Part shown: piece by piece, positions 1 to 58,424 of the stretch
Position numbering within the stretch: position 1 is the stretch's first letter
How the letters are laid out: each line of letters opens with the position of its first letter
Source: Candidatus Nealsonbacteria bacterium
GTDB taxonomy: Bacteria; Patescibacteriota; Minisyncoccia; Minisyncoccales; JAGMDC01
Direction: 5' to 3'
NCBI GenBank assembly: GCA_030643485.1
Contig: DAOWLG010000038.1
Coordinates: forward strand, 1 to 58,424
Length of the DNA stretch: 58,424 nucleotides
Program-made: the position numbers and the translations under genes
Notes under the pieces: generated by a model
Databases searched by the model: none
The model's input: only the letters and a program-made list of their open reading frames with translations
What the model was told of the DNA's origin: nothing

Positions 1-252
1 GCTATGTTTCTTAGCGAGTAATTCTTTTTTTTGAGAATTACAATTTCATCTCGCTCGCTTTTTGAAAGATGCGAGAACTTTTTTGTTTTGTTTTTCATTC
101 TTTTATTCTACCATGTTCGGTTTCAAATGGGAATGTGGGAATTTAATACTCGTAGAGACAAGCCCATCGTTTGCACCTGGCATAAATTACATTGCGGAAG
201 TTTTAGGGGCGATTGAATATGCATTGAAGGACTTTAAAGAATAACTAAACTT

Positions 253-841
253 ATGAAAGAAGAATTTTATAGAGCGGATTTGAAGAATATCGCCATAGAT
301 GATTTAGAAAAGTTATCTAAATTTTTAGAGTTATCCGAACAAGATAAAAGTTATTGGAAATGGGTTATTATTGCGTTGCATAGTTCTTTGTATGAATTTA
401 TGTTGCTTGCCTTGTCGGGAGGTAATGTTTACTCAGATATTTGGGAAAAAGTAGAAAAGGAAAAAGTGGGACTGATTTATGAAATCAAACTTTTTCATTC
501 AAGGAATAGGATAATCTGTTTTTTTGCAAGCTTTTAGACGAATAAAAAACGCAAAGAAAATGTGTGGCAAACCATTTGTTTCTAATTCAGATATTGATGA
601 AGCGATGAAAACATTAAATACAGAATTTCGCAACCAATTTTCTCATTTCAAGCCAATAGGTTGGTCAATTGAAATTTCTAGAATAAAAAAAATTTTACAG
701 ATAACCTTGCCAATAATTATTTTTATTACTTCTGAGTTTCAAAAGGAAGGAATGGGGAGGGTGAGGATATTAATGGAAGAGAATGAACAGTCAGCGATAG
801 ACGAAATGTTAAAAAAAATTATTTTACGGAGCAAATTTTAG
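253..841 (+). pseudogene. Possible single gene split by a frameshift. ORFs 253-537 and 524-841 overlap at a T7 run. The C-terminal part carries an Rx4H HEPN-like motif.
   Basis: The two same-strand ORFs overlap by 14 nt at the homopolymer ttttttt (519-525). The second ORF starts at a non-ATG codon and contains FRNQFSHF (R-x4-H). No other recognisable family signature. Confidence 0.3.
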
Positions 842-895
842 TAAAATTTTAAAAGTATTTTTAGTTTGCACCATATCAATTTTAATTAAAAAAAT

Positions 896-1273
896 ATGCC
901 TATTATAAAATGTCCAAAATGTGGCGAAGAATACGATTCTATGTATTCTTCTCACTCTTGCGAAAAATCCAAAAAAGTGCCATCGGCAAAAAATAAAAAA
1001 GGCAATACTACTATATACGGCACAAAAGACCAAAATAAATCCTATAAAGATTTTAAAAACGTCATGAAGGATGAATGTAATTTTTATAGCAAAACCGACG
1101 AATACGAAAATGAGATAATCAAAATGGTTGTTTTTATTTGTGTCATAGCAGGTATAATAGGTATGATGAGTGTGGGGTGGAATATAGGGGTATTTTTGTG
1201 TTCTGCCCTTATAGGATTCTGTATATCTCTTGTTTTAGCCCCTATGATTGTGCTTGGGACTAATGATAAATAA
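896..1273 (+). CDS. Small zinc-ribbon protein with a C-terminal transmembrane segment (hypothetical)
   Basis: N-terminal CPKCG...HSC knuckle, Lys-rich linker, then two hydrophobic stretches (VVFICVIAGIIGMMSV, VFLCSALIGFCISLVLAPMIVL). Confidence 0.5.
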   Translation: MPIIKCPKCGEEYDSMYSSHSCEKSKKVPSAKNKKGNTTIYGTKDQNKSYKDFKNVMKDECNFYSKTDEYENEIIKMVVFICVIAGIIGMMSVGWNIGVFLCSALIGFCISLVLAPMIVLGTNDK

Positions 1274-1364
1274 TAGAAGTAAAAATGGAAGAAGTAAAAA
1301 TGGGGTCAACTCTATTTTAGAAATAGTAAATAGCAAGGTGAGACGACAACAGATGACTATTGAT

Positions 1365-1392
1365 TTGACAGATTTTGTGAGATTGCTACAAT
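1365..1392 (+). promoter_or_regulatory. Sigma70-like promoter for the riboswitch transcript
   Basis: TTGACA (1365-1370), 16-nt spacer, TACAAT (1387-1392). Confidence 0.45.
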
Positions 1393-1414
1393 AAATAAAA
1401 GCGATAATTGAATA

Positions 1415-1532
1415 TGCGGTTTATCAAGAGTGGCGGTTAGAGTTCTGGCTCAACAATCCGCCCAGCAACCCTTCAAAATGATTCTTTGAAGAAGGTGCTA
1501 AATCCAGCCCCACACGGGGAGAGATAAAAGGT
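1415..1532 (+). promoter_or_regulatory. SAM-I (S-box) riboswitch aptamer
   Basis: TTATCAAGAGTGGCGG...CTGGCTC...CAGCAACC...GGTGCTAAATCCAGC...GAGAGATAAAA matches the conserved S-box blocks. P1 is TTTATC (1420-1425) paired with GATAAA (1522-1527). Confidence 0.8.
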
Positions 1533-1546
1533 CGATTTTTTATTTT

Positions 1547-1575
1547 ACTCTTTCTCTCGGGAAAGAGTTTTATTT
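1547..1575 (+). terminator. Riboswitch expression-platform terminator
   Basis: ACTCTTTC (1547-1554), loop TCTCGG, GAAAGAGT (1561-1568), followed by TTTTATTT. The 5' arm is partly complementary to the 3' P1 strand GAGAGATAAAAG (anti-terminator logic). Confidence 0.7.
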
Positions 1576-1581
1576 ATTATT

Positions 1582-1755
1582 ATGAAAACATCAATAAAAA
1601 ATTTTCAAAACAAAACAAGGCAATCTCAATCAAAAGAAAAAAAGCGAACATTACTTTCCCAGAAGAAAAAGAATACGGGGAAATTTTGGGACGATTTGGA
1701 GGAGGTGCAGGGGGAAGAAGGGACAGTTTTCGTTATCCCGTTTCGTCAGAAATAA
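1582..1755 (+). CDS. Small protein (57 aa), paralog 1, downstream of the SAM riboswitch
   Basis: ATG 1582, TAA 1753-1755. Shares the KNTGKFWDDL..QGEE.T..VIPF block with ORF 1836-2159. Substitutions between the two copies are rich in synonymous changes in this frame. Confidence 0.55.
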   Translation: MKTSIKNFQNKTRQSQSKEKKRTLLSQKKKNTGKFWDDLEEVQGEEGTVFVIPFRQK

Positions 1756-1835
1756 AAATAGAACCAAAGCCGCAAAAGCAGGTCAAATTAGCCTATTTGA
1801 CTTGGAAACATTTAATACTAAATACATAAAAAAGT

Positions 1836-2159
1836 ATGAAAAAGTTAATAACACTTATATCTACGAAGGGGAAATCAAAGGAACAGATAAAATCGGAGAT
1901 ATTAAAGCAATTACAGGAGAAAGGGTTTTTGAAACCAAAGCAGGAAAAGAATACGGGGAAGTTTTGGGAAGATTTGACAGAAGAGCAGGGGGAAGAGGAT
2001 ACGATAGTAGTAATTCCTTTTTTAAGAAATGAAAAGAAGCAAAGCCCGCAGAAAGAACCGAAAAATTCTGAGAGCGTAAAGGAATCACAGGAGAATACGG
2101 AAAGAAGATGTTTTCAGATTATAGGATACCCACGAGCAAAAAAGAAATCGGAGAAATAG
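1836..2159 (+). CDS. Small protein (107 aa), paralog 2
   Basis: Contains KNTGKFWEDLTEEQGEEDTIVVIPF (1947-2021), homologous to 1669-1743. Lys/Glu-rich tail. Confidence 0.55.
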   Translation: MKKLITLISTKGKSKEQIKSEILKQLQEKGFLKPKQEKNTGKFWEDLTEEQGEEDTIVVIPFLRNEKKQSPQKEPKNSESVKESQENTERRCFQIIGYPRAKKKSEK

Positions 2160-2339
2160 GGATAAAATAAAAATTCCGATTTTGGACAATTTTTATTTTT
2201 TTCGGCTTATCGTACAAGTGAGCGAATCTGAAAAGAAAAAATTGCGAAAAGCAATTTTTTCCAAACACAGCAAAAATTTATTCCGATTATACGAAAAAAA
2301 ATTCGACGGTCGCCCCCCAAAAAAAATAAAATGTGAAAT

Positions 2340-2475
2340 TTTTGCTGGGTTTGGGCGGTTGCCTCGCAAGGCAACCGCCTTTTCAGTCCCGCGTCGGCGG
2401 TTGCCTCTTTCCTGCGGTCGTTCTCGTTCTCGGAAGCGGTCTCGTTCGTCGTCGTTCGTCGTCGTGGTCGGCGGA
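2340..2475 (+). ncRNA. GC-rich structured island of unknown class (candidate small RNA or relic)
   Basis: Sharp local G+C rise in an AT-rich intergenic region. The motif GGCGGTTGCC occurs twice. Overlapping ORFs on both strands are low-complexity and not credible. No SRP, RNase P, tmRNA or 6S motif recognised. Confidence 0.25.
2354..2383 (+). terminator. Strong hairpin plus T-run (intrinsic-terminator-like)
   Basis: GGCGGTTGCC (2354-2363), loop TCGCAA, GGCAACCGCC (2370-2379), then TTTT. Confidence 0.5.
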
Positions 2476-2516
2476 AAAGAGGAACAAGCAAATCTCATTT
2501 TTTCAAATCTTTTTTC

Positions 2517-2545
2517 TTGCTTTGGTGGATTAAATTTGGTAGAAT
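2517..2545 (+). promoter_or_regulatory. rplS promoter (extended -10)
   Basis: TTGCTT (2517-2522), 17-nt spacer, TGG-TAGAAT (-10 at 2540-2545). Confidence 0.45.
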
Positions 2546-2594
2546 GATATTGAAAGTTTGAAGTTGTTTAATTTGAGCACTAACTAAAATTATT

Positions 2595-3068
2595 ATGCCT
2601 ACAAAAATTGAAATTTTTAATCAAACACAATTAAAAAAGGATTTGCCTGATATTCGTCCCGGCGACACTGTTCAGGTTTATCAAAAAATGCCTGCTTCTA
2701 TTGCAAGCAAAAAAGAAAAAGAAAAGGGCAAAGAAAAAATCCAGATATTTGAGGGCTTGGTTTTGGCGCGCAAGCACGGAAAAGGAGCCCCCGCAACTAT
2801 TACAGTAAGACGGGTAGTCTCTGGAATCGGAGTGGAAAAAATCTTTCCAATACATTCGCCTTTAATTGAAAAAATAGAAATAACAAAAAGGGCAAAAGTG
2901 CGCCGCGCAAAACTTTATTATCTAAGAGCCGTAAAAGGTAAAAAAGCGCGATTAAAAAGAAAAGAATTTACTCCAACAGCGCCTAAAAAAGCGCGGGAAG
3001 AAAAGATTGAAGAAAAACCGGAAAAGAAAGCGGAAGAAAAAAGCGAAAATAGCGCCCAGGTGATGTAA
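2595..3068 (+). CDS. rplS: 50S ribosomal protein L19 with a Lys/Glu-rich C-terminal extension
   Basis: L19 core blocks: PGDTVQV, IQIFEGLVLARKHGKG, ITVRRVVSGIGVEKIFPIHSP, EKIEI. The last 15 nt overlap tRNA-Leu. Confidence 0.95.
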   Translation: MPTKIEIFNQTQLKKDLPDIRPGDTVQVYQKMPASIASKKEKEKGKEKIQIFEGLVLARKHGKGAPATITVRRVVSGIGVEKIFPIHSPLIEKIEITKRAKVRRAKLYYLRAVKGKKARLKRKEFTPTAPKKAREEKIEEKPEKKAEEKSENSAQVM

Positions 3069-3136
3069 TTGGTAACCATAGCGGCTTGAGGGGCCGTGCC
3101 CGCAAGGGCGTGTGGGTTCAAGTCCCACCCTGGGCA
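3054..3136 (+). tRNA. tRNA-Leu (anticodon GAG), class II with long variable arm
   Basis: Acceptor GCCCAGG/CCTGGGC. Anticodon stem GCGGC/GCCGT with loop TTGAGGG. Variable arm GCCC-GCAA-GGGC. T arm GTGGG-TTCAAGT-CCCAC. Discriminator A. Confidence 0.9.
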
Positions 3137-3204
3137 CATAAATTTTTGCTATTGCAAAAATTTATTCCAAACTACAAATTACACACACAAATTACATAAT
3201 TTCA

Positions 3205-3237
3205 TAAAAAAACCGCCAATTTATTGGCGGTTTTTTT
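3205..3237. terminator. Bidirectional intrinsic terminator
   Basis: A-run, CCGCCAA (3213-3219), loop, TTGGCGG (3224-3230), T-run. Lies between the convergent tRNA-Leu and ORF 3261-3503. Confidence 0.7.
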
Positions 3238-3260
3238 ATGTATATGTAATATTCGTAAAT

Positions 3261-3503
3261 TTATTTCTCTACTTTTTTATTTTTATCTTTAAAAAACCAT
3301 TCATAAATACCGAAAATCCAAGTGGCAGTATAAACAAAACTAACAAAAAACACTCCCCATTGTTCATTTACATAAGCGGTGATATACCAAAATGGCTGAG
3401 AAAGAAGTCCAACTACAAAACCCCATTTATTCTTTTTTGCCACAAGTATAATTGCTCCTGCTCCTAAAATAAATATCGCTACCTGACAAATGTTGTCAAA
3501 CAT
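3261..3503 (-). CDS. 80-aa three-TM membrane protein resembling one repeat of a PnuC-type transporter
   Basis: VAKKNKWGF.VGLLSQPFWYITAY...WGVFFVSFVY...GIYEWF resembles the PnuC N-terminal repeat pattern (KKN.WGW..G........Y....YG....Q.......GWY.W). Confidence 0.45.
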   Translation of the reverse strand: MFDNICQVAIFILGAGAIILVAKKNKWGFVVGLLSQPFWYITAYVNEQWGVFFVSFVYTATWIFGIYEWFFKDKNKKVEK

Positions 3504-3544
3504 ATTTTTTTAAAAAATGGAAATAAATTTAATAAATAAATTTT

Positions 3545-4276
3545 TCACTCCAATTTACCAAATTTATTTAAGAATTTTTTCCATTTTCCAAAATCTCGCG
3601 CGCTAAAATGTTGCCTATCTTGGTCTTTGAAAAAAGAAATGCCTTTTATAGAATCTCCCATAATCTTTTTAAAATTATTCACAGACATAACTAAAAAATG
3701 AGGTTTATCATTATTATCAATCAAACACCAAATATAAAAATGATATTTATCTTTTATTAAATCTCGTGGTTTCATATCTACCGCGTAAGTATTTTTTGAT
3801 TTTCCATTTTTATATTCAATTCTTGAACTTTTTACCTGAATTGTGCGAAATTTTGTTGTATAATTTTTACTTCCGCATTCACAAAAGTGATTAATCATTT
3901 CTATTTCTCCACCACATTTATCACAAGATGGTTGATTAATTAAATTTTTACTTCCACACTTTACGCATTTAGTTTTATTGCCAATCATTTCATACTTACA
4001 ATCAAGACACATTTTTTTAGCAATTATTTTACTTTTTTGAATTTTTGAAAAATCTTTACCACATTTTTTACATACTAACTTAGGAGTCAAATTCCAATTT
4101 TTTCCACAATCTTTGCAAACATGTTTATGAATTATAAAATCTATGTATTCATCGTAAACAGGATCATAAACATTCCACCCGTATTTAGATAATTCAAAAG
4201 ACACTAAAAATTCTCCATAACGAGAAAAATGTTTTGCGCTTAAACCAATTGTTGTTTTTTTCTTTTTTTTCCGCAT
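3545..4276 (-). CDS. Putative type II restriction endonuclease (Hjc/PD-(D/E)xK-like) with three inserted zinc ribbons
   Basis: GEFLVSFELSKYGWNVYDPVYDEYIDFIIHK ... three CxxC..CxxC pairs ... RTIQVKSS fits an E/D...D...(E/Q)xK nuclease core. Adjacent to a methyltransferase. Start uncertain (4276 or 4300). Confidence 0.55.
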   Translation of the reverse strand: MRKKKKKTTIGLSAKHFSRYGEFLVSFELSKYGWNVYDPVYDEYIDFIIHKHVCKDCGKNWNLTPKLVCKKCGKDFSKIQKSKIIAKKMCLDCKYEMIGNKTKCVKCGSKNLINQPSCDKCGGEIEMINHFCECGSKNYTTKFRTIQVKSSRIEYKNGKSKNTYAVDMKPRDLIKDKYHFYIWCLIDNNDKPHFLVMSVNNFKKIMGDSIKGISFFKDQDRQHFSARDFGKWKKFLNKFGKLE

Positions 4277-5498
4277 AATTAAATTCCGAAATATCAACAA
4301 ATTTATTATTAGATAGATTAGATGCTAAACTTTTTTTTATATTTTTCAAACTTGCGTCGCGGAACATTTTTTTATTTATTTCAATACCAATACCAATTCT
4401 ATTTAATTTTTTTGCTACAATTACGGAAGTAAAACTTCCCCCAAAAGGATCTAATACCTTTTCTCCTCGATAAGTGAACATTTTTATTGTAAATTCTGGT
4501 ATGCTTTCTGGAAAAGGAGCGGTATGACCAAGAACATTTTCGCCTCTGCTATTTATTTTAATAACTGGAGAAAATTTCAAAACATCTCTCCGCCATTTTT
4601 TAATAAAATCTTTTGAAATTTCATATTCTTTTGACTGATGAGATTGTGTTATTAATGTTTTCAAAGAAAACCTTTTTCCGCGATTGCTTTTGCTTCGCTC
4701 AAAACATTCTAAATTCTTACATTCCCAACTCATTAAACCAATTTCAGATTGCGTATTACCGTTAACTTTTAATGTTCCGCAAATAGGACAAGGATAACGG
4801 GTATTATCTAATCTATGTTTATGAAATATCAAAATATGTTCATAACAATTAGCAGGATATTGATAAAAAGGATAGGGACGATTTCCATTTTTATGTCTTT
4901 CGGTTTGAACTTCGCCTTTATCCCAAATAAAATCATCAACAAATGTAAATCCTTGTTCTTCAAAAATTTTAATAAAATACGCACCAAGAGGTAATCTTCT
5001 TTTTCCCCAGACAGATTTTGTTTTCAAATTATCATTATCAAAAATATCGCCGATATTAAAAACAAATACACGATGATTGTCTAATACTCTGTAAGACTCA
5101 CAAATGATTTTGCGCATATCTTCTAAATACTCGTTTAGATTTTTCCATTGGGAATAATCGCGGGCATTATAGTAAGGTGGAGATGTAACCATAACATGAA
5201 TTGACTCAGATTTCATTCCCTGCATAACTTTTAGGCAGTCTCCCCAAATTATTTTTATTCCATTATCTTTTTTTTCTATAAATGTAGATAATTTATCGTT
5301 AACACCTTGATATTGTCTTTGATAATCTTCTTTGACAAATTGAATATAAATTTCAGAAAAACTTTTAATTATTTCATCGCGATTTTTTGATTTTCTTAAA
5401 TATGCAATCTTTTTCAAAAATTCATCTAAACGACCTTTAGAAAAAGTTTTTAATAAATACCGTTCGCTTATTTTCAAAATTTTATCTAAATAAAACAT
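4194..5498 (-). CDS. DNA methyltransferase (N4-C/N6-A, beta class) with an internal zinc ribbon
   Basis: Motif IV VTSPPYYNARDY precedes motif I VLDPFGGSFTSVIVA. Insertion CPICG...WECKNLEC. The 3' end overlaps the nuclease ORF by about 80-100 nt. Confidence 0.85.
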   Translation of the reverse strand: MFYLDKILKISERYLLKTFSKGRLDEFLKKIAYLRKSKNRDEIIKSFSEIYIQFVKEDYQRQYQGVNDKLSTFIEKKDNGIKIIWGDCLKVMQGMKSESIHVMVTSPPYYNARDYSQWKNLNEYLEDMRKIICESYRVLDNHRVFVFNIGDIFDNDNLKTKSVWGKRRLPLGAYFIKIFEEQGFTFVDDFIWDKGEVQTERHKNGNRPYPFYQYPANCYEHILIFHKHRLDNTRYPCPICGTLKVNGNTQSEIGLMSWECKNLECFERSKSNRGKRFSLKTLITQSHQSKEYEISKDFIKKWRRDVLKFSPVIKINSRGENVLGHTAPFPESIPEFTIKMFTYRGEKVLDPFGGSFTSVIVAKKLNRIGIGIEINKKMFRDASLKNIKKSLASNLSNNKFVDISEFNYAEKKEKNNNWFKRKTFFSLWRIFSVF

Positions 5499-5535
5499 AA
5501 TTACATAGATTAAAAATTATAGAGGCGTGGGGTTT

Positions 5536-5619
5536 CCCCACACCTATTGAGGATATGCGAATTCATAAAATGAATTCGCCCCTGTCGCCTTCGGCGACTA
5601 ATCCTTAATAGGTGTGGGG
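5536..5619. repeat. CCCCACACCTA three-way-junction palindromic element, copy A
   Basis: P1 is CCCCACACCTATTGAGGAT/ATCCTTAATAGGTGTGGGG. It encloses hairpins GCGAATTCAT-AAA-ATGAATTCGC and GTCGCC-TTC-GGCGAC. Confidence 0.85.
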
Positions 5620-5646
5620 TTTCCTTATATCTTATTTTAATATAAA

Positions 5647-7920
5647 ATGAAAATAATGGCAAATGTGAATTTATCTACTTTAATTGAACAAATTCCTGGA
5701 ATTGGCGCGGTTTTTCAGAAAAAACTGAAGAAATTGGGGATTAAAACGGTCCGGGATATTTTGTATCACTTTCCTCATCGGTATGAGGATTTTTCTAATA
5801 TCGTTCCTATTTCAAAAGTTAAATTTCACCCCGTTAGAAAATCAGAAAAAAAAATCAAAGGTCAATCCCGTCTTCTTAAATTTTCTAACGGGGTAAATGA
5901 AACAGTATGCGTTCAAGGCAAAATTCTGGAAATCAAAAACGAAAAAACCTGGAAAAAAAGAATGTTTTTAACCCAGGCAGTAATTCAGGATAATACCGGA
6001 GCCATAAAAATTGTCTGGTTTAACCAGCCCTATCTAACAAAAACCTTAAAACAAGACGACAGTATTTATTTGGCAGGAAAAGTTGCCTTGGGCGATGACG
6101 GCGCCTATCTTTCCAATCCCGCGTATGAAAAAATTACAAATTACAAATTACAAACAGATGACTTAATTCATACCGGGAGAATTATTCCGGTCTATCCAGA
6201 AACAGAAGGGCTTTCCTCGCGATGGCTTCGGTATATTGTAAAGCCGTTGTTGGTAGAATTATCAACGCAAATTCCGGAAATTTTACCCAAAGAAATAATT
6301 CAGAAAAATAATCTCTTGTTGCTCAAACAAGCGATTTGGCAAATCCATTTTCCGGATTCAATGGATTTGGCAAAAAAAGCGCAGAAACGTTTTTCTTTTG
6401 AAGAACTTTTTCTAATTGAATTGGCTGTGATAAGCGCAAAAATGCGGTTAAACAAAGAACAATCCACGGCTATTCCAATGGATGTTAAATTGATGAAAAA
6501 ATTTGTTAAATCCCTGCCATTCAAGTTAACTGACGCTCAAAGAAAATCTGCGTGGCAAATTCTAAAGGATTTAGAAAAACCTTGTCCTATGAACCGCCTC
6601 TTGGAAGGAGATGTCGGCTCTGGAAAAACCATAGTGGCGTTAATGGCTGCTTTGGAAACAATAAAAGCCGGTTATCAGGTTGCGCTTATGGCTCCAACTG
6701 AAATTTTAGCAAAACAGCATTTTCAAGGCGTTTCTGCTTTACTAAAAGATTTTAATATCAACATCGGGCTTCTTACAGGAAAAGAAGACAAATTTGTGTC
6801 GCGAAAATTAAAACAAGAAGTAATAGAAATTTCCCGCCGAAAATTATTAGAAAAAACAAAAAATAGCGAATTAGATATTTTAATCGGCACTCACGCCTTA
6901 ATTCAAGGTAAAGTAAAATTCGGAAATCTGGCTTTGGTAATCTTGGACGAACAACACCGCTTCGGCGTTGACCAGCGCGCACGGCTTTGCCAATCCCAAG
7001 CAATCCAAACCAATAAAAACAAAAATATTTCACTCCTACGCACAGTTGCAACTGTGCGTAGGAGTGTTCCGCATTTGCTATCTATGACTGCCACGCCTAT
7101 CCCCCGGACTTTAGCACTGACCATTTACGGCGATTTGGATTTATCTTTAATTGACGAATTGCCAAAAGGAAGGAAAAAAATTATTACTAAAATAGTGGCG
7201 CCCGCAAACAGGCAAAAAGCATATAATTTTGTAAAAAAAGAAATCAAAAAAACAAGGCAGATTTTTGTGATATGTCCAAGGATTGAAAGCCAAAAAGACA
7301 AAGAAAATATAGATACTGCTTCTTCATGGGCAAATGTAAAATCAGTTGAAGACGAATACGAAAAATTGTCAAAAGAAATTTTTCCAGACGCGAAAGTAGA
7401 AATGCTTCACGGAAAAATGACGCCAAAAGAAAAGGAAAAAATAATGAAAAATTTCAAAAATAAAAAAACAGATATTTTGGTTTCCACTTCAGTGATTGAA
7501 GTGGGAATTGATGTGCCCAATGCCACGGTAATGTTTATTGAAGGAGCGGATAGATTTGGCCTGGCTCAACTTCATCAATTCAGAGGAAGAGTAGGAAGGT
7601 CAAAATATCAATCCTATTGCTTGCTGTTCACCGACTCGCCGGCTGTTAAAACCCGACAGCGGTTGAGGGCATTAATCACCTCTGAAGATGGATTTAAGCT
7701 TGCTGAAAAGGATTTAGAAATTAGGGGAGCTGGTGATTTTTTCGGCGCGCGGCAGTGGGGCATATCTGATTTAGTGATGGACTCCCTAAAAGATATAGGT
7801 TTAGTGGAAAAAACCAGAAACGCGGCGCAAAAGATATTAGAACAAGACCCGGAATTAAAAAATTATCCCCTGCTTCAAGAACGCCTACAAAAATTCCAAG
7901 AAAAAATCCACTTGGAATAG
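5647..7920 (+). CDS. recG: ATP-dependent DNA helicase RecG
   Basis: GDVGSGKT, ILDEQHRFGV, SMTATPIPRTLA, QLHQFRGRVGR. N-terminal wedge/OB region. Confidence 0.95.
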   Translation: MKIMANVNLSTLIEQIPGIGAVFQKKLKKLGIKTVRDILYHFPHRYEDFSNIVPISKVKFHPVRKSEKKIKGQSRLLKFSNGVNETVCVQGKILEIKNEKTWKKRMFLTQAVIQDNTGAIKIVWFNQPYLTKTLKQDDSIYLAGKVALGDDGAYLSNPAYEKITNYKLQTDDLIHTGRIIPVYPETEGLSSRWLRYIVKPLLVELSTQIPEILPKEIIQKNNLLLLKQAIWQIHFPDSMDLAKKAQKRFSFEELFLIELAVISAKMRLNKEQSTAIPMDVKLMKKFVKSLPFKLTDAQRKSAWQILKDLEKPCPMNRLLEGDVGSGKTIVALMAALETIKAGYQVALMAPTEILAKQHFQGVSALLKDFNINIGLLTGKEDKFVSRKLKQEVIEISRRKLLEKTKNSELDILIGTHALIQGKVKFGNLALVILDEQHRFGVDQRARLCQSQAIQTNKNKNISLLRTVATVRRSVPHLLSMTATPIPRTLALTIYGDLDLSLIDELPKGRKKIITKIVAPANRQKAYNFVKKEIKKTRQIFVICPRIESQKDKENIDTASSWANVKSVEDEYEKLSKEIFPDAKVEMLHGKMTPKEKEKIMKNFKNKKTDILVSTSVIEVGIDVPNATVMFIEGADRFGLAQLHQFRGRVGRSKYQSYCLLFTDSPAVKTRQRLRALITSEDGFKLAEKDLEIRGAGDFFGARQWGISDLVMDSLKDIGLVEKTRNAAQKILEQDPELKNYPLLQERLQKFQEKIHLE
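5828..5894. repeat. Inverted repeat (15-nt arms) inside the recG coding sequence
   Basis: ACCCCGTTAGAAAAT (5828-5842) and ATTTTCTAACGGGGT (5880-5894). In frame, encoding HPVRKSEKKIKGQSRLLKFSNGV. Confidence 0.8.
7031..7066. repeat. Perfect 36-nt palindrome inside the recG coding sequence
   Basis: CACTCCTACGCACAGTTG|CAACTGTGCGTAGGAGTG encodes SLLRTVATVRRSV. It lies between the DEQH box and the SMTATPIPRT motif. Confidence 0.85.
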
Positions 7921-7961
7921 TTGATTTTTCTCTATTTATTGGTATAATAAATGATTACATT

Positions 7962-8033
7962 GCCCTCGTAGTTTAACGGATAAAACAAAAACCTTCTAAG
8001 TTTTAGATGGGGGTCCGACTCCTCCCGAGGGCA
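7962..8033 (+). tRNA. tRNA-Arg (anticodon TCT)
   Basis: Acceptor GCCCTCG/CGAGGGC. Anticodon stem AAAAC/GTTTT with loop CTTCTAA. T arm GGGGG-TCCGACT-CCTCC, with an unusual C at the position normally T55. Confidence 0.85.
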
Positions 8034-8036
8034 CAT

Positions 8037-8112
8037 GGTGGTCGTAGTGTAGTGGTTAGCACGAGATCTTGTGGAGATCTCAACGGGAGTTCGATTCTCC
8101 TCGACCACCCCA
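8037..8112 (+). tRNA. tRNA-His (anticodon GTG) with encoded G-1 and 3' CCA
   Basis: G-1 at 8037 opposite discriminator C. Acceptor GTGGTCG/CGACCAC. Anticodon stem AGATC/GATCT with loop TTGTGGA. T loop TTCGATT. CCA at 8110-8112. Confidence 0.9.
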
Positions 8113-8151
8113 AAAAACTTGACGAGAATTTTTATTTTGGCCGCAAAAAAT

Positions 8152-9501
8152 ATGATCAAAAAACAAAAAACAAAACAAGAATTAATTAAGCCGCAAACAC
8201 TTAAAGGGTTTCGGGATTTTCTGCCGGAAGAAATGCGGCTTAGAGAATATGTAATTAATATTTTTAAGCAAGTATTTGAATGTTATGGATATGAACCCTT
8301 GGAAACCCCGGCTTTAGAATACACTAATTTAATGCTTGGAGTTTCAGGCGGGGAAGCGGAAAAACAATTTTTTAGATTCAAAGACAAGGGCGGCAGAGAT
8401 GTAATGCTGAAATTTGAAGTTATGGTCTCAATGTGCCGCGCTATTGCCCAACACAAAGATAAAATCGTTTTTCCTTTCAAACGATATCAAATTCAACGAT
8501 GCTGGAGAGCGGAAAAGCCCCAAAAAGGACGATTGCGAGAATTTACCCAATGCGACGCCGACACTATTGGAGCGAGTTCAATGATGGCTGACGCTGAATT
8601 TATTCAAATGGGCATTGAAATTATGAAAGAACTTGGCTTTAAGGAGTTTATTACTTTAATTAACAACCGGAAATTTTTAACCGGATTGATTAAGTTTGCA
8701 AAGGCAGACCCTTCTCTTTTTTATAAAATCTGTATGTCAATTGATAAACTTGGAAAAATTGGGATTGAAAATGTTAAAAAGGAAATGATTGAAAAAGCAG
8801 GTATTCCTTGTGCCACAGCAAATCAAATTCTAAAGATTATCTCTGTAAAAGGAGAAAGTGAGGAATTAATTAAAATCTTTAAGAAAAAAATGGCTAAAAT
8901 TCCAGAAGCCCAGGAAGGACTTTCTGAAATAAAAGAAATACTTGATTATCTTAAAACCGCTGGCATAGATAAGAAATACTACCGATTTGAACCCGCGATT
9001 GCCCGGGGGTTGGCTCACTATACCGGTCCTATCTGGGAAATAATGGTAATTGAAGGAGGAGTTGGGTCGGTTGCCGGTTGCGGCAGATATGACAATGTTA
9101 TTGGCGACTATCTTGGTGGAAAGGAAAAAATTCCGGCTACTGGCGGTTCTTTTGGACTTGAACGGATAATGGAGATATTAAAAGACAGAAAAATGGCAAA
9201 TCTGCCAAAAAATTATATTAATGTTTTAGTCACAATCTTTGATGAAAAGTTAGCAAAAAAATCAATTGATATAACAACTCAATTAAGAAAAGCGGGTATT
9301 GCAACTATGTTATATCCTGATACAGCGCGTCTTGATAAACAACTTAAATATGCCAACAGCAAAGAAATCCCTTTTGTCGTAATCATTGGGCCGGAGGAAG
9401 CAGTAAAAAATCAAATAACTCTTAAAAACATGAAAACTGGGGAACAAATAAAACTAAAAAATAAGGAATTATTAGAAAAACTAAAAAAAATAATAAAATG
9501 A
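8152..9501 (+). CDS. hisS: Histidyl-tRNA synthetase
   Basis: KGFRDFLPEE, RYQIQRCWRAEKPQKGRLREFTQCDAD, GCGRYD. Start set to ATG 8152 because the longer ORF (8071) runs through tRNA-His. Confidence 0.95.
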   Translation: MIKKQKTKQELIKPQTLKGFRDFLPEEMRLREYVINIFKQVFECYGYEPLETPALEYTNLMLGVSGGEAEKQFFRFKDKGGRDVMLKFEVMVSMCRAIAQHKDKIVFPFKRYQIQRCWRAEKPQKGRLREFTQCDADTIGASSMMADAEFIQMGIEIMKELGFKEFITLINNRKFLTGLIKFAKADPSLFYKICMSIDKLGKIGIENVKKEMIEKAGIPCATANQILKIISVKGESEELIKIFKKKMAKIPEAQEGLSEIKEILDYLKTAGIDKKYYRFEPAIARGLAHYTGPIWEIMVIEGGVGSVAGCGRYDNVIGDYLGGKEKIPATGGSFGLERIMEILKDRKMANLPKNYINVLVTIFDEKLAKKSIDITTQLRKAGIATMLYPDTARLDKQLKYANSKEIPFVVIIGPEEAVKNQITLKNMKTGEQIKLKNKELLEKLKKIIK

Positions 9502-9609
9502 ATTCTATAAATCTGAAAAAAATAAATAAGGCAGTAAATTCTCATCATTATAACTTTTTCTTTCTCGGGAAAGGATTGTGTTGATGTTGAAAAAAAATCA
9601 TCAAAATAA

Positions 9610-9636
9610 CCCCTTCCTGAGAAGGAAGGGGTTTTC
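9610..9636 (+). terminator. Intrinsic terminator downstream of hisS
   Basis: CCCCTTCC (9610-9617), loop TGAGAA, GGAAGGGG (9624-9631), TTTT. Confidence 0.7.
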
Positions 9637-9693
9637 GTTTCTTTCTGCGAAGCGGAAACTCATAGTTCATAAAAAAATAGGAGGTGAAAAAAA

Positions 9694-9831
9694 ATGAAAA
9701 GAAAAATAAACATATTATCTCTAGTTGTGTTGCATTCATTCCCCAACGAAAACCTTATTACGCCTGTTGGAAAAAAGACAGAAAAACAAAAAAAGGAAAG
9801 CGAAAAACTGGAAACACCTAAAAAAGAATAA
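9694..9831 (+). CDS. Candidate 45-aa ORF with a strong Shine-Dalgarno sequence
   Basis: AGGAGGTG lies 7-8 nt upstream of ATG 9694. Product MKRKINILSLVVLHSFPNENLITPVGKKTEKQKKESEKLETPKKE. Followed by a hairpin plus T-run at 9854-9888. Confidence 0.3.
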   Translation: MKRKINILSLVVLHSFPNENLITPVGKKTEKQKKESEKLETPKKE

Positions 9832-9853
9832 ACACAACGAAAAATAAAAAATA

Positions 9854-9888
9854 TAAGGACATTTTATTCTTTAATGTCCTTATTTTAT
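9854..9888 (+). terminator. Hairpin plus T-run after the small ORF
   Basis: TAAGGACAT (9854-9862) ... ATGTCCTTA (9874-9882), then TTTTATT. Confidence 0.5.
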
Positions 9889-9995
9889 TATTTTCTCTTC
9901 TTGTTATTGTTCGTTTAGATTTAATATCTCTATTTTTTTATTTTTGAAGTCAATTTTAATTGAATAATTTCTAAATAAACCAACTCCCACCAGTG

Positions 9996-10271
9996 CTATT
10001 GAGGAGGAATATGACGAGATATTACTTCAGCCGCAGTAAAGCCAACCTTTTTTATATAAAATATTTTTTCCGGGTATTTTTCTTTAGCTTTTTCAACGGC
10101 TTCTACTAAAGTATCTCCTAAAAATCCCTCTTCTGTTTCAATTTCAATAGCAAAAAATTTACCATTAAAAGATGGCTCATATTTTTCTTTAAATTTTCTT
10201 TGATATATCTCTTCTCCTTTTTTGGCTATTTCTCTGGTGTTAATCGTCGATAATTGTTTTTCTTCATTCAT
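9996..10271 (-). CDS. Hypothetical 91-aa protein
   Basis: Clean ORF with a Glu/Lys-rich alpha/beta-like composition. No motif I can name with confidence. Confidence 0.5.
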   Translation of the reverse strand: MNEEKQLSTINTREIAKKGEEIYQRKFKEKYEPSFNGKFFAIEIETEEGFLGDTLVEAVEKAKEKYPEKIFYIKKVGFTAAEVISRHIPPQ

Positions 10272-10355
10272 ACCTTTATTATACTACAAAATTCTTTTAA
10301 TGCTACTGAAATAGATAGTCAATAAAAAATCTTGTTGGAATATTTTTAAATATTC

Positions 10356-11378
10356 TCACTTCTTCTCTTCTAATTTTACTTTTATTATTTGTTCTTGTTT
10401 TTCTCTTAAAATTTTTAATTCTACTTCCTTGCCGATTTCAAATTTCTGCAAAATAGACGACAAAGGATTTTTGACGGTAATTTTTTCTCCTTGGCATTCT
10501 AAAATAATGTCAAATTCTTTTAAGCCGGCTTTTTCCGCGGCTGAATTTGAAACTATTGCGGACTCCCCCAGATTCTCTCTTACTATAAAAGCGCCGTAAT
10601 CAACAGGCAGTTTATTTTTTTCAGATATTGCCTTGCTCAAAAGAATATATCTCACTCCTAAAAATGGCTTTTTTATTTTTCCGTATTTTTTTACTTCTTC
10701 TAAATCTTTTTTGGCGTAATCAATTGGAATTGCAAAGCCAATGTTTTGAGCCATTGCCACTATTGCCGTATTTATTCCAATAACCTTTCCATTCATATCC
10801 ACTAAGGGCCCGCCGGAATTTCCTGGATTAATAGCTGCGTCGGTTTGGATTAGACCCCTTAATTGTTCTGCCTGCTGTGTATGGCCTCCAAGAGCAGTGA
10901 TATTTCGACTTAAACCGGAAACCACTCCGGTGCTTACAGTATCATGAAACTCTCCTAAAGCGTTTCCAATAGTAATTACCGCTTGTCCAAGCGCAATATT
11001 TTTGGAATCGCCTAGATCTAAACAAGGAAGGTTTTTTGCCTGTATTTTTAGAATAGCAATATCATTGATAGAATCACGGGCTAAAACCTTTGCAGGATAT
11101 TTCTTTTCCGGGTCTAAAACAATTGTGTAGTCCGCTTTAGGGTCGGCAACCACATGCTGCGAGGTTAAAATCATACCATCTGGAGAAATAATAAACCCGG
11201 AGCCGCCCCCTATTTTTGTTTTTTCCTTTTTTTCGCCCATTCGCGGCACAGTTAAACTTTGGCCGCCGAATGGAACCATATAAAAACCCTCTATCTTGGG
11301 CAGGTCTTTTGAGATAACAATCGTAATTACTGCTGGGCAGGACTTTTTTACTATATCTATAATTGGCGATTTCTCCAT
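10356..11378 (-). CDS. HtrA/DegP-family serine protease with PDZ domain
   Basis: Triad contexts LTSQHVV (His), NDIAILKI (Asp), NPGNSGGPLV (Ser). C-terminal PDZ-like region. Confidence 0.9.
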   Translation of the reverse strand: MEKSPIIDIVKKSCPAVITIVISKDLPKIEGFYMVPFGGQSLTVPRMGEKKEKTKIGGGSGFIISPDGMILTSQHVVADPKADYTIVLDPEKKYPAKVLARDSINDIAILKIQAKNLPCLDLGDSKNIALGQAVITIGNALGEFHDTVSTGVVSGLSRNITALGGHTQQAEQLRGLIQTDAAINPGNSGGPLVDMNGKVIGINTAIVAMAQNIGFAIPIDYAKKDLEEVKKYGKIKKPFLGVRYILLSKAISEKNKLPVDYGAFIVRENLGESAIVSNSAAEKAGLKEFDIILECQGEKITVKNPLSSILQKFEIGKEVELKILREKQEQIIKVKLEEKK

Positions 11379-11441
11379 TATTCTATAATAGCATAAAATA
11401 TCATTGTCAACAAGAGAAAAATCTGTTAAAGTAATAAAATC

Positions 11442-11513
11442 GCCCCTGTAGTTTAATGGATAAAATAAGAGTTTCCTAAACTCTTGATAAAGGTTCGATT
11501 CCTTTCAGGGGCA
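11442..11513 (+). tRNA. tRNA-Arg (anticodon CCT)
   Basis: Acceptor GCCCCTG/CAGGGGC. Anticodon stem AGAGT/ACTCT with loop TTCCTAA. T arm AAAGG-TTCGATT-CCTTT. Confidence 0.88.
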
Positions 11514-11520
11514 CAAAAAT

Positions 11521-12030
11521 ATGAATAAAATTTTTCAGTATTTTTTAGTAAAACACAACCGAAAAACGCCTTTCGTAATTTTGGTTTATTTCTTTGCCAC
11601 TTTTATTATCGTAAGAACATTTGTCTATGCCTGGACTTACGGCTTTATCCCTGAAATAACGCTCGTGATAAGAGATATACAAATCCATCATCTGAATTTT
11701 GGTATTTTCATTCTGGCTGTTGCGGGATATTTGGCGCTAGTAAGAGAAAAAGAAGATAGTCGTTTGAAAATCGCTAAAATTTACGGAATTGGCTTGGCTC
11801 TGGCTTTTGACGAATTCGGAATGTGGCTTCATCTTGAAAATAATTACTGGCTTCGCCAAAGTTATGACGGTATAATTATTATCACAGTAATTCTGCTTAA
11901 CATTGTTTTTCTTAAACATATCTGGCAAAAAATTATTGAACAGCATATAATATTAGGAAGGAAAATCCTGAACAAATTTCGGAAAGATGTTGAAATAAAA
12001 AGCAGAAAAATCTTAACTGGAAAAAAATGA
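11521..12030 (+). CDS. Integral membrane protein (hypothetical, about 4 TM)
   Basis: Several hydrophobic segments (FVILVYFFATFIIVRTFVYAW, FGIFILAVAGYLALV, IYGIGLALAF, IIIITVILLNIVFL). Confidence 0.6.
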   Translation: MNKIFQYFLVKHNRKTPFVILVYFFATFIIVRTFVYAWTYGFIPEITLVIRDIQIHHLNFGIFILAVAGYLALVREKEDSRLKIAKIYGIGLALAFDEFGMWLHLENNYWLRQSYDGIIIITVILLNIVFLKHIWQKIIEQHIILGRKILNKFRKDVEIKSRKILTGKK

Positions 12031-12031
12031 A

Positions 12032-12104
12032 GGGCCCATAGCGTAGTGGTTATCGCGCATCCGTGGCACGGATGAGATCGTGGGTTCGACTCCCACTGGG
12101 TCCA
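12032..12104 (+). tRNA. tRNA-Ala (anticodon GGC)
   Basis: Acceptor GGGCCCA/TGGGTCC with the G3:U70 alanine identity pair. Anticodon stem CATCC/GGATG with loop GTGGCAC. T arm GTGGG-TTCGACT-CCCAC. Confidence 0.9.
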
Positions 12105-12110
12105 CAAAAA

Positions 12111-12145
12111 AATTGCCAAAGGACAGTCCTCTGGCAATTTTTTTT
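12111..12145 (+). terminator. Hairpin plus T-run after tRNA-Ala (left copy of the island boundary repeat)
   Basis: AATTGCCAAAGGA-CAG-TCCTCTGGCAATT with one A/C mismatch, followed by TTTTTTT. Confidence 0.6.
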
Positions 12146-12205
12146 GTGGTGTTTATTGAAAAAAAATTAGAACTTATTTTGAACAAAATCCCGACGCTGA
12201 TTGAT

Positions 12206-12232
12206 TGCCCGCTCGCCGCAGGCGAGCGGGCA
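12206..12232. repeat. Perfect 12-bp-stem hairpin in the structured island leader
   Basis: TGCCCGCTCGCC-GCA-GGCGAGCGGGCA. Confidence 0.8.
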
Positions 12233-12291
12233 GAAATCCGTTTTGCGAATTTCCCGCCCAGCGTTTCCGCCCGCTACTAAGCGGCGGCGAA

Positions 12292-12380
12292 CAAAACAGA
12301 AAAATTTTCTTTTCCTTATTGATTAAAAAAATTGGCGAGGTGGCGATTAAAAAAAATGTAAAGAAAATTTTTCTGTTTTG
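12292..12380. repeat. Long-range inverted repeat with 21-nt perfect arms
   Basis: CAAAACAGAAAAATTTTCTTT (12292-12312) and AAAGAAAATTTTTCTGTTTTG (12360-12380), with a 47-nt loop. Confidence 0.8.
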
Positions 12381-12410
12381 ATTTTCCGCTATTGCGGGAA
12401 ACGGAAACGC

Positions 12411-12440
12411 TTTCGGGCTTTGCCCGATTTTTTTTTCGGG
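12411..12440. repeat. Island inner inverted repeat, left (also a hairpin plus T-run)
   Basis: CTTTCGGGCTTTGCCCGATTTTTTTTTCGG is the reverse complement of 18907-18933, apart from T-run length. Confidence 0.8.
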
Positions 12441-12557
12441 GGAAGGACTCTATGAATCGTTGACTACAATCAAATTTTCAGTTATCATTATAATAAGCAA
12501 GCCAGAGGTATTTTACTATAATCAGTATATTATAATAGTTTATCAAAATCAGATAAT

Positions 12558-12758
12558 ATGTCAATAGTCAGTGAAAACATAAGAAAACTTCGCAAGAAAA
12601 AAGGAATAAGCCAAGATCGCCTTTCAAAAGAGGCGGATTTGGCGTTGAATACAATCGTCAAAATAGAGACTGGCGAAAGCCCAAATCCCACAGTTGAAAC
12701 ATTAGAAAAAATCGCCAAAGCTCTTGATGTCCAAGCTGGCGATTTTTTCAAAAAATAA
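12558..12758 (+). CDS. XRE-family helix-turn-helix protein (likely R-M controller)
   Basis: IRKLRKKKGISQDRLSKEADLALNTIVKIETGESPNPTVETLEKIAKAL is a classic Cro/C1 HTH. Immediately upstream of mod. Confidence 0.8.
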   Translation: MSIVSENIRKLRKKKGISQDRLSKEADLALNTIVKIETGESPNPTVETLEKIAKALDVQAGDFFKK

Positions 12759-12762
12759 TTTT

Positions 12763-14568
12763 ATGACAAAAAATAATAACAACAATCAGCCGATTGATAA
12801 AACAGAGATTGTCTGGCCAGGAAAGCGAAAAGAAGTTGAACGGGTAAGTTTGCCGTTTCAAGTAATTGAGACAATCAACGCGCCTCGTGGAGCGCGGCAG
12901 AAAGAGATGTTTAACAATAACACGCCAGCGGATTGGAAAAATCGGCTTATTTGGGGCGACAATCTTTTGGTGATGGGTTCACTTCTCAAAGAATTTGCCG
13001 GAAAAATCAATCTTATTTATATTGACCCGCCTTTTGCAACTGGCGACGATTTTTCTTTTACAGTGCAGATTGGCGATGGCGCTGAAATTACGAAAGAACC
13101 GTCTGCTCTTGAGGTTAAGGCGTATCGCGACACTTGGGGCAAGGGCATGCAGTCATATCTTCAAATGATGTATGACAGATTGGTTTTGATGAAAGAACTT
13201 TTGGCTGACGACGGCTCAATTTATGTGCATTTGGATTATCGTGTGTCACATTATATAAAAATGATACTCGATGAAATTTTTGGAGAAAAATCTTTACGAA
13301 ATGAAATTATTTGGTTTTATCCAAGAGGAGGAGATGCGGACAAACAATTTAATAGAAAGCACGATTCAATCTTTTGGTATTCTAAAAGCGACAATTCTTG
13401 GATTTTTAACTGGAAAGATACTTTAATTCCCTACACAGAGGAGCAACTTGCGCGTTTCAAAAAGAAAGACGAGAAAGGAAAATTTTATTGGAATGTAAAT
13501 CCTCGTGGCGAGCGAGTGAAAACCTATTTGAGAAAAGCAGGAATAGGGGAATATGATGTTTGGAATATAGGAATTAACGCAACCGAACTTAAAGAAATTG
13601 GATATCCTACGGCAAAACCACCGAAATTACTTGAACGCATAATAAAAGCTTCTTCAAATGAAGGTGATATTGTGGCTGACTTTTTTAGTGGTTCGGGCAC
13701 AACCGTAAGTGTTGCCGAGAAATTAAATCGAAAATGGATAGGAGTTGATCTCAGCAGGTTCGCGATTCAGACAACTCGCAAACGGCTTTTGGATATGAGC
13801 GCAAAGCCGTTTAAGGTCCAAAATCTTGGAAAATACGAACGCCATCATTGGGCAAAACTTAATGGCAAATATAAGGATTATGTAGAATTTATTTTGGAAT
13901 TATATCACGCTGAACGCATTGACGGTTTTACTTATTTGCACGGCAAAAAAGCGAAAAGTTTTGTTCGCGTTGGCTCGGTGGACGCTCCGGTAACGCTTTC
14001 AGAAATCCGCTCTGCGCTGGAAGAATGTCAAAAAAATAAAATCAAAAAACTTGATATTCTTGGCTGGGAATGGGAAATGGGATTGCACGATTTAATAAAA
14101 GAAGAAGCGGAAAAATACGGTGTCAAACTTGGGACATTTCAAATTCCGCGCGAGGTGATGGAATTGTCAGTTGCGGACGCTCAAAAGCGCGATGTCCAAT
14201 TTTTTGAACTTGCTTACTTGGAAGTTGAGGCAAAAGTTAAAGACAAAAAAGCGACAATTACGCTCAAAGATTTTATTATTCCAAATCCAGAATTATTACC
14301 AGAGCAAGTGAAAGGTAAAGTGAAAAATTGGAGCGACTTTATTGACTACTGGGCAGTGGACTGGATGTTTAATCAGCACAAGAAATGGACAGAGGAAGAT
14401 GACACTTTTCACAATATGAACCAGCGATACCGCACGCGCAAAGAACCGAAATTGGAACTTTCAATGAATTACGATAAATATAAAAAATCTGGTAAATATA
14501 ATATCTTGGTAAAGGTCGTAGATATATTTGGGAATGACACTACCAAACTTATTACAATTAAAATTTAA
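12763..14568 (+). CDS. mod: Type III R-M methyltransferase (Mod, N6-adenine beta class)
   Basis: Motif IV LIYIDPPFATGDDF and motif I ADFFSGSGTTVSVAEKL. Start set to ATG 12763, just after the XRE stop (12756-12758). Confidence 0.88.
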   Translation: MTKNNNNNQPIDKTEIVWPGKRKEVERVSLPFQVIETINAPRGARQKEMFNNNTPADWKNRLIWGDNLLVMGSLLKEFAGKINLIYIDPPFATGDDFSFTVQIGDGAEITKEPSALEVKAYRDTWGKGMQSYLQMMYDRLVLMKELLADDGSIYVHLDYRVSHYIKMILDEIFGEKSLRNEIIWFYPRGGDADKQFNRKHDSIFWYSKSDNSWIFNWKDTLIPYTEEQLARFKKKDEKGKFYWNVNPRGERVKTYLRKAGIGEYDVWNIGINATELKEIGYPTAKPPKLLERIIKASSNEGDIVADFFSGSGTTVSVAEKLNRKWIGVDLSRFAIQTTRKRLLDMSAKPFKVQNLGKYERHHWAKLNGKYKDYVEFILELYHAERIDGFTYLHGKKAKSFVRVGSVDAPVTLSEIRSALEECQKNKIKKLDILGWEWEMGLHDLIKEEAEKYGVKLGTFQIPREVMELSVADAQKRDVQFFELAYLEVEAKVKDKKATITLKDFIIPNPELLPEQVKGKVKNWSDFIDYWAVDWMFNQHKKWTEEDDTFHNMNQRYRTRKEPKLELSMNYDKYKKSGKYNILVKVVDIFGNDTTKLITIKI

Positions 14569-14576
14569 CCAAAGTT

Positions 14577-16202
14577 ATGTATTTGCCAGAAGACATTGAT
14601 GACATTTTAAGAAATAGAGAAGCTGAAATCTTGGAGTTCAAGGAAGCCAAGAGTAATTTTGATTCAAGGGATCGTTCTGATTATTGCGCCGCAATAGCAA
14701 ACGCAGGCGGTGGCAGATTACTGCTTGGCGTAGATAATGATAGGAATATTCTTGGCACTTCTGTATATGCTGGAGCAATAGAAAAAATTCCTCACGAAGT
14801 ATATCAAATTATTGGAGTTCGTATAATTGTTGAGGAAGTTGACCACAAGAATGGCAGAGTTGTTGTGTTTGATATACCAGCAAGACCCGTTGGGCAGCGT
14901 GTGCGTTCAAACGGACATTATAAATATCCTATTCGGATTGGCGAATCGTTAGTCGAGATGGATGACGAAACAACTCGTAATATTTTGAATGAAGTGCAAC
15001 CAGATTTTTCTGCTGGCATTATAGATGGCCTTGATTTAAGCGATTTAGATATGGCGGCTATTGATAATTTTAAAAAACAAAGAGCGGAAAAAACTGGTAA
15101 TTTAAGAATTATTTCTACTCCCACGGAACAAGTATTGCAAGATGCTGAACTCATACGCGATGGAAAAATTACATTTGCTTGTTTAGTTTTGCTGGGTAAG
15201 GCAGAAAAAATAGCAAAATTTTTACCGCAAGACGAAATTATTTATGAATGGCGAAATACGAAGGGACAAATTCATCATGATTTTAGGAAATTATGGCGAG
15301 CGCCATATTTTATTATTTATGACGAGATTTGGCAGACAATAAATGTTCGCAATCTGCGAATACCTTATCAAGAAGGATTTATACAGCAAGAAGTGTTGGC
15401 GTTTGATGAGAAATCTTGTCGTGAAGCAGTTAATAATGCTGTAGCCCATCGTGATTATTCTATTGGCGGACGATCTATTCTTATTCAATCCTCTCCAGAA
15501 AGTTTTACTGTCGTAAGTCCCGGGGGATTTTTATCGGGCATTACCGAGGACAATGTTTTGACAGCCTCTCCTCGCTGGCGCAATCGTCTTGTTGCGGAAG
15601 CACTTGAAAGGACAAATTTTGTTGAACGATCTGGACAGGGAATTGATAATATTTTTGAAGCATCAATTCGTCAAGGCAAGGGTTTGCCAAATTTCCATGG
15701 CACGACTAATGACACAGTGCAAATAAATGTTCCCGCAAAAGTTCAAGATGCGGAATTTATTAAATTTTTAGAAAAAGTGGCGAATGAAAAGCAAATCAGT
15801 TTTTCCTTTAATGAAATTTATGAATTGGAAATGCTCCGCGCGCAAAAAACTCTTGTGAGTTTAAAGCATAAAGAAAAATTTTTAAAACTCGGAATTATTG
15901 AAAAAATTGGGAAAACCAGTGGGACAAAATATATGCTTTCGCATCGCTATTATTCTTATGAAAAAAAACCAGGGATTTATACAAGAGTTAAAGGTATCAG
16001 CCGTGAGCATAAAAAATATTTAATACTTGAACATATTAAACGCGAAGGTCAGGGATGCAGGAGCGATTTTCTTGATGCATTTCCAGAGCTGAAGGCAAGA
16101 GATATATCAAATCTATTACAGGAGTTAAAAAAAGATGGAAAAATTGAGCGAATAGGTTTTGATACAACTGGTTACTGGCGGATTAAAGAAGATTCTAATT
16201 AG
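14577..16202 (+). CDS. AlbA_2/Schlafen-like plus HATPase_c_4-like plus wHTH protein (COG2865-type) inserted between mod and res
   Basis: N-terminal EAEILEFKEAKSNFD...GGRLLLGVDND, central AVNNAVAHRDYS, and a C-terminal winged-helix-like segment (ISNLLQELKKDGKIERIG). Confidence 0.75.
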   Translation: MYLPEDIDDILRNREAEILEFKEAKSNFDSRDRSDYCAAIANAGGGRLLLGVDNDRNILGTSVYAGAIEKIPHEVYQIIGVRIIVEEVDHKNGRVVVFDIPARPVGQRVRSNGHYKYPIRIGESLVEMDDETTRNILNEVQPDFSAGIIDGLDLSDLDMAAIDNFKKQRAEKTGNLRIISTPTEQVLQDAELIRDGKITFACLVLLGKAEKIAKFLPQDEIIYEWRNTKGQIHHDFRKLWRAPYFIIYDEIWQTINVRNLRIPYQEGFIQQEVLAFDEKSCREAVNNAVAHRDYSIGGRSILIQSSPESFTVVSPGGFLSGITEDNVLTASPRWRNRLVAEALERTNFVERSGQGIDNIFEASIRQGKGLPNFHGTTNDTVQINVPAKVQDAEFIKFLEKVANEKQISFSFNEIYELEMLRAQKTLVSLKHKEKFLKLGIIEKIGKTSGTKYMLSHRYYSYEKKPGIYTRVKGISREHKKYLILEHIKREGQGCRSDFLDAFPELKARDISNLLQELKKDGKIERIGFDTTGYWRIKEDSN

Positions 16203-16372
16203 TAGTAAAATGTTGTTTTTAGTAGAAGAAACAAAGAAATTACCTTAAAAATAGGGGTGTGAATAAGTTGTAAGTTCTACTAAAATATAGTTTATTTTCA
16301 GGGGGGTTGAAAATAAATAACGCGCGCGATTTTTAACTTAAAATAGACCATCTTGATAGTTTTTATTTTCAT

Positions 16373-18871
16373 ATGACCAAAAATCATAGAAAAATTAAAA
16401 AATCGAATCTTCCGCTTGTTTGCGCTTTACAACCTGCTGTCGCTGCGTGGCGAGAGGGTGGATATAAAGAGGGGACGAGCAAGACAACTCGGCGGCTTTT
16501 GGAATGGTGGTTCGTGGAAGACCACGAGGTTGCCGATGGAAAATTTTTTGCTTTTTGGCGCGCTCAAAGAGAAGCGATTGAACATTTGATTTATTGTTAT
16601 GAAGTTTTGGAAGCGCGCAGTTTATATCAGTTAGCGCAAAAGCTTGATGCGAGAGTACCCGTTGATCCAAGCGCGGATAAATGGGCAAAATACGCTTTCA
16701 AAATGGCGACAGGTTCGGGCAAAACAATGATAATGGCGATGGCAGTTGTTTGGTCGTATTTTAACGCTACCAAAGAGAAGCAAAAAGATTTCACAAAAAA
16801 TTTTATTTTAATCGCGCCAAATCTGATTGTGCTTGACCGATTAATGGGCGATTCAAAAAATCCAGAATTTTTTGAAGGCGCTATTTTCAAAAAATTTCCT
16901 TTTATTCCCCCAGAATGGTCATCGGATTTCCAGCTTGATGTTATTGGACCTAACGAAGAACGGGAAAGCACTAAATCATCAACACTCTACTTGCTCAACT
17001 GGCAAAAATTTGTTGAACGCAAAAATAGTAAGGCAGAAAATCCTGTACAGGATATTTTAGGCCAAAAGCCGCCAAGCGAGATTATTGTTTCTTTGAAAAA
17101 ACTCAAAGACAGGTTATCTCATCTTTCAAATGTGATGGTGCTAAACGACGAGGCGCATCATGTTTGGGACGAGGATCTTGTTTGGTATAAAGCTATTACG
17201 GATTTGAACGATAACTCAGGACTGATGTGTCAGTTGGACTTTTCGGCAACGCCAAAATATCAGAAAACAGGACAACTTTTTACTCACATTATCACTGATT
17301 ATAGTTTAGGAAGCGCGATTGATGACAATATCGTGAAGCGTCCGAAAATTGCTGAGATTGAAAATGCGCCAGAAATTGAAAGCAAAAAAGCATCAGAGAA
17401 ATATCGCGTCCAAATTGACGCAGGCATCAACCAGTGGAGAGTTATGCGCAAAGTGATTATCAAAACAAACAAAAAGCCAGTGCTTTTTGTAATGACGGAA
17501 GATAATGCTTCTGCTGATGATGTTGCCGAATATATGGCGACATTTCCTGAATTCAGCGGAAACAAAATTTTAACAATTCATTCAGGCAAAAAGAAAGATC
17601 AAATTGCGGCAAAAGATTTGGAAATAGCGCGCAAAGCGGCTCGTGAAATTGACTCATTGGAAAATCCGCATAACGCAATTGTTTCCGTGCTTATGCTTCA
17701 CGAGGGCTGGGATGTGCGCAATGTTGTTGTAGTTGTTCCTCTGCGTTCTTTTAGCTCAAAAGCAAAAATTTTGCCTGAGCAAACGTTGGGAAGAGGTTTG
17801 CGCCGAATGTGGCCAGAGGATAGCAAGCATAAAGAACTATTGATAGTTATTGAGCATCCGCAATTTCACGATTTGATTGACGAGGCATTAGCAGAACAGG
17901 GTGTTAAAGTTGAATTTGTCAGTTTGGAAGAAGCTTACAATCCCCCGGTAATTATTCAAACGGAAAAAAATAAACTGAAATACGATATTGAAACGCCGAT
18001 GCTCTCTGGAGGACTAACGCATTCGGTAACAGGGATTGAGAAATTACAGGCGAATGTCTTGGATAGCAAATTGTTTAAGTATGATTCTTTACAGGCGCGA
18101 GATGTAATCCTTCGCAAGATTGATATGCTGACGAAAAAAGAGGAAGCAAAAGAAGTGTTGGAGTTTCCATACGCTGATAATCCGCAGATATATATCGCGA
18201 GTATTGCTAACGCGGTTTTGCGATTTGCGAGAATTCCGGGACATTTTGATAAAGTCGCGCCACAAGTCAAAGAATATATTGCTAAATATCTTTTTGATAG
18301 AAAAGTTGATATTACCAATCTTGAAACATTGAAAAAGCTCAATCACCCTAAAGTGCGTGGCGCGACCATCTCCATTTTTGTTGATATTATTAATAATCTG
18401 ACAATTGTATCAGAAAAAGCAAAAATGGAAGAACGAAAAGCGCGAGCGTCTGAGATTAAACCGTTTCCGTGGACAAAACTTGCTGTGGCGGCGCAAAAAT
18501 CCGTTTTGAATTTTACACCAGTTGATAATGATTTTGAGGCAAAATTTGTAAAATTTCTTGACGGAGCAGATGATGTTGATGCTTTTATTAAAAATGAAAC
18601 AAGGACAATGAATCTCAAAATTCCGTATATTGCTCAAGACGGATTTTTGCGCCGCTATATTCCGGACTTTATTATTCGGACGAAAAATGGTATGGTGATT
18701 ATTGAAACAAAGGGGCGTGAAGATGTTGATGTTGTGGCAAAAGATTTGCAGGGTAAACGATGGACAGAAGAAGTTAGCAGACGCACAGGGACAAAATGGA
18801 CATTTTTACGCGTTGATCAAAAAGAATTTGAGAAAGCAAGATATAACAAACTTGCTGAATTAACAATCTAA
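16373..18871 (+). CDS. res: Type III restriction enzyme Res subunit (SF2 helicase plus PD-(D/E)xK nuclease)
   Basis: MATGSGKT (Walker A), LNDEAHH (DEAH), LHEGWDVRNV (motif VI region). C-terminal YIPDF...VIIETKG nuclease motif. Confidence 0.9.
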   Translation: MTKNHRKIKKSNLPLVCALQPAVAAWREGGYKEGTSKTTRRLLEWWFVEDHEVADGKFFAFWRAQREAIEHLIYCYEVLEARSLYQLAQKLDARVPVDPSADKWAKYAFKMATGSGKTMIMAMAVVWSYFNATKEKQKDFTKNFILIAPNLIVLDRLMGDSKNPEFFEGAIFKKFPFIPPEWSSDFQLDVIGPNEERESTKSSTLYLLNWQKFVERKNSKAENPVQDILGQKPPSEIIVSLKKLKDRLSHLSNVMVLNDEAHHVWDEDLVWYKAITDLNDNSGLMCQLDFSATPKYQKTGQLFTHIITDYSLGSAIDDNIVKRPKIAEIENAPEIESKKASEKYRVQIDAGINQWRVMRKVIIKTNKKPVLFVMTEDNASADDVAEYMATFPEFSGNKILTIHSGKKKDQIAAKDLEIARKAAREIDSLENPHNAIVSVLMLHEGWDVRNVVVVVPLRSFSSKAKILPEQTLGRGLRRMWPEDSKHKELLIVIEHPQFHDLIDEALAEQGVKVEFVSLEEAYNPPVIIQTEKNKLKYDIETPMLSGGLTHSVTGIEKLQANVLDSKLFKYDSLQARDVILRKIDMLTKKEEAKEVLEFPYADNPQIYIASIANAVLRFARIPGHFDKVAPQVKEYIAKYLFDRKVDITNLETLKKLNHPKVRGATISIFVDIINNLTIVSEKAKMEERKARASEIKPFPWTKLAVAAQKSVLNFTPVDNDFEAKFVKFLDGADDVDAFIKNETRTMNLKIPYIAQDGFLRRYIPDFIIRTKNGMVIIETKGREDVDVVAKDLQGKRWTEEVSRRTGTKWTFLRVDQKEFEKARYNKLAELTI

Positions 18872-18906
18872 ACCCACCCACCGCCCTTATTATTTTTGAA
18901 ATCCTG

Positions 18907-18933
18907 CCGAAAAAAATCGGGCAAAGCCCGAAA
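18907..18933. repeat. Island inner inverted repeat, right
   Basis: CCGAAAAAAATCGGGCAAAGCCCGAAAG. Confidence 0.8.
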
Positions 18934-18953
18934 GATTAGTAGGCAAAATGAAA

Positions 18954-18982
18954 AATTGCCAGAGGACAGTCCTCTGGCAATT
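18954..18982 (-). terminator. ruvA terminator hairpin (right copy of the island boundary repeat)
   Basis: AATTGCCAGAGGA-CAG-TCCTCTGGCAATT is a perfect hairpin, with T-runs on both strands. It lies 2 nt from the ruvA stop. Confidence 0.6.
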
Positions 18983-18984
18983 TT

Positions 18985-19572
18985 TCATTTTCCAAGCATT
19001 TTTAGTGCTTCCTTTATTTTGTTTTCCGCGTCCATTTCTATGGGAAGTTTAGATAATGTTTCCTTTGCTTCCTGTTTTAAAAATCCCATATTCACTAAAG
19101 CGTCAAAAGCAGAATTATTTATGCCCGCTACTACTTCTGATATTCTTTCTTTTGGTTTTAACGATTCATTATTTTTAATTTTACCGGACAATTCCAATAA
19201 AATCTTTGCCGCTCTTTTCCTGCCAATACCGGAAATGCCTTCAAAAATTTTTTCCTGACCATCTTTAATGGATTTTTTCAAATCTTCCAATGGCCCCAGT
19301 CCTGAAATTTCCAAAGCCGCTTTTGGTCCTACGCCGGAAATTCCGATTAACATTTCAAAAACCTCCCTCTCCCCCCAAGTTAAAAACCCGTATAAATTCA
19401 AGATATTTTCTCTTACATAAAGAAAACAAAACAATTTCAAAAATTTTTCTTGTCCTGAAATTTTTTTAAGCGTCTTTTGAGAAAGAAAAACTCTATAACC
19501 AACTCCTTGCGATTCCAAAACAACAAACTTTTCCTTTCTCAAAATAATATTTCCTTGTAAATACGCAATCAT
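18985..19572 (-). CDS. ruvA: Holliday junction branch-migration protein RuvA
   Basis: MIAYLQGNI...VLESQGVGYRVFLS (OB domain) and two HhH motifs (ISGVGPKAALEI, ISGIGRKRAAKILLEL). Start set to the MIAYLQG methionine. Confidence 0.9.
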   Translation of the reverse strand: MIAYLQGNIILRKEKFVVLESQGVGYRVFLSQKTLKKISGQEKFLKLFCFLYVRENILNLYGFLTWGEREVFEMLIGISGVGPKAALEISGLGPLEDLKKSIKDGQEKIFEGISGIGRKRAAKILLELSGKIKNNESLKPKERISEVVAGINNSAFDALVNMGFLKQEAKETLSKLPIEMDAENKIKEALKMLGK

Positions 19573-19580
19573 ACTAAAAA

Positions 19581-19711
19581 TTTTCAATTATCAATTTTCA
19601 ATTATCAATCAATTATCAAATTCCAATTTTCAAACAAATTAATTAATTTTATTAATTGAAAATTGAATCATTGAAAATTCATTGAAAATTGGTTATTGAA
19701 AATTGAAAATT
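19581..19711. repeat. About 130-bp AT-rich imperfect palindromic element (GAAAATTGAAAAT family), copy 1
   Basis: Left arm TTTTCAATTATCAATTTTCAATTATCAATCAATTATCAAATTCCAATTTTCAAAC. Centre AAATTAATTAATTT. Right arm ATTGAAAATTGAATCATTGAAAATTCATTGAAAATTGGTTATTGAAAATTGAAAAT. Nearly identical to 31961-32091. Confidence 0.9.
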
Positions 19712-19771
19712 ATTATTTTATTATACACCTATTGCGAAAAAATAAAAGTTGTGATAGTATAATGAAGAAAT

Positions 19772-20023
19772 ATGGCGATAACTAAATCAGCGAAAAAGGC
19801 ATTACGCCAAAATATAAGGCATAAAAAAAGAAACTTAATTTACAAAAATAAAATGAAAGGGCTTGTAAAACAGGTCAAATCTTTTATTAAAGAAAAGAAA
19901 ATAAAAGAGGCAAAAGAATTATTGCCTCAGGTCTATAAAATCCTGGATAAATCCGCAAAAATAGGAATAATTAAGAAAAACACTGCGTCAAGAAAAAAAT
20001 CTCGTCTGGCTAAATCTCTGTAA
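19772..20023 (+). CDS. rpsT: 30S ribosomal protein S20
   Basis: MAITKSAKKALRQNIRHKKRN..., small and basic, with typical S20 N-terminus and length. Confidence 0.9.
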   Translation: MAITKSAKKALRQNIRHKKRNLIYKNKMKGLVKQVKSFIKEKKIKEAKELLPQVYKILDKSAKIGIIKKNTASRKKSRLAKSL

Positions 20024-20987
20024 TCAACATATCTATTGCCATAATCGGGTCAACGCGCCCTGTTTTTATATCTCGGTCTACCTTGAATAATTTCTGGTAG
20101 ATTTTTTTTAGAACATCAAGCCCAAACTTTTGAGCCTGATAACAACTTTTTTGCGCAACATAAGGATGCATTCCCGGAATTTTTACTCTACCAAAGGACG
20201 AGGTTCTTTGGTTGTTCGGCTGAACTCCCTCAGAATGACTTGAAAGGTAGTCCTTAACTAAAAGCAAATTTCTAAATTGGAAATTTATCATAGAAAGAAG
20301 ATACAAGGGTGCGTCTCCTTTCTCCAAATGTTTATGAATTAAAAAAATCGCGCGTTTCTTGTCTTTTTGCGCGATAGCGTCAATGGTCTTAAAAATATCT
20401 GTTTCAATTCTTGGAGCCACTAAAAGTTCAATATCCTTTAATACTACGAGAACACTTCTCGTAGTATTAAATTTATAAGTGCATAATTTTTTGATTTCCT
20501 GAGATAATTGCCAGAGGTTATTACCCACGAAATTTATCAATTGTTGTATTGCTTGATTTTCAATTTTTGAATTATATTTTTCAAATTCTTTTTTAATCCA
20601 ATTTTCCAATTCTTTATTTGATAGAGTGTCAAACTCTTGGCATTTTGCTGTTTTTTTCAAAAACTTAAACAAAGAATCCGCTTTATTAACTTTATCTTTT
20701 TCATAAAAAAGGATAACATCTTCTGTGTTCTCTATTTTTTTTAAGACATCTAAAATTTTTTCCTTAAATTCAGAATTTAAGAAAATATTTTTTAGAACTA
20801 TTAATTTTTTTTCTTTGAACATTGAGACACTTTGAATGTTATGCTCAAATTCTTCAAAGCCTGAATTTTGGCAGTCATAATATCTTAAATTCAATCCAGT
20901 TTGATGGATTTTTTTGTAGCGCTCAATAATCTCTTGTAATTTCTTAAGAGAGCGATATGTATCTTTGCCATAGAGAAAAAGAAACAT
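20010..20987 (-). CDS. holA: DNA polymerase III delta subunit (probable)
   Basis: 325 aa. The N-terminal LFLYGKDTYR... and overall helical C-terminal pattern fit delta-subunit proteins of small genomes. No catalytic motif available to confirm. Confidence 0.65.
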   Translation of the reverse strand: MFLFLYGKDTYRSLKKLQEIIERYKKIHQTGLNLRYYDCQNSGFEEFEHNIQSVSMFKEKKLIVLKNIFLNSEFKEKILDVLKKIENTEDVILFYEKDKVNKADSLFKFLKKTAKCQEFDTLSNKELENWIKKEFEKYNSKIENQAIQQLINFVGNNLWQLSQEIKKLCTYKFNTTRSVLVVLKDIELLVAPRIETDIFKTIDAIAQKDKKRAIFLIHKHLEKGDAPLYLLSMINFQFRNLLLVKDYLSSHSEGVQPNNQRTSSFGRVKIPGMHPYVAQKSCYQAQKFGLDVLKKIYQKLFKVDRDIKTGRVDPIMAIDMLITEI

Positions 20988-20988
20988 T

Positions 20989-21354
20989 CTATTTCAAAAC
21001 TGTTTTGATTTTTTCAATTATTTCATTAGGAGTAAAATGAGCCTTAATTAGATAGTCATTTGCTCCTAAATTTATTCCTTTTTCTATGTCTTCTTTTTGG
21101 CCAAGATTAGATAAAATAATTACCGGCAATTGAGATAAACTCGGATCTTTTTTCATCTGAGATAAAACCTCAAAACCATCTATCCCCGGCAAAATAAGGT
21201 CAAGCAAAACCAAATCAGGTTTCTCTGTTTTTATTTTTTTTATTCCTTCTTCGCCGTCAATTGCCTCAAAAACCTCATAACTTTCTTTTGTAAGTTTTTG
21301 AGCAATTAACTCTCTAAGAAATTTATCGTCTTCAATGATTAATATTTTTTGCAT
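20989..21354 (-). CDS. Single-domain response regulator (REC only)
   Basis: MQKILIIEDDKF, DLVLLDLILPGIDGFEVL, PVIILSNLG, ANDYLIKA. Start set to the ATG 1 nt after the kinase stop. Confidence 0.9.
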   Translation of the reverse strand: MQKILIIEDDKFLRELIAQKLTKESYEVFEAIDGEEGIKKIKTEKPDLVLLDLILPGIDGFEVLSQMKKDPSLSQLPVIILSNLGQKEDIEKGINLGANDYLIKAHFTPNEIIEKIKTVLK

Positions 21355-21355
21355 A

Positions 21356-22396
21356 TTAACAAGGCAGGGTAAAACAAAAAGTAGAACCCTTTCCTTCTTG
21401 AGATTCAAACCAAATTCGACCTTTATGCGCTTCAATTATATTTTTAGCAATAAACAAACCCAGTCCCGTTCCTTCTGTCTCCATTCTAATTATATTAGCC
21501 CCTCTAAAAAATTTAGTAAAGACACGAAATTGCTGGTCAGTAGGTATGCCTACTCCGCTGTCATACACGGAGACCTTGATTTCTTTTTTGTTTTTTCCTT
21601 TTTCCTTACATTGTAAAAAAACTATCATTTTCCCTTTTGAAGAAGTATATCTTATAGCGTTTTCAATAATATTTCTAATTGCTAATTCTATCTTTTCTTT
21701 ATCTATATTAACCTCTGGCAATTTTTTCGCTGCAATAAACTTAAAATTTATTTTTTTTCTTTTTATTTCTTCTTTATATGAACTTATTATATCTCTACAT
21801 ATTTTTTCAATGTCGTAAAAATCTTTTTTATACACATGCCTACCTTCCTCAATCTGAGTTATATTCAAAAGATCATTTATTAAGCCAATCATCCTTTCGT
21901 TGCTTCTATATGTCTTTTCTATAAATTTTTTTTGCTCTTTGGTAACTTCTCCTAAATCACCGTCTAAAAGCATTCTTAAAGTCCACTTAATAGCAGATAG
22001 AGGAGTAGGCAACTGATGAGCAGTGATAGAAACAAATTCTGTTTTCATCTGTTCTATTCTTTTTTCTCTGGTTATGTCGCGTAAAATTACCAAAGTTCCT
22101 ATCTTCTTTTTTTGTTCAAATAAAGGAACCGCGGAAACCTCCAAAACCAAATTTTCAGCAACAGTCAGTTCTTGCATTGGCGCGCTTTTTATTTTTTTTC
22201 CTAAAATTTTAATTAATCTTTTAAGATTTCCAAAGCCCGCAAGTTCTAAAACTGGCTTACCTATTATCTCCTTTTCATTAACTCTTAAAAACTCTTGTGC
22301 GCGAGGGTTTATTAAAGAAAGATTCCTTTGTTTATCAAAAACCAAAATTCCATCAGTAAGATTTGCGATAATAGGTAATGTTTTCCTTTTTATCAT
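21356..22396 (-). CDS. Cytoplasmic PAS-domain sensor histidine kinase
   Basis: H box [16 protein letters not shown] box [10 protein letters not shown] boxes YDSGVGIP and [16 protein letters not shown]. The start overlaps the upstream stop in an ATGA arrangement. Confidence 0.9.
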
Positions 22397-23082
22397 ATAT
22401 CTATATCCAGATTCCTCTGCGAGACACTGGTTTGAATTTTTATTCCCGCGTCTCCTGATGTTCCACCTGCTTTTTCTATGTCTAAAAAGATAGTCACTTT
22501 TGGCTGGTCATTGTCGCCTACCCCATCACCGGAGATATCTATTTCAAAAGCGTTTATTTCAAGATTAGATGAAGTCAAAGGGGTTTCTTGCCCGCTTATT
22601 TTTTTCATTAAACACTTATCTGTTGTATTCCAATAAAATTCTTGACACTCATTATGGTAATTTATAAATTTTATACCTCTTCCGCCTTTAGTCAATTGAT
22701 AGTTATAGTCGCAACCTTTATCTATATTATCTAAACATGGATCTTCTATTAAACAATTTTGCTCTTTTTGAGCCATGCGCAGACTCCGAGACATATACTC
22801 CATTACATAACTAGCTTGGTCTAAAACCTCTTGAGTGTTTAAGATTTTTGACTGGCTCTTTATCATAAAATTAAAAACACCCAAAATTCCTGCTATGGCT
22901 ATGGAAAAAATCATTACGGAAATCAAAAGTTCCACAAGGGTAAATCCGCTTACTGTCAATTTGTCCCGCTTTTTTCTCCGTCTTCTTGTTAATACCCTTC
23001 TTCCTCCTTTTGTTTTTGTCCGCGCCAAAAACCCGTGTGTCCTTTTCCTTTTTCTTTTTTTGGGCTGATAAGTAATAGACAT
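22393..23082 (-). CDS. rpmH: In-frame fusion of ribosomal protein L34 (residues 1-45) with a GspJ/PilW-like pseudopilin (from G46|F47)
   Basis: [45 protein letters not shown] is full-length L34. It is followed without a stop by [20 protein letters not shown], the prepilin cleavage/methylation motif with E+5. Confidence 0.8.
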
Positions 23083-23151
23083 ATTTATTTAGTGAACTTG
23101 GTAAATTTCCTATCAAATACTGTGGAAAGTCTCAACAATAAAACCTCTTCA

Positions 23152-23266
23152 AAATTTTCAATTTTCAATGACCAATTTTCAATGAATTTTCAATGATTCA
23201 ATTTTCAATGAATAAAATTAATTAATTTGTTTGAAAATTGAAAATTGATAATTGATAATTGATTTT
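23152..23266. repeat. AT-rich palindromic element, copy 2 (inverted orientation)
   Basis: Its reverse complement matches copies 1 and 3 over the centre and right arm (CAAACAAATTAATTAATTTTATTCATTGAAAATTGAATCATTGAAAATTCATTGAAAATTGGTCATTGAAAATTGAAAAT). Confidence 0.85.
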
Positions 23267-23345
23267 AGTATCTTTATATTACCATAATTCAAGAAAAAAT
23301 ACAATTGCCTGTATAAGAATATTAATGAAAGATGTTCTGCACAAG

Positions 23346-23365
23346 TTTTCCACATCTTATCAACA
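23346..23365. promoter_or_regulatory. Two DnaA-box-like 9-mers upstream of dnaA
   Basis: TTTTCCACA (23346-23354) and TTATCAACA (23357-23365). Each has one mismatch to TTATCCACA. Confidence 0.5.
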
Positions 23366-23387
23366 AAACAAAATATTTGTATTTATT

Positions 23388-23415
23388 TTGCGTTTTATTT
23401 TGAAAGTGATATAAT
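23388..23415 (+). promoter_or_regulatory. dnaA promoter (extended -10)
   Basis: TTGCGT (23388-23393), 16-nt spacer, TGA-TATAAT (-10 at 23410-23415), 12 nt before the ATG. Confidence 0.45.
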
Positions 23416-23427
23416 AGAAAATGAAAT

Positions 23428-24780
23428 ATGACAAAAGAAGAATTATGGCAGGCAGTGCTTGCTCAAATTCAATTTAATATCTCCTCGGCAAATTTTGCTA
23501 CCTGGTTCAAAAACACTAAAATCTTAGTCAAAAAAGGGAAACAAATTATTATCTCTGTTCCTAACAATTTTTCTAAAGAATGGCTGGAAAATAAATACAA
23601 TAAAATTATCCTGAAAATTTTACGGGAGATGGACCAAGAGATAAAAGAAATCACATACGAAGTTTCCAAAACAGCGACAAAAACAAAAGAGCAAATTATG
23701 TCGCGCAACGGCTATCAAGATGACGGACAATTAGAATTCCCTGAATTTAAGGTTAATAAAATCACTAACCTTAACCCCCGCTATGCTTTTGAAAATTTCG
23801 TGGTTGGGGCTTACAACGAAGTCCCTCATGCGGCTATTTCCGCGGTTGTGAAAAACCCTGGTAAAATTTATAATCCGCTTTTTATTTATGGCGGAGTAGG
23901 ATTGGGAAAGACCCACTTAATCCAAGCCGCTGGCAATAAAATAGCTGAATCTTTTCCTAAAAAGAAAATCAGATATATTCCATCGGAAAAATTTATCTCC
24001 GGGGTGGTTAATTCTATTAGAAATCATAGTATTAGTAGTTTAAAATCAGACTATAAAAAAATTGATGTTTTAATTATGGACGATGTTCAATTTTTAGCAA
24101 GTAAAGAAAAAACTCAAGAAGAATTTTTCCATATCTTTAACACTTTATATGAAAAAAACAAACAGATAATTATTTCTTCAGACAGACCCCCAAGGGCGAT
24201 TTCTCCAATCGCAGAGCGGTTAAGGTCGCGGTTTGAAGGAGGGATGATAGCTGATATTGGCTTACCTGATATTGAAACAAGGATGGCAATCTTAAAAGTC
24301 AAATCACAGGAAAGAGGGGTGAATCTACCTGAAGAAACATCGGAATATATTGCTACTAATATCCAGAAAAATGTCCGCGAATTAGAAGGAGCAGTAAATC
24401 GTATCGCTGTTTATCAAAAATTAGATAACCAAAATTTTGACACTAACGCGATTAAATCAATACTTAAAAATATAATCACAAACCCTCAAAAACCGGTAAG
24501 TGTTAAAAAAATAATTCAAACCGTGGCAGAGTTTTACGATATAAAAGAAAAAGAAATTTTTGCTATTAGCCGAAGAAAAGAGATTGTAAAGCCCCGACAA
24601 ATTGCTATGTATCTTTTAAGAAATATATTAAGTTGTTCTTTCCCTTATATCGGAAGAAAATTTCAAGGAAAAGACCATACTACCACTATTTATGCTTTTG
24701 GGAAAATTTCTAAAGAACTGGAAAATAATGAGATATTAAATGAAGAAATAAATTTAATAAAACAAAGATTATGTAGTTAA
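23428..24780 (+). CDS. dnaA: Chromosomal replication initiator DnaA
   Basis: GGVGLGKTHL (Walker A), VLIMDDVQF (Walker B). C-terminal DNA-binding domain IAMYLLR...GRKFQGKDHTTTIYA. Confidence 0.97.
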   Translation: MTKEELWQAVLAQIQFNISSANFATWFKNTKILVKKGKQIIISVPNNFSKEWLENKYNKIILKILREMDQEIKEITYEVSKTATKTKEQIMSRNGYQDDGQLEFPEFKVNKITNLNPRYAFENFVVGAYNEVPHAAISAVVKNPGKIYNPLFIYGGVGLGKTHLIQAAGNKIAESFPKKKIRYIPSEKFISGVVNSIRNHSISSLKSDYKKIDVLIMDDVQFLASKEKTQEEFFHIFNTLYEKNKQIIISSDRPPRAISPIAERLRSRFEGGMIADIGLPDIETRMAILKVKSQERGVNLPEETSEYIATNIQKNVRELEGAVNRIAVYQKLDNQNFDTNAIKSILKNIITNPQKPVSVKKIIQTVAEFYDIKEKEIFAISRRKEIVKPRQIAMYLLRNILSCSFPYIGRKFQGKDHTTTIYAFGKISKELENNEILNEEINLIKQRLCS

Positions 24781-24797
24781 TAATAGATAGTAAATTC

Positions 24798-24874
24798 AGT
24801 GGATAATAAGTGGAAAAAATATAAAAATAAAAATCAAAGAAATAATTAGATATTTATCAACAATATTTTCCACA
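24798..24874. promoter_or_regulatory. DnaA-box cluster in the dnaA-dnaN spacer (oriC candidate)
   Basis: Reverse-strand TTATCCACT (24798-24806) and TTTTCCACT (24809-24817). Forward TTATCAACA (24854-24862) and TTTTCCACA (24866-24874). Very AT-rich surroundings. Confidence 0.5.
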
Positions 24875-24931
24875 TCTTATTATATCTTAATTTAATAATA
24901 AGACACAGGAAAAATTGTTTGCTTAATAATA

Positions 24932-26056
24932 ATGAAAATAATAATATTAAAAGATAATATTAAGAAAGGTTTAGAAATCATAGAAAAAATAACAGGAAAA
25001 AATTTAACCCTTCCTGTATTAAATAATGTTTTAATTTCAACAGAGAAAAATCTTTTAAGGTTATCTGGTACTGATTTAGAAATAGGAGTAAAATATTGGA
25101 CGCTATGTAAGACAGAAAAAGAAGGAGAAATAATAATTCCGGCTAAATTTGCGTCTAATTTTATTAATTCGTTACCACAAGAAAAAATATATTTGGAAGT
25201 AAAAAATAAAATTTTACATATTGAATGTAAAAATTATAAAGCAAAAATTAAAACCGAATCTACTCAGGATTTTCCTATAATTCCTAAAATAGAAACAGAG
25301 GATTTTATAAGTGTAAATAATTACCCTTTTTGTCAAGGACTTGAGCAGGTAGTAGAATTTACTACGCCAAATCAGGCAAGGCTGGAACTTTCAGGTGTAT
25401 ATTTTAATTTCCAAAAAAATAAATTAAAATTAGTTGCCACAGATAGTTTTCGCTTGGCTGAAAAAACACTTTATTTTGAAAAAGAATTAGATAAAGAATA
25501 TTCTTTTATTATTCCTCAAAGAACAGTTCAAATGATAATTAATATTTTCTCAGAAAAAGAAGGAAAAATAAGAATTTATCCCTCATCTAATCAGGTTCAA
25601 TTTGAGACATTTTTCCCGGAAATTTCCCATCCCGAAGTTCAGGTTATTTCCCGTTTAATTGAAGGCGAATACCCGAATTATCAGGAAATTATTCCTGAAA
25701 ACTATGAAACCCAAGTTTTATTATCAAAGGATAAATTTTTGAATCAAATTAAAACCGCTTCCCTTTTTAGTGAGAAAAGTAATGAAGTAAAAATAAAAGT
25801 TGTTCCTAAAGAACAAAAAATAGAAATTTTTTCTCAAAGTCCGGAATTAGGCGAAAATTATTCTGATTTAGAAGGAAAAATAACCGGAAAAGAAGTGAGT
25901 GTATCTTTTAATTGGAAATATCTATTAGAAGGGCTTTCTCGCTTGAAAAGTTCTGAAATAATAATTGGGTTAAACGGAGAAGAAGGTCCTGTAGTATTAA
26001 AGCCAAAAGGTGATGATACATATTTCTATATTGTAATGCCAATTAAGGGAAATTAA
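24932..26056 (+). CDS. dnaN: DNA polymerase III beta sliding clamp
   Basis: 374 aa directly after dnaA. Contains LSGTDLEIG, VATDSFRLAEK, a C-terminal MPIK, and three-domain length. Confidence 0.95.
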   Translation: MKIIILKDNIKKGLEIIEKITGKNLTLPVLNNVLISTEKNLLRLSGTDLEIGVKYWTLCKTEKEGEIIIPAKFASNFINSLPQEKIYLEVKNKILHIECKNYKAKIKTESTQDFPIIPKIETEDFISVNNYPFCQGLEQVVEFTTPNQARLELSGVYFNFQKNKLKLVATDSFRLAEKTLYFEKELDKEYSFIIPQRTVQMIINIFSEKEGKIRIYPSSNQVQFETFFPEISHPEVQVISRLIEGEYPNYQEIIPENYETQVLLSKDKFLNQIKTASLFSEKSNEVKIKVVPKEQKIEIFSQSPELGENYSDLEGKITGKEVSVSFNWKYLLEGLSRLKSSEIIIGLNGEEGPVVLKPKGDDTYFYIVMPIKGN

Positions 26057-27975
26057 AAATTAATTTTCAACAGCGCTTTTGACATAAATTCCTTCCAGAT
26101 TGGGCCCGCGATCATTACTGATGGTTTTTTCTTCATTGGATAATTATTATTATTTCCTGCCCAAACACCGCAAACAAGAGAAGGAGTATAACCTACTGCC
26201 CAAGCGTCTTTATATTCCTGAGTAGTGCCGGTTTTCGCGGCAACCTTATATCCTTTTATATGCAGAGACGAATTAAACCCAAACATAGGCGCTCTGGCTT
26301 CATTATCTGATAATATGTCATTCAAAAGTTGTGTTTCTTTTATCCCTAATACCCTTTTGGGTGTTTTTTTATTTTCTTCAATAATATTCCCTTGATTATC
26401 GGTGATTTTAAGAATACTTACAGGAGGAACCTTTAAGCCCTGTGCGGCGAAAACGCCGTAAGCCGAGGTAATATCCAATAATTTTACTTCCCAGCCACCT
26501 AATACAATAGAAGGTCCATAAGGCGGTGATAAGGTAGTAATACCTAAATTTTTTGCTGTTTGTGCGCTATCTTCTAAACCGGCTAAATATAATAAAACCT
26601 TTACAGAAGCAACATTTATTGATTGAGCCAAGGCACTTCTTAAAGAAATAGGTCCTCTAAATAGCCCGTCGTAATTTTTAGGGGTATACTCTTTATTCCC
26701 CCAGACCCCAAAATTTGTTTCTTCATCCACGACTATTGTTTTATCGTTATATCCTTTCTTAAAAGCGGTTACATAAGCAAATGGTTTGAACGCGGAACCC
26801 GGCTGTCTGCCAATCCCGTAGATTGCCACATTAACTTTTGGTTCAAATAAACAATTTTTTCCGTTCGTGCATCCTTTTGGAAACGACTCGCCAAAATAAT
26901 CCTTGGACCCGACCATTGCCAATATCTCGCCGGTTTTTGGTTGGATAGCCACTAACGACGCATTATACGCTTTATATTTTATATTTGTTTCAGAACCTTT
27001 TTCAACTGCTTCTTTTGCTATTTGCTGGAGTTCCCAATCCAAAGAAGTCCAAACCTTTAACCCTTTTTCTTTTAAGAAATTCTCGCCGTATTTTGTTTCT
27101 AAATATTGTTTAACGTAAAGAGTAAAATGAGGCGCTTTTATTTCCACTAAATTCGGGGCAAAAATGATTTCCTGTTGTTTTAATTCTTCTGCCTGTTCTT
27201 TTGATATGTATCTCTGTTTTGCCATTCTGTTTAGAATATTATTTTTGTGGCTTATTAGTTTCTCTTTGTGCTTACCATAAGGAGAAAGATAACTCGGCGC
27301 CTGGATTAGAGAAGCCAGTATAGCCGCTTCTGGCAGGGAAATTTCTGAAACAGATTTCTTAAAATAGGTTTGGGTTGCGGCTTCCACCCCATAAGCGTTA
27401 CTGCCAAACGGGACTTGATTCACATACCATTCCAAGATTTGGTCTTTTGAATATCTTCTTTCCAATTCTATTGTTAAAATAATTTCCCTTATTTTTCTCT
27501 CAATGGTTTTTTTTCTGGTTAAGAAAGTTGACCTGATAAGTTGTTGAGTGATAGTGGACCCGCCCTGTTTTGGTTTTCTTAATTTCAAGTCAACCATTAT
27601 AGCGCGCATTGTCCCCTTAAAATCAATTCCAGGATGTTTGTAAAAATTTTTATCTTCCGCAACAATGATTGCCTGCTTCAGATGTTCCGGAACCGCGCTT
27701 AAAGGAATCAAGGTTCTTTTTTCTTCCCCGTATATTTTATACAAAAGAACCTCACCGGTTCTGTCATAAATTTTTGTTGATTGGGTAAATTGTTTTTCAG
27801 TGAATTTTTCTGGCCGTGGTAGGTCTTTGGCGTAATAGATAAACAAACCAAGGATAATAAACCCAAGCAATAAAATACACATTCCCGTGATTTTCCAAAA
27901 CCCCTTTACTAACCCAATCCCTGCACGCAGGAGCGGGGCGGTAAGGGGTTGTCTATAAAGTTTTCTGCGAGCCAT
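26053..27975 (-). CDS. Bifunctional penicillin-binding protein 1A (GT51 transglycosylase plus transpeptidase)
   Basis: EDKNFYKHPGID, GGSTITQQL, RKIREI (GT51). GSAFKPF (SxxK) and KTGTT (transpeptidase). N-terminal TM anchor. Confidence 0.93.
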   Translation of the reverse strand: MARRKLYRQPLTAPLLRAGIGLVKGFWKITGMCILLLGFIILGLFIYYAKDLPRPEKFTEKQFTQSTKIYDRTGEVLLYKIYGEEKRTLIPLSAVPEHLKQAIIVAEDKNFYKHPGIDFKGTMRAIMVDLKLRKPKQGGSTITQQLIRSTFLTRKKTIERKIREIILTIELERRYSKDQILEWYVNQVPFGSNAYGVEAATQTYFKKSVSEISLPEAAILASLIQAPSYLSPYGKHKEKLISHKNNILNRMAKQRYISKEQAEELKQQEIIFAPNLVEIKAPHFTLYVKQYLETKYGENFLKEKGLKVWTSLDWELQQIAKEAVEKGSETNIKYKAYNASLVAIQPKTGEILAMVGSKDYFGESFPKGCTNGKNCLFEPKVNVAIYGIGRQPGSAFKPFAYVTAFKKGYNDKTIVVDEETNFGVWGNKEYTPKNYDGLFRGPISLRSALAQSINVASVKVLLYLAGLEDSAQTAKNLGITTLSPPYGPSIVLGGWEVKLLDITSAYGVFAAQGLKVPPVSILKITDNQGNIIEENKKTPKRVLGIKETQLLNDILSDNEARAPMFGFNSSLHIKGYKVAAKTGTTQEYKDAWAVGYTPSLVCGVWAGNNNNYPMKKKPSVMIAGPIWKEFMSKALLKINF

Positions 27976-28022
27976 AAATCAATTATAGGTTATCAACGAT
28001 AACTTATCAATGATTAGTAATC

Positions 28023-28046
28023 AAAAACCCCCGTTCGGGGGTTTTT
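28023..28046. terminator. Bidirectional hairpin terminator
   Basis: AAAAA-CCCCC-GTTC-GGGGG-TTTTT. Confidence 0.65.
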
Positions 28047-28055
28047 GAGGTGAGT

Positions 28056-28208
28056 CTACAGTCCTGGAGTTTCTGATGGTGCCGCGGCTGGGGTTTCTTC
28101 TTCGTTATTTTCTTCTTCTTTATTCTCTTCTTCTTTAACTTCTCCTCCATCACCTTCGTTATCTCCTATGTCGTTGACAATAGGACTAATAATTTTTTCG
28201 TAAATCAT
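28056..28208 (-). CDS. Candidate 50-aa highly acidic small protein
   Basis: ATG at 28208, TAG at 28056-28058. Product MIYEKIISPIVNDIGDNEGDGGEVKEEENKEEENNEEETPAAAPSETPGL. A terminator follows directly. Below the ORF-track cut-off. Confidence 0.35.
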   Translation of the reverse strand: MIYEKIISPIVNDIGDNEGDGGEVKEEENKEEENNEEETPAAAPSETPGL

Positions 28209-28261
28209 AATTTTTAATTTTTTTACATCTATTCAATTGTTTTCGACCTTTTCCCACACCT

Positions 28262-28342
28262 ATTGTGGATATGCGAATTTGTGAAACAAATTCGCCTTGT
28301 CGCCTTTGGCGACTAATCCACAATAGGTGTGGGATTTCCGTC
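28262..28342. repeat. CCCACACCTA three-way-junction element, copy B
   Basis: P1 CCCACACCTATTGTGGAT/ATCCACAATAGGTGTGGG. P2 GCGAATTTGT-GAA-ACAAATTCGC. P3 GTCGCC-TTT-GGCGAC. Confidence 0.85.
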
Positions 28343-28394
28343 CGATACAATCCCTATTATATTTTTCCAAACAGATTTGTCAACCCCATTGGCA

Positions 28395-28423
28395 CCTAAT
28401 TTTGGTTTTAGACCAAAATTAGG
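28395..28423. repeat. 12-bp-arm palindrome
   Basis: CCTAATTTTGGT-TTTAG-ACCAAAATTAGG. Confidence 0.8.
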
Positions 28424-28451
28424 AATTTCTAATTTCTAATTTCTAATTTCT
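28424..28451. repeat. Tandem heptamer AATTTCT x4
   Basis: AATTTCTAATTTCTAATTTCTAATTTCT. Confidence 0.85.
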
Positions 28452-28480
28452 ATTAAATTTTTAATTCTTTAATTTCTAAA

Positions 28481-28531
28481 CATTGAAAATTGAATCATTG
28501 AAAATTTAATGAAAATTGAAAATTGAAAATT
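28481..28531. repeat. Partial copy (right arm only) of the AT-rich GAAAATTGAAAAT element
   Basis: CATTGAAAATTGAATCATTGAAAATTTAATGAAAATTGAAAATTGAAAATT. Confidence 0.75.
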
Positions 28532-28570
28532 CCCATTTGAATTTGGCAATTGTTGCCAAATTCAAATGGG
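28532..28570. repeat. Perfect 18-bp-arm palindrome abutting the pilin promoter
   Basis: CCCATTTGAATTTGGCAA-TTG-TTGCCAAATTCAAATGGG. Confidence 0.85.
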
Positions 28571-28574
28571 GAAG

Positions 28575-28611
28575 TTATCCACAGGTTGACATTTCTAAAA
28601 TGTGCTATAAT
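28575..28611 (+). promoter_or_regulatory. Consensus DnaA box fused to a promoter upstream of the pilin leader
   Basis: TTATCCACA (28575-28583), TTGACA (28586-28591), TGC-TATAAT (-10 at 28606-28611; the spacer is only about 14 nt by my count). The block ATTTCTAAAATGTGCTATAATGAAAATGT is repeated at 57721-57749. Confidence 0.4.
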
Positions 28612-28634
28612 GAAAATGTAAAAAAAATATAAAA

Positions 28635-28706
28635 CCCCACACCTAATAAGGACAAGGTGCCGAAGGCGATAAGCGCGAATTTAGTATATCCTGAAAAAGT
28701 AGGGGG
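28635..28706. repeat. CCCCACACCTA element, degenerate copy D
   Basis: The 5' arm CCCCACACCTAATAAGGAC is intact. The 3' arm is decayed (TATCCTGAAAAAGTAGGGGG). Confidence 0.6.
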
Positions 28707-28709
28707 AAA

Positions 28710-28801
28710 CCCCACACCTATTCAGGATATGCGAATTTGTTTCACAAATTCGCTGTTCATCAAGCCTTTATGGCTTGATGGAATCCTGAATAGGTGTGGG
28801 G
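28710..28801. repeat. CCCCACACCTA three-way-junction element, copy C
   Basis: P1 CCCCACACCTATTCAGGAT/ATCCTGAATAGGTGTGGGG. P2 GCGAATTTGT-TTC-ACAAATTCGC. P3 is replaced by CATCAAGCC-TTTAT-GGCTTGATG. Confidence 0.85.
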
Positions 28802-28847
28802 AAAGGTCGGCGATTAGATTACAATTTTATCTAACATCTAATTAAAT

Positions 28848-29288
28848 ATGTTACAATTATTTACTAAAAAACATAAAGGTTTCACATTGATTGAATTACT
28901 GGTAGTTATTTCCATTATCGGCATCCTATCCTCCATTGTCGTAGTTTCAATGGGTTCAGCAAAGGGAAAAGCGAGAGACGCGAGAAGGCAATCTGATATG
29001 AGACAGATAGGCACTGCTTGCGAGTTGTTTTATACCGACGGCAGCGTATATCCGACATCCGAAACTTATGGCGGACTGTCCATCGGCGATTATATGAGCT
29101 CGCTTCCTGTCCCTCAATCAGGCGATACTTATACATGGGAAGACAACCTTACACCTTCGGTTCCTCAAAAATTTTGTATTTGGGTTTTAGCAGAAGACGA
29201 TACAACTTATTTCGCGTCTTCGCATAAAGGAAGTAGAATGGATTTGATTGTCAGTCCTGCTACAAAAGGCACTGATTGCTGGGATTAA
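28848..29288 (+). CDS. Type IV pilin (PilA-like major pilin candidate)
   Basis: Leader MLQLFTKKHKG|FTLIELLVVISIIGIL, with the conserved E+5. C-terminal Cys pair. Confidence 0.85.
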   Translation: MLQLFTKKHKGFTLIELLVVISIIGILSSIVVVSMGSAKGKARDARRQSDMRQIGTACELFYTDGSVYPTSETYGGLSIGDYMSSLPVPQSGDTYTWEDNLTPSVPQKFCIWVLAEDDTTYFASSHKGSRMDLIVSPATKGTDCWD

Positions 29289-29322
29289 GAAAAATCAAGG
29301 AAATCGTAATAATCATTTCCCA

Positions 29323-29350
29323 AATCCCCGTTGTTTAGGCGGGGATTTTG
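29323..29350 (+). terminator. Intrinsic terminator after the pilin gene
   Basis: AATCCCCG (29323-29330), loop, CGGGGATT (29340-29347), TT. Confidence 0.6.
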
Positions 29351-29361
29351 ATTGGGGGTTG

Positions 29362-29433
29362 CCCCACACCTAATAAGGACTGACTTCGTCAATTTTAGAC
29401 GCCTTCGGCGTCTTGTCCTTATTAGGTGTGGGG
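29362..29433. repeat. CCCCACACCTA element, variant copy E
   Basis: P1 CCCCACACCTAATAAGGAC/GTCCTTATTAGGTGTGGGG encloses the hairpin AGACGCC-TTC-GGCGTCT. Confidence 0.85.
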
Positions 29434-29470
29434 TTGAGTTTTTGGGGGAATTAGTTTATTATGAGATATA

Positions 29471-30319
29471 ATGGATTTATTTTTTTATTTTTTTATATTT
29501 TTATTTGGATTGTGTATTGGCAGTTTTTTGAATTGCGTAATTTATTTGCTTGAAAGTAAAGAGAGACCTGTTCGCGGCCAAACGCGGCGAACAGGCATCC
29601 TGGGACGTTCCTTTTGCCCTAATTGCGGCCATATTTTATCCTGGAAAGATTTAATTCCTGTCTTAAGTTTTTTAATTTTGAAAGCAAAGTGCCGCTATTG
29701 CCAGAAACCTATTTCTTTACAATATCCAATAGTAGAAATAGCAACAGGGTTGCTGTTTCTACTAATTTTCAATTTTCAATTTTCAATTTTCAATCAATTT
29801 TCAATTTTCAATTTTCAAAGCATCATAGCCTTCTTTTTTCTGCTATTGATTACTTGTTTCCTGATAATTATCTTTGTTTATGATTTCAAACATTATATTA
29901 TTCCCGACAAGGTGATTTATCCTGCAATAGTTATCACCTTTTTTTATCATCTAACCAGCCATTGGGATTTGGGACTTGGCTGGCCATTAGTTATTGGGAT
30001 TTGGGACTTCATATCGCCTGCGCTTCTCGCTTCAGGATTTTTTTTGTCTATTGTCCTTATCTCACGCGGAAAATGGATGGGCTTGGGCGATGTAGGGCTT
30101 GCTTTTTTAATGGGTCTTTTACTTGGATTTCCTAATATCTTAGTAGCACTCTTCCTTGCGTTCTCAATTGGTGCTATAATAGGAACAGGGCTGATAATTA
30201 AACACAAGAAGACCCTGAAAAGCGAAGTGCCGTTTGGGCCATTTTTAGTAATCGGCACGTTTATTGCAATGTTCTGGGGAGAAAAAATTGTAAATTGGTA
30301 TCTAAATTTTGCCATATAA
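29471..30319 (+). CDS. pilD: Prepilin peptidase (A24 family, PilD-like)
   Basis: CPNCGH...CRYCQ cysteine pairs, LQYPIVEIATGLLF, multiple TM segments, WMGLGDVGL and VPFGPFLV catalytic-Asp contexts. Confidence 0.9.
   Translation: MDLFFYFFIFLFGLCIGSFLNCVIYLLESKERPVRGQTRRTGILGRSFCPNCGHILSWKDLIPVLSFLILKAKCRYCQKPISLQYPIVEIATGLLFLLIFNFQFSIFNQFSIFNFQSIIAFFFLLLITCFLIIIFVYDFKHYIIPDKVIYPAIVITFFYHLTSHWDLGLGWPLVIGIWDFISPALLASGFFLSIVLISRGKWMGLGDVGLAFLMGLLLGFPNILVALFLAFSIGAIIGTGLIIKHKKTLKSEVPFGPFLVIGTFIAMFWGEKIVNWYLNFAI
29567..29595. repeat. Palindrome inside the pilD coding sequence
   Basis: CCTGTTCGC (29567-29575) ... GCGAACAGG (29587-29595), encoding RPVRGQTRRTG. The arm sequence is related to the GACCCGTTCTCG palindrome in and after tatD. 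Confidence 0.75.
29765..29818. repeat. ATTTTCAA octamer tandem tract inside the pilD coding sequence
   Basis: 54 nt of (ATTTTCAA)n, in frame, encoding IFNFQFSIFNQFSIFNFQ. Same sequence family as the intergenic GAAAATTGAAAAT elements. Confidence 0.85.
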
Positions 30320-30322
30320 AAA

Positions 30323-30871
30323 ATGTTAAAATATAAGGGATTTACTTTAATTGAGATTTTAGTAGTTATGGGCATTATTGTTTTTTTCACAGGTTTAGTT
30401 TTGGTAAATTACAAAACAGGCGGAAATAAGTTTGCATTGCAGAGGTCTGTTAATAAATTAGCGCAGGACATAAGAAGAGCGGAACAGATGGCGATGTCAA
30501 TGAAAAAATTTTCTTGTTCATCAGGAGAATTAAGAGGATATGGAATAAAATTTGATAAAACTTTGACTACTTATAACTATAAAATTTGGGCAAAATGTAA
30601 TTCTAGTAATGAAGAAACAACGATTGATGGAGCAATAGAAAAAGGAGTAAGTATAAGCGAGTTAAATTCAAAAAAAAGCGGAAGTCCGGATGCCTTCTAT
30701 GATATTTTTTTTGTATTTTTTTATCCGCCTGATCCTAATGTAGATTTTGAAGACATAGATGGTAATAATATTGACGCAGATATTGTAGAAATAATTTTAG
30801 AAGTAAAAGATAGTTCTTTTCCTTCTATGTCTATAACCATTAATAAAGCCGGGCTAGTGGAGATAGAATAA
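30323..30871 (+). CDS. Minor pilin/pseudopilin (GspH/FimT-like)
   Basis: MLKYKG|FTLIEILVVMGIIVFF prepilin motif. Confidence 0.8.
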   Translation: MLKYKGFTLIEILVVMGIIVFFTGLVLVNYKTGGNKFALQRSVNKLAQDIRRAEQMAMSMKKFSCSSGELRGYGIKFDKTLTTYNYKIWAKCNSSNEETTIDGAIEKGVSISELNSKKSGSPDAFYDIFFVFFYPPDPNVDFEDIDGNNIDADIVEIILEVKDSSFPSMSITINKAGLVEIE

Positions 30872-30879
30872 AATTTTCA

Positions 30880-31434
30880 ATGAAAATTAAAAAAATAAAA
30901 AAATCTAATAATATCGGTTTTACCTTACTTGAAGTGATGATTGCTATTTTTTTTCTCACTGTTGGTATAGGGGGTGCTTTTACGGTTATTCAAAGGACAG
31001 TTGGCTTGTCTTATATTAACGCTTCGCGATTAGTTGCTGCAAATTTGGCGCAGGAAGGGATTGAAATCGTGAGAAATATCAGGGATACTAATTGGATAGA
31101 GGGAGAGGATTGGGACAAAGGAATTGGTATTCAATATACAGGTACTCCATTAGATTCAGTATATTATGAAGTGCAATACAATGATAAAGAAGCGGACATA
31201 GTCGTTTGCGTAACGCCTTGCGACTATAACGATATGAGATTTTTGAATATTGACGAAGATAGTTTTTATAGTTACAAGGATTCAGGAATATATACCACAA
31301 CAAAATTCAAGAGAAAAATCGCTATTTCAGATAAAGATAGCGACAAATTAAAAGTAACAGTAATAGTAGAATGGCAAGAGCGTGGAACAACTCATAATTT
31401 TACGGCTCAAGAATATTTGTATAATTGGAAATGA
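30880..31434 (+). CDS. Minor pilin/pseudopilin (PilV/GspI-like)
   Basis: ...SNNIG|FTLLEVMIAIFFLTVGIGG prepilin motif. Confidence 0.8.
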   Translation: MKIKKIKKSNNIGFTLLEVMIAIFFLTVGIGGAFTVIQRTVGLSYINASRLVAANLAQEGIEIVRNIRDTNWIEGEDWDKGIGIQYTGTPLDSVYYEVQYNDKEADIVVCVTPCDYNDMRFLNIDEDSFYSYKDSGIYTTTKFKRKIAISDKDSDKLKVTVIVEWQERGTTHNFTAQEYLYNWK

Positions 31435-31457
31435 GCAAAAAGGAATGTGTTATCTAA
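31431..31457 (+). other. Orphan 8-codon ORF (MSKKECVI) that looks like a severed prepilin leader
   Basis: The ATG overlaps the preceding TGA (ATGA coupling). MSKK is a typical prepilin leader, but the reading frame then runs into the rnpA start region and stops. Confidence 0.5.
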
Positions 31458-31782
31458 ACAAAATCGTCTTATTAAGAAAAAGGATTTTGAAAAAGTTTTT
31501 AAGGAAGGCAAAGGATATAGAAAGGATTTTTTATTTTTGAAGACAAATAAAAATGATTTGGATTTTACTAGATTTGGCTTTATAGTGAGTAAAAAAATTT
31601 CCAATAAAGCAGTGGCGCGGAATAAGATAAAAAGACAACTAAGAGAAATAGTCCGTAAGAAAATACCGGAAATAAAAAAAGGGATAGATGTTATTGTAAT
31701 TGCAATGTCCGGGATAGAAATTCAAAGTTTTCAGGAGATAGAAAAAACAATAGATGAAATTTTTAATATTAAAAATAATTAA
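31447..31782 (+). CDS. rnpA: RNase P protein component
   Basis: GTG start. [37 protein letters not shown]. Confidence 0.9.
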
Positions 31783-31960
31783 ATTTTATCAGGGGTTTAT
31801 TTCACCTTATTTGGGTAGCCATTGTCGGTTTTATCCGAGTTGTTCGGAATATTGTTATTTGGCAATTCAGAAATACGGACTTCTTAAAGGATTATTTTTA
31901 GGGACAAAAAGAATTCTTAAGTGCCATCCGTGGAATAAAGGAGGAATAGATACCCCTTAA
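31754..31960 (+). CDS. yidD: Membrane protein insertion efficiency factor YidD
   Basis: [19 protein letters not shown]...[17 protein letters not shown]. Confidence 0.9.
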
Positions 31961-32091
31961 TTTTCAATTATCAATTTTCAATTATCAATCAATTATCAAA
32001 TTCCAATTTTCAAACAAATTAATTAATTTTATTCATTGAAAATTGAATCATTGAAAATTCATTGAAAATTGGTTATTGAAAATTGAAAATT
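31961..32091. repeat. AT-rich palindromic element, copy 3
   Basis: Differs from copy 1 (19581-19711) by about 1 nt. Occupies the yidD-yidC spacer and the first codons of the maximal yidC ORF. Confidence 0.9.
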
Positions 32092-32840
32092 TTTGCATTG
32101 TGTTTGAGATTTTAATTTCTTTTTTTGATATTGTTTTATATAAGCCATTATTCAATGGTTTGATTTTATTGTACCAGTATTTGCCGGGTCAGGACTTTGG
32201 GATAGCCGTGATTGTCTTGACTGTTTCCATAAAAATAGTATTATATCCTTTAGGAGCAAAAAGCATTAAAATGCAAAAAGCATTGTCTGAACTTCAGCCA
32301 AAGATGAAAGAAATTCAGGAGAAATTTAAGCAGGATAAGGAAAAACAGGCAAAGGCGATGATGGAACTTTATCAAAAAGAAAAGATTAATCCCCTTTCCG
32401 GATGTTTGCCCTTATTAGTGCAACTGCCAATTTTAATTGCTCTTTATAGGGTATTTTGGAAAGGGCTGCAACCGGAACATATGGTTTATCTTTACAGTTT
32501 TGTTCCTTCCCCCGGAGTAATTAATTCTACTTTTTTGGGAATAATTGATTTAGCAGTGCCTTGTATTGCTTTAGCGTTTTTAGCAGGGATTCTTCAGTTT
32601 TTTCAGACCAAAATGATGATGCCGCACTTTTCCAAAAAGAGCGGCGGCGCAAAAAAGAAAGACCAGATGGGGCAATTTTCAGATATGATGCAAAAACAAA
32701 TGCTTTACTTTTTTCCGGTTTTCACGGTTATGATCCTATGGACGCTCCCTTCTGCTATTGGATTATACTGGATTGTTTTTACTCTATTCGCTATCATCCA
32801 GCAGCATTTTACCTTGGGAACATCTAAACAAAATGATTAA
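32076..32840 (+). CDS. yidC: Membrane protein insertase YidC (short form). The true start is probably downstream, for example GTG 32100.
   Basis: KMQKALSELQPKMKEIQEKFKQDKEKQAKAMMELYQKEKINPLSGCLPLLVQLPILIALY. Confidence 0.9.
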   Translation: MKIENFCIVFEILISFFDIVLYKPLFNGLILLYQYLPGQDFGIAVIVLTVSIKIVLYPLGAKSIKMQKALSELQPKMKEIQEKFKQDKEKQAKAMMELYQKEKINPLSGCLPLLVQLPILIALYRVFWKGLQPEHMVYLYSFVPSPGVINSTFLGIIDLAVPCIALAFLAGILQFFQTKMMMPHFSKKSGGAKKKDQMGQFSDMMQKQMLYFFPVFTVMILWTLPSAIGLYWIVFTLFAIIQQHFTLGTSKQND

Positions 32841-33294
32841 CAAAAAAGACTTAAAAACAATTGAAAAAATTACCAATGAGTTTTTTAAGAAAACCGGTTT
32901 TGAGATAGAGGTTGAAATAAAGCCGGGTCAGGACATAACTATTTTAATTGACTTAAAAATGGAAGAGCCACAGATTTTTATTGGAGAAGGCGGCAATACC
33001 TTGTCGGAGATTCAACGCTTATTAATAGCGATATTAAGAAGAAAAATTCCTAATATGTTTTACATTGATTTAGATATTCAGGACTATAAAAAGAAAAAAA
33101 ACGAATACTTAAAGGATTTGGCTCAATCCATAGCAGATGATGTGGCGCTGTACAAAAAAGAAAAAATCCTTTCCCCGATGTCGGCTTACGAGAGAAGGAT
33201 TATACATTTGGCATTAGAGGGAAGGCAAGATGTAATTTCAGAAAGCATTGGCGAGGGAATAGAAAGAAGAATAGTTATAAGGATACAGGAATAA
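32833..33294 (+). CDS. jag: Jag/KhpB-like RNA-binding protein (KH plus R3H)
   Basis: C-terminal R3H SPMSAYERRIIHLALEG. Canonical position after yidC. Start set to MINKKDL. Confidence 0.85.
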   Translation: MINKKDLKTIEKITNEFFKKTGFEIEVEIKPGQDITILIDLKMEEPQIFIGEGGNTLSEIQRLLIAILRRKIPNMFYIDLDIQDYKKKKNEYLKDLAQSIADDVALYKKEKILSPMSAYERRIIHLALEGRQDVISESIGEGIERRIVIRIQE

Positions 33295-34591
33295 TCATCA
33301 TTGATTCAATTTTTATGCCTTCTGGTTCTGGGTCGTAGACATAACTGCCTTTTATAGTTGGAACACAGTCGCCAGTTTTTGGTTTTTTGAAAAGCTGGCA
33401 TTTTGCTGTTTCGTCTCCAAAACCTTCTTGCGTGTTAAGTAGGACTTCAAAATTTCCAGTGATTTTGAAAGATAGAATATTTTTATGCAATGGTTTTGTA
33501 GTGCCTTCAAAAAAATCAAATTCAAGATTTTCAAAGATTTCTGCCATAGTAGGCGTGAATGTTTTTTTGTTTCCTTTACAATCAATTGAATCATAAAAAG
33601 TTATATCTCCCGAGGTTTCTTCTTCTAAATTTAAGAGAGACAAAGAGGAAAGTTTATCTAATCCTATGGGATGGATATAGGAGAGACCTGGCGGTGAGAC
33701 AGATAAATTTTCTATATCTAATTCTCCTAATGCAACGCCGCATTCGCCTCTGAATTCGTTTTCAGTAAATAAAATCGCGCCATATAAAAAATCCGTTTTA
33801 TTATTGAATTTAATTGATTGCGTTTTGTTGTTCCAGTCGCCAAGATTGGATTCACTATTAGAAAGATATTTTGGCGGTTCTAAACAAGTATATTCACCGC
33901 TTGTATTTTCGCAAAAATCAATTTTTTTATAGAGATAAACACCAGATTTATTCCAAAAAAATAATAAAGATTTTGGAACAAAGTTAAAATTAGGTATTTG
34001 TTCTCCATTTTTAATTTCCATTATTTCCTCGTCTGTTGTTGCTTTGTAATTTTTATTTTTATAGATAAAAACCGATGTTAACTCATCAGGAGAATCTATA
34101 AATTCCATTGAGTCAGCGTCAAAATTTTTAATGTCTGAAAAATCTGTTGTTATATGTTTTTTCTTTTCTTCTGCATCTATAAGATAGATTCCGGTAACCG
34201 GCATTAATGGTTTCATTTTTCCAAAAATAGCAAGTTGAGGATTAATAGTAATTAAAATTAAATAAGTGAAAAGCAAAAGTAACAACCCCATAATCCCTCC
34301 GAGCATCCATGACCTTGCGTCGCTGATTGCCGCTGGGTTGCCAACAGACGACATCCAGCGAATCCCTCCAAAAAGCAAAACGGCAAAAGCCAAAATTCCT
34401 CCAATCATCACGGAAAAATTAAAAATGTATTTTATGTACCCTGGCAGTTCAGTCCCTTCAGCCGGCGCTTCCGCTCCCGGCACGTTCGGATAATCAATTT
34501 CCAATCCCCTTTCCGCAAACGAAAAACCACTGCACGCACAAATCACCAGAACCGCAAAAAGAGATATTAATATGAGTTTTTGGTTATTCAT
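33275..34591 (-). CDS. Surface protein: signal peptide, TrbC/VirB2-like T4SS pilin module, then a roughly 300-aa extracellular domain
   Basis: LPGYIKYIFNFSVMIGGILAFAVLLFGGIRWMSSVGNPAAISDARSWMLGGIMGLLLLLFTYLILITINP forms two TM helices around a polar loop. The C-terminal domain has Greek-key-like YLY..F...LG.WNN...S.KF...YGAILF..EFRGEC. Confidence 0.7.
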   Translation of the reverse strand: MNNQKLILISLFAVLVICACSGFSFAERGLEIDYPNVPGAEAPAEGTELPGYIKYIFNFSVMIGGILAFAVLLFGGIRWMSSVGNPAAISDARSWMLGGIMGLLLLLFTYLILITINPQLAIFGKMKPLMPVTGIYLIDAEEKKKHITTDFSDIKNFDADSMEFIDSPDELTSVFIYKNKNYKATTDEEIMEIKNGEQIPNFNFVPKSLLFFWNKSGVYLYKKIDFCENTSGEYTCLEPPKYLSNSESNLGDWNNKTQSIKFNNKTDFLYGAILFTENEFRGECGVALGELDIENLSVSPPGLSYIHPIGLDKLSSLSLLNLEEETSGDITFYDSIDCKGNKKTFTPTMAEIFENLEFDFFEGTTKPLHKNILSFKITGNFEVLLNTQEGFGDETAKCQLFKKPKTGDCVPTIKGSYVYDPEPEGIKIESMMIIPVSL

Positions 34592-34600
34592 ATTTTTGCT

Positions 34601-34780
34601 GCCCCGTCCTTTGTCATTGCGAGGACCGCCACCATTGTCATTGCGAGAAGCGAACGAAGTGAGCGACGAAGCAATCTCTATTCCCTATTTAGATTGCTTC
34701 GGCTTCGCCTCGCAATGACAGGAGGGGGACGCTCGCAATGACAGATGGGACGCTCGCGATGTAGATGTCCGACATCTACA
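34601..34780. repeat. GTCATTGCGAG / GCTCGCAATGAC repeat cluster plus GTAGATGTC-C-GACATCTAC palindrome
   Basis: Multiple copies of GTCATTGCGAG..GCGACGAAGCAATCT and its complement. Palindrome at 34760-34780. Confidence 0.85.
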
Positions 34781-34788
34781 CTTCTATT

Positions 34789-36339
34789 TCAGAATGGTGT
34801 GGGAATAATAATTATTGATTCAACTCTTTTTGGATCAAAGCCAGGAAACGCCCAACTACTATATATGCTGTCGTTTTTTATACTATGGTAGCAGTTATCT
34901 GGTCCTTCGGGTTTTAAGAAAAGTTGGCAGTCATTGCCCTTAAAATGTTGCCCTGTGTTAAGCACAACTGCATAACTTCCATTGATATCAAAAGATAAAA
35001 TATTTCTATGTAATGATGAATCTATTTTTGGTCCAGGGGATTCTCCAGTGGGTTCAACCCTAAGGCAACAATCACTAGTGTAAGAGGGAGAATAATTGCA
35101 CAAAGAACAACAAGGGAAATTAGGAGGACAATCACAAGGAGTATTAGGACAACCTTTATTTGTTCCAAGATTTTTTAAAATCATTGCACCTTGATGACCC
35201 GTGAGGTCAATTTTTTTTCCATTTCCTGAACAATTAAGTCCGTCCCAGAAAACAACATCATCATAGGTTTCGCCCCAGATATTTATAAGAGCCAAAGAAG
35301 AGAGCGTATTATTTCCTATTCCATTTTCAGGAATATAATAGCCGCACCAGTCTGGCCATTCTGTGCTACATATATCTCTGGATAAATCTGGTATACTTAA
35401 ATGGAAAGCATAACCGCATTTACCTCTATGTTTATCATTAGTGAATAAAACAGCGCCGTATGTATTTTCCGGATTAAATTTTAAGGAATCTGCCCTGTTC
35501 TCCCATTTTCCGAGTTTTTCAACGCTTCCAGAAAGGTATTTTGGTGGCGTGGCGCAGAGATATTCGCTGGTGTCAGGGTTATCTAAGTCGCTTTCGCAAT
35601 AATCTGTTCCCTCATAGAGATAGACGCCCTGCTTATTTCTAAGAAAATAAATTGATTTTGGCGCAAAATCCTTATCCTCGTCAAAACTAATACTACCGTC
35701 CTTATTTTTAATTCTTTCTATCTCCGTGAAAAAATCGGCTTTGTAATTTTCATTTTTGAAAATAAAAACCGAAGTTAATTCATCAGGAGAACTGATAAAA
35801 AACATAGAGTTTGCTTGAAATTTATCAGTATCAATACTACCAGCATCTGTGACGAAATGTTGTTTTTGTTCTCCTTGTTTTTCCCCGACACAAGGAAGTT
35901 CACAAATATCTTGTTCACATAAACAAATTCCGGCAACCGGATCCAGAGGCTCCATTTTTTGGATAAACGCTAAATCAGGATTGATAGTGGTTAAAATTAG
36001 ATAAGAACCGAGCAAAAGCACTAATCCCATTATCCCGCCGAGCATCCATGACCTTGCGTCGCTGATTGCCGCTGGATTACCAACAGAAGCCATCCAGCGA
36101 ATTCCCCCAAAAAGCAAAACGGCAAAAGCCAAAATTCCTCCAATCATCACGGAAAAATTAAAAATGTATTTTATGTACCCTGGCAGTTCAGTCCCTTCAG
36201 CCGGCGCTTCCGCTCCCGGCGCGTTCGGATAATCAATTTCCAATCCCCTTTCCGCAAAAGTAAAACCGCTGCACGCGCAAATCGTGAAAACAGCAAAAAG
36301 AGATATTAAAATAATTTTCTGGTTAGATTTGTAATTCAT
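34789..36339 (-). CDS. Paralogous surface protein with the same pilin module and a larger Cys-rich extracellular domain
   Basis: The first roughly 120 aa are nearly identical to ORF 33275-34591. The C-terminal domain shares the YLYEGTDYC...LGKWENRADSLKF..YGAVLF motifs and adds a CPNTPCDCPPNFPCCSLC block. Confidence 0.7.
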   Translation of the reverse strand: MNYKSNQKIILISLFAVFTICACSGFTFAERGLEIDYPNAPGAEAPAEGTELPGYIKYIFNFSVMIGGILAFAVLLFGGIRWMASVGNPAAISDARSWMLGGIMGLVLLLGSYLILTTINPDLAFIQKMEPLDPVAGICLCEQDICELPCVGEKQGEQKQHFVTDAGSIDTDKFQANSMFFISSPDELTSVFIFKNENYKADFFTEIERIKNKDGSISFDEDKDFAPKSIYFLRNKQGVYLYEGTDYCESDLDNPDTSEYLCATPPKYLSGSVEKLGKWENRADSLKFNPENTYGAVLFTNDKHRGKCGYAFHLSIPDLSRDICSTEWPDWCGYYIPENGIGNNTLSSLALINIWGETYDDVVFWDGLNCSGNGKKIDLTGHQGAMILKNLGTNKGCPNTPCDCPPNFPCCSLCNYSPSYTSDCCLRVEPTGESPGPKIDSSLHRNILSFDINGSYAVVLNTGQHFKGNDCQLFLKPEGPDNCYHSIKNDSIYSSWAFPGFDPKRVESIIIIPTPF

Positions 36340-36342
36340 ATT

Positions 36343-37608
36343 TCATTTCAATAATAATTTCCATAAAGGAAGGTATTTAATATTTTTACCTTTGAATTTT
36401 TCTATTTTTTCATTGTCCCAAGTAATAATTTCTAAGGTCTTACAGTTTAATTCTTTACTCGCCTCAATCAATGCCATTAATTCCCGTTTTTCTACTTCCG
36501 GATTATCTATTTGATAACATACCTGAATTAATTTCTCAATTTTTAATCCTTTCCTTAATATAAAGTCAACTTCTTTTCCGTTTCTCGTTTTATAATAAAA
36601 AACATCTTTATTGGATGTGTATCCCTTTCTTAAAATTTCAACAAAAACCAAATTTTCCATTAGTTTGCCAAGATTTTGAGAAAACTGAAACGCTTTTGCC
36701 AAAATAAAACCATTATCAATAAGGTAAACCTTTTTTGGCGTTCTAATCTGTTCTTTTGTCTTGAAAGAAAACCTATTCAAAAGAAAAATCAAATATGCCT
36801 CTTCAAGATATTTTAAGTAATTTTGAACAGTATTTGTGCTTCTGAAATCCAAAGCATTTTTTAATTTTGTAAAACTGAATTCAGATGAAAAATTAGAAAT
36901 CAAATAAATAGAAAGGTCATAAATTTTTTGCGAAAATCTAATTCTATATCTTTTGACTACATCTTTAAATAAAATTGCGTCAAAAAGGGTAGCTAAATAA
37001 TCTTTGGCTTCTAATTTTTTAACCACAACTTCCGGAAAACCGCCTTTTTTGAGATATTCATCCAAATAATTCAAAATTTTGCCTTTTATTTCCGGCAGTC
37101 CGGTATATTCTTTTTTTATTTTGAAACCTTTTGCTATTAAAAATTCCTTAAAACTAAAAGGAAAAATTTCTATTGGAATATATCTTCCGGTTAAAGCGGT
37201 TCCCAATTCTTTACTCAAAAGATTGGCATTAGAGCCAGTCAAAATTAAATTATACCCTCTTCTTTGAAGTTTATTGACAAAGAGTTCCCAATTTTCTAAA
37301 TTTTGAATTTCGTCAAATAAAATAAACTTGGCATCAGGATAAACTTCAAAAATTACTTCTAAAATCTCATCGTAATTTTTCTTTTTCACTAAGTTTTCAT
37401 CATCAAAATTCAAATAAGCAAATTCCTTATCTCTTAAAAGTAAAAAAGAAAACACGGATTTTCCTACTCTTCTTGAACCTGTAATAACTTTTATTAAATC
37501 AGTATCTAAATTTCTTTTAGCAAAATCAAGTTTTTCTCGTAATACATATGTCTTTGAAACAAACTTTTCTTTTTCTAATTTATGTTGTAAAACAATGTTT
37601 TTTATCAT
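36343..37608 (-). CDS. AAA+ ATPase of the COG1373 / DUF4143 type
   Basis: Walker A GSRRVGKS and Walker B ILFDEIQ. Same architecture as ORF 45896-47206. The maximal ORF start (37704) lies inside a palindrome, so the start is set to MIKNIV. Confidence 0.8.
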   Translation of the reverse strand: MIKNIVLQHKLEKEKFVSKTYVLREKLDFAKRNLDTDLIKVITGSRRVGKSVFSFLLLRDKEFAYLNFDDENLVKKKNYDEILEVIFEVYPDAKFILFDEIQNLENWELFVNKLQRRGYNLILTGSNANLLSKELGTALTGRYIPIEIFPFSFKEFLIAKGFKIKKEYTGLPEIKGKILNYLDEYLKKGGFPEVVVKKLEAKDYLATLFDAILFKDVVKRYRIRFSQKIYDLSIYLISNFSSEFSFTKLKNALDFRSTNTVQNYLKYLEEAYLIFLLNRFSFKTKEQIRTPKKVYLIDNGFILAKAFQFSQNLGKLMENLVFVEILRKGYTSNKDVFYYKTRNGKEVDFILRKGLKIEKLIQVCYQIDNPEVEKRELMALIEASKELNCKTLEIITWDNEKIEKFKGKNIKYLPLWKLLLK

Positions 37609-37687
37609 ATTTCTGCTTGCTACTGAACAAAAATTCCATTTTTTGTTCACTACATCTATCTTACTGCACAAAATCGCTAATGTCAAT

Positions 37688-37710
37688 GTGTAGATGTCGG
37701 ACATCTACAC
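37688..37710. repeat. GTGTAGATGTC-G-GACATCTACAC palindrome
   Basis: 11-bp arms. Related copies at 34760-34780 and 42414-42434, and a variant at 56681-56703. Confidence 0.85.
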
Positions 37711-37716
37711 ATTCAT

Positions 37717-38745
37717 TTATTCTCCCTCGCAGCAAAACCAATTATCCATATAAAATTCTCTTGCGTCTAAGCAATCATTGCTATTTGGACCTTGTTTGCA
37801 TTTTGGTAAAACATTATTTCTTATAGCATCTTTGAGCGGGGACACGGAATCATCGGGAAGATAATAAGGATAACAATGGGGATAATCAGTTATTTGGTCC
37901 TCAAAAAAGCCCAAAATAACCAGGTCGCCTAATACTATTTTATCTAAGGCAATCCTACAACTTAATGTTCTCATTTTTACCTTGCCTTCCTGTATAGGAA
38001 ACCCATAACCAGTAAGGCATTGCTCTAATTTTGAGCGCGAATTAAGAAGTTTATTTGTAATTTTCCATCTGTTTGGGTCATTTGGTAATAAATTTTTTAC
38101 TTCAATCAATTTTATAAATTTTTTACAAGGACATATCATAGTGTTGTAATTTGTTTCCACATTTGTATAATTATTTGTAATATTTATGGAATGAGTTGTA
38201 ATCTGAGCGAAAATAGAATTAATTTTTGAAATTTCTCTACAAGGGTGATTAACGCTATTGCAATCGCCACAACTAAGAGAGTAGTTTATATCGCAATTTT
38301 CTCCATTTTCATCGCAGTCGCAGTCACCAGAAGGATTACAACTACAAGAACAAGAGCAGGGCACTGCTGGACAATTATCTACGCAGCCATGATTATTGTC
38401 TTTGCTGGTGAAAAAGAGCAAACACCATGCTTCATCTATTTCTGCTTCTGCTTCATCTCTCATTGATAGAGTTTTATCTTTTATTGTGATTCCTTTATTA
38501 TAAATTTTATCAAGTTCAATGATTAGTTTTTCAGCAAATAATTCTGTTTCGTCAGTTGTCTCGCCAATCGGAATTTTGCCTTTTTCAATTTTTTCTTGAG
38601 TAAATTTATTTTCCTTAAACGGGTCCACCACGCATTTTTCTTTTTGTCCCCAAGCAAAAATTTCCCTGTTTGTATTATAGAACAAGGTTGCGGATAAAGA
38701 AAGTAAAATTATCAGGAAAAACCAAATTATTTTATTACCATTCAT
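37717..38745 (-). CDS. Secreted Cys-rich protein (hypothetical)
   Basis: N-terminal signal/TM IIWFFLIILLSLSATLF. Cluster CVDNCPAVPCSCSCSCNPSGDCDCDENGENCD...CGDCNS, similar to a block in ORF 38771-41869. Confidence 0.6.
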   Translation of the reverse strand: MNGNKIIWFFLIILLSLSATLFYNTNREIFAWGQKEKCVVDPFKENKFTQEKIEKGKIPIGETTDETELFAEKLIIELDKIYNKGITIKDKTLSMRDEAEAEIDEAWCLLFFTSKDNNHGCVDNCPAVPCSCSCSCNPSGDCDCDENGENCDINYSLSCGDCNSVNHPCREISKINSIFAQITTHSINITNNYTNVETNYNTMICPCKKFIKLIEVKNLLPNDPNRWKITNKLLNSRSKLEQCLTGYGFPIQEGKVKMRTLSCRIALDKIVLGDLVILGFFEDQITDYPHCYPYYLPDDSVSPLKDAIRNNVLPKCKQGPNSNDCLDAREFYMDNWFCCEGE

Positions 38746-38770
38746 ATTTTTTATTCAACAAGATAATGAA

Positions 38771-41700
38771 TTATTGGCTTCCACAACAACATTTCAAGGA
38801 CTTAGTGCAGCAACAGTGAATTTTAGGAGAAATTTTTCCGACTACATTCCATTGATCGTTACAATTATTATTATCTGTCCATTCTAATATGTACGCATAG
38901 TCTATTCCTGTCACAGGATCATTGTACGCGCATCGCATTGATATTTGTTCGATACTTTCGCAATAGTTGTTGCAGCTTGTTTCAGGCAGACTGCACCAAT
39001 AAGCAGGATTATTTATGCAATTTGACCAGGTTGCAGGCTGTTGCGTTCGGCATTGTGGATGATTTAATACGCATCGGACTTCATCCTCACAACCAGGAGG
39101 GCAGCAGCAATCACGGGTTTGGTTCATTTCATCGGGAGCGCAATTTCCTTCACCGCAGTCATCATCTCTCCACGGAGTACATTCGCAATCACAAGGCGCG
39201 CCTTCTTTGCAGTACGCGCTATTTTCACAGCATTCAGCGCAATCTGTGGCTTCCGGAAGTTTATATTCGTCGGGACAGACTTTTTCATCGTCAAGACAAC
39301 AATACCCTGATAGATCTTCTACACAAAGTTGTTGTTCAGAAGGTATAAGTTTTCCAGAGAGATAAAAACTGGCTGGTTCGCCGTCAAGATTGTAGATATC
39401 GCATAATTGTCCTGGCTGCCCCTGTCCGATTCCTTTATTTAATTCATATTCAATACATATTTCAGGATTTATTTGGTCAAACGTTTTACAATTAAATTCT
39501 CTGCAATATCTTGATATATTAAAACTATAAAATTCATTTTTATCTATTTTTTTGAATAATTTTTTATTCATATATTCAGCCAAGATGAGCGGTTCTTCGT
39601 AAACATATTTGATTAAACTTTCTGCCTCGTTTAGATAACTTAAATCTGTTTTCAATTCGTTGTTTAATGTGTTTAATCTGTTCAGCGCTTCGTTATACGG
39701 TAAAAAAGTTGGAGTAACAAGCGGATCCATTAAGGGATCGTAAAAATACAAATGTCCTTGATCAAATAAATCATAATTTGCGCCATAAATAAACGACCAA
39801 ATTTCATCTCTTTTTTCGTTTAATTCTTTCATAATATCTGGTATAATGATATTTCTTAATTCCTCCATCTCGCTTCTAAGAGGACAGGGATCGTCAGAAC
39901 AATTACAATTGCAGCTTGAATTTCCACAACCGCTACAACCTGAGCAATTTTTATCACAATGGTCGCAGTCGCATTGATTAGCGTAATTTGTCAAATCTTG
40001 AGATTTGCTTTCTATATCTACAGCTAAAATTTTTAATTCTTTAGATAGATTCTTTAATTTTTCGCTTTTTATTTTAATTGCGGTTAAGAGTTTTTTTATA
40101 CAATCCAATCTATCGTGATTTTTCATTTTATCTACTATGTCTGGAGTGCTCAAATCTATATCAATCATATCGCCACTTGGATTTGCGTCTTTAATGTCAT
40201 AATGATAACAATCAATGTTTTTAGCCAAAACATTTTCAATCAAAAGGCCGACAGGGATTTCTTGGTAATATGTTATTTCTGTTTCCGGAGGTGTATGTTC
40301 CGGTGGTTCAGAAGGTTCAAATAAAGTTAGGTCTGGCAGTTTTAAGATAGCCAGTTCAGGATTTATAGTGGTAAAGATTAAATAAGAACAGAATAAGAGA
40401 ATCAATCCCATAATTCCCGCTTTCATCCAGGACATAGCGTTGCTTATTACTTCCGGAGAACCAACAGAAGCGAGCCAGCGGATTCCTCCAAATAGCAAAA
40501 CAGCAAAAGCCATAATCACGCCAAGTATTAAGGCAAAGTTAAAAATGTATTTTATATACCCGGGCAGTTTAGTTTCTATGCCTGGTGTTTTCGCTCCCGG
40601 CACATCCGGATAATCAATTTCCAAACCCGGAATAAAACCGTCACCATCGTCACTATCACCGCAGACAGAATCAGGTACGCATTTAATAGTCCCCTCTGGA
40701 TACCCGCTGCTACATTCTCCTGAACATCCTTCTGGCTCGCATATTTCAGTTCGTTCTTTAGCGGAGTCACACACATATTGATCACTACAACCATAGTTTT
40801 TCCATTTACAAGGGGTTGGCTGTGTCGGAGCTTCACCCTCGCAAATAGAATGAGATGGCATCAGAGGGTAGTTGTCTCGGCTGTCAGGATCTATGACATA
40901 AGGAGTATCGCCTATGTCATCTCCGTCTGCGTCCACTCCTGTGTAATCGCTCCAGCAGTTTCCCTCGGCGGAGTTGTCCCAATAGTGTTCATTGGCATAA
41001 TGCTCCGATGTTATTCCATCCGATGCTTGATAAGTGTTATCTGCTATAATGTTATGGTAGATCTTAAAAAGCCCAGAATTATGCAGGAAAATCCCATTTT
41101 CATTTTCCTTTATAGTATTACGAATTATTTCATTTTCATATGAATGGAAGTCGGATTTGAGTCCATAAAAGCTATTTGATATAACATTATTGATTATTTC
41201 ATTACCTCCACTACTATGCATCAAATGGATACCGCTACCAGGGTTCGAGTCTAGAGTGTTATTAAGTATTTGATTGTAATTTGCGGTCAGTATGTGAATA
41301 CCCTCACTATTTGAATTCAAAATATTATTTTCTATCCGATTGTGATGGCAACTGCTTATGAGGATACCATAACCACATGACTTCACAATATTGTTGGTCA
41401 CCTCGTTAGAATTAGACTGAGATATTATCTTGATGCCCGCTTCGAGACCCGTCACGATGCTTAACTCTACGATGTTATCTTCTATCACATTATTAATAGC
41501 TTGTACTAAATAAATTCCATCACCCCCGTCGTTCTTCACCGTGAATCCACTGATGGTCACTCCTGTTAATGGAGTAAATGACTCACCAACTAAGGAGATA
41601 CACTTACCACTCCCGCCGCCGTCAATAATCGTTGTTTCACTATTCTCCCCTTTAAGCGTCAGAGACTTCGAGATTTCCACATTCTCGTTATAAGTCCCCG

Positions 41701-48921: not shown

Positions 48922-50274
48922 ATGGTTTCAATAAATCAAATTATATCTTTATGTAAGCGGAGGGGGTTTATTTTTCCGTCATCGGAAATCTACGGCGGTT
49001 TTGGAAGCGGTTATGATTTTGGGCCGCTTGGCGTTGAAATGAAAAATAATATCAAGCGTGCCTGGTGTGACGAGATGACAAAAAAACAGAATTTACCAGT
49101 TGGCGAAATTGTTGGATTGGACGCCGGCATTTTAATGTCGCCAAAGATATGGCAGGCGTCAGGGCATCTTACAGCGGGATTTGCAGATGAACTTGTGGAA
49201 TGTAAAAAATGCCATAAGCGGTTTAAGATGGACGAATTAGATTCTTCGCCTACGGCTCAGAATGACAATGGGTTGAAATGTCCGGATTGCGACGGCGAAT
49301 TGACAAAACCGAAAAAATTTAATCTAATGATGAAAACATTTGTTGGTCCGGTGGAAGATGAAAGTTCCACCACATATTTAAGGCCTGAAACCTGTCAAGG
49401 AATTTATGTTAATTTTTTGAATGTTATGGAAACAATGCGGCTCAAAATTCCTTTTGGCATTGCACAAATAGGCAAAGCGTTCAGAAACGAGATAACTCCC
49501 AAAGATTTTATTTTTCGCACACGCGAATTTGAGCAAATGGAAATGCAATGGTTCTGCGAGCCATCAAAAGCCAATGAGTGGTTTGAGTATTGGAAAGAAC
49601 AGCGATTGAATTGGTACGCTGATTTAGGGCTTAAAAAAGAAAATATCAGGACTATTGAAGTGCCGAAGCAAGACAGAGCGCATTACGCTCAAAGGCAAAT
49701 AGATATTGAATACAAGTTTCCGTTTGGATGGAAAGAGATTGAAGGAATCCATAATCGCGGCGATTATGATTTGTCCAACCATAGCAAACATAGCGGCAAG
49801 GAATTAAATTATCTTGATGAGCAATCCGGCAAAAAATATATTCCTCATATTATTGAAACATCAGTGGGCGTGGAAAGAATTTTATTTGCTTTTTTATGCG
49901 ACGCTTATACCGAGATAAAAGGCGCGCGAACCAAAACTACCCAAGCGGTAAAAGAAACCGAAATGGTCTTAAAGTTAGATAAACAACTGGCGCCGATTAA
50001 AGCGGCAGTTCTACCATTGGTTAAAAATAAACCGGAATTAGTTAAAAAAGCAAAACAGATCTATCAATTATTAAAGCCGCGACTTGCCTGCCAATATGAC
50101 GAAACCGGCTCTATCGGCAGACGTTACCGCAGGCAGGACGAAATCGGTACAATTACGGCAATTACTATTGACTTTGATACTTTGAAAGATAACACGGTAA
50201 CAACCCGGGACCGCGACACAATGAAACAAAAACGAGTAAAAATTAACGACCTCAGGGAAGTGATTGGGGTCTAA
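48922..50274 (+). CDS. glyQS: Glycyl-tRNA synthetase (alpha2 type)
   Basis: RRGFIFPSSEIYGG, YLRPETCQGIYVNF, FRNEITPKDFIFRTREFEQMEMQWF, ETSVGVERI. Confidence 0.95.
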   Translation: MVSINQIISLCKRRGFIFPSSEIYGGFGSGYDFGPLGVEMKNNIKRAWCDEMTKKQNLPVGEIVGLDAGILMSPKIWQASGHLTAGFADELVECKKCHKRFKMDELDSSPTAQNDNGLKCPDCDGELTKPKKFNLMMKTFVGPVEDESSTTYLRPETCQGIYVNFLNVMETMRLKIPFGIAQIGKAFRNEITPKDFIFRTREFEQMEMQWFCEPSKANEWFEYWKEQRLNWYADLGLKKENIRTIEVPKQDRAHYAQRQIDIEYKFPFGWKEIEGIHNRGDYDLSNHSKHSGKELNYLDEQSGKKYIPHIIETSVGVERILFAFLCDAYTEIKGARTKTTQAVKETEMVLKLDKQLAPIKAAVLPLVKNKPELVKKAKQIYQLLKPRLACQYDETGSIGRRYRRQDEIGTITAITIDFDTLKDNTVTTRDRDTMKQKRVKINDLREVIGV

Positions 50275-50291
50275 CCCCAATCACTTCCCTG
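50253..50291 (+). terminator. 17-bp perfect hairpin straddling the glyQS stop codon
   Basis: CAGGGAAGTGATTGGGG-TCTAA-CCCCAATCACTTCCCTG. The 5' arm encodes the last residues REVIGV. No clear T-run follows. Confidence 0.45.
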
Positions 50292-50300
50292 TATTTGCTT

Positions 50301-51803
50301 ATGAAAAAACTTTTAGCGCAACACTCTTTGCTTTTGGAAAAACTCCATCAAATCGCGCGAAAAAACGATTGTTATTTAATTGCGCGGATACAGGAACAAA
50401 AGACAAAATTTGTAAATGTTCTGGATGATAAAATTGAAATGGTGAGAAAAGACCGAATTAAAGGAATAGGAATGCGGGTTTTTACTAAAAGCGGACACAA
50501 TGCTTTTAGTTCAACAGACAATATCTATGATGAAAAAGAAATTATCAATCTTTTGAAACAAACCATTTCTGCGGCAAAAAGCGCGCAAAAATCAAAATTT
50601 GCCAAAAATCAAGAAATTTTTAAATTAAAAACAATTAAAGATTTTGTCGTCCCAAAAACAAAATACGCTTTTGAGGATATCAAATTAACAAAAATTAAAA
50701 AAATATTGGTTGATATAAATAAAAAAGCAAAAAAGATGCTGCCTGTGAAAGCAAATAGTTCATTTAATATAACAGAGGAAATATGGAGGATAACACGGTC
50801 TGATGGAACAGATATAAGTTTCAAAATCCCGCGCAGCGTTCTGTCCTGCATTTTAACTTACAAAGAAAATGCACAAACCATTCAAAGAAGCGCAGGGATT
50901 GGAGGTAAAAGCTATGAGATATTATTAGATAAAAATCTGTTAAAAAAATTAGAGAAAGGGATTAAGGCATTATCCATTGAAATGCCTAAATCAATTAAAG
51001 CGCCTGTGTATAAATCCGGAAGTTATGATTTATTATTGGATGTAGATTTAGCAGGCGTCCTAGTCCACGAAGCATTTGGCCATTGTGCTGAATCCGACTA
51101 TGCTTACATGAGTTCTATTTTAAGTAAAAATAAAAAATTACTAAAAGGCAAAAAAGTAGCTAGTTCTGTGGTCTCTATTTATGATTTTGCTAACGAAAAT
51201 GAACGGGGCTTTTATCCTTATGATTCCCAAGGTGTAAAAAGAAAGAAAATAACCATTGTGTCTCAAGGAATTTTGAAACAATCTATTTCTGATATTTATA
51301 CTGCCAAAAAAATTGGAGCGCCTCTTACCGGCGGCTCAAAAGCGCAATTTTATAGTTCTATCCCCGTGCCGCGAATGAGTAATACGATTTTAGAAGTGGA
51401 AAATGTGATAAATGACAAATTATTTTTTAAAGATTCAGTTGATATTTCCGCGCAGGACCTCCAAAAATTTTTAGTTGAATTCGGTTTTTTCAAAAAAAGA
51501 AAAAAAATAATTTATTTGCAGGGAGATAGAGGAGGGCAAGTTAGCATTCTCAAAGGAACATTTATGCTCGGCGCGAATAATCTTTATGAAATAACTCGGA
51601 ATTCGGTTAAGCTATTTAAACCATGTCCATTTAGCGGAACAACTTTAGATGCGTTAAAATCTATAAAATTTGCTTTAGGGAAAGTAACTACTGGAAGAAT
51701 TGGCACTTGCGGTAAGGCAGAACAGCTTGCCCCAGTTTCTAACAGCGCAAATAAATTTGTTTTCATTGCCGCAAATAAAAATGTCAAAATCGGCGGCAAT
51801 TAA
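50301..51803 (+). CDS. tldD: TldD-family metalloprotease
   Basis: HEAFGH zinc motif in LVHEAFGHCAESD. Paired with a PmbA-like gene. Confidence 0.85.
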   Translation: MKKLLAQHSLLLEKLHQIARKNDCYLIARIQEQKTKFVNVLDDKIEMVRKDRIKGIGMRVFTKSGHNAFSSTDNIYDEKEIINLLKQTISAAKSAQKSKFAKNQEIFKLKTIKDFVVPKTKYAFEDIKLTKIKKILVDINKKAKKMLPVKANSSFNITEEIWRITRSDGTDISFKIPRSVLSCILTYKENAQTIQRSAGIGGKSYEILLDKNLLKKLEKGIKALSIEMPKSIKAPVYKSGSYDLLLDVDLAGVLVHEAFGHCAESDYAYMSSILSKNKKLLKGKKVASSVVSIYDFANENERGFYPYDSQGVKRKKITIVSQGILKQSISDIYTAKKIGAPLTGGSKAQFYSSIPVPRMSNTILEVENVINDKLFFKDSVDISAQDLQKFLVEFGFFKKRKKIIYLQGDRGGQVSILKGTFMLGANNLYEITRNSVKLFKPCPFSGTTLDALKSIKFALGKVTTGRIGTCGKAEQLAPVSNSANKFVFIAANKNVKIGGN

Positions 51804-51806
51804 ATT

Positions 51807-53126
51807 ATGTTTGCTCAAAAATTTCATAAAAAATTTGAAAACGCGAAAAAGAAAAAGATAATTTCAAATTATCGGATTTCTATTTCGCAAACAAAGAATT
51901 ATAGAATAGGAATTATCAACGAAGAAATAGCAGGAGTGTATAATCCTATTACTCTTTCTTCGGAAATTTCCGGCGATTGCCTTGTTGAATGGAAAAATAA
52001 ATTGATTAGCGCGGCAAACTTAAATAATGAGACCCTGCGCCATTTTGAAAAATTCTTACAAGACCTGAAATCTTTACAATATAAAGATACGGCTATGGCA
52101 AATTTTTTTCCTCCTCAAACATATCCTGATGTCAAATTATATGATGAAAAAGTGGTTGATATTATTGAAGGCAAAGAAAAAATTCTATTAGATCTTGTAT
52201 TAAAATTAAAAAAATGGCAAAATAAAGTAAAGACAAAAGTAAAAGAAATCGGCGCTTTTGCTATGTGCGCGGAAAATGCGATTTTTACATCCAAGGGATT
52301 GTCTGAATCAGAAAAATCAACAGTTTGTGGTTATTATTCTTCTTATGAAGAAAAAATTACTTTGGAAGATAATTTGAGAAAAATTCCCGAGCAAGAGATA
52401 ATCAATAAAAAAAGAATATTTATTGAACAATTTTATTCTCGTCTGGCAAAAAACCGTAAAATAAAGCCAAAAGATAAAAAAATGTCGGTTCTCCTGATGC
52501 CCTGGGTTTCCGAAGACATATTTTCCCATTTTATCATAAGTAATTTAGACGGTTCCGCGGTTCACAATAAACAAAGTTGTTTTTCTTCAACTGATTTCAA
52601 AAACAAAAAACAAATTTTAAGAAAGGATTTAAGTTTGAAATGCGACCCTACTATTGATTTTAACATCGGTTCTTACAAATTTTCAGGAGAAGGAGTTGCT
52701 AGTCAGATGACTGATTTTATAAAAAATGGCAGATTAGAAACACCAATTTTAGACCTAAAATACGCTAAACTGCTAAAAAGCAAGCCAACCGCGATTTTTA
52801 GCAGCCAATCCACACCTATATTAACGCCAAAACACGCTTTGCTAAAAATCACTTTTCAGGAATGCCTTAATATAATGGAACAAGGAATTATCGTTTTTAA
52901 CATTTTGGGATTACATACTCAAAGTTCTGTTAGCGGTGATTACTCCCTGCCTTGTCCGCAGGCATTATATGTAAAAAATAGCAAGATTTTAGGCAGCACA
53001 AGAGCGATAATTACCGGCAATCTCTTTGATGACATAAACCAGACAAATTTTCAGTTAATAGATTTTGCCACGGAAAAATTCCCAGGGTTTTTAATAAAAA
53101 CAAATGTAAGTTTTGAATCGATCTAA
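51807..53126 (+). CDS. pmbA: PmbA/TldE-family protein
   Basis: Size, position immediately after tldD, and a C-terminal G..F.L.....S.SGDYS.P pattern. Lacks the HExxxH motif, as expected for TldE. Confidence 0.65.
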   Translation: MFAQKFHKKFENAKKKKIISNYRISISQTKNYRIGIINEEIAGVYNPITLSSEISGDCLVEWKNKLISAANLNNETLRHFEKFLQDLKSLQYKDTAMANFFPPQTYPDVKLYDEKVVDIIEGKEKILLDLVLKLKKWQNKVKTKVKEIGAFAMCAENAIFTSKGLSESEKSTVCGYYSSYEEKITLEDNLRKIPEQEIINKKRIFIEQFYSRLAKNRKIKPKDKKMSVLLMPWVSEDIFSHFIISNLDGSAVHNKQSCFSSTDFKNKKQILRKDLSLKCDPTIDFNIGSYKFSGEGVASQMTDFIKNGRLETPILDLKYAKLLKSKPTAIFSSQSTPILTPKHALLKITFQECLNIMEQGIIVFNILGLHTQSSVSGDYSLPCPQALYVKNSKILGSTRAIITGNLFDDINQTNFQLIDFATEKFPGFLIKTNVSFESI

Positions 53127-53131
53127 AAATT

Positions 53132-54175
53132 ATGAACAATGAAAAAATTTTAGATATTTCTTGGGCAACAATCTTGAAAATTGTTGTTGCCGCATTTGGT
53201 ATTTATTTTCTATATATGATTAGCGACTTTTTGGTCTGGCTTGCTTTTGCTTTTGTTATATCTATTCTGTTTGAGCCCGCGATTGAATGGTTAGGAAGAA
53301 GGAAAATACCTCGGCTTTTGTCTGTAATTTTTATTTATGTTTTAATTTTCAGTGCGTTCAGCACTGCCCTTTATTTGTCTCTGCCGTATCTTATTTCGGA
53401 AATTCAGTATTTTTCTGAAATTTTTCCGCAGCAATTTCCGGAATTTTTTGGAAAAATTTCTCCTTTTTTTGAAAAACTCGGCTTTGAAGCGTTTAATAGT
53501 TTAGACGCGCTTTTGGGAAAATTCCAGATAGATTTAGAAAAAATGACCGGCAATATCTTTAGCTCCTTTTTTGTTATTTTTGGCGGAATTTTTAGCACGC
53601 TTTTTACTATCACTATTTCTATTTTTCTTTCCATAGAAAGAAAATCTGTTGAAAAGGGCTTAACCCTTCTCTTTCCAAAAAAATATGAAGAATACTTGTT
53701 GTCAGCGTGGATAAGGTCGCAAAAAAAAGTTATTGGCTGGTTTTTACTGCGAATTATCGGAATGATATTCGTGGGAATAAGTTCTTATATCGCGCTTTTA
53801 CTTTTAGACGTAGAATACCCAATTTCTTTGGGTGTGATTGCCGGTGTTTTTGATTTCCTTCCCATTATTGGACCATTTTTCGCCGCGATTATCGCTTTTA
53901 TAGTTGTAGCAATGGATGATATGCTTAAAGCGGTCTTTTTAGTAATTGCGTTTGGATTAATTCAGGCGATTGAAAACGCTATTCTCTTGCCAGCACTTTC
54001 TAGAAAAATGATACAGGTCTCCCCTATTGTTGTTTTACTTGCCCTGTTTATCGGCGGAAAATTTTGGGGCGTTTTAGGCGCAATTATGGCAGTACCATTA
54101 GCCGCAATCTTGCTGGATTTCCTAAAGGACTTTTTAGAAAAACGAAAAAATGAAGGAGATGATGAAAATCCGTAA
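53132..54175 (+). CDS. AI-2E family (PerM/UPF0118) transporter
   Basis: About 8 TM segments. Conserved C-terminal FDFLPIIGPF...GGKFWGVLGAIMAVPLAA pattern. Confidence 0.8.
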   Translation: MNNEKILDISWATILKIVVAAFGIYFLYMISDFLVWLAFAFVISILFEPAIEWLGRRKIPRLLSVIFIYVLIFSAFSTALYLSLPYLISEIQYFSEIFPQQFPEFFGKISPFFEKLGFEAFNSLDALLGKFQIDLEKMTGNIFSSFFVIFGGIFSTLFTITISIFLSIERKSVEKGLTLLFPKKYEEYLLSAWIRSQKKVIGWFLLRIIGMIFVGISSYIALLLLDVEYPISLGVIAGVFDFLPIIGPFFAAIIAFIVVAMDDMLKAVFLVIAFGLIQAIENAILLPALSRKMIQVSPIVVLLALFIGGKFWGVLGAIMAVPLAAILLDFLKDFLEKRKNEGDDENP

Positions 54176-54178
54176 AAC

Positions 54179-55723
54179 ATGAAAAAATTTTATATTACTA
54201 CAACTCTGCCCTATGTCAATGCTATTCCGCATATTGGTTTTGCATTAGAAATTATTCAGGCAGATGTGATAGCTCGTTATCGCCGTGAAAAAGGCGATGA
54301 TGTATTTTTTAATACTGGCACTGACGAACACGGCTTAAAAATTTATCGCCAAGCCCTGAAAGAAAAAAAAGACCCGCAAAAGTATTGTAATGAATATGCG
54401 GCTAAATTTGATAATTTGAAAAAGGCATTAAATTTAAGTTATGATAATTTTATTCGCACAACTGATAAAAATCATATCAAAGCAGCGCAGGAATTTTGGC
54501 AAAGGTGCGAGGCAAATAAAGACATCTATAAAAAAAAATATAAAATAAAGTATTGCGTAGGTTGTGAATTAGAAAAAACAGAATCAGAATTACAAAACGG
54601 GAAATGTCCTTTGCATCCGAATTTAGATTTAGAAATCATTGAAGAAGAAAATTATTTTTTTCGTTATTCAAAATATCAAGACAAACTTCTGAAACTGTAT
54701 GAAAAAAATCCAGATTTTGTTTTACCAATTTCCCGACTGAATGAAATTAAAAAATTTACTAAACGCGGCTTAAAAGATTTTAGTATTTCTCGATTATCAG
54801 AAAAAATGCCTTGGGGCGTGCCAGTGCCGAACGATGAAAATCATGTAATGTATTGTTGGTTTGACGCTTTAATCAATTACATTTCTTGTCTTGGCTGGCC
54901 AAAAAATTTAGAAAAATTTGAGCAATATTGGCCGGGAATTCAATCGGCTGGCAAAGATAATTTGCGCCAGCAATCATCAATGTGGCAGGCAATGCTAATG
55001 TCAGCTGGATTGCCAAATTCAAAACAGATTTTAATTCACGGCTTTATTACTTCTAATGGTAAAAAAATGTCAAAGTCATTAGGAAATGTAGTGAACCCGT
55101 TTGAACTGGTTGAAAAATACGGCGCTGACGCAGTTCGTTATTTTCTTTTGCGGGAAATTCCTCCATTTGAAGACGGCGACTACACGCAAGAAAAATTTGA
55201 GCAACGATACAATTCTGATTTGGCAAAAGGGCTTGGAAACCTCACCGCAAGAGTGATAACTCTTGCTAAAATCATCAATAATCAATCATCAGTTATTAGT
55301 AATCAATTATCAGTAATCAATAAAGTTCCAGATTCCAATTTTCAAAAAGAGATAAAGAAAACTTGGAAAAATTATGAAAAATCTTTGGGCAAATTCAAAT
55401 TCAACGAATCGTTAGAGGAAATCTGGAAACTAATCAGTTTTTGCGACCGGTATATTGAAAAAGAACGGCCATGGGAAAAAGCGACAGCGGTGAAAAATAA
55501 TCAATCATTAGTTATCAGTGATTTATTATTAACATTGGCAAGCATAGCTGAAATGTTAAGACCGTTTATGCCGAAAACATCGGAAAAAATTTTCCAACAA
55601 TTAGGGATAAAACCATTAAAAATTTCACCCTTAACCCCACCCTTAACTTCACCCTTAACTCTATCCTTTCAATCTTTGAAATTTAAGGTCAAGAAAAGCA
55701 AACCGCTTTTCCCCAGAATTTAA
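54179..55723 (+). CDS. metG: Methionyl-tRNA synthetase
   Basis: [17 protein letters not shown] (HIGH region), KMSKSLGN, C-terminal PLFPRI. Confidence 0.95.
55271..55345. repeat. Fragment of the AT-rich palindromic element embedded in frame in metG
   Basis: AATCAATTATCA and ATTCCAATTTTCAAA are shared with the left arm of the element at 19581-19711. Encodes [25 protein letters not shown] second short relative lies at 55494-55525. Confidence 0.7.
55626..55659. repeat. 12-nt tandem repeat x3 (CACCCTTAAC core) in the metG 3' region
   Basis: Cores at 55626, 55638 and 55650, encoding [12 protein letters not shown]. Confidence 0.8.
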
Positions 55724-55738
55724 TGAATTACAATATAA

Positions 55739-55772
55739 AGAAGTCGGACTTCCCGCTGGAAGTCCGACTTCT
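55739..55772 (+). terminator. 15-bp hairpin downstream of metG
   Basis: AGAAGTCGGACTTCC-CGCT-GGAAGTCCGACTTCT. Weak T-run. Confidence 0.5.
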
Positions 55773-55785
55773 AAAAATTTAGATT

Positions 55786-56607
55786 ATGTTATTTGACACT
55801 CACGCGCATCTTAATTTTGCCGCTTTTAGTAAAAACAGAGACAAAATCATAAAAAATTGCCAGAAAAATAATGTCTGGTTAATAAATGTTGGCATAAATT
55901 ATGAGACATCAAGAAAAGCAGTAGAGATTGCGGAAGAAAGTTCTCAAGGCATATACGCCGCAATCGGACTTCACCCACAAGAAATTTTAGAAGAAAGGTT
56001 TGACTTTGAAAAATATAAGAACCTTGCCATAAGTTCTAAAAAAGTTAAGGCAATCGGCGAGATTGGCTTGGATTATTGGCACAAACCAAAAACCAAAAGC
56101 AAATTAGCCGAGTTTAAGCAGAAACAAAAAGAATTGCTTTTGCAAGAAATCAAATTAGCCCATGAATTAAATCTGCCCATAATCTTCCACTGCCGAATGG
56201 CGCACGACGACCTTATTGAGCTTTTGACGAGACCCGTTCTCGTCCGCGCGCGGACGAGAACGGGTCTCGTCCCGCTCACCCTTAATGGCGTTATCCATTG
56301 TTTCACCGGAACCTGGCAGCAAGCGCAGAAATTTTTGGCTCTGGGATTTTATTTAGGATTTAATGGAATTATTTTCAAAAAAATTAAGGGAATTTCATTT
56401 AATGAAGTCATTAAAAAAACTCCATTGTCTCGGATTTTAATAGAAACCGACTGCCCGTTCCTTACCCCGCCGCAAGAAGGCGATAAAAGAAACGAGCCAA
56501 TTTTTGTAAAACACATTGTTCAAAAAATTGCTGAAATCAAAAATATCTCTTTTGAAAAAATAGCAAAAGTCACGACTCAAAACGCCAAAAAACTATTCCA
56601 CATCTAA
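55786..56607 (+). CDS. tatD: TatD-family metal-dependent hydrolase/DNase
   Basis: FDTHAHL, GEIGLDY, IFHCRMAH, IHCFTG, ETDCPFL. Confidence 0.9.
   Translation: MLFDTHAHLNFAAFSKNRDKIIKNCQKNNVWLINVGINYETSRKAVEIAEESSQGIYAAIGLHPQEILEERFDFEKYKNLAISSKKVKAIGEIGLDYWHKPKTKSKLAEFKQKQKELLLQEIKLAHELNLPIIFHCRMAHDDLIELLTRPVLVRARTRTGLVPLTLNGVIHCFTGTWQQAQKFLALGFYLGFNGIIFKKIKGISFNEVIKKTPLSRILIETDCPFLTPPQEGDKRNEPIFVKHIVQKIAEIKNISFEKIAKVTTQNAKKLFHI
56226..56271. repeat. Perfect 21-bp-arm palindrome inside the tatD coding sequence
   Basis: GACGAGACCCGTTCTCGTCCG-CGCG-CGGACGAGAACGGGTCTCGTC encodes TRPVLVRARTRTGLV. It lies between the HCR and HCFTG motifs. Confidence 0.9.
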
Positions 56608-56680
56608 ATATTCATATTAAAACAAGACATTCTCGAGCAACGGTCGTTGCTTTAGAATGTTACCTTTTAATTTCTTGCGA

Positions 56681-56703
56681 ATGGCGATGTCGGACATCGC
56701 CAT
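56681..56703. repeat. ATGGCGATGTC-G-GACATCGCCAT palindrome
   Basis: 11-bp arms. The core GATGTCGGACATC is shared with the GTAGATGTC family. Confidence 0.85.
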
Positions 56704-56717
56704 TTATTATTATTCAA

Positions 56718-56753
56718 GACCCGTTCTCGTCCGAGCACGGACGAGAACGGGTC
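56718..56753. repeat. Intergenic twin of the tatD palindrome
   Basis: GACCCGTTCTCGTCCG-AGCA-CGGACGAGAACGGGTC, followed by TCGTCC as in the coding copy. Confidence 0.9.
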
Positions 56754-56763
56754 TCGTCCGGCT

Positions 56764-57594
56764 TTATTTCAACGCGATGCCGTGACGGACGGCGCCTTCG
56801 GCATAGTGCTTTTGGATTTCCGCGGTGCTCAACGCTGTGTCATAAATCCTGACCTCGTCGATTGTGCCGTTGAAGTAATATGCGCCCAATCTTCCTATAT
56901 TAGTATCTAAGCCTGTACTACCCATTCCATCAAAAGCTGAATTTGTATTCGTTCCTACTAATTCACCATTCACATAACCTTTTGCTGTCCAATCACCCGT
57001 ATATTTTCTATAAACCCCAACAATATGTATCCAGTTGTTATTCCATTCGCTTTGCCATGCGTAAACAAGTGATGCAATATCTGTTCCATCATTAGCATAA
57101 AACAAAAGATTTCCATCCTGAGCAGGAGCATAGATTAACCAGCCAAAATTTCTACTGGCTATTGGATTTCTCTTCGCTTGGTCAGTAGTTTTCACCCACG
57201 CCTCAATCGTAATCGCATCAGTGATATTCAAACTCGGTGAATCGGGAATTTCAACATAATCATTATCACCATCAAATACTAACGTATTTCCATAAATTCC
57301 ATCAGTAGTCCAGCCAGAACTAGGAATAGGAGGGGCGCTAAAATTCTTTAATTCTCCATCATTCCCAAATCCGGATTCATCAAAAGCCGTAATTCCTGAA
57401 CCTTTTTCAAATCTCCATATCCCAACTGCTTCAGAACCCAATGCGTGCTGAACACTGGAACTAAATTGTTTAGCTTTTGCCATTCTTGCTTTTTCTCCAT
57501 ATCCTTTCATTGAAACCAAAACAATACTGGATATTAATCCAATGATGGAGATAACTACAAGAAGCTCAATAAGGGTGAATGATTTATTTTTCAT
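56764..57594 (-). CDS. Type IV pilin-like protein with a LamG/ConA-like lectin domain
   Basis: MKNKS|FTLIELLVVISIIGLI (Ser, not Gly, at -1). LVFDGDNDYVEIPDSPSL...WIHIVGVY...FNGTIDEVRIY. Start set to ATG 57594. Confidence 0.8.
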   Translation of the reverse strand: MKNKSFTLIELLVVISIIGLISSIVLVSMKGYGEKARMAKAKQFSSSVQHALGSEAVGIWRFEKGSGITAFDESGFGNDGELKNFSAPPIPSSGWTTDGIYGNTLVFDGDNDYVEIPDSPSLNITDAITIEAWVKTTDQAKRNPIASRNFGWLIYAPAQDGNLLFYANDGTDIASLVYAWQSEWNNNWIHIVGVYRKYTGDWTAKGYVNGELVGTNTNSAFDGMGSTGLDTNIGRLGAYYFNGTIDEVRIYDTALSTAEIQKHYAEGAVRHGIALK

Positions 57595-57656
57595 TATTCT
57601 ATTATACACCTATTGCGAAAAAACACAAAAATATTCTCATTCCTAATTCACAATTC

Positions 57657-57690
57657 CCTATTGTCTTATTCGTGCGAATAAGACAATAGG
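57657..57690. repeat. Perfect 16-2-16 palindrome upstream of the ArsR-like gene
   Basis: CCTATTGTCTTATTCG-TG-CGAATAAGACAATAGG. Confidence 0.9.
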
Positions 57691-57714
57691 AAAGATAGGT
57701 GTTTTATTATTTTT

Positions 57715-57742
57715 TTGAACAATTTCTAAAATGTGCTATAAT
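57715..57742 (+). promoter_or_regulatory. Promoter of the ArsR-like gene (extended -10)
   Basis: TTGAAC (57715-57720), 16-nt spacer, TGC-TATAAT (-10 at 57737-57742). A 29-nt block is identical to 28591-28619. Confidence 0.45.
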
Positions 57743-57764
57743 GAAAATGTTGTTGAGCGCAAAA

Positions 57765-58070
57765 ATGAAAATTATTATGACCACATCTTTATCATCTTTT
57801 AATTCAAGAGAGTTAGCTATGATTTACAAATCATTAGGAAATATCCGTCGAATTTTAATATTGATATATCTTTTAAAGCAGAAAGAATTAACAGTTGGTC
57901 AAATTAGTGAACTTTTAAAGCTTTCTTTCAAAAGTGTTTCTAAACATCTTTTAATTTTAGAAAATGCTGAAATAATTAAGAAAAGACAAATTGGTTTGAA
58001 TATGCTTTATTCAATTAATAAAAATTTTCCAAGATCTATTTTGTTCTTTTTGAAAAAATTGTCATATTGA
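57765..58070 (+). CDS. ArsR/SmtB-family winged-HTH regulator (start uncertain: 57747, 57765 or 57777)
   Basis: YKSLGNIRRILILIYLLKQKELTVGQISELLKLSFKSVSKHLLILENAEIIKKRQIG. Confidence 0.7.
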   Translation: MKIIMTTSLSSFNSRELAMIYKSLGNIRRILILIYLLKQKELTVGQISELLKLSFKSVSKHLLILENAEIIKKRQIGLNMLYSINKNFPRSILFFLKKLSY

Positions 58071-58102
58071 AAAAATTATCATAAAAAAATTTCAAAGAAT
58101 TT

Positions 58103-58136
58103 CCTATTGTCTTATTCGCACGAATAAGACAATAGG
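58103..58136. repeat. Inverted copy of the 16-2-16 palindrome downstream of the ArsR-like gene
   Basis: CCTATTGTCTTATTCG-CA-CGAATAAGACAATAGG. The loop is CA rather than TG, so this is the exact reverse complement of 57657-57690. Confidence 0.9.
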
Positions 58137-58223
58137 AAATGTGAATGTCTGGAATCTACATTTTTGCACGATCCCTCCCCTGTGTGCAGGGGCGAGGTTT
58201 TCGGTCGTTTCGCTCCCTCAAAG

Positions 58224-58260
58224 TTATCCACAGTTGCGTTTCTTGATAAAGTGGTATAAT
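58224..58260 (+). promoter_or_regulatory. Consensus DnaA box fused to a promoter-like element
   Basis: TTATCCACA (58224-58232), TTGCGT (58234-58239), TGG-TATAAT (-10 at 58255-58260; about 15-nt spacer). Confidence 0.35.
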
Positions 58261-58319
58261 AGAAAAATCGTATTATAGTTTTTTTAAGGCGCAAATAAGA
58301 GGAGATAAAAAACGGAAAA

Positions 58320-58424
58320 ATGGGCGAAGAAGCGAAAAGTAAAAAATTGCGTACAGCCAATGATTTGATAAATGAAGCAGTGGAAGAACAAAAAGAGAGA
58401 GAAAAAATTGATTTGAATACTTAC
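58320..58424 (+). CDS. 5' end of an unidentified gene (runs off the window)
   Basis: ATG 58320 preceded by AAGAGGAG about 15 nt upstream. Product MGEEAKSKKLRTANDLINEAVEEQKEREKIDLNTY... Confidence 0.35.
   Translation, partial: MGEEAKSKKLRTANDLINEAVEEQKEREKIDLNTY

Follow-up and report, generated by a model that had tools for sequence, protein, structure and literature searches.

Few RNA switches are as well understood as the SAM-I riboswitches, whose regulon is taken to be that of sulfur, methionine and SAM metabolism. In the stretch of DNA from Candidatus Nealsonbacteria bacterium analysed here (58,424 nucleotides, henceforth the window), a SAM switch persists in an organism apparently unable to make SAM and stands before a conserved, unannotated mini-protein gene. 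This raises the question of which SAM the switch reports on and what the small protein under its control might do.

The SAM-I leader and its predicted switching

The first-pass annotation had placed a SAM-I riboswitch at positions 1420-1527, and a cmscan of the whole window supports this assignment with slightly wider borders: RF00162 matches 1418-1530 above threshold (57.3 bits, gathering score 44.4 bits, E 1.2e-10). The alignment spans the full model (positions 1-108), and the match is the only riboswitch in the window as well as the only RF00162 match in the 765-kb, 85%-complete genome. P1 (UUAUC...GAUAA) is matched by the covariance model, J1/2 reads AAGAG, P3 carries GCAACC/GGUGCUAA and P4 is present; the core segments UUAUCAAGAG, CAGCAACC and GGUGCUAA are identical to the upper-case consensus of the ligand-contacting parts (P1, J1/2 and the P3 internal loop). 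Both pseudoknot partners are there (CUGG in the P2 loop and CCAG in J3/4) and could pair. The 3' strand of the K-turn in P2 is CAA in the covariance-model alignment, where the RF00162 consensus has UGA. From six related leaders, RNAalifold predicts P2, P3, P4 and the terminator, and 11 of the 32 predicted pairs have changes on both sides, i.e. are compensatory.

The elements previously proposed around the aptamer, namely a promoter, a terminator and an alternative pairing of the terminator 5' arm with the 3' strand of P1, were all recovered (Table 1). The duplex between 1516-1525 and 1547-1558 has a predicted energy of -12.1 kcal/mol and is the best fold of 1490-1558 when the terminator 3' arm is omitted; this pairing of GGGGAGAGAU with the terminator 5' arm is a classical S-box antiterminator. 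The terminator stem ends 14 nt and its T-rich tail 1 nt before the start codon of ORF1. Judged by sequence and folding, 1418-1530 is a canonical SAM-I aptamer with an intact transcription-attenuation platform, and SAM binding as well as SAM-dependent termination are predicted. At high SAM, P1 would form, followed by the terminator, and transcription would stop before ORF1; at low SAM, the P4/P1 3' strand would pair with the terminator 5' arm and ORF1-ORF2 would be transcribed; their translation would do without a Shine-Dalgarno sequence, which is the rule in this genome. Only 14% of its long ORFs are preceded by a Shine-Dalgarno core, and the lack of this sequence at ORF1 and ORF2 is thus no argument against their translation.

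Table 1. Features of the leader and the ORFs in the window, and loci of the A-domain family and of LOOT RNA in the sequences compared
Feature	Position or locus	Strand	Remarks
Sigma-70-type promoter TTGACA-16-TACAAT, TG before -10	1365-1392	+	11/12 matches
Second -10-like box GATAAT	1403-1408	+	Aligns with TACAAT -10 box of G086, G441 and G125 leaders
SAM-I (S-box) aptamer with P1-P4	1418-1530	+	RF00162 cmscan, alignment to covariance model
Antiterminator strand GGGGAGAGAU	1516-1525	+	3' half of P4 and start of P1 3' strand; pairs with 1547-1558 if P1 is unformed
Intrinsic terminator, 9-bp stem (1547-1568) and T-rich tail	1547-1580	+	Terminator scan, folding; compensatory changes in related leaders
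ORF1, 57 aa	1582-1755	+	ORF2 paralogue; A-domain degenerate, B block intact (KNTGKFWDDLEEVQGEEGTVFVIPF), tail cut by stop codons
Duplicated block, copy 1	1661-1743	+	Copy 2 at 1939-2021, 76% identical DNA
ORF2, 107 aa	1836-2159	+	A-domain 1836-1940 (residues 1-35), B block 1947-2021, C motif CFQIIGYPRAKKK 2109-2147
10-bp G+C hairpin, then TTTT	2354-2383	+	Upstream of rplS (2595-3068)
A-domain gene, SAM-I riboswitch directly upstream	This window; L037 (44.2 bits); L038 (61.2 bits); G223		RF00162 scan
A-domain gene directly after metK	L040/L042 (P0004)		Riboswitch-metK operon
A-domain fused to MetK N-terminus	G274 (P0012); P0013		Behind weak-scoring SAM-I aptamer and 47-aa ORF
LOOT RNA	L043:1009-1122; L046:1902-2020; L048:52-175; L058:288-408; L060:1526-1645		RF03000

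Spermidine-sensing variants of SAM-I, in which J1/2 and the P3 internal loop are changed, stand before polyamine genes (Salvail et al. 2023, PMC10853860). They resemble the window leader in having a SAM-I scaffold before genes outside SAM and sulfur metabolism and in being transcription-termination off switches, and it was their atypical gene association that revealed them (PMC10853860); the off-consensus K-turn strand would also fit an altered ligand in the window. However, exactly the J1/2 and P3-loop nucleotides that are changed in the spermidine variants have the SAM-I consensus here, the cargo is unrelated to polyamines, and closely related aptamers precede metK. It is very unlikely that the leader senses an altered ligand, that it acts after termination as a small RNA in trans, or that its transcript mainly serves rplS (discussed below).

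The host genome and the surroundings of the switch

No methionine or SAM gene follows the switch, as had been noted from the sequence, and metK is absent from this assembly and from its seven family relatives: the gene is found in 0/8 genomes of the GTDB family, seven of which are 91-100% complete, and in 20/61 genomes of the order. With 85% completeness, metK of this organism could sit in the missing part of the genome; the absence throughout the family means that its members must obtain SAM externally. None of the seven relatives (G001-G007) has a SAM-I riboswitch, and this genome is the sole carrier in its GTDB family. In a lineage without metK, the switch would have to report on externally obtained SAM, and we infer that SAM shortage induces ORF1-ORF2 and that the SAM sensed in this metK-less cell is imported from outside.

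In five of the seven family relatives, the gene order is ftsH, a pseudouridine-synthase-like gene, rplS and tRNA-Leu. Here, the sequence upstream of rplS is a non-syntenic stretch of 2.6 kb at the contig end, which contains a HEPN-like gene, a gene for a zinc-ribbon membrane protein, the riboswitch cassette and a GC-rich island; from this arrangement, the cassette was probably acquired or reshuffled. The gene rplS is on the same strand, 435 nt downstream, which would suit a transcript made mainly for rplS. Against such a transcript, a strong hairpin with TTTT separates ORF2 from rplS, rplS has an extended -10 box of its own (TGgTAGAAT), and rplS of the family relatives follows the pseudouridine-synthase-like gene without any such leader. 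The hairpin (2354-2383) is possibly the end of the ORF1-ORF2 transcript; it is missing from the terminator scan because its T run has only 4 T.

The hairpin, with a perfect 10-bp stem, is part of a region (2261-2475) whose sequence occurs once in the genome and in which it follows a 19-nt long-range inverted repeat (2261-2279 / 2336-2354); a second copy of GGCGGTTGCCTC at 2396 and CGT-rich runs are also present. The GC-rich repeat GGCGGTTGCC is found genome-wide at this site only. The region may be the terminator of the ORF1-ORF2 transcript or a separate small RNA. Further downstream, ARAGORN predicts a tRNA-Leu(GAG) at 3054-3137 that overlaps the last codons of rplS (end at 3068); this tRNA is absent from the Rfam scan at the gathering threshold.

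Tandem paralogues and the A-domain family

Both ORFs that had been annotated behind the terminator (57 aa and 107 aa) exist as described, and the codon counts given for their shared block, including the listed codon pairs, are exact on recount: between 1669-1743 and 1947-2021, 13 codons differ, of which 7 are synonymous in the proposed frame, while the numbers for the other two frames are 0/14 and 1/13. Of the mismatches between the two block copies, 12/20 fall on third codon positions (binomial P = 0.013). Nei-Gojobori estimates for the B block (pN 0.15, pS 0.66, omega about 0.1 in frame, omega >1 in both other frames) agree with the purifying selection that had been proposed for this frame. 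The similarity covers ORF2 residues 17-77 and runs beyond the TAA and TAG stops of ORF1, indicating that ORF1 is a truncated copy. The N-terminus of ORF1 can still be aligned to that of ORF2 (the A-domain, see below), but the hydrophobic strand and the GK are lost (QS replaces GK); the start contexts of ORF1 and of the A-domain gene in L037 share about 90% identity. The comparison shows, at the level of sequence, that a tandem duplication gave rise to ORF1 and ORF2, whose shared block has been kept as protein. ORF1 reads as the duplicate in which the A-domain has decayed, the B block was kept and the tail was truncated. ORF2 is a real protein-coding gene with a predicted product.

The first ~35 residues of ORF2 (MKKLITLISTKGK[ST]KEQ...), which we named the A-domain, define by sequence a previously undescribed family of mini-proteins. 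The feature of this domain is the N-terminal pattern M-K-x-x-I-x-h-h-x-[ST]-x-G-K-[ST]-x-[EK], after which comes an amphipathic helix; M1, K2, I5, G12 and K13 do not vary among nine members, and position 14 is occupied by S or T. Against the family profile, ORF2 reaches 69-71 bits, while ORF1 has no A-domain signature.

Profile searches with the peptides, suggested by the first-pass annotation, did return homologues of ORF2, several of which follow a SAM-I riboswitch, neighbour metK or form part of it, and the annotated gene is therefore one with conserved relatives. The family is not easily found: a word-indexed homologue search with ORF2 alone returned only ORF2 itself, and the relatives required an exhaustive phmmer search of 1.8 billion representatives. 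This search identified four small homologues of 38-71 aa that have the N-terminus in common, one of which (P0003) also shares the C-terminal FQIIGYPRAKKK motif with ORF2. Four further members came from a profile search and others from scans of genomes and metagenomes; the alignment of four members, used as query for related loci, returned only 2 + 3 loci. Only 2/401 genomes of this genome's own class carry the family. Members range from 34 to 110 aa, some consisting of just 34-38 aa, and their C-terminal tails are highly variable. Among A-domain orthologues, synonymous sites are saturated (pS 0.7-1.0) and pN is low (0.16-0.27 for the closer relatives), so that the A-domain is conserved as protein and not as RNA.

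The AlphaFold model of ORF2 is confident only for residues 1-30, in which residues 4-7 form a strand and residues 15-29 a helix (pLDDT 77-88); the A-domain is thus modelled as a short strand, the invariant GK[ST] and an amphipathic helix. A Foldseek search of this model against the PDB gave zero structural matches, and a sequence profile search of the PDB only marginal ones, to the N-terminus of uS10 (E 0.11). In the curated libraries Pfam, NCBIfam, PHROGs and PADLOC, ORF1 has zero matches and the best matches of ORF2 are below threshold (E 0.02-0.12). A reading of GK[ST] as Walker A/P-loop was rejected: in an anchored profile comparison, the A-domain scored -28.6 against 42 Walker segments of the genome and -21.3 against 112 unrelated GK[ST] sites, i.e. 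it is less like Walker segments than like random GK[ST] sites.

In the phmmer search, ORF2 was also matched by two secreted repeat proteins with type IX secretion sorting domains (P0002, E 4e-7; P0007, E 1e-3). ORF2 residues 3-53 are colinear with the repeats of these proteins, (G)ATxEDIxxAVxxxLxEWGI...FWDDLTEEQ, which match the LTXXQ/Metal_resist profiles; the likeness stems either from distant kinship or from charged helices that have converged. Membership of ORF2 in the LTXXQ/CpxP-Spy-like family (PF07813) was rejected, the FW(E/D)DLTEEQ block having no PF07813 match.

Neighbourhoods of the family and the role of the switch

The A-domain family is strongly enriched beside SAM-I riboswitches and MetK, including fusions to the MetK N-terminus. 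Among the ~18 independent loci of the family census, four come immediately after a SAM-I riboswitch, one comes after metK, two are MetK fusions and ~11 have no riboswitch (Table 1). A sample of 401 genomes of the phylum contains four solid A-domain matches, three of which are ≤700 nt downstream of the only riboswitch of their genome (chance expectation for 3/4 co-location about 4e-11). The first-pass interpretation is supported in every part that could be checked, including the statement that no methionine or SAM gene follows here, and can be refined in that the family is physically linked to MetK elsewhere.

A parallel is G223, where the family gene, an ordinary ATG ORF, lies 165 nt downstream of the riboswitch; alternative genetic codes (4 and 25) were considered for this locus and are unnecessary. 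Its metK is not behind a riboswitch but 21 kb away from the only RF00162 match of the genome, indicating that the switch serves the mini-protein and not metK. In G060, which belongs to the same order as the window, the first ORF after a similar terminator resembles the B block of ORF1 (E 1e-4) and is cut at the contig end; metK of this genome is 5'-truncated at the start of another contig. A resemblance to the B block in a protein of G404 was not significant.

The pairing in G223, with metK still present elsewhere in the genome, also bears on whether the riboswitch in the window is an orphan of metK loss and ORF1 and ORF2 are decaying, functionless leftovers. The absence of metK from the genome and its GTDB family and the state of ORF1, with its degenerate A-domain and a tail cut by stops, would fit such a relic. 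However, all three leader elements (aptamer, promoter and terminator) are intact, purifying selection acts on both copies of the B block and ORF2 retains all three modules; together with G223, this makes a relic very unlikely.

The ~11/18 loci without riboswitch have integrases, DNA methylase/Mrr fusions, helicases, MORC-like/AAA_13 genes or toxin-antitoxin pairs as neighbours. The family is thus not dedicated to SAM control and is also carried on mobile or defence islands. At five unrelated loci, a LOOT RNA (RF03000, 80-94 bits) is located 0.9-2.2 kb upstream of the A-domain gene on the same strand, and these five loci contain integrase, restriction-modification, MORC-like or AAA_13 genes; LOOT may be a marker of a Patescibacteria mobile element that carries the A-domain family. 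Literature searches on SAM riboswitches in Patescibacteria/candidate phyla radiation and on LOOT RNA returned nothing relevant.

Cargo other than metK is not restricted to the A-domain. Of 34 Patescibacteria SAM-I leaders examined, 25 precede metK and 9, including the one in the window, precede something else. The first-pass annotation had called the pairing of switch and cargo unusual; the cargo is indeed small and not metK, but such pairings recur in Patescibacteria and the window is not unique. The leader of G086, a genome of the same order without metK, is 83% identical to the window leader and is followed by a gene for a 142-aa protein. At seven loci with other cargo (L014 of G125, L020 of G086, L030 of G330, L021 of G441, L024 of G424, L036 of G217 and L012 of G352), the switch is followed in three genomes by members of a 142-150-aa family (NFPLxVLFM...TALYEPDF), and the other cargo consists of an HD-domain protein and three unrelated small proteins; metK is present elsewhere in four of these genomes (G125, G330, G441 and G352) and absent from G086, G424 and G217. 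The 93-aa cargo of G352, which appears similar to ORF2 by eye (VLLIPF), is unrelated (E 21).

Near-identical leaders with different cargo, such as the 142-aa protein of G086 and HD-domain or other unknown proteins elsewhere, could mean that promoter, aptamer and terminator form a generic SAM-gated slot into which unrelated small genes are swapped. The A-domain would then be a mini-protein of mobile elements, for example a nucleic-acid-binding or anti-defence factor, and not specific for MetK or SAM. The highly variable C-terminal tails of the family and its location, at most loci, near integrases, restriction-modification genes, MORC-like/AAA_13 genes and LOOT RNA are consistent with this. It is not easily reconciled with the fusions to the MetK N-terminus in two organisms, with the family gene directly after metK and with a co-location with riboswitches far beyond chance, and we consider a generic slot quite improbable.

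We regard it as probable that a classical SAM off switch operates at this locus, reporting on imported SAM and switching on a MetK-linked mini-protein when SAM runs short. The function of the protein is a separate matter: the MetK fusion and the gene order hint at an A-domain that acts on MetK or together with it; the occurrence of the family on mobile elements and in genomes without metK hints at a wider target in SAM economy or at a role that has nothing to do with SAM. In this genome, a role as MetK partner is inapplicable, as MetK is absent. Tentatively, the A-domain protein could be an effector of SAM shortage that acts on or with MetK where this enzyme is present and on another SAM-dependent step in metK-less cells. 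It is a bolder and rather unlikely proposal that the A-domain is a portable peptide for MetK docking or SAM economy, made only at a SAM shortage sensed by the riboswitch, welded to MetK in one clade and used by mobile elements to act on the methyl-donor supply of the host and, through it, on restriction-modification; in metK-less episymbionts, switch and peptide would then be sensor and effector for the loss of host-supplied SAM.

The only functional clues to the mini-protein are its repeated location behind the same switch, its adjacency to metK and its fusion to MetK. These make it a testable candidate player in the SAM homeostasis of host-dependent ultra-small bacteria and offer one way into a family of 34-110-aa proteins overlooked by gene callers and databases. 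The variety of cargo supports the view that the SAM switch of Patescibacteria is a general signal of methyl-donor shortage.

A precedent for a small protein tied to MetK and SAM supply is the SAM lyase of phage T3, which forms heteropolymers with E. coli MetK. Like the A-domain, it is found on mobile elements near restriction-modification genes; however, the A-domain has no similarity to it in sequence or fold, and the link to MetK consists of gene fusion, gene order and shared regulation alone. The S-box leaders of Bacillota (metK, yitJ and met/cys genes; RF00162) have the same four-way-junction aptamer and core, the same competition between terminator and antiterminator, the same transcriptional off switch and likewise a single leader before an operon. 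In contrast to these, the leader in the window precedes genes for two mini-proteins without a known connection to sulfur or methionine metabolism, its host lacks a SAM synthetase, the 3' strand of the K-turn departs from the consensus, and the start codon follows the terminator stem after 14 nt without a Shine-Dalgarno sequence. Further counterparts are the metK leaders of Patescibacteria (25/34), which have the same type of aptamer and the same platform (GGUCGAUUUUUUAUUU ... CUCUUUC ... GAAAGAG UUUU); leaders from this order reach 83% identity. Here, genes for A-domain mini-proteins take the place of metK, while one clade has the A-domain fused to the MetK N-terminus.

In the AF2 model of this fusion, MetK has a pLDDT of 90.7 and the helix of the A-domain is confident (residues 16-39), while its strand is disordered. 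The extension is absent from G208, a near relative of the fusion clade. The SAM-I aptamers of the clade (L054 of G274 and L071:67-1840) score just 25-31 bits and apparently have an extra hairpin; downstream of them come a leader of ~400 nt, a conserved 47-aa ORF (MYLTEKEKQEI...) and finally the gene for MetK with its A-domain extension.

What the first reader, a model, noticed from the sequence alone, without database searches (positions are those of the whole stretch)
5536..5619. Repeat family folding into a three-way junction with compensatory substitutions between copies
There are five copies: 5536-5619, 28262-28342, 28635-28706 (degenerate), 28710-28801 and 29362-29433 (variant). They share the closing stem CCCCACACCTA.....GGA(T/C) / (A/G)TCC.....TAGGTGTGGGG around two internal hairpins. 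Differences between copies are compensated. In P1 the arms are TTGAGG/CCTTAA, TTGTGG/CCACAA and TTCAGG/CCTGAA. In P2, GCGAATTCAT/ATGAATTCGC changes to GCGAATTTGT/ACAAATTCGC (two double changes). P3 is GTCGCC/GGCGAC in two copies but is replaced by an unrelated hairpin CATCAAGCC/GGCTTGATG in copy C. Structure is therefore conserved beyond sequence, which is the signature of a functional RNA or a structure-dependent mobile DNA (MITE/REP-like). All intact copies have the same P2-to-P3 order on the plus strand. I do not recognise the motif.
Basis: seen in the sequence. Interest (0 to 1): 0.7.

Follow-up and report, generated by a model that had tools for sequence, protein, structure and literature searches.

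The report
Small mobile palindromic DNA repeat (MITE)
The repeat is real and folds as described, but it is best explained as a tiny non-coding jumping DNA element of Patescibacteria (candidate-phyla bacteria), a known kind of element, and relatives of it sit inside a ribosomal RNA gene and in-frame inside a protein gene.

Summary
The window has four intact copies (A 5536-5619, B 28252-28334, C 28710-28801, E 29362-29433) and one degenerate, inverted copy (D 28635-28706). Each intact copy folds into a three-way junction closed by a 19-bp stem. Covariation in P1 and P2 is well above the shuffled and slid controls.

The element behaves as mobile DNA, not as a strand-specific RNA. Collection scans found 14 more distinct copies, all in Patescibacteria. 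Of 19 distinct copies, 13 are flanked by a 3-4 bp direct repeat (about 5% expected). One copy (68 bp plus TAAG, 72 nt) lies in-frame in a Wolfebacteria antiporter gene, and close relatives keep the exact empty site. Others sit in helix 25 of Saccharibacteria 23S rRNA and against the 5' end of a tRNA-Leu gene.

Orientation relative to transcription is mixed. Rfam has no match. No transposase or RAYT gene is on this contig.

Verdict: a previously undescribed MITE family, that is, a new member of a known kind. The partner transposase and the cause of arm-to-arm compensation remain unknown. The 23S rRNA copies bear on the old question of where rRNA intervening sequences come from.

The parts
5536..5619 (+). 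Copy A, type I (P1 closing stem, P2 GCGAATTCAT hairpin, P3 GTCGCC hairpin). It lies between the divergent methylase gene (start 5498, minus strand) and recG (start 5647, plus strand).
   Evidence: 84.6 bits with model R1.
5533..5535 (.). Left copy of A's TTT target-site duplication. The right copy is at 5620-5622.
5522..5532 (.). Right-end-like remnant GAGGCGTGGGG (compare AGGTGTGGGG), 3 bp upstream of A.
28252..28334 (+). Copy B, type I, with outer pair T..A. It is flanked by TTT (28249-28251 and 28335-28337), and TCGACCTTT abuts its left end. It lies downstream of a minus-strand promoter, so it is probably transcribed antisense relative to A, C and E.
   Evidence: 87.6 bits.
28356..28383 (-). 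Perfect sigma-70 consensus TTGACA-16-TATAAT pointing through B towards the minus-strand ORF that starts at 28208.
28635..28706 (-). Copy D: degenerate, chimeric and inverted. P2 is half deleted and the right arm has decayed to GTAGGGGG. It is flanked by AAA on both sides.
   Evidence: I6, I19; 12.9 bits.
28710..28801 (+). Copy C, type I with the long P3 (CATCAAGCC/GGCTTGATG). It is flanked by AAA (28707-28709 and 28802-28804), giving the arrangement AAA-D-AAA-C-AAA. It lies 46 nt upstream of the pilin gene start at 28848.
   Evidence: 97.5 bits.
29362..29433 (+). Copy E, type II (the same terminal arms, but inner hairpins TGAC/GTCA and AGACGCC/GGCGTCT). It is flanked by TTG (29359-29361 and 29434-29436). 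It lies between the pilin gene's terminator-like hairpin and the prepilin peptidase gene start at 29471.

Best explanation
[quoted passage not shown] Each copy is 62-93 bp and non-coding. The ends are 19-20 bp terminal inverted repeats, CCCC(C)ACACCTAwTnnGGAy, in which the outer 11 bp and GGA are nearly invariant. The interior is a variable cargo of one or two small G+C-rich hairpins. I infer that a transposase encoded elsewhere binds the two ends and pastes the element into staggered cuts 3-4 bp apart, which leaves the flanking direct repeat. Because the ends are complementary, any transcript or single strand that contains a copy folds into a long hairpin or three-way junction. This lets copies survive where an extra helix is tolerated: 5' UTRs and intergenic spacers in the window, the tip of 23S rRNA helix 25, and, when length and frame allow, inside a protein gene. 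Shown here: the repeats, the fold, the covariation, the duplications, one exact empty site and the range of contexts. Inferred: the transposase mechanism; that compensation between arms comes from a need for fold-back pairing during or after movement, or from arm-to-arm copying; and that RNase III would cut the 19-20 bp duplex in RNA, as it does Correia elements and rRNA intervening sequences.
For: Target-site duplications: with fixed boundaries, 11 of 19 distinct copies have a flanking direct repeat of at least 3 bp. The count is 13 of 19 if B and L014 are scored with a T..A outer pair. Mismatched flank pairs give 5%. The duplicated sequences are TTT, TTT, AAA, TTG, TAG, TAA, CAAG, CAAG, TAAG, TAAA, TCAA and CGAG.
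Empty site: the L017 antiporter ORF carries exactly 24 extra residues compared with 8 homologues, the closest 91% identical. At DNA level the empty site reads AAAAATAAGCCCAAAATT and the filled site reads AAAAATAAG[68 bp]TAAGCCCAAAATT.
Other contexts: 23S rRNA helix 25 in two Saccharibacteria species. One copy abuts tRNA-Leu so that the element's last GGG serves as the tRNA's first bases, and the tRNA's GGGCGAG is duplicated upstream.
Distribution: the copies are only in Patescibacteria, in at least Parcubacteria-type and Saccharibacteria lineages, and P2 is 26 of 28 identical between them.
Conservation pattern: the terminal arms are shared by all copies, while the interior differs (types I, II, III and an AT-rich one). 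In L008 the inner hairpins have decayed but the terminal arms are still perfect.
Other points: the elements are 45-50% G+C in a 34.5% G+C contig. There is no known RNA family and no consistent orientation relative to transcription.
Against: No autonomous element or transposase with these ends was found. None of the 54 ORFs of the contig is a transposase, Y1/RAYT or recombinase. The fetched loci hold no widely spaced end pairs.
Copy number looks low: usually one exact-pattern hit per contig.
Compensated transversions at positions of the terminal repeats that vary within one genome are not expected from transposase recognition alone. Some further constraint or copying process must be acting.
The two 23S copies, L005 and L010 show no duplication, and L009 and L001 only 2 bp.
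The duplication length varies: 3 bp in the window, mostly 4 bp elsewhere.
Confidence: 0.8

Rival explanations
1. A strand-specific functional RNA (a cis-regulatory 5' UTR element or a small RNA) whose three-way junction is kept by selection on the RNA. The copies would then be paralogous regulatory sites, not mobile DNA.
For: Covariation in P1 and P2 is strong. A, C and E lie 27-46 nt upstream of start codons in the same orientation. Wobble mismatches lean towards G.U on the P2-first strand, about 6 against 2.
Against: The reverse strand folds as well as the forward strand. B, the 23S copies, L008 and L013 face the other way relative to transcription. In the one case where the transcribed strand is certain (23S rRNA), the RNA carries the A.C mismatch, not the G.U one. 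The interiors are interchangeable. The duplications and the in-frame ORF insertion show that the copies arrive as DNA. There is no Rfam match. The 6:2 lean is not significant.
Confidence: 0.07
2. A REP/REPIN-type element moved as single-stranded hairpin DNA by a RAYT (IS200/IS605-like Y1 transposase), or another structure-recognising enzyme, with no conventional transposase.
For: The elements are palindromic and mostly extragenic, and complementarity is maintained rather than sequence. In place, the P2 loop is GAA in B and TTC in C, which points to DNA-level hairpin dynamics.
Against: REP sequences moved by Y1 enzymes insert without target duplication, by what is known of the IS200/IS605 family. 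Here 3-4 bp duplications are the rule. There is no Y1_Tnp gene on the contig. There is no GTAG-type head. Copy number is low.
Confidence: 0.06
3. A MITE as in the best explanation, but the compensatory pattern is a purely mutational by-product with no selection on structure. One arm would be copied onto the other by template switching or gene conversion within the palindrome.
For: The P2 loop is flipped between B and C. Double transversions such as T:A to A:T and G:C to C:G cannot pass through a wobble intermediate. Chimeric copy D shows exchange between copies.
Against: In L008 and D the short-loop hairpins P2 and P3, where template switching should be easiest, have decayed, while in L008 the distant P1 arms stay perfect. 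That fits selection on the ends better than a general correcting process. This point is not decisive.
Confidence: 0.3

Closest known systems
Correia elements (CREE/NEMIS) of Neisseria, and similar bacterial MITEs (ERIC, RUP, BOX, QMITE)
   Same: Small, non-coding, with terminal inverted repeats and short target duplications. They are mostly intergenic or in UTRs. Their transcripts fold into stable hairpins, and Correia terminal repeats in mRNA are cut by RNase III (review PMC10969869).
   Different: The ends have a different sequence, CCCC(C)ACACCTA. The elements are much shorter (62-93 bp). The interior is modular, made of one or two independent hairpins that form a three-way junction. The duplication is 3-4 bp, not TA. 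The hosts are Patescibacteria. No partner insertion sequence is known. RNase III cutting was not tested.
Rickettsia palindromic elements (RPEs)
   Same: Palindromic mobile repeats that insert in-frame into protein-coding genes and are tolerated (PMC10969869). The L017 copy adds 24 residues to an antiporter with no stop codon.
   Different: RPEs are about 150 bp and are found mostly inside genes. Here only one of 19 distinct copies is inside an ORF. There is no sequence similarity between the two families.
Intervening sequences (IVSs) of bacterial 23S rRNA (helices 9, 25, 45)
   Same: The Saccharibacteria copies sit at the tip of helix 25, a classic IVS site. Like IVSs, they are an extended stem-loop closed by complementary termini (PMC4990558, PMC2801512).
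   Different: Excision and 23S fragmentation were not shown here. Known IVSs have not, in the papers I read, been tied to a dispersed repeat family with documented target duplications elsewhere. PMC4990558 says their origin remains unclear.
REP/BIME/REPIN sequences with RAYT transposases
   Same: Extragenic palindromic repeats in which structure is conserved.
   Different: REPs are single short imperfect hairpins present in hundreds of copies. They have no target duplication and come with a Y1 transposase gene. None of this was found here.

Membership tests
MITE (miniature inverted-repeat transposable element) | Small and without coding capacity | tested here: met
   The elements are 62-93 bp with no ORF of their own.
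MITE | Terminal inverted repeats | tested here: met
   The arms are 19-20 bp and 98.9% of cells pair in P1.
MITE | Target-site duplication flanking the copies | tested here: met
   11-13 of 19 copies have a 3-4 bp direct repeat, against 5% in mismatched flank pairs. TAAG is duplicated at a site whose empty form is known.
MITE | Presence/absence polymorphism (filled against empty orthologous site) | tested here: met
   L017 is filled, while L028, L029 and L032 are empty. At protein level there is a 24-residue insert compared with 8 homologues.
MITE | Several dispersed copies per genome | tested here: met
   The 58-kb contig has five copies plus one end remnant. L007 has two copies. Copy number elsewhere looks low.
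MITE | A related autonomous insertion sequence or transposase with the same ends | tested here: inconclusive
   No transposase is among the 54 ORFs of the window. The loci hold no distant end pairs.
REP/REPIN (RAYT-mobilised) | Insertion without target-site duplication | tested here: not met
   3-4 bp duplications are present.
REP/REPIN (RAYT-mobilised) | Associated Y1 (RAYT) transposase gene | tested here: inconclusive
   None is on this contig. The rest of the genome was not available.
Any curated RNA family (Rfam 15) | Match at or above the family's gathering score | tested here: not met
   There is no hit at the copies. In E-value mode the only hits are hairpin-type chance matches far below threshold.
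23S rRNA intervening sequence (applies to the L002, L004, L011 and L012 copies only) | Extra stem-loop at helix 9, 25 or 45 of 23S rRNA | tested here: met
   The insert lies between Rfam LSU model positions 583 and 584, which corresponds to the E. coli 23S hairpin at about 540-553. That this hairpin is helix 25 is from my own knowledge of the numbering. Helix 25 as an IVS site is from PMC4990558.
23S rRNA intervening sequence | Excised by RNase III, leaving a fragmented 23S rRNA | not testable with these tools
   This needs RNA data from these Saccharibacteria.
Integron attC site | R''/L''...L'/R' core sites (RYYYAAC...GTTRRRY) bordering gene cassettes | tested here: not met
   The ends are CCCCACACC/GGTGTGGGG, and there is no cassette array or integrase nearby.

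The most novel reading that the evidence does not exclude
The family may be a structure-dependent mobile element. In this reading it moves as a folded T- or Y-shaped hairpin recognised by shape, as integron attC sites and parvovirus terminal repeats are, through a still unknown Patescibacteria enzyme. That would explain why the arms co-vary even at positions that differ between copies in one genome. It would also be a living example of how 23S rRNA intervening sequences (helix 25) and in-frame peptide inserts arise from one dispersed repeat.
Probability: 0.15. Interest if true: 0.7.

Novelty: new member of a known kind. Interest (0 to 1): 0.45.

Why it matters
Patescibacteria have small genomes that carry few mobile elements. 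I found no paper describing a MITE in them: one full-text search paired the MITE term with Candidate Phyla Radiation. A 2024 review and a 183,232-genome survey do not mention the group. This family gives a marker of DNA exchange between distant Patescibacteria classes, because the ends and P2 are nearly identical in Parcubacteria-type and Saccharibacteria genomes. It also gives a clean case of a repeat being absorbed into a protein. The same family that leaves target duplications in ordinary DNA also forms the extra stem at 23S rRNA helix 25. This makes the 1990 idea that rRNA intervening sequences are transposition remnants directly testable; PMC4990558 still describes that origin as unclear. 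For annotating this contig, the practical point is that the copies should be masked as repeats and not called as RNA genes.

Tried and rejected
- A viral-contig scan with a looser end pattern returned only unrelated G+C-rich CCCCCACACCCCC palindromes.
- BLAST of copy A against the phage and plasmid collections found nothing.
- Exact look-up of the window's RecG returned nothing on record. The closest RecG relatives are only 72% identical. The locus of the one I fetched (P0002) has different gene neighbours, so the empty-site test could not be done for copy A. It was done on L017 instead.
- Covariance model R1 found no further copies in the window or in about 190 kb of related loci. Its weaker hits are unrelated hairpins.
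- Hammerhead-like three-way junction: rejected by reading the junction strands, which lack the CUGAUGA and GAAA cores.
- B's P1 reads ATATCCACA and TAATCCACA, each one mismatch from a DnaA box. I treat this as coincidence, because one-mismatch boxes are common (26 observed against 16 expected).
- Terminator role: rejected for A and B, which lie upstream of genes.
- A composite B...C transposon: rejected because the outer flanks TTT and AAA are not a direct repeat.
- The TTC/GAA loops: I checked whether the P3 loop is a UUCG tetraloop. The register gives a three-base loop, so this says nothing about RNA against DNA.

Full report
**1. What is in the window**

Reading the sequence confirms five related segments:
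- A, 5536-5619.
- B, 28252-28334.
- D, 28635-28706.
- C, 28710-28801.
- E, 29362-29433.

The shared end CCCACACCTA (at most 1 mismatch) occurs 11 times against 0.78 expected, and 9 of the 11 are the arms of these copies. A, B, C and E each fold into a three-way junction closed by a 19-bp stem. Their energies are -49 to -64 kcal/mol with z-scores near -12, and the reverse strand folds just as well. D does not fold.

D is not merely degenerate. It is inverted and chimeric. Its left half is 94% complementary to E's right half, and the rest matches A in reverse (pairs I19 and I6).

All copies are intergenic:
- A lies between a divergent DNA methylase gene and recG.
- B, D and C lie in the 640-bp spacer upstream of a type IV pilin gene.
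- E lies between that pilin gene and the prepilin peptidase gene.

A covariance model built from ten copies finds no further copy in the window. The contig is 34.5% G+C and the elements are 45-50%.

**2. Relatives elsewhere**

I scanned with CCACACCTA-NNNN-GGA...TCC-NNNN-TAGGTGTGG, leaving the four variable stem positions and the interior free. This found 4 loci in the set of 185,579 species genomes and 13 in the JGI metagenomes. Every locus whose source I could place is Patescibacteria: Saccharibacteria, a 'Patescibacteria group' MAG, and Wolfebacteria-like contigs.

The window itself is a whole NCBI contig. Its RecG is at most 72% identical to that of other Parcubacteria/Minisyncoccales-type genomes.

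After removing duplicates there are 19 distinct copies, including a variant-end copy in L007. All share the ends. The interiors fall into several types:
- Type I: the P2 GCGAATTTGT hairpin plus a P3 hairpin.
- Type II: E, L013 and L010.
- Short single-hairpin forms: L001, L006, L016 and L017.
- One AT-rich interior: L003.

So the conserved unit is the pair of terminal arms, not the three-way junction as such.

**3. Covariation**

On the ten type-I copies, 97.2% of stem cells pair. Nine pairs change on both sides, and 0 of 500 shuffles reach that. Sliding the 3' partner by 1-3 columns lowers pairing to 35-48%.

The cleanest test uses the four P1 positions that my search pattern left free. There, 65 of 72 cells are Watson-Crick across 18 copies with 11 different 4-mers, against 53% for mismatched arm pairs.

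L014 shows three fully compensated changes in P2: GCGAATTTGT/ACAAATTCGC becomes CCAAACTTGT/ACAAGTTTGG.

**4. Evidence that it is mobile DNA**

*(a) Target-site duplications.* With boundaries set at the C and G runs, 11 of 19 copies have a flanking direct repeat of at least 3 bp. The count is 13 if B and L014 are read with a T..A outer pair. Randomly paired flanks give 5%. In the window the duplications are TTT (A), TTT (B), AAA (C, and also D) and TTG (E).

*(b) An exact empty site.* In L017 the element lies inside a 583-residue Kef-type antiporter ORF. The element (68 bp) plus TAAG makes 72 nt, which is 24 codons with no stop. Eight homologues, the closest 91% identical (Candidatus Wolfebacteria), lack exactly those 24 residues. 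Their DNA reads AAAAATAAGCCCAAAATT, where L017 reads AAAAATAAG[element]TAAGCCCAAAATT.

*(c) A copy against a tRNA gene.* In L003/L015 a copy abuts tRNA-Leu(CAG). The tRNA starts at the element's last three G residues, and its first bases GGGCGAG are repeated upstream of the element.

*(d) Copies inside 23S rRNA.* In two closely related Saccharibacteria species (99.5% identical over 825 nt of 23S) a type-I copy sits inside the 23S rRNA gene. Rfam places it as an insertion of about 80 nt at the tip of the helix at LSU model positions 573-594. This corresponds to the E. coli hairpin at about 540-553. From my own knowledge of the numbering, that hairpin is helix 25.

**5. Evidence against a strand-specific RNA**

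- Rfam has nothing at gathering thresholds, and only sub-threshold hairpin noise otherwise.
- Orientation relative to likely transcription is mixed. A, C, E, L005 and L009 are P2-first.
- B lies downstream of a perfect TTGACA-16-TATAAT promoter on the minus strand, so it would be transcribed P3-first.
- The 23S copies, L008 and L013 are also P3-first.
- In the 23S transcript the one P1 mismatch is A.C, not G.U.
- Overall, G.U against A.C on the P2-first strand is about 6:2, which is not significant.

**6. What remains unexplained**

*The partner enzyme.* No transposase, Y1/RAYT or recombinase is among the 54 ORFs of the contig. No widely spaced end pairs occur in the loci I hold.

*The compensation itself.* Transposase recognition explains why the outer 11 bp and GGA are fixed. 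It does not explain why the variable positions stay complementary, including transversion pairs between A, B and C within one genome. The cause could be selection for fold-back pairing in single-stranded DNA or in RNA, or it could be arm-to-arm copying.
- The GAA/TTC flip of the P2 loop between B and C and chimeric D point to DNA-level palindrome dynamics.
- The perfect P1 beside decayed P2 and P3 in L008 points to selection on the ends.

*Two further regularities.*
- A, C and E each lie exactly 3 bp downstream of a G run or a remnant right end, and that 3-bp spacer equals their duplication: GGCGTGGGG-TTT-A-TTT, AAA-D-AAA-C-AAA and GGGGG-TTG-E-TTG.
- TCGACC precedes the duplicated TTT(A) at one end of B, C, L014 and L008, although the motif is not enriched in the window.

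Both regularities suggest a target preference. Insertion next to resident ends is known for some insertion sequences, which I state from general knowledge. I could not test either idea.

**7. Comparison with known elements**

The family meets every structural criterion of a bacterial MITE as set out in PMC10969869, except a known partner element.
- It works like Correia elements: terminal repeats form an RNase III-type duplex in transcripts.
- It works like Rickettsia palindromic elements: it can insert in-frame into genes.
- The 23S copies look like intervening sequences. These are known at helices 9, 25 and 45, are removed by RNase III, and are of unclear origin, with a transposition remnant as an old hypothesis (PMC4990558, PMC2801512).
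- It is not a REP/REPIN, because it has duplications.
- It is not an attC site and not an Rfam family.

I found no description of MITEs in Patescibacteria in the searchable literature. A search for the end sequence as text returned only unrelated papers among the ten listed.

**8. Verdict**

The best reading is a new MITE family (confidence about 0.8), which is a new member of a known kind. It is of moderate interest. The finding as stated is ordinary for a specialist in mobile elements. The host group, the three-way-junction cargo with compensated arms, the in-frame insertion and the link to rRNA helix 25 give it some value beyond annotation.

Noticed in passing
L002 60-151, L004 60-151, L011 9686-9777, L012 1885-1976: A type-I copy of the same repeat sits at the tip of helix 25 of Saccharibacteria 23S rRNA, a classic site of intervening sequences. 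The same rRNA genes also carry a group I intron (for example L002 2574-2825).
   Followed up: partly
L017 1664-1731 (ORF 173-1924): A copy plus its TAAG duplication (72 nt) is inserted in-frame in a Kef-type antiporter gene and adds 24 residues. Close Wolfebacteria relatives (L028-L037) have the empty site.
   Followed up: yes
window 29759-29819, inside ORF 29471-30319: An AT-rich repeat (AATTTTCAATTTTCAAT...) of a second palindromic family lies in-frame inside the prepilin peptidase gene. It encodes LIFNFQFSIFNQFSIFNFQS between the two Pfam domains. Other members of the family are at 19574-19714, 23148-23266, 28474-28531 and 31954-32094.
   Followed up: partly
window 34760-34789, 37689-37718, 42413-42442, 56682-56711; 56226-56267 and 56717-56758; 57653-57693 and 58100-58140: There are further unrelated palindromic repeat families, for example TGTAGATGTCCGACATCTACA and GACGAGACCCGTTCTCGTCCGCGCGCGGACGAGAACGGGTCT. 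The contig is unusually rich in intergenic palindromes.
   Followed up: no
window 28243-28251 and 28802-28810; L014 77-85; L008 7656-7664: TCGACCTTT (or its complement) abuts one end of four copies from three different genomes, and the duplicated TTT(A) is part of it. This may be a preferred target sequence. The motif is not enriched in the window overall.
   Followed up: partly
window 5522-5535, 28699-28709, 29354-29361: Copies A, C and E each start exactly 3 bp after a G run or a remnant right end, and that 3-bp spacer equals their target duplication (AAA-D-AAA-C-AAA). This suggests insertion next to resident ends, or decayed tandem copies.
   Followed up: partly
window 28356-28383 (minus strand): A perfect TTGACA-16-TATAAT promoter consensus points through copy B towards the minus-strand ORF that starts at 28208.
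   Followed up: no
window 1418-1530 (plus strand): A SAM riboswitch (S-box) matches above the Rfam gathering score (57.3 bits).
   Followed up: no
window 23346-23365, 24798-24874, 28575-28583: The genes dnaA (23428-24780) and dnaN (24932-26056) are on the contig, with DnaA-box-like clusters upstream of dnaA and between dnaA and dnaN. One perfect TTATCCACA lies in the B-D spacer. The replication origin is probably near 23-25 kb, so A and B-E would lie on opposite sides of it in the same orientation.
   Followed up: no
window 22393-23082 (minus strand): One ORF combines ribosomal protein L34 (residues 3-44) with a pilin-type N-terminal methylation motif (residues 45-67). This could be a gene fusion, or a missed stop or start codon.
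   Followed up: no
window 34188-34487, 35927-36226, 40308-40607; 42835-45842: Three 300-nt paralogous segments (67-86% identical) lie in large surface-protein-like genes. Next to them is a type IV secretion-like cluster (TraG/VirB4-type ATPase, PrgI, T4SS pilin motifs) and a GIY-YIG gene at 42011-42343.
   Followed up: no
L007 6071-6138; L008 8621-8654: These are variant family members that keep the outer CCCCCACACC but have different inner arms (CCATAACAAGCAC...). The L007 copy has a TCAA duplication, which shows that the family is broader than the exact pattern I searched.
   Followed up: partly

Follow-up and report, generated by a model that had tools for sequence, protein, structure and literature searches.

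The recG gene of a Candidatus Nealsonbacteria genome carries two palindromic segments that are very probably copies of dispersed, non-coding, hairpin-forming repeats, inserted in frame and tolerated as whole stop-free codons in disordered surface loops of the protein. The gene lies in a stretch of 58,424 nucleotides (here called the window; we refer to its source as the window genome and to the two segments as insert 1 and insert 2). We propose that such dispersed repeats insert into recG and would persist where a permissive, disordered surface loop is lengthened by complete codons without a stop. Insert 1 would be a miniature transposon that inserts at TNNA and duplicates 4 bp, and insert 2 is probably a single, solitary member of a palindrome family in which longer copies enclose a cassette with a gene of the Trp-repressor family. 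The features in the window are:

5647..7920, + strand: recG, 757 amino acids, intact, the host gene of both inserts (open reading frame and translation).
5828..5894, no strand: insert 1, a hairpin element of 67 nt that belongs to the CCCCGTTAGA...TCTAACGGGG family.
5824..5892, + strand: 23 extra codons, F60-G82 (FHPVRKSEKKIKGQSRLLKFSNG), relative to empty-site RecG homologues in protein and codon-level alignments.
7031..7066, no strand: insert 2, a perfect palindrome of 36 nt that belongs to the CACTCCTACGCA...TGCGTAGGAGTG family.
7030..7068, + strand: 13 extra codons (39 nt), S462-V474, from DNA comparison with five RecG genes.
6991..7029, + strand: AT-rich stretch SQAIQTNKNKNI just 5' of insert 2, about six further extra residues.

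The 757 amino acid long product is RecG, as shown by its Pfam domains (RecG_wedge, DEAD, Helicase_C and RecG_dom3_C), by homologues that bear this name and by its matches in PDB (1gm5 RecG, E-value 1e-145). Its helicase motifs are all conserved, and the motif columns are invariant in an alignment of 120 sequences. An earlier note on this DNA had placed both palindromes in frame inside the gene, and re-reading and recomputing the sequence gives the same positions. Insert 1 has two arms of 15 nt each (5828-5842, ACCCCGTTAGAAAAT; 5880-5894, ATTTTCTAACGGGGT) that are perfectly complementary and enclose a 37-nt loop; in the recG frame it encodes HPVRKSEKKIKGQSRLLKFSNGV (residues 61-83). Codon comparison with the empty sites of three other loci (L008, L010 and L011) shows that it adds 69 nt, the 67-nt element plus 2. 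Insert 2 (CACTCCTACGCACAGTTGCAACTGTGCGTAGGAGTG) is a perfect 18+18 palindrome with no spacer, also in frame, and encodes SLLRTVATVRRSV (residues 462-474). At its junction the relatives read ...ATT CCG CAT, while the window reads ...ATT T[palindrome]TT CCG CAT. The AT-rich stretch next to it sits in the loop between helicase motifs II and III, which is already variable in length in the 120-sequence alignment. The spacing from DEQH to MTAT is 46 residues in the window RecG against 26-30 in its relatives, in agreement with the roughly 20 extra amino acids that had been noticed between DEQHRFGV and SMTATPIPRT.

Chance is no explanation for the two palindromes. Their RNA fold energies (insert 1: -21.7 kcal/mol, z = -6.2; insert 2: -28.8 kcal/mol, z = -8.5, both relative to shuffles) make them the strongest local folds in recG, and insert 2 has the lowest 60-nt window energies of the gene (-30 versus a median of -7.9). 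Neither hairpin comes near the threshold of any Rfam family; the top hit over insert 1, RAGATH-8, scores 13.6 bits where the gathering score is 86.7. The genome as a whole contains 209 perfect inverted repeats with arms of at least 11 nt and a GC content of at least 0.4, compared with 3-5 in shuffled genomes. Strong inverted-repeat loci fall within long open frames in 76 of 179 cases, and dozens of genes have such hairpins. A similar case that had been pointed out in tatD holds as well, with a palindrome at 56226-56271 inside the TatD_DNase open reading frame.

Both segments are lineage specific, as had been suspected. The RecG proteins of T. maritima (1gm5) and E. coli have gaps at both sites. 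Among 120 close homologues insert 1 is present in five and absent from 115, and the sequence of insert 2 is found in a single one (P0001), the RecG of the window itself. The expectation that the inserts fall in surface loops is likewise borne out by an AlphaFold2 model, in which both stretches (residues 61-83 and 451-470) are modelled as coil at a pLDDT below 50, flanked by confidently modelled core elements. The inserts are probably translated as loops of 23 and 13 residues with little effect on RecG.

Could the extra residues instead be ancestral to RecG and lost in most lineages, the palindromic DNA being fortuitous? Five RecGs, scattered over the tree, do share a 23-residue insert in the same loop with similar residues (..EK..K.Q..LLKFS). 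However, these five inserts fall into two classes whose sites lie 6 nt apart, and each class fits the TNNA target rule described below: the element follows a K codon in the window and in L005, and precedes it in L006, L007 and L009, where the arms have decayed. The three homologues with similar residues and decayed palindromes thus carry a separate insertion of the same element, 6 nt away, which is not the case of ancestral residues with a fortuitous palindrome that the earlier note had named as counter-evidence. Judging from these junctions, this one loop received two or more insertions, one at TTAA (in the V-K codons) and one at TAAA (in the I/L-N codons). The distant RecGs lack the segment altogether, the arms of insert 1 recur at about 16 other places in the genome and in many phyla, and insert 2, unique to the window RecG, is repeated elsewhere in the genome. 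Ancestry is effectively refuted by these family copies together with the target duplication at gatA, and we regard it as extremely improbable.

The history of insert 1 within recG is less simple. This copy has no intact duplication, with TTCA on its left and TAAA on its right, and the same odd flanks are found in L005. Yet an AU test rejects the RecGs of the window and L005 as sisters (p = 5.5e-5), and recombination as the source of the insert 1 that P0001 and P0024 have in common was rejected since P0001 is closer to P0002 than to P0024 in every 60-column window, the N-terminus included. Because of this conflict, the insert reflects either recurrent insertion at the same site or an old insertion with many precise losses. 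The window and L005 differ by roughly 40% in the interior of the element (by inspection), but in each of them the two arms still pair perfectly, a single pair having changed in a compensatory way. Since, in addition, arm positions 12-14 covary in 120 copies of the family, the kept arms hint at a constraint on the hairpin beyond the plain decay of selfish DNA.

Insert 1 belongs to a large family with a common terminal inverted repeat, ACCCCGTTAGA/TCTAACGGGGT, shared by about 16 paired copies in the window genome (31-107 nt long) and at least 127 copies elsewhere. The repeat is 14 bp long: 11 invariant bases (CCCCGTTAGA and the flanking A/T) are followed by three covarying pairs. In 120 copies, stem positions 12-14 are variable yet complementary in 92, 86 and 70% of cases, respectively, and pairing is at chance by positions 15-16. 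The interior is not conserved between copies, and many copies are only 28-35 nt long, essentially two arms and a loop. In-frame copies are found in recG and in the genes for a GatA-type amidase, YbeY, a GtrA protein and an HD-domain protein, and intergenic copies occur as well. A check proposed in the earlier note, a search of the genome for further copies, is positive for both recG palindromes, with copies between genes and also in frame within further housekeeping genes. In four other genomes the insert-1 family has roughly 18-78 copies each, with 37-155 arm matches per genome versus 0-1 for a reversed control pattern. At least 120 matching stretches in GTDB species genomes place the family in many bacterial phyla (Omnitrophota, many classes of Patescibacteria, Planctomycetota, Nitrospirota, Desulfobacterota and others) and in two archaea, and the 11-nt arm core is identical throughout. 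A search of the literature for palindromic in-frame elements of Patescibacteria/CPR, and for the arm sequence itself, found nothing relevant.

The element duplicates a 4-bp TNNA target, as can be seen directly at gatA: ten relatives read GTA GAY GTT at the empty site, and the window genome reads G TAGA CCCC...GGGG TAGA TGTA. The pattern T-xy-[A...T]-xy-A is found in 80 of 127 copies of the family, and identical TNNA pairs in 76 of 126. Because the 4 bp are duplicated, the target site gains L+2 bases, where L is the length of the copy (counted ACCCC..GGGGT). Inside open frames of at least 150 codons, L = 1 mod 3 in 33 of 36 copies, compared with 25 of 71 outside open reading frames. Two frames keep a gene open, reading xPVR...SNGV or TPL[ED]...LTG[F]; the third has TAG and TAA stops. 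Only copies with L = 1 mod 3, read in one of these two frames, therefore keep a gene open, and selection acts as a filter on the genic copies.

The frame rule also bears on the idea that the palindromes are artefacts of assembly or amplification, or are removed or bypassed before the protein is made. Chimeric amplification can create perfect palindromes, but arms of 15-18 nt are far shorter than amplification chimeras. Moreover, insert 1 is found in the same position in assemblies made independently of this one, from other samples (L005; L006, L007 and L009), both families recur on other contigs, and the genic copies obey a length and no-stop rule that is relevant only if they are translated. 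We consider such an origin very improbable.

What enzyme would mobilise an element of 31 nt whose ends are the same in bacteria and archaea? Neither an autonomous element nor a transposase with CCCCGTTAGA ends was found in the window genome or in 120 loci, where arm pairs 0.4-4 kb apart were sought with patterns that cannot span long gaps of unspecified length; among the arm positions listed for the four high-copy genomes, none was evident either. The sole locus with solo arms 0.4-4 kb apart (L089) consists of pilin leaders encoding LTGFTLIE plus one short copy, with no transposon, and a 56-nt variant at contig ends, considered as an IS, is instead part of a 110-170-nt mosaic intergenic repeat. 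Instead of a DDE enzyme, a Y1 (HUH) tyrosine transposase related to RAYT/IS200-IS605 enzymes might mobilise the family in the form of single-stranded hairpins, the flanks then being cleavage or target sites and no true duplications. Several properties would suit such an enzyme: the stem is defined by pairing, since positions 12-14 vary but stay complementary; the target is oriented (N|TTTA|Y); a non-identical flank pair (TTCA, TAAA) recurs nine times, the recG copy being of this type; and PF01797 proteins are encoded in all four high-copy genomes. At gatA, however, it is the host's own TAGA that has been duplicated, and within one genome the flank tetranucleotides vary from copy to copy, independently of the variable stem triplet (by inspection, uncounted). 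The window genome has copies and no PF01797 match, at 85% completeness; a copy lies within a few hundred bases of only two of nine Y1 genes examined, none of which is bracketed by copies; and 6 of 14 control genomes have PF01797 as well. The association with Y1/RAYT genes was thus found to be unsupported, and we think it unlikely that a Y1 enzyme is responsible. A guide-sequence idea, in which the variable stem triplet sets the flank tetranucleotide, was also rejected by inspection, as the same triplet occurs with many different flanks.

The family of insert 2 is tiny, with four copies in the window genome, of which the three outside recG are:

Contig C56, 11071-11098: a 28-nt copy in mnmA.
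Contig C40, 14442-14485 and 15061-15104: two copies of 44 nt each, bracketing a PF01371 gene.

The gene between the 44-nt copies belongs to the Trp-repressor family (PF01371, 55.6 bits), and the first copy ends 18 nt upstream of its ATG. A genome of the same family (G006) has the two neighbouring genes but lacks the cassette of gene and palindromes between them. In two other genomes (G008 and G015), homologous regulators have a 28-nt palindrome with similar outer bases (AsTCCTr) immediately upstream. The Trp-repressor-family protein probably recognises palindrome 2. The palindrome itself was not found in 400 other Patescibacteria genomes; in metagenomes it occurs in eight stretches, mostly intergenic and some nested in other repeats.

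Because this small family is tied to the gene of a DNA-binding protein, insert 2 may have a cis-regulatory role. In its strong form this idea makes palindrome 2, and perhaps also the hairpin of insert 1, a functional cis-element: a candidate binding site of the Trp-repressor-family protein, acting as a roadblock or operator in recG and mnmA, or an RNA/DNA hairpin that tunes recG expression. It would account for the position of the two longest copies just upstream and just downstream of the regulator gene, for the palindromes of similar outer bases directly upstream of regulators in two other genomes, and for the 28-nt length of the mnmA copy, which equals that of those upstream palindromes; the hairpins are also the most stable structures in recG, and the arms of insert 1 are conserved and covarying. 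On the other hand, a single duplex-binding dimer is at odds with the spacing of the outer half-sites, which is 4 nt in the copy of 28 nt, 12 nt in that of 36 nt and 20 nt in those of 44 nt, and the sites in recG and mnmA lie deep in coding sequence, away from promoters. Close RecG relatives do without either insert, the arms of insert 1 have decayed in three RecGs, and its target duplications and scatter across phyla are typical of mobile DNA. We judge a functional cis-element to be quite unlikely, and favor the reading of both segments as tolerated copies of dispersed repeats.

It is tempting to go further and to see in insert 1 an undescribed superfamily of minimal (approximately 30-110 nt) mobile hairpins, moved by a widely shared enzyme that reads the 14-bp stem and TNNA, and, separately, in the palindrome-bracketed Trp-repressor-family gene a new small mobile cassette that sheds solo copies into recG and mnmA. 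We put this forward tentatively, as a possibility more than an expectation. Under this proposal insert 1 may persist in gene-dense genomes largely since, whichever way round it lies, it can be translated in two frames out of three. Textbooks know selfish palindromes translated in essential genes as a peculiarity of Rickettsia; such behaviour now appears in an ultra-reduced Patescibacteria genome of the free-living type. The insert-1 family, traceable across phyla and with a measurable frame filter, offers a natural experiment on insertion-tolerant protein loops, and hairpin inserts of this kind give rise to loops specific to one lineage, which mislead annotation and alignment. Palindrome 2 and the HTH gene that it brackets provide a testable lead on the origin of at least one such family.

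How do these repeats compare with known systems? The earlier note had likened the recG inserts to the RPEs of Rickettsia, palindromic DNA regarded as selfish and read in frame. The likeness in behaviour is supported; the notion of purely selfish DNA is less certain for insert 2, given its link to a Trp-repressor-family gene. As summarised in PMC10969869, RPEs (Ogata et al. 2000, 2002) are dispersed palindromes of about 100-150 bp, restricted to Rickettsia, that lie between genes and in frame in unrelated housekeeping genes, where they are read as an extra peptide; according to the same summary, the peptide segments are thought to sit where the fold tolerates them. Here, too, copies are found between genes and in frame in unrelated genes (recG, gatA-type amidase, ybeY, GtrA and HD-domain genes for insert 1; recG and mnmA for insert 2), and the recG inserts lie in predicted coil loops at gap positions relative to solved RecG sequences. 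Many RPEs and intragenic REPs are in replication and repair genes (PMC10969869, PMC3733652). The recG inserts are nevertheless probably not members of the RPE families. We take the resemblance as functional, and the elements are set apart by size (28-107 nt, with 36 and 67 nt in recG) and by host phylum, Patescibacteria; in addition, the insert-1 family spans many phyla and has a clear 4-bp target duplication, a hallmark of MITEs.

Bacterial MITEs such as Correia, ERIC and BOX have terminal inverted repeats, target-site duplication, many copies, no coding capacity and occasional in-frame fusions to open reading frames (PMC10969869). The insert-1 family shares these features, with TNNA duplicated in most copies and directly visible at gatA. 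It differs in that many copies, at 28-35 nt, are far below typical MITEs, in its unconserved interior, in an arm core of 11 nt that is identical across phyla and two archaea, and in that the arm-pair search did not find a parent IS. Intragenic REP/REPIN sequences, with the GTAG- and CGTC-tagged superfamilies and their RAYT transposases (Di Nocera et al. 2013, PMC3733652), are likewise short stem-loop repeats within genes, with single units of 20-40 bp that often form inverted dimers and longer hairpins (PMC3733652). In contrast to these, insert 1 has neither a GTAG nor a CGTC tag and does have a target duplication, and in palindrome 2 CTAC/GTAG is paired, 5 nt inside each end, and is not an unpaired terminal tag. 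Nor was a REPtron-like Y1 gene flanked by repeats found, either in the window genome, which lacks PF01797, or in the four high-copy genomes, where two of nine Y1 genes are near a copy and none is bracketed. A resemblance to integron attC sites was rejected, as GTTAGA and TCTAAC would stand in the wrong order relative to the R''/R' boxes of attC. Finally, a palindrome directly upstream of a PF01371 gene, as on contig C40, is what is expected of an autoregulated HTH repressor and recalls the operators of the Trp repressor and YerC/YecD. It departs from them in that the palindrome is also present downstream of the gene, that the whole unit is missing from the syntenic site of a relative, and that shorter copies lie in frame inside recG and mnmA.

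Two palindromic segments, first described from the sequence alone and confirmed here, lie within the recG gene of the window; both are stop-free and in the recG reading frame:

5647-7920, + strand: recG, 757 residues (open reading frame, Pfam domains and 1gm5 match)
5828-5842 and 5880-5894: arms of insert 1 (67 nt), 15 nt each, perfectly complementary, with a 37-nt loop between
7031-7066: insert 2, a perfect 36-nt palindrome

The open reading frame contains the domains RecG_wedge, DEAD, Helicase_C and RecG_dom3_C and matches T. maritima RecG (1gm5) with E = 1e-145; its homologues, from MAGs of Parcubacteria, Minisyncoccales or Nealsonbacteria type, are named RecG. Both inserts fold stably as RNA compared with shuffles (insert 1: -21.7 kcal/mol, z = -6.2; insert 2: -28.8 kcal/mol, z = -8.5), and the most stable 60-nt windows of recG are those of insert 2. 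We infer that the inserts are translated, and likewise any effect they may have on RecG. Upstream of recG, a divergent open reading frame (4194-5498, - strand) carries an SPPY motif (TSPPYYNARDY), which we take to be typical of N4/N6 DNA methyltransferases.

Both inserts are alignment gaps relative to T. maritima and E. coli RecG, and the nearest homologues (72% identity by BLASTP; 703-722 amino acids) contain neither. In an alignment of 120 RecG homologues, the 23-residue insert at site 1 is present in only five (P0001, the RecG of the window, and P0019, P0024, P0049 and P0115), while SLLRTVATV at site 2, a loop of variable length from helicase motif II to III, is found in P0001 alone. The insertions are thus lineage-specific, as had been proposed. 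An AlphaFold2 model built on this alignment (mean pLDDT 77.9) shows residues 61-83 and 451-470 as coil, at pLDDT below 50, between confident core strands and helices. Insert 1 lies ahead of the first wedge-domain strand and insert 2 between DEQH and the SAT-type motif III. The low confidence and the gaps against solved RecG sequences suggest that both are exposed loops, in line with the surface position considered earlier. The alignment has more than 15 other positions with small lineage-specific inserts in various homologues, including a second NPVR...SNGV site at a different position, after GTHALI (P0008, P0011, P0117), and RecG of this order is therefore a repeated target. Several repeat-like peptides, e.g., SPYARQKASYGGSTVAFGKGG and ARPKTSYGGSARD, occur among the RecG inserts of the order.

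The search for further copies of insert 1 finds about 16 paired copies of its arm, ACCCCGTTAGA, in the genome (lengths 31, 34, 56, 61, 67 and ~100 nt). Some are intergenic and others are in frame within long open reading frames, whose Pfam assignments are GatA-type amidase, YbeY, GtrA protein and HD-domain protein; the YbeY domain is divided in two by its copy. We scanned prokaryotic genomes, one for each species, with the pattern ACCCCGTTAGA-N5-35-TCTAACGGGGT, and at least 120 stretches matched. Among the matches listed are Omnitrophota, many Patescibacteria classes, Planctomycetota, Nitrospirota, Desulfobacterota, Elusimicrobiota, Bacillota, Cloacimonadota, a Rhizobium and two archaea, and four genomes from them have 37-155 arm matches each, compared with 0-1 for a reversed control pattern.

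Arm positions 12, 13 and 14 are variable, yet complementary in 92, 86 and 70% of 120 distinct copies; at positions 15 and 16, pairing is no more frequent than by chance. The covariation thus delimits a stem of 14 bp, and the interior of the element is free. Of 127 copies among the matches listed, 80 have the flanks T-xy-[A...T]-xy-A, a repeated 4-bp TNNA on either side of CCCC...GGGG; TTTA/TAAA, set in N(TTTA)Y, is the most frequent form. At gatA, the empty site is GTA GAY GTT (V-D-V) in ten relatives and the filled site in the window's genome is G TAGA CCCC...GGGG TAGA TGTA (+33 nt), and the doubled TAGA shows that the target duplication is real. Since two bases are added beyond the element length L (counted from ACCCC to GGGGT), only L = 1 mod 3 keeps the frame. 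Such lengths are found in 33 of the 36 copies within open frames of at least 150 codons versus 25 of 71 outside open reading frames, a comparison that is partly circular, as a frame-breaking insert destroys the very frame needed for counting. The overall excess (73/127 copies among the matches listed) is wholly due to genic copies, in which the element reads xPVR...SNGV or TPL[ED]...LTG[F]; the remaining frame contains TAG and TAA stops. Insert 1 has the features of a MITE, save a known parent IS.

There are at least two insertion events at RecG site 1, 6 nt apart. In the first class (the window and P0024) the element comes after the K codon, giving AAA TTT C(ACCCC...GGGGT)A AAT GAA; in the second (P0019, P0049, P0115) it precedes this codon and the arms have decayed. 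The empty-site sequence GTT AAA (A/T)TA AAT GAA offers a TNNA target to both, TTAA to the second class and TAAA to the first. A clade of second-class carriers is not rejected (AU test, p = 0.66), the constrained tree being the better one, and a single old insertion with later arm decay accounts for this class. A clade of the window and P0024 is rejected (log-likelihood difference 178.7, p = 5.5e-5); each is the sole carrier amid closer non-carriers, with no sign of local recombination. They have in common perfect arms and a non-duplicated TTCA/TAAA flank pair; the arms differ by one compensatory pair (T-A versus C-G) and the interiors, from reading the two sequences, by about 40%. The first class may have arisen by recurrent insertion at the same site, or by one old insertion that was then lost precisely many times. 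The TTCA/TAAA pair is not what a simple 4-bp duplication would leave. This non-identical pair recurs, at window 5825-5898 and around nine unrelated copies in other phyla (loci L068, L069, L075, L110, L039, L046, L053, L123, L127), and may therefore reflect a variant of the mechanism, not a mutation that the window and P0024 share.

The inserts were presumably moved by mobilising enzymes. For insert 1, the real duplication at gatA speaks for a staggered-cut, DDE-like enzyme; one that reads the hairpin remains a candidate on account of the covarying stem and the orientation of the target. No long element with insert-1 ends was found in the genome, the 120 loci or the arm positions listed for the four high-copy genomes, and no REPtron in the genome or those four. 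Y1 genes (PF01797) are present in the four high-copy genomes, with no hairpins found bracketing them; the window's genome has no PF01797 match. No Rfam family matches the hairpins. A 95-bp element in another genome, open to a similar reading, has the ends YCCCGTTAGAAAT. In an Omnitrophota contig (L147:1892-1950; G440:C102), a PF01797 Y1-like open reading frame hosts an in-frame hairpin copy near its C-terminus, read as FTPLEAKEQQEKSKVPLTDF. In a Riflebacteria contig (L089:1314-2238), translation of the arm CTAACGGGGTTTAC also gives LTGFT, which in pilin-like genes (..SLTGFTLIE..) is the prepilin cleavage motif, and one pilin leader additionally contains a complete element copy. This overlap may be a coincidence.

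At the site of insert 2, relatives read ...ATT CCG CAT and the window ...ATT T(36-nt palindrome)TT CCG CAT, an addition of 39 bases, or 13 codons. The outer 12 bases, CACTCCTACGCA, occur three more times in the genome, so that insert 2 too has the further copies looked for:

C56:11071-11098: perfect 28-nt copy, in frame in mnmA (tRNA_Me_trans domains)
C40:14442-14485: 44-nt quasi-palindrome
C40:15061-15104: 44-nt quasi-palindrome, identical to the preceding

On C40, the two copies frame the gene of a 179-residue Trp-repressor-family protein (PF01371, 55.6 bits; cut-off 27), one 18 nt ahead of its ATG and the other 18 nt past its stop codon. In G006, a genome of the same family, both neighbouring genes are adjacent, ~96 nt apart, with neither regulator nor palindrome; the gap holds a homologous terminator and a promoter-like stretch. 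Among 25 related genomes, just 4 encode a homologous regulator. In G008 and G015, the regulator gene is immediately preceded by a 28-nt palindrome whose outer bases are similar, and no palindrome follows it. A search of 400 other Patescibacteria genomes found no member of the palindrome family, and metagenomes gave only 8 stretches. On the simplest reading, the palindrome is predicted to be the recognition site of the C40 regulator, whose gene and palindromes would form an accessory cassette; the recG and mnmA copies would be strays that chanced to keep frame. The different half-site spacing of the 28-, 36- and 44-nt copies argues that they are not all equivalent duplex operators, a difference that would be immaterial if the hairpin form is recognised.

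The genome (765 kb, 72 contigs, 34.6% GC) has 209 perfect inverted repeats (arms of at least 11 nt, GC at least 0.4), compared with 3-5 in shuffled versions. Other repeats include:

5536-5619, just upstream of recG: inverted repeat with arms CCCCACACCTAWT (span ~70-92 nt; ~20 copies genome-wide, apparently all intergenic)
28252-28334, 28710-28801, 29362-29433: further copies of this family
56226-56271, 56717-56754: GAGACCCGTTCTC-core palindromes, also on many other contigs
C5:1326-1465, C13:10183-10354, C27:14966-15062, C66:3141-3190, C67:1-140, C71:46-231: mosaic repeat with ACCCCGTTAAATAA arms

The GAGACCCGTTCTC-core family (perfect palindromes of 42-52 nt) is the largest genic palindrome family of the genome, with more than 20 copies within long open reading frames, including tatD in the window, from our reading of the inverted repeats. 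The ACCCCGTTAAATAA arms belong to a 56-nt variant of the insert-1 hairpin, embedded in a 110-170-nt mosaic repeat, found at several contig ends, where it probably causes assembly breaks.

We found no literature description of such elements in Patescibacteria or of the insert-1 arm sequence. The lineage-specific inserts with copies elsewhere in the genome support the earlier note's comparison with Rickettsia, that of palindromic selfish DNA in frame in an essential gene, and the two recG segments are very probably a further case, and a well-documented one, of translated palindromic repeats. Their behaviour matches that of the Rickettsia palindromic elements (PMC10969869) and of the intragenic REPs of Di Nocera et al., many of which are located in genes for replication and repair (PMC3733652). 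Sizes and hosts differ from both families, and the likeness is one of behaviour, with no claim of membership; unlike REPs, insert 1 carries neither a GTAG nor a CGTC tag, and it shows a target duplication. The known picture is extended in two ways: by insert 1, a minimal hairpin transposon that is spread across phyla and filtered by frame to a measurable degree, and by the link of the insert-2 palindrome family to a bracketed HTH gene.

Follow-up and report, generated by a model that had tools for sequence, protein, structure and literature searches.

Class III prepilins are processed by PilD, a prepilin peptidase of the A24 aspartyl protease family, and are characterized by glycine, phenylalanine and glutamate at positions -1, +1 and +5 of the cleavage site, by a hydrophobic alpha-1 helix of about 20 residues and by a lollipop fold. 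The prepilin leader is cytoplasmic and variable in length, and the peptidase has its active site facing the cytoplasm (PMC10191384). Ribosomal protein bL34 is encoded by rpmH, at the head of the gene series rpmH-rnpA-yidD-yidC-jag. In eukaryotes, the ribosomal proteins of Ub-eL40 and Ub-eS31 are made only as fusions, and a specific endoprotease must detach them before they can be assembled into ribosomes. In Firmicutes, a short N-terminal propeptide is removed from bL27 by Prp, a dedicated cytosolic cysteine protease. In modular type IV pilins, such as PilB of Streptococcus sanguinis, modules are grafted C-terminally onto the pilin and displayed on the pilus.

The gene described here, an in-frame fusion of rpmH to the minor pilin gene pil3, was found in a contig of Candidatus Nealsonbacteria (the whole stretch of 58,424 nt analysed is called the window below), within the Patescibacteria, which are ultra-small bacteria. 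Its product resembles class III prepilins in the cleavage site, the helix and the fold, in a basic leader predicted to be cytoplasmic, and in having a bifunctional PilD and sibling minor pilins encoded nearby; it differs from them since the leader is a complete, selectively maintained ribosomal segment of 46 residues rather than a short disposable peptide, and the gene lies outside the pilin operon, driven from the rpmH position beside dnaA. A full-length model match, the position divergent from dnaA and normal conservation are shared with bL34, whereas the stop codon is missing, 183 extra residues follow at the C-terminus, and rnpA-yidD-yidC-jag are detached, behind pil2. As in the ubiquitin fusions, the ribosomal protein would have to be freed from its partner, although domain order, partner and protease class (cytosolic deubiquitinases) are different there, and no membrane step is involved. 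As with bL27 and Prp, a bacterial ribosomal protein would need proteolytic maturation, but here the ribosomal protein itself would be the released 'propeptide' of another protein. Like the modular pilins, the fusion combines a pilin scaffold with a foreign module, which however lies on the N-terminal side of the cleavage site and would remain cytoplasmic.

The fusion is confirmed as a real, continuous reading frame. The initial annotation had reported an in-frame L34-pseudopilin ORF of 229 codons without a stop, and both ORF reading and domain matches bear this out (Table 1). Pfam model Ribosomal_L34 (PF00468) matches residues 3-44 over profile positions 3-44 of 44, with 64.2 bits against a cutoff of 25, and TIGR01030 (rpmH_bact) scores 57.1 against 37.65. 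The prepilin site is readable directly from the sequence, with Gly-1, Phe+1, Glu+5 (residue 51) and a hydrophobic stretch of about 20 residues, and is recognized above cutoff by N_methyl (PF07963, residues 45-67, 24.4 bits against 21.2) and by TIGR02532 (21.1 against 16.3), as originally proposed. PilD is predicted to cut between Gly46 (22945-22947) and Phe47 (22942-22944). The presence of a complete L34 was correctly annotated, while its end had to be moved: because L34 of Patescibacteria is 44 aa long and ends in KLTV followed by the stop, L34 proper corresponds to residues 1-44, with Gly-1 at residue 46 and Phe+1 at residue 47. Ser45-Gly46 are most simply explained as what remains of the old pilin leader, its two final residues. 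An unfused homologue (P0007) has a leader ending in NSG/FTLVE, the slash marking the cleavage site, and a natural pseudopilin leader, MKKLTVSG/FTLIELL (L090), shares its last six residues, KLTVSG, with the fusion. The product thus departs from a free bL34, a protein of about 44-50 aa with its own stop, followed by rnpA, in that no stop follows codon 44 and 183 residues are C-terminal to L34-Ser-Gly; it equally departs from an ordinary prepilin, whose leader is short, hydrophilic and functionless, its own leader being 46 residues of conserved L34.

Table 1. Features of the fusion locus and of its surroundings; coordinates refer to the window.
Feature	Position	Strand	Evidence
holA	20010-20987	-	Pfam
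Response regulator	20989-21354	-	Pfam
Histidine kinase, ATGA-overlapped with the fusion	21356-22396	-	Pfam
rpmH::pil3 fusion ORF	22393..23082	-	229 aa + stop, no internal stop
Mature pseudopilin pil3, residues 47-229	22396..22944	-	Unfused homologues, AF2 model, invariant residues
Ser45-Gly46, -2/-1 residues of the class III signal peptide	22945..22950	-	Read from sequence
bL34 moiety, codons 1-44 (MSITYQPK...RDKLTV)	22951..23082	-	Pfam and TIGRFAM above cutoff, whole profile
dnaA and dnaN, divergent from the fusion	23428..26056	+	Pfam; synteny in 80 relatives
PilD prepilin peptidase/N-methyltransferase	29471..30319	+	A24_N_bact 101 bits, Peptidase_A24 51 bits
pil1 minor pilin	30323-30871	+	N_methyl; BLASTP 37% identity to L004 operon gene
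pil2 minor pilin	30880-31434	+	N_methyl; BLASTP 51% identity to L004 operon gene
Reciprocal inversion junction, pil2 stop / rnpA start	31431..31446	+	Comparison with L097, L054
rnpA	31447-31782	+	Pfam
yidD	31754-31960	+	Pfam
yidC	32076-32840	+	Pfam
jag/KhpB	32758-33294	+	Pfam

The body of the pilin is homologous over its full length to a family of minor pilins of Patescibacteria, unnamed, which provide the third pilin of the series pilD-pil1-pil2-pil3-pil4 and are here called pil3. A total of 442 homologues was found, all unfused except one from a sister lineage (P0002, see below), and 109 unfused members were aligned, showing 39-54% identity to the window protein. Nine residues are invariant in the family, and all of them are found in the fusion (R102, C116, F139, C146, Q193, P194, Q217, S221, R223). 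The AF2 model (pLDDT 84.5) is a lollipop with a helix at residues 49-102 and a beta-sheet head of eight strands, residues 1-46 being modeled with low confidence. The initial description of the body as GspJ/PilW-like did not hold: GspJ (17.2 against a cutoff of 64.85), PilV (20.3 against 52.2) and ComGE (29.8 against 49) score far below their equivalog cutoffs, with matches limited to the N-terminal 60 residues or so, in the region of the helix, and a GspJ/PilW-like identity is not established. Assignment of the head to a structural class was given up, as Foldseek comparison to PDB gave no match with E<0.01 (best E=0.04; best pilin, PilB, E=0.057) and profile search against PDB matched the alpha-1 helix only. 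A further pilin, carrying a Laminin_G_3 module, is encoded elsewhere in the window, at 56764-57609.

An independent Logan assembly from the same organism (L091) contains the fusion with the same nucleotide sequence, and a search for the same fusion in relatives was successful, revealing it in a sister lineage, in two variants (P0002 and P0271) present in four contigs from four samples. There, the junction RDKLTVSG/FTLVELL recurs unchanged, including Gly-1, Phe+1 and Glu+5, while the pilin body has diverged and acquired indels, whole-protein identity to the window fusion being 68-71%; the recurrence of an identical junction next to a diverged body is more than expected by chance. The fusion has therefore been retained in at least two diverged lineages. 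The sister lineage has the same order, kinase-response regulator-holA, downstream of the fusion, with a FIST gene in addition: after the fusion comes a gap of 254 nt, followed by the FIST gene and a kinase that is longer. The coupling by ATGA that the initial annotation pointed out between fusion and kinase is thus a true overlap of 4 nt, specific to the window lineage rather than a general feature of the fusion.

The origin of the fusion, overlooked by the initial annotation together with the reciprocal pil2/rnpA junction at 31431-31447, emerges from the gene order of relatives. The rpmH locus was compared in 80 relatives, those among the matches listed, a set that excludes the window's own genome. 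All 80 loci contain one L34 gene each, free and with its own stop; 13 were read out, of which 11 code for 44 aa, and the overall range is 42-46 aa. Among the same listed matches, dnaA is directly upstream of rpmH in 73 of the 80, rnpA and/or yidC(-jag) follow in 75, and a pilin gene in none; rnpA is the next gene in the listed loci wherever it was detected, mostly after a spacer of 2-15 nt. With its start at 23082 (-), against 23428 (+) for dnaA, the fusion has the canonical divergent position of rpmH, while rnpA is located 8.4 kb away. In three unfused relatives (L004, L097 and L098) the pilin genes are arranged as pilD-pil1-pil2-pil3-pil4-ligA. In the window, rpmH is joined to pil3, and pilD-pil1-pil2 are joined directly to rnpA-yidD-yidC-jag. 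The same arrangement, pilD-pil1-pil2-rnpA-yidD-yidC-jag, is found in a sister-lineage contig (L093), which probably comes from the same organism as L001, given their common sample and similar divergence.

Since both canonical operons reappear when a single inversion is undone, the fusion junction and the pil2/rnpA junction are a reciprocal pair, produced by an ancestral inversion of about 8.5 kb spanning dnaA (22951-31446), and it is because of this inversion that rnpA, and not pil3, directly follows pil2 in both the window and the sister-lineage contig. The inverted segment contains rpmH, the dnaA-side origin region, dnaA, dnaN, a PBP gene, pilA, pilD, pil1 and pil2. One breakpoint was at most a few nucleotides away from the stop codon of rpmH, and the other interrupted the stretch of pil3 that codes for its short leader, leaving rpmH codons 1-44 in frame with Ser-Gly/Phe-Thr-Leu-Val-Glu of pil3 and, reciprocally, pil2 next to rnpA. 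Both junctions are common to the sister lineage. By gene order, pil1 and pil2 are the former upstream neighbours of pil3, and rnpA-yidD-yidC-jag the former downstream partners of rpmH. At the reciprocal junction, the short sequence ATGAGCAAAAA, which begins MSK and overlaps the TGA of pil2 as ATGA, may be the orphaned 5' end of pil3, and GGAAT may derive from the old rnpA spacer; both suggestions are tentative, and draw on L097, where pil2 and pil3 overlap by the same ATGA, and on GGAGT-ATG-TTATC before rnpA in L054. The exact order expected before the inversion (dnaN...pilD-pil1-pil2-pil3-FIST-HK), sought through pil2 homologues, was not found in unfused relatives: in L094 and L095 pil2 is followed by a methyltransferase and T4SS pilins instead of pil3, and in L017 the dnaN-side context differs. 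GC skew was discarded as an origin locator, since at the scale of the window it follows the gene strand and is uninformative.

Comparison of the two lineages indicates that purifying selection is acting on both halves of the gene. In the L34 part, 10 synonymous differences are found against one amino-acid change, corresponding to a dN/dS of 0.067, to be compared with 0.07 for dnaA, 0.07 for yidC and 0.09 for the response regulator; in the leader region, 44 of the 45 compared residues are identical at a dS of about 0.43. The pil3 body has a dN/dS of 0.25, close to those of pil1 (0.30) and pil2 (0.24), and, given also its invariant residues, is not a pseudogene. Set against the closest free L34s of related lineages, likewise 44 aa long, the fused L34 shows about 80% identity along its 44 residues (75-82%), and nothing points to acceleration. 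The constraint on the L34 part lends indirect support to its incorporation into the 50S subunit. The initial proposal that L34 stands in place of the prepilin leader is thus supported, by the shared junction and by the constraint on both halves, which also disfavours the suggestion that either L34 or the pseudopilin is non-functional.

A working model may be proposed, to which we give moderate confidence, in which the fusion is inserted N-in, cut by PilD after Gly46, and separated into an L34 of natural length and a pseudopilin left in the membrane. The hydrophobic alpha-1 helix of the pilin would target the protein to the membrane via SRP/Sec, and the very basic segment of 46 residues would be kept in the cytoplasm by the positive-inside rule, like a normal leader. 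PilD, whose active site faces the cytoplasm, would then release L34-Ser-Gly for 50S assembly, its 46 aa falling within the natural range of L34 lengths, and N-methylate Phe47, the mature pseudopilin entering the type IV pilus machinery alongside pil1 and pil2. The annotated prepilin peptidase is confirmed by Pfam matches (Table 1); it is encoded 6.4 kb from the fusion, and its four cysteines and the catalytic pair Asp138 and Asp207 are invariant in the alignment; it also carries a basic insertion of 9 residues. Ribosome structures provide 48 distinct L34 chains, and in these the conserved core is followed by about 7 residues at most, the long extensions being all N-terminal; L34 must probably be cut free by the pilus-processing protease. 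If PilD does free L34, the leader peptide would be a functional ribosomal protein, and PilD its obligatory maturation protease. The stronger statement, that this clade produces L34 solely as the leader of a minor pilin, each molecule passing through co-translational membrane targeting and PilD cleavage, has in our judgement an even chance of being correct. Synthesis of an abundant ribosomal protein and of a minor pilin in a 1:1 ratio is an odd stoichiometry, which speaks against the model.

Other readings of the locus were evaluated. The L34 segment might be a long basic leader and nothing else, discarded after cleavage, ribosomal L34 being supplied by a second rpmH or dispensed with altogether. 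No second L34-like sequence is found in the window, whose 58 kb are the part of the genome covered by the search; certain bacteria can do without L34, the rpmH deletion of B. subtilis being viable, so that failed release need not be lethal, and some Patescibacteria are without individual ribosomal proteins. A mere leader, however, should not preserve its residues to the extent seen between the two lineages, nor evolve under the same constraint as dnaA and yidC, nor match free L34s so closely; furthermore, the fused copy occupies the canonical rpmH site, each of the 80 listed loci has a single L34, and to our knowledge rpmH paralogues are not a known phenomenon. This explanation is considered unlikely. 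About equally unlikely is that PilD does not cut, either because L34 works while tethered, or because another protease frees it, or because the pilin is a tolerated dead cargo. We know of no processed leader as long as this one, of 46 extremely basic residues, and pil4, which follows pil3 in relatives, was not found in the window and could hint at decay of the pilin set. Against this stand the cleavage site, identical in both lineages, the complete set of invariant residues and pil1- and pil2-like constraint of the pilin body, the lack of long C-terminal extensions of L34 in solved ribosomes, and the integrity of PilD, pil1 and pil2 in both lineages.

The pseudopilin could also, or mainly, be translated from an internal TTG, the codon of Leu42, so that the locus would in effect contain two overlapping genes. 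This TTG is found at -5 from the cleavage site in both lineages, and the resulting leader, M-T-V-S-G/F, would have a normal length of 5 residues; yet it would be devoid of positive charge, no convincing Shine-Dalgarno sequence is found at proper spacing (GGAG is 16 nt and GGGA 4 nt upstream), and the TTG is accounted for by the conserved Leu of L34 in KLTV. Internal initiation is very improbable, and would leave L34 still without a stop codon, so the problem of its release would persist. An artefact of assembly, consensus or gene calling, with a missed stop or a chimeric join, might be feared in a metagenome-assembled genome, and dispersed repeats are found near the locus; the identical sequence in an independent assembly, the same junction in four further contigs of a diverged lineage and the conserved reciprocal junction effectively refute it, reducing its probability almost to nil. 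The assembly error anticipated by the initial annotation is thereby dismissed. Other candidates were rejected on inspection. A programmed -1 frameshift at A_AAA_AAG (22969-22975, within the L34 codons), where the -1 frame is open for about 40 codons, gives no plausible product because the conserved L34 C-terminus would be lost; motifs for 2A-like skipping or an intein are absent; within the ORF no terminator-like site is found, and promoter-like matches are at chance level.

No L34-prepilin fusion was found outside the window lineage and its sister. An exhaustive phmmer search with residues 1-75 against 1.84 billion cluster representatives, behind which fused members may hide when the representative is unfused, returned only plain L34s and junk read-throughs, and a degenerate junction pattern matched three ordinary pseudopilins, and no fusion, in JGI metagenomes. 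A word-indexed search with the same residues gave only free L34s and, as the fusion protein itself (P0001) was also missed, is uninformative on absence. No literature linking L34 with prepilins or pilin fusions was found.

If the proposed maturation is correct, the fusion would be the first case of a prepilin leader that has its own function, and the first of a ribosomal protein in bacteria that a membrane aspartyl protease matures from a polyprotein, with a hard-wired 1:1 coupling between the synthesis of ribosomes and of a pilus component. Processing would imply that prepilin peptidases can accept a highly charged, RNA-binding leader of 46 residues, that a leader peptide regarded as 'discarded' can serve as an essential protein of the cytoplasm, and that a viable polyprotein can arise when an inversion spanning the origin breaks within a cleavable signal peptide, a clean natural example of pre-existing proteolysis buffering an otherwise lethal gene fusion. 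The fusion is also a simple, testable substrate for the recognition rules of PilD. Were L34 not released, the clade would represent a natural case of L34 deficiency or of tethered L34, which would be informative as well. The lifestyle of this episymbiotic lineage is believed to revolve around type IV pili, and the arrangement suggests that its ribosome biogenesis may depend on the pilus-processing machinery.

The region 22393-23082 of the minus strand is a single uninterrupted ORF of 229 codons, in which the ribosomal protein bL34 (product of rpmH) is joined without a stop to a pilin, as proposed in the initial annotation, and both domain models exceed their cutoffs. The whole Pfam Ribosomal_L34 profile is covered by residues 3-44 (64.2 bits, cutoff 25), and TIGR01030 (rpmH) scores 57.1 bits against a cutoff of 37.65. 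The prepilin N-terminal methylation motif spans residues 45-67 (PF07963, 24.4 vs 21.2; TIGR02532, 21.1 vs 16.3) and has the canonical cleavage-site residues first noted there, Gly -1 (residue 46), Phe +1 and Glu +5. The L34 is complete but shorter than the 45 residues originally assigned: since free L34s of related Patescibacteria are 44 aa long and end in ...KLTV-stop, L34 proper corresponds to residues 1-44. The simplest view of Ser45-Gly46 is that they are the final two residues of the old pilin leader, as the unfused homologue P0007 reads ...NSG/FTLVE. The former label 'GspJ/PilW-like' is not supported: models of these families match only the shared N-terminal helix, far under their cutoffs, and a more fitting name for the body is third minor pilin (pil3) of the Patescibacteria pilD cluster. 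In the AF2 model (mean pLDDT 84.5) residues 1-46 are unstructured (pLDDT 53-66) and precede a helix of 54 residues and a beta-sheet head predicted with confidence; neither fold nor profile searches returned a significant match of the head domain to a solved relative.

An assembly or consensus error at the junction, envisaged in the initial annotation, was not found. The same nucleotide sequence is present in the independent Logan assembly L091 (run SRR13892592), and the fusion recurs, as had been suggested for checking, in a diverged sister lineage. There, P0002 (216 aa, 68% identical) has equal architecture and exactly the same junction, its gene being identical on contigs from three samples (L001-L003); a third variant from a further sample (L092), P0271, is four nucleotides away from P0002. 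The P0002 locus is orthologous to that of the window, as judged from the upstream dnaA (91% identical) and the downstream FIST, histidine kinase, response regulator and holA genes. It is therefore extremely improbable that the fusion is an artefact. An exhaustive phmmer search with residues 1-75 as query, covering 1.84 billion representatives, revealed no further L34-prepilin fusion, nor did a scan of JGI metagenomes for a degenerate junction pattern, although fusions may sit beneath unfused cluster representatives and one of the sequence searches missed even the window's own protein. Longer L34 proteins in the phmmer output were read-through or duplicated junk. On present evidence the fusion is restricted to a single small clade, in which three sequence variants represent two species-level lineages.

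Its origin was reconstructed from relatives. All 80 loci listed from species-representative genomes (nearly all Patescibacteria, with a few Chloroflexota, Syntrophomonadaceae and TM6) contain a free L34 gene; dnaA lies immediately upstream of rpmH in 73, with dnaN mostly beyond, rnpA and/or yidC(-jag) follow in 75, and a pilin gene follows in none. The gene order (pilB/T)-pilC-pilA-pilD-pil1-pil2-pil3-pil4-ligA, in which pil3 is a homologue of the fused body, is found in three independent unfused relatives. In the window, rnpA (Pfam, 98.7 bits) begins 12 nt past the pil2 stop, followed by yidD, yidC and jag/KhpB; therefore rpmH holds the former downstream neighbour of pil2, and pil2 those of rpmH. 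Flipping 22951-31446 back recreates both canonical operons together, with all genes still pointing away from the dnaA region, and the fusion is the product of one inversion of this segment. The inversion is older than the lineage split, since the same reciprocal junction, pilD-pil1-pil2-rnpA-yidC-jag, is found in the sister lineage (L093, from the sample of L001). One breakpoint hit a very narrow target, as the gap between rpmH stop and rnpA start in relatives is mostly 2-15 nt; the other lies within the ~20 nt that encode the leader of pil3. A possible orphaned pil3 start, ATGAGCAAAAA (Met-Ser-Lys-...), is seen at the window's reciprocal junction, where it shares an ATGA with the TGA of pil2 just as pil3 does in the unfused relative L097; the following GGAAT-GTG resembles the rnpA spacer and start, GGAGT-ATG, of the relative L054. 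Both likenesses are no more than suggestive, and in the sister lineage this detail is no longer present.

The fusion stop overlaps the start of the PAS histidine kinase gene as ATGA, in line with the reported coupling. Compared with the sister kinase (L001 1931-4445), the window kinase is devoid of the first ~91 residues, and the FIST-domain gene preceding the former is absent; the coupling results from this lineage-specific deletion. A 106-nt inverted repeat (arms 97% complementary, units ATTTTCAAT/ATTGAAAAT) has its arms immediately before the fusion gene and immediately before yidC, with a partial copy upstream of pilA, every copy being oriented toward its downstream gene. Recombination between the arms would flip dnaA...yidD, leaving the fusion untouched. 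The repeat is a recent dispersed element, MITE-like or promoter-bearing, because L001 has no copy upstream of the fusion. GC-rich palindromic repeats with CCCACACC...GGTGTGGG (repeat pairs D4, I5, I21) flank pilA and look like a dispersed palindromic element; a similar hairpin separates dnaA from the fusion gene in the sister lineage (L001 671-730).

Features of the window, with position, strand and remarks
Feature	Position	Strand	Remarks
SAM (S-box) riboswitch	1418-1530	+	57.3 bits vs gathering score 44.4
tRNA genes (four)	7962-8033, 8038-8109, 11442-11513, 12032-12104
Candidate defence genes	4194-5498 (-), 12724-14568 (+), 14577-18871 (+), 36343-37704 (-), 45896-47206 (+)		two AAA_14/DUF4143 ATPases, two N6/N4 DNA methylases, Schlafen/AlbA_2 protein, ResIII/SWI2-SNF2 helicase
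Histidine kinase	21356-22396
106-nt inverted repeat	23151-23256, 31988-32093
Partial repeat copy	28423-28544
GC-rich palindromic repeats	28244-28809, 29400-29435
pilA	28848-29288		ahead of pilD, pil1, pil2
PilD	29471-30319		bifunctional prepilin peptidase, both domains present
Type IV secretion-like cluster	33275-44700	-	directly after jag
Two large proteins	33275-34591, 34789-36339	-	T4SS_pilin domains
NosD/beta-helix protein	38771-41869	-	1032 aa, T4SS_pilin domain
VirB4/TraG-like ATPase	42835-44700	-
Modular type IV pilin	56764-57609	-	N-terminal methylation motif, then Laminin_G_3/concanavalin-like lectin domain

The secretion-like cluster fits the reported placement of Patescibacteria T4SS near dnaA/rpmH/rnpA (PMC12102498). 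The modular pilin is a candidate adhesin, and the candidate defence genes point to restriction-modification or defence islands.

Nei-Gojobori counts between the window and the sister lineage gave dN/dS of 0.067 for the L34 part (first 45 codons; dN 0.029, dS 0.43, one amino-acid change vs 10 synonymous differences), close to dnaA and yidC (both 0.07) and the response regulator (0.09). Values were about 0.13 for the pilin helix and 0.25 for the pil3 body, with 0.30 for pil1 and 0.24 for pil2. The pil3 body keeps 9/9 residues invariant across 111 family members, and the fused L34, compared over all 44 residues, shares about 80% (75-82%) identity with the nearest free L34s, from Paceibacterota, Nealsonbacteria and Portnoybacteria. 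The fused L34 shows no acceleration, and both halves are under purifying selection. The dnaA-like constraint, together with the position at the canonical rpmH locus, makes it rather unlikely that L34 is nothing but a leader and the genome has a further rpmH elsewhere; neither a second L34-like sequence nor a second pil3 is found within the 58-kb window.

SRP recognizes class III signal peptides and Sec inserts them; their leader, variable in length, is kept cytoplasmic by the positive-inside rule, and the prepilin peptidase, needing no other protein, cuts on the cytoplasmic side after the Gly or Ala that ends it (PMC10191384). In the fusion, the L34 segment would leave the ribosome first, the alpha-1 helix would then direct the nascent chain to the membrane, and the basic 46-residue segment would stay cytoplasmic. 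Cleavage by PilD after Gly46 would set L34-Ser-Gly free, while the N-methyl-Phe47 pseudopilin would be kept in the membrane. The peptidase noted in the initial annotation is a bifunctional one, and aligning it with four relatives shows its four Cys and two Asp (138, 207) to be invariant. In both fusion-bearing lineages PilD has a 9-residue basic insertion (RPVRGQTRR/EPVRRQRRR; residues 32-40 in the window, 29564-29590) in the first cytoplasmic loop, just ahead of the first CxxC, missing from the three unfused outgroups aligned; it could have arisen to accommodate the long basic leader or be a coincidence.

KLTVSG, the six residues ahead of the predicted cut, also ends the natural short leader of an ordinary pseudopilin, MKKLTVSG/FTLIELL, on metagenome contig L090. 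L34 chains in solved ribosomes are 44-53 aa long, a range that includes a 46-aa L34 ending in ...LTVSG, and several continue ...LTVS-x. Among 48 distinct L34 sequences in the PDB, none extends more than ~7 residues past the core, all long extensions being N-terminal, so an uncleaved 183-residue C-terminal membrane domain is unlikely to be ribosome-compatible. This absence, and the conservation of cleavage site and pilin body, render it unlikely that PilD does not cleave, with L34 tethered, another protease acting or the pilin dead. A separate start of the pilin, as MTVSG/F, from the internal TTG (Leu42) is possible as an extra but quite improbable as the explanation, as the codon has no good Shine-Dalgarno and L34 would still not be freed. 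A dnaX-type slippery heptamer, A_AAA_AAG (22969-22975, minus strand), lies in frame at L34 codons Arg36-Lys37-Lys38 and is kept in the sister lineage; it is probably a mere result of Lys codons, since the -1 frame yields no sensible product.

The L34-prepilin fusion is real and conserved, with a mechanistically explained origin, and was unreported in full-text literature searches. It is a new combination of known parts, the nearest concepts being eukaryotic ubiquitin-ribosomal protein fusions and the Prp-dependent maturation of bL27. Expression, cleavage and ribosomal incorporation of L34 are inferred, with good support for the key functional step; most likely, a ribosomal protein serves here as the pseudopilin's functional leader peptide.

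Follow-up and report, generated by a model that had tools for sequence, protein, structure and literature searches.

An origin-proximal inversion and a ribosomal protein L34-pseudopilin fusion gene in a small clade of Patescibacteria

The window analysed here is a stretch of 58,424 nucleotides from a Candidatus Nealsonbacteria bacterium, in which replication-origin genes lie next to genes of a type IV pilin locus (Table 1). On the minus strand, the reading frame of ribosomal protein L34 (rpmH) runs without a stop into the body of a pseudopilin (pp3), forming a single ORF followed on the same strand by genes for a histidine kinase, a response regulator and holA. The gene content of the central segment, confirmed by Pfam profile matches, the stop-free frame and the GTG start of rnpA, confirmed by reading the sequence, are all as given in a preliminary description of this DNA. 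The best NCBIfam match of pilA is gspG, with 47.0 bits under a cutoff of 88.85 bits. The region between rpmH and dnaA contains promoter-like sites for both divergent genes and is, judged from its sequence, a candidate for oriC or part of it. Clusters of DnaA-box-like sites occur at 23346-23365, 24798-24874 and 28264-28583, all within the inverted segment described below, and the dnaA-dnaN spacer (24781-24931) has three such sites; the whole window has 26 matches versus 15.8 expected. GC skew around the segment follows the gene strand, and at such a scale no origin is pinpointed.

Table 1. Features of the locus, in positions counted from the first nucleotide of the window
Feature	Position	Strand	Basis or remark
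holA	20010-20987	-	downstream of the fusion
Response regulator	20989-21435	-	downstream of the fusion
Histidine kinase	21356-22396	-	downstream of the fusion
Fusion ORF, 229 aa: bL34 (1-44), Ser45-Gly46, pp3 (Phe47-Ile229)	22393-23082	-	translation, Pfam, NCBIfam
Predicted mature pseudopilin pp3 (FTLVE N-terminal helix and beta-sheet domain), stop codon included	22393-22941	-	homologues, AlphaFold model
Joint AGC GGA TTT, Ser(-2) Gly(-1) / Phe(+1); predicted cleavage site and putative secondary deletion site	22942-22950	-	comparison with L015 and L096
L34 moiety, codons 1-44 (MSITYQ...KLTV), the full L34 length in relatives	22951-23082	-	lengths in relatives
rpmH-dnaA intergenic region	23083-23427	.	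AT-rich AATTTTCAAT repeat arrays; two DnaA-box-like 9-mers (23346, 23357)
dnaA	23428-24780	+	Pfam Bac_DnaA, E 3e-66; within the inverted segment
dnaN	24932-26056	+	within the inverted segment
Class A penicillin-binding protein PBP1	26053-27975	-	conserved dnaN neighbour in Patescibacteria
pilA, major-pilin-like	28848-29288	+	N_methyl, E 9e-10
Prepilin peptidase PilD, intact	29471-30319	+	Pfam A24_N_bact, E 3.5e-29; Peptidase_A24, E 1.9e-13
Pseudopilin pp1	30323-30871	+	profile matches
Pseudopilin pp2, last gene of the inverted segment	30880-31434	+	profile matches
8-codon ORF	31431-31457	+	absent in L009, L014 and L015
12-nt spacer GCAAAAAGGAAT, pp2 stop to rnpA GTG (right junction)	31435-31446	+	comparison with relatives
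rnpA, preceded here by pp2 in place of rpmH	31447-31782	+	Pfam Ribonuclease_P, E 2.6e-28
yidD	31754-31960	+	after rnpA
yidC	32076-32840	+	after rnpA
jag	32758-33294	+	after rnpA

A segment of about 8.5 kb around the origin genes, from about 22951 to 31440, is inverted; it carries rpmH, the dnaA-side origin region, dnaA, dnaN, PBP1, pilA, pilD, pp1 and pp2, and neither end is more than about 10 nt from the one first proposed. About 150 of the 160 Patescibacteria rpmH loci surveyed have the order PBP1(+) dnaN(-) dnaA(-) followed by rpmH(+) rnpA yidD yidC jag, which the sister genomes also keep, whereas in the window the gene order is reversed with respect to the outgroups and both junctions are reproducible. 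As had been proposed, undoing the inversion yields the canonical order, with dnaA divergent from rpmH-rnpA, together with a contiguous pilD-pp1-pp2-pp3 operon. These four genes are contiguous on one strand in the relatives L005, L095, L177 and L178, where the pp3 orthologue directly follows pilD-pp1-pp2; the full ancestral arrangement, with the pil operon beside PBP1-dnaN-dnaA and pp3 attached, was found on no single outgroup contig. The relative L035 has another, different rearrangement in the same region.

The preliminary description had raised the question of a chimeric assembly. The source is a metagenome-assembled contig, and AT-rich inverted repeat arrays are present at 23227-23260 and 31959-31992, as might suit an artefact or a mixed population with a flipping segment, in which one or both junctions would be artefactual or heterogeneous. 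However, these repeats lie away from the junctions, the segment has no recombinase gene, and both junction types recur with different assemblers and samples (L001-L004, L009-L011, L014) as well as in the diverged genomes L015 and L096, which makes this explanation extremely unlikely. At least four other samples gave independent assemblies with the inverted gene order. The fusion ORF, junction included, is identical in the independent Logan contig L001, and a fusion with 68% identity (P0002/P0241) occurs in three further samples, where dnaA lies divergently upstream and the histidine kinase, response regulator and holA lie downstream. The right junction, from pp2 into rnpA, is present in L009, L010, L011 and L014. 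The same inverted order is found in two more distant Patescibacteria genomes, L015 (MAG118) and L096, and in a simple neighbour-joining tree of two proteins only, DnaA and DnaN, these form a monophyletic group with the window in 200 of 200 bootstraps, the sisters L020 and L032 having the canonical order. The inversion is thus a shared trait of the clade formed by the window, L096 and L015.

Although the sequence facts and the inversion itself stand as first described, the nucleotide-exact reconstruction of its junctions does not. According to that reconstruction, a single recent inversion with 1-nt microhomology, a shared G, cut into both genes, at the 3' end of rpmH and in the leader of pp3, fusing the two genes directly and leaving MSKK (the head of the leader) and ECVI with a stop (the tail of L34) at the other junction. 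In the non-inverted form, pp3 would then have started with ATGAGCAAAAAGGGATTT across the pp2 stop, and L34 would have ended in LTVSECVI and overlapped the GTG start of rnpA. The coordinate arithmetic works, ATGA start/stop overlaps are frequent in operons, and the end of the L096 leader, AAA AAG GGA TTT ACC CTT, matches the proposed join codon for codon. Short prepilin leaders similar to the five-residue MSKKG also exist, for example in P0003, a more distant ortholog (47% identity) starting with MSSKG/FTLVE (a slash marks the cleavage position). However, the clade-mates L015 and L096 carry the inversion with rpmH (44 aa, ending in LTV and a stop) and pp3 (with its ATG and a full leader of 13-16 aa) intact and separate, 4 nt apart. 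In L015 the left junction reads GTG TAA tttt ATG...AAT AAA GGA TTT, and the leader MFFCLNKDTNNKG precedes FTLIE and the pilin body. In L096 it reads GTT TGA tcgt ATG, with the leader MLIYFIKLMKKHPKKG before FTLIE; this leader is homologous to that of the non-inverted L005, MILSFIKKIKNTGNSG before FTLVE. The original breaks therefore very probably lay in intergenic spacers and not inside genes, and direct fusion by inversion would need either two independent inversions with nearly the same end points or the de novo regain of a stop, a start and a homologous leader of 13-16 aa.

The right junction points in the same direction. The ATG at 31431 does overlap the TGA stop of pp2 and open an 8-codon ORF, as reported, but it merely arises from the conserved last Lys codon of pp2 (AAA) followed by TGA. 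The reciprocal fit at the two ends had been called very unlikely by chance; a frame match is a one-in-three event, and a stop within five codons is expected at 32% GC. The closest relatives, L009 and L014, lack the spacer and the MSKK(ECVI) stretch and read TAA-ATG there, the rnpA ATG directly following the pp2 stop, while L015 has AAA ATG GAT before the rnpA ATG; non-conservation of this leader is one part of what the preliminary description had itself named as counting against its model. No relative has a counterpart of the 49-aa L34 with its SECVI tail, rpmH and rnpA overlap in none of the 45 loci listed, and the nearest relatives, with their leaders of 13-16 aa, have no counterpart of MSKKG. 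The 8-codon ORF is most likely a chance ORF and not a gene, nor is it demonstrably a leader or a remnant of the L34 tail, and direct fusion by a recent inversion is very unlikely. The junctions have been remodelled since the event, by a deletion on the left and a 12-nt indel on the right. From this comparison, the inversion is old rather than recent, and the junction sequences of today are not its breakpoints.

The main consequence, which the preliminary description did not draw, is an intact and conserved L34-pseudopilin fusion gene with a predicted prepilin-peptidase site exactly at the joint. Pfam recognises Ribosomal_L34 at residues 3-44 (PF00468, 44 of 44 profile positions, E 1e-17) and N_methyl at residues 45-67 (E 2e-05), and both NCBIfam models score above their cutoffs: rpmH_bact (TIGR01030) with 57.1 versus 37.65 bits, and IV_pilin_GFxxxE (TIGR02532) with 21.1 versus 16.3. 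PDB bL34 chains match the L34 part with E 1e-12. L34 has 44 aa in 72 of 80 GTDB relatives, most ending in (L/I)(T/S)V, and the relatives stop after LTV, whereas in the fusion 185 further codons follow codon 44. The fused rpmH is still divergent from dnaA, but rnpA is 8.4 kb away behind pp2 and not adjoining. L34 occupies the exact position expected for the cleavable leader peptide of the pilin.

Both halves of the fusion are under purifying selection, the L34 part strongly. Between the window and L002, a single pairwise comparison of 45 codons and hence a small sample, the L34 codons have 11 synonymous differences and one amino-acid change (dN 0.029, dS 0.43, dN/dS about 0.07), and the corresponding dN/dS is about 0.13 for the pilin helix and about 0.27 for the globular part; the Gly codon of the joint itself differs synonymously (GGA in the window versus GGC in L002). 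It could be argued that the fusion is real and L34 is never released, being supplied from elsewhere or dispensable, so that its sequence is just a long basic leader, or that the uncleaved product is a decaying accident. Deletion of rpmH in Bacillus subtilis is tolerated with raised Mg2+, and prepilin leaders chiefly need positive charge and Gly(-1). However, 44 of the 45 residues of the L34 part are identical at that dS, including the non-basic signatures TYQP, HGF and LTV, and a leader needed for its charge only would not be so constrained. L34 is found in all 160 surveyed relatives, no second rpmH is present within the 58-kb window, and among the nearest stand-alone L34 genes of the protein database, two lie in canonical loci, with dnaA divergent from rpmH-rnpA, and so belong to other genomes. 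We therefore regard an unreleased L34 as unlikely.

Regarding the pilin part, 442 homologues of pp3 were found, and of those listed, the 118 other than the two fusion proteins lack an L34 domain. The AlphaFold2 model of the fusion (mean pLDDT 82.8) has residues 1-46 unstructured, a helix at 49-102 and eight strands, and its pLDDT exceeds 90 for most residues from 50 to 220; the predicted fold has the long N-terminal alpha-helix and following beta-sheet domain of type IV pilins. A Foldseek search of this model against the PDB gave no significant match, the best being the minor pilin 7ba2_B (E 0.12). The joint VSG/FTLVELL has the G(-1)/F(+1)/E(+5) motif and also scores above the PF07963 cutoff (24.4 versus 21.2), and pilA, pilD, pp1 and pp2 at 28848-31434 provide a type IV pilin context, with the pilD gene 6.5 kb from the fusion. 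Leader length departs from the type: against short leaders (about 5-30 aa) with no other function, the fusion has 46 aa equal to L34. Characterised prepilin leaders have up to about 30 aa, and in the pp3 family the median is 13 aa as annotated (102 homologues).

An in-frame TTG at L34 codon 42 is conserved in both lineages. Initiation there could give a separate MTVSG/F prepilin and make pilin output independent of the fusion, with L34 not freed. In a fuller version, one mRNA would yield the two proteins independently, the pilin from this TTG and L34 by recoding termination near the joint, where +1-frame TGA and TAA triplets overlap codons 42-45. The conservation of the TTG would suit this, but the codon is constrained anyway because it encodes an L34 Leu, no convincing Shine-Dalgarno sequence lies at a suitable distance, and a +1 shift would truncate L34 ahead of LTV. 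Neither a slippery nor a stimulatory element was seen, an Rfam search gave no match, and separate synthesis is highly improbable.

Taken as a whole, an inversion, a later deletion fusing L34 to pp3 and release of L34 by PilD form a reasonably probable history. First, the segment was very probably inverted in the common ancestor of this small Patescibacteria clade, with breaks in the few-nt rpmH/rnpA and pp2/pp3 spacers that would have left all genes intact and placed rpmH 4 nt upstream of pp3. Second, in the ancestor of the window and L002 lineages, a deletion of about 40-49 nt probably took out the stop codon of rpmH together with the spacer and left only the last two residues of the pp3 leader, giving one ORF that joins L34(1-44) through Ser-Gly to Phe-Thr-Leu-Val-Glu and the rest of pp3. 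Third, both halves have remained under purifying selection, whose persistence makes it very probable that L34 from the fusion gene is still needed. Finally, the very basic L34 (net charge +19) would remain cytoplasmic as the helix of the pilin enters the membrane, and PilD from the same locus may cut after Gly46, a step to which we give about an even chance; this would supply ribosome assembly with a 46-aa L34 (ending in LTVSG) and leave a normal mature pseudopilin. Cleavage is plausible given the joint motif above the NCBIfam and Pfam cutoffs, the intact PilD, the model with its unstructured leader, canonical pilin helix and beta domain, and the lengths of bL34 chains. Bacterial (non-organellar) bL34 chains in solved ribosome structures have 37-53 aa, most of them 44-50, and several end in LTVS plus 1-3 residues; 46 aa is a natural length for bL34. 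Speaking against the last step, the leader is far beyond the family norm, and it is odd that a ribosomal protein and a minor pilin would be produced one to one. Somewhat more tentatively, the sole bL34 gene of the lineage might be the "leader" of a type IV minor pilin, with PilD doubling as a ribosomal-protein maturation enzyme and one L34 made per pilin. If true, L34 would be the first ribosomal protein of a bacterium to be freed from a fused, unrelated membrane protein, and at the same time the first prepilin leader to have its own function.

Origin-proximal chromosomal inversions in bacteria are known from the X-alignment pattern between related genomes. As in those, the segment holds the dnaA/dnaN region with candidate DnaA-box clusters, the inversion is fixed in a clade, and all genes in the segment and around it, except PBP1, still point away from the rpmH/dnaA divergence point, so that co-orientation with replication would be kept; PBP1 is the orientation exception in the canonical order too. 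In contrast, this inversion is very small (8.5 kb) and strongly asymmetric, with ends about 0.14 kb and about 8.3 kb from the divergence point, both breaks fall in few-nt spacers of tightly packed genes, and oriC is a candidate only. All the genes of the canonical rpmH-rnpA-yidD-yidC-jag operon divergent from dnaA-dnaN are recognisable, but rpmH is severed from rnpA and heads a pilin-histidine kinase-response regulator-holA transcription unit, an order also seen after the fusion in L002 and after the unfused pp3 in L015, while rnpA, with its GTG start, follows a pseudopilin gene after a 12-nt spacer. Like class III signal peptides cut by PilD/GspO (family A24), the fusion has Ser-Gly/Phe-Thr-Leu-Val-Glu and a hydrophobic helix at the N-terminus of the pilin, its leader is basic and cytoplasmic, and the locus itself encodes a peptidase; unlike in usual prepilins, the "leader" is a complete conserved ribosomal protein of 46 aa, and the part cut off would be functional and not waste. 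Ribosomal proteins made as precursors and freed by proteolysis are known from the eukaryotic ubiquitin-eL40 and ubiquitin-eS31 fusions. In Firmicutes, the N-terminal extension of bL27 is removed by the Prp protease (PMC9261936). As in both of these systems, a longer product would have to be cut endoproteolytically before the ribosomal protein, here L34, could function. However, L34 is here the N-terminal part and its partner a membrane protein of an unrelated machine, and the proposed protease is an aspartyl peptidase of the membrane with no dedicated role in ribosome biogenesis. The L34-pilin arrangement thus looks like a tolerated accident rather than an evolved maturation system.

The fusion gene is read as one open frame, in which Pfam assigns residues 3-44 to Ribosomal_L34, with all 44 profile positions, and residues 45-67 to the prepilin N_methyl motif. 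The NCBIfam models rpmH_bact and IV_pilin_GFxxxE both score above their curated cutoffs on the same frame. In the AlphaFold2 model (mean pLDDT 82.8), residues 1-46 have no confident structure, disorder in isolation being expected of an rRNA-dependent protein such as L34; they are followed by a pilin helix of 54 residues and a beta domain modelled with confidence. A Foldseek comparison of this model with the PDB gave no significant match. The joint, S-G|F-T-L-V-E, has the textbook form of a site for prepilin peptidase and is placed exactly between L34 and pilin. As read from the sequence, L34 stands exactly in place of the prepilin leader. What is unusual about the locus is the fusion; the inversion around it is an event of an ordinary type. 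The real interest lies in the conserved use of L34 as a pilin leader.

Features of the origin region discussed in the text (window coordinates)
Feature	Position	Strand	Remarks
Helicase/nuclease protein	16373-18871		832 aa; ResIII/SWI2-SNF2 helicase core and C-terminal TnsA-like/NERD nuclease domain; just left of the ruvA-S20-holA block
L34-pseudopilin fusion	22393-23082	-	229 aa, no interruption
AT-rich repeat arrays, AATTTTCAAT(GA)	23150-23265, 28430-28540, 29764-29820, 31959-31999		several intergenic spacers, once inside the pilD ORF
Mutually inverted AT-rich copies	23227-23260, 31959-31992		34 nt, 91%; near the inversion ends, not at them
DnaA-box-like clusters	23346-23365, 24798-24874, 28264-28583		
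PBP1-pilA gap	28000-28847		850 nt, non-coding; three DnaA-box-like sites, including a perfect TTATCCACA at 28575
GC-rich palindromes, CCCACACC...GGTGTGGG	28244-28337, 28632-28673, 28783-28809, 29400-29435		
pilA	28848-29288		flanked on both sides by one 36-nt GC-rich palindrome pair, 94% complementary
PilD (prepilin peptidase)	29471-30319		intact; ~6.5 kb from the fusion
Pseudopilin pp2	30880-31434	+	3' end TGG AAA TGA
MSKKECVI* mini-ORF	31431-31457	+	ATG formed by AAA+TGA of the pp2 end
rnpA	from 31447	+	GTG start, after the mini-ORF ATG

The segment between the two junctions carries dnaA, dnaN, a class A penicillin-binding protein (PBP1), a pilin, PilD and two pseudopilins, with a histidine kinase (HK), a response regulator (RR) and holA on its left flank and rnpA, yidD, yidC and jag on its right. 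The preliminary description took it for an 8.5-kb inversion of the origin region, and this inversion is real: its junctions are present in independent assemblies, and two relatives, L015 and L096, have the same gene order. The fusion ORF recurs unchanged on L001, a Logan contig assembled independently, and a second lineage of fusion proteins (P0002 and its variant P0241, 68% identical to that of the window) has the same L34-SG|FTLVE joint in three more samples. In the loci of this lineage, dnaA is divergent upstream and HK-RR-holA lies downstream, HK being separated from the fusion by one additional gene with a FIST domain. The right junction, where the pseudopilin gene pp2 is directly followed by rnpA-yidD-yidC, recurs in L009 (from the same sample as L002, a contig of the second lineage), L010 and L011, and in the short contig L014. 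Since both junctions recur in independent assemblies, chimeric assembly and flipping of the segment are both excluded for practical purposes.

A tblastn mapping of the window proteins covered 160 rpmH loci of Patescibacteria, 80 of them from GTDB species representatives and 80 from JGI metagenome contigs. Almost all these loci have the order PBP1(+) dnaN(-) dnaA(-) / rpmH(+) rnpA yidD yidC jag, with which two additional loci agree, and pilD-pp1-pp2-pp3 are contiguous on a single strand in L005-L008, L095, L177 and L178. Undoing the inversion therefore restores known arrangements, as had been proposed. No outgroup with a pil operon beside dnaA was found among the pp3 orthologues examined on long contigs, and for this reason the full ancestral map is a combination of separate loci, such as that of L042, a canonical-order genome in which pilA adjoins PBP1. 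One non-inverted relative, L012, departs from the canonical order: a tRNA-like stretch (positions 9650-9830, recognized by eye and possibly two tRNAs) and a pilM-pilN/O-like block lie directly upstream of rpmH, replacing dnaA.

In a neighbour-joining tree of DnaA+DnaN (39 taxa, 816 columns), the window, L015 (MAG118, JAYELE010000023.1) and L096 (SDBU01002368.1) form a clade in 200/200 bootstraps, and their sisters L020 and L032 are canonical in gene order. Both L015 and L096 share the inverted order of the window and keep rpmH and pp3 as separate genes. The junction reads ACA GTG TAA tttt ATG TTT in L015 (pp3 leader MFFCLNKDTNNKG|FTLIE) and ACA GTT TGA tcgt ATG TTA in L096 (MLIYFIKLMKKHPKKG|FTLIE); the latter leader is clearly homologous to that of the non-inverted L005 orthologue (MILSFIKKIKNTGNSG|FTLVE), where pp3 comes after pp2 as TAA-tt-ATG. 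The simplest history would be a single inversion in the ancestor of the clade, with both breaks in spacers of a few nucleotides and all genes left intact. The inverted block runs from ~22951 to ~31434-31446, at most 10 nt from the ends first proposed. The exact junctions claimed inside rpmH and the pp3 leader do not survive the comparison with L015 and L096, in which the same inversion left the two genes separate. As a rearrangement, it is of the same kind as ordinary origin-region inversions, special only in its small size and spacer-precise breaks, and it offers a clean, datable case in which the highly conserved rpmH-rnpA pair was parted at spacers a few nucleotides long.

Three things present in the unfused L015 and L096 are missing from both the window and L002: the stop codon of rpmH, the spacer of 4 nt and the leader codons except for the last two. 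A later deletion is the most likely origin of the fusion. The size difference at the joint is 40 nt to L015 and 49 nt to L096, both 1 mod 3, the value required to put the L34 and pp3 frames in register. Ser45 reads as the -2 residue of the leader (compare NSG in L005), outside L34 proper.

A search for inverted repeats at the breakpoints found none at the junctions, only the AT-rich AATTTTCAAT arrays and GC-rich palindromes elsewhere, and an Rfam scan of 19-34 kb gave no matches. A possible 8-nt inverted microhomology, TAATTATG, is present at the rpmH-rnpA joint in L016, L020 and L028 and at the pp2-pp3 joint in L005; its mediating the inversion stays speculation, because the spacers of L015 and L096 are now different 4-nt sequences. 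The GC-rich palindromic family is also found in L002 (671-720), where a similar hairpin adjoins the dnaA start. These palindromes could be elements resembling REPs or terminators, could belong to a small mobile element, or could be arms that allow a pilin cassette to invert.

The preliminary description had rebuilt both junctions to the nucleotide from an MSKK leader head and an ECVI tail of L34. L34 has 44 aa in 72 of the 80 GTDB representatives, ending in most with (L/I)(T/S)V, and in a word-indexed search with the proposed 49-aa L34 most listed matches, including nearly all the best-scoring ones, are 44 aa long. Among the 45 rpmH-rnpA loci listed, those of highest RnpA identity, the rpmH stop immediately follows codon 44 or codon 45, and the gap to the rnpA ATG is ~0-110 nt, with no case of overlap. 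An ancestral 49-aa L34 ending LTVSECVI is therefore without support. The mini-ORF itself, its ATG overlapping the pp2 stop, and the GTG-started rnpA are all present as described. The MSKK stretch, taken as a leader remnant, is not conserved: it is absent from L009 and L014, whose right junction (TGG AAG TAA ATG TT(A/G) TCT) is 12 nt shorter than that of the window, and from L015 (TGG AAA TAG aaa ATG GAT ATG TTA). Its ATG arises incidentally from the conserved last Lys codon of pp2 and the TGA stop. The reciprocal in-frame fit, considered very unlikely by chance, is a 1-in-3 event, and the two "remnants" are most likely due to chance. The sequence facts, the inversion and its coordinates stand, and the nucleotide-exact reconstruction of what is an ancient event does not.

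The likely position of oriC, judging from the DnaA-box-like clusters, is inside the inverted segment, and the PBP1-pilA gap is an alternative candidate besides the dnaA-flanking spacers. GC skew, suggested earlier as a check, proved uninformative: over the window, GC and AT skew track the coding strand with several sign changes, and neither places oriC nor dates the inversion. A related Parcubacteria contig, L035 (JAGMDC010000007.1, 1-13700), has the order dnaN(+) PBP1(-) pilA(+) pilA(+) ... rpmH(+) rnpA, a rearrangement different from that of the window and broken between dnaA and rpmH. In this group, the origin region seems prone to rearrangement.

Over the 45 L34-side codons, the window and L002 have 11 synonymous codon differences and one amino-acid change (dN 0.029, dS 0.43), and a silent change distinguishes their Gly(-1) codons (GGA vs GGC). 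The dN/dS is ~0.13 in the pilin helix and ~0.27 in the globular part, and identity between the lineages is 98% for L34, 91% for DnaA, 81% for RnpA and 60% for the pilin body. Selection has therefore kept both halves since the fusion arose: strong purifying selection has preserved a universally conserved ribosomal protein as an N-terminal addition to a membrane pilin. Alternatively, L34 could be supplied from elsewhere; tblastn found no second rpmH in the 58-kb window, and two of the best-scoring stand-alone L34 matches (P0244 and P0243) belong to canonical loci of other genomes.

No further L34-prepilin fusion was found among 1.84 billion representative proteins searched with residues 1-80 of the fusion, where the longer "L34" proteins are explained by miscalled starts, read-through after a frameshift, or tandem artefacts. 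The 120 best-scoring proteins listed from a 5.8-billion-protein search include no fusion beyond the two clusters P0001 and P0002, and literature searches gave no report of an L34-pilin fusion. A called protein of 164 aa on an ENA contig (P0168) has L34 and RnpA fused in a single frame (…KLTVQFQLMLPKENRL…), through either stop-codon loss between the adjacent rpmH and rnpA or sequencing error.

In type IV pilin biogenesis the basic leader is cytoplasmic, the hydrophobic helix is membrane-anchored and cleavage by PilD, after Gly(-1), takes place on the cytoplasmic side of the membrane. In the fusion, the L34 part would remain in the cytoplasm as the basic leader (46 aa, where the family median is 13 aa, and net charge +19) and the pilin helix would anchor in the membrane; PilD would then cut after Gly(-1) and free a 46-aa L34 ending LTVSG. 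We put the chances of this predicted cleavage at about even. The freed L34 would be of normal size, since most of the bL34 chains solved in bacterial (non-organellar) ribosome structures have 44-50 aa, and several end in LTVS plus 1-3 residues. Much less likely alternatives are internal initiation of the pilin at TTG, codon 42 of L34, and recoding that ends L34 near the joint. Many pp3 orthologues (P0005, P0009, P0011, P0028, P0044, P0059, P0065 and others) have Ser or Ala, not Gly, at -1 before FTLIE, which suggests that the Patescibacteria prepilin peptidase may have relaxed cleavage-site requirements.

If PilD does free L34, class III signal-peptide processing accepts a structured, functional leader of 46 aa, a seemingly lethal gene fusion can be neutral when an existing protease happens to cut correctly, and ribosome supply is coupled to pilus-subunit synthesis in ultra-small episymbiotic bacteria. 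As a warning for annotation, completeness checks with rpmH as a marker and pilin predictors expecting short leaders may mis-handle the fusion gene. Among the nearest functional analogies to the proposed release of L34 are the ubiquitin-ribosomal-protein fusions of eukaryotes. Another is the maturation of bL27 by Prp (PMC9261936).
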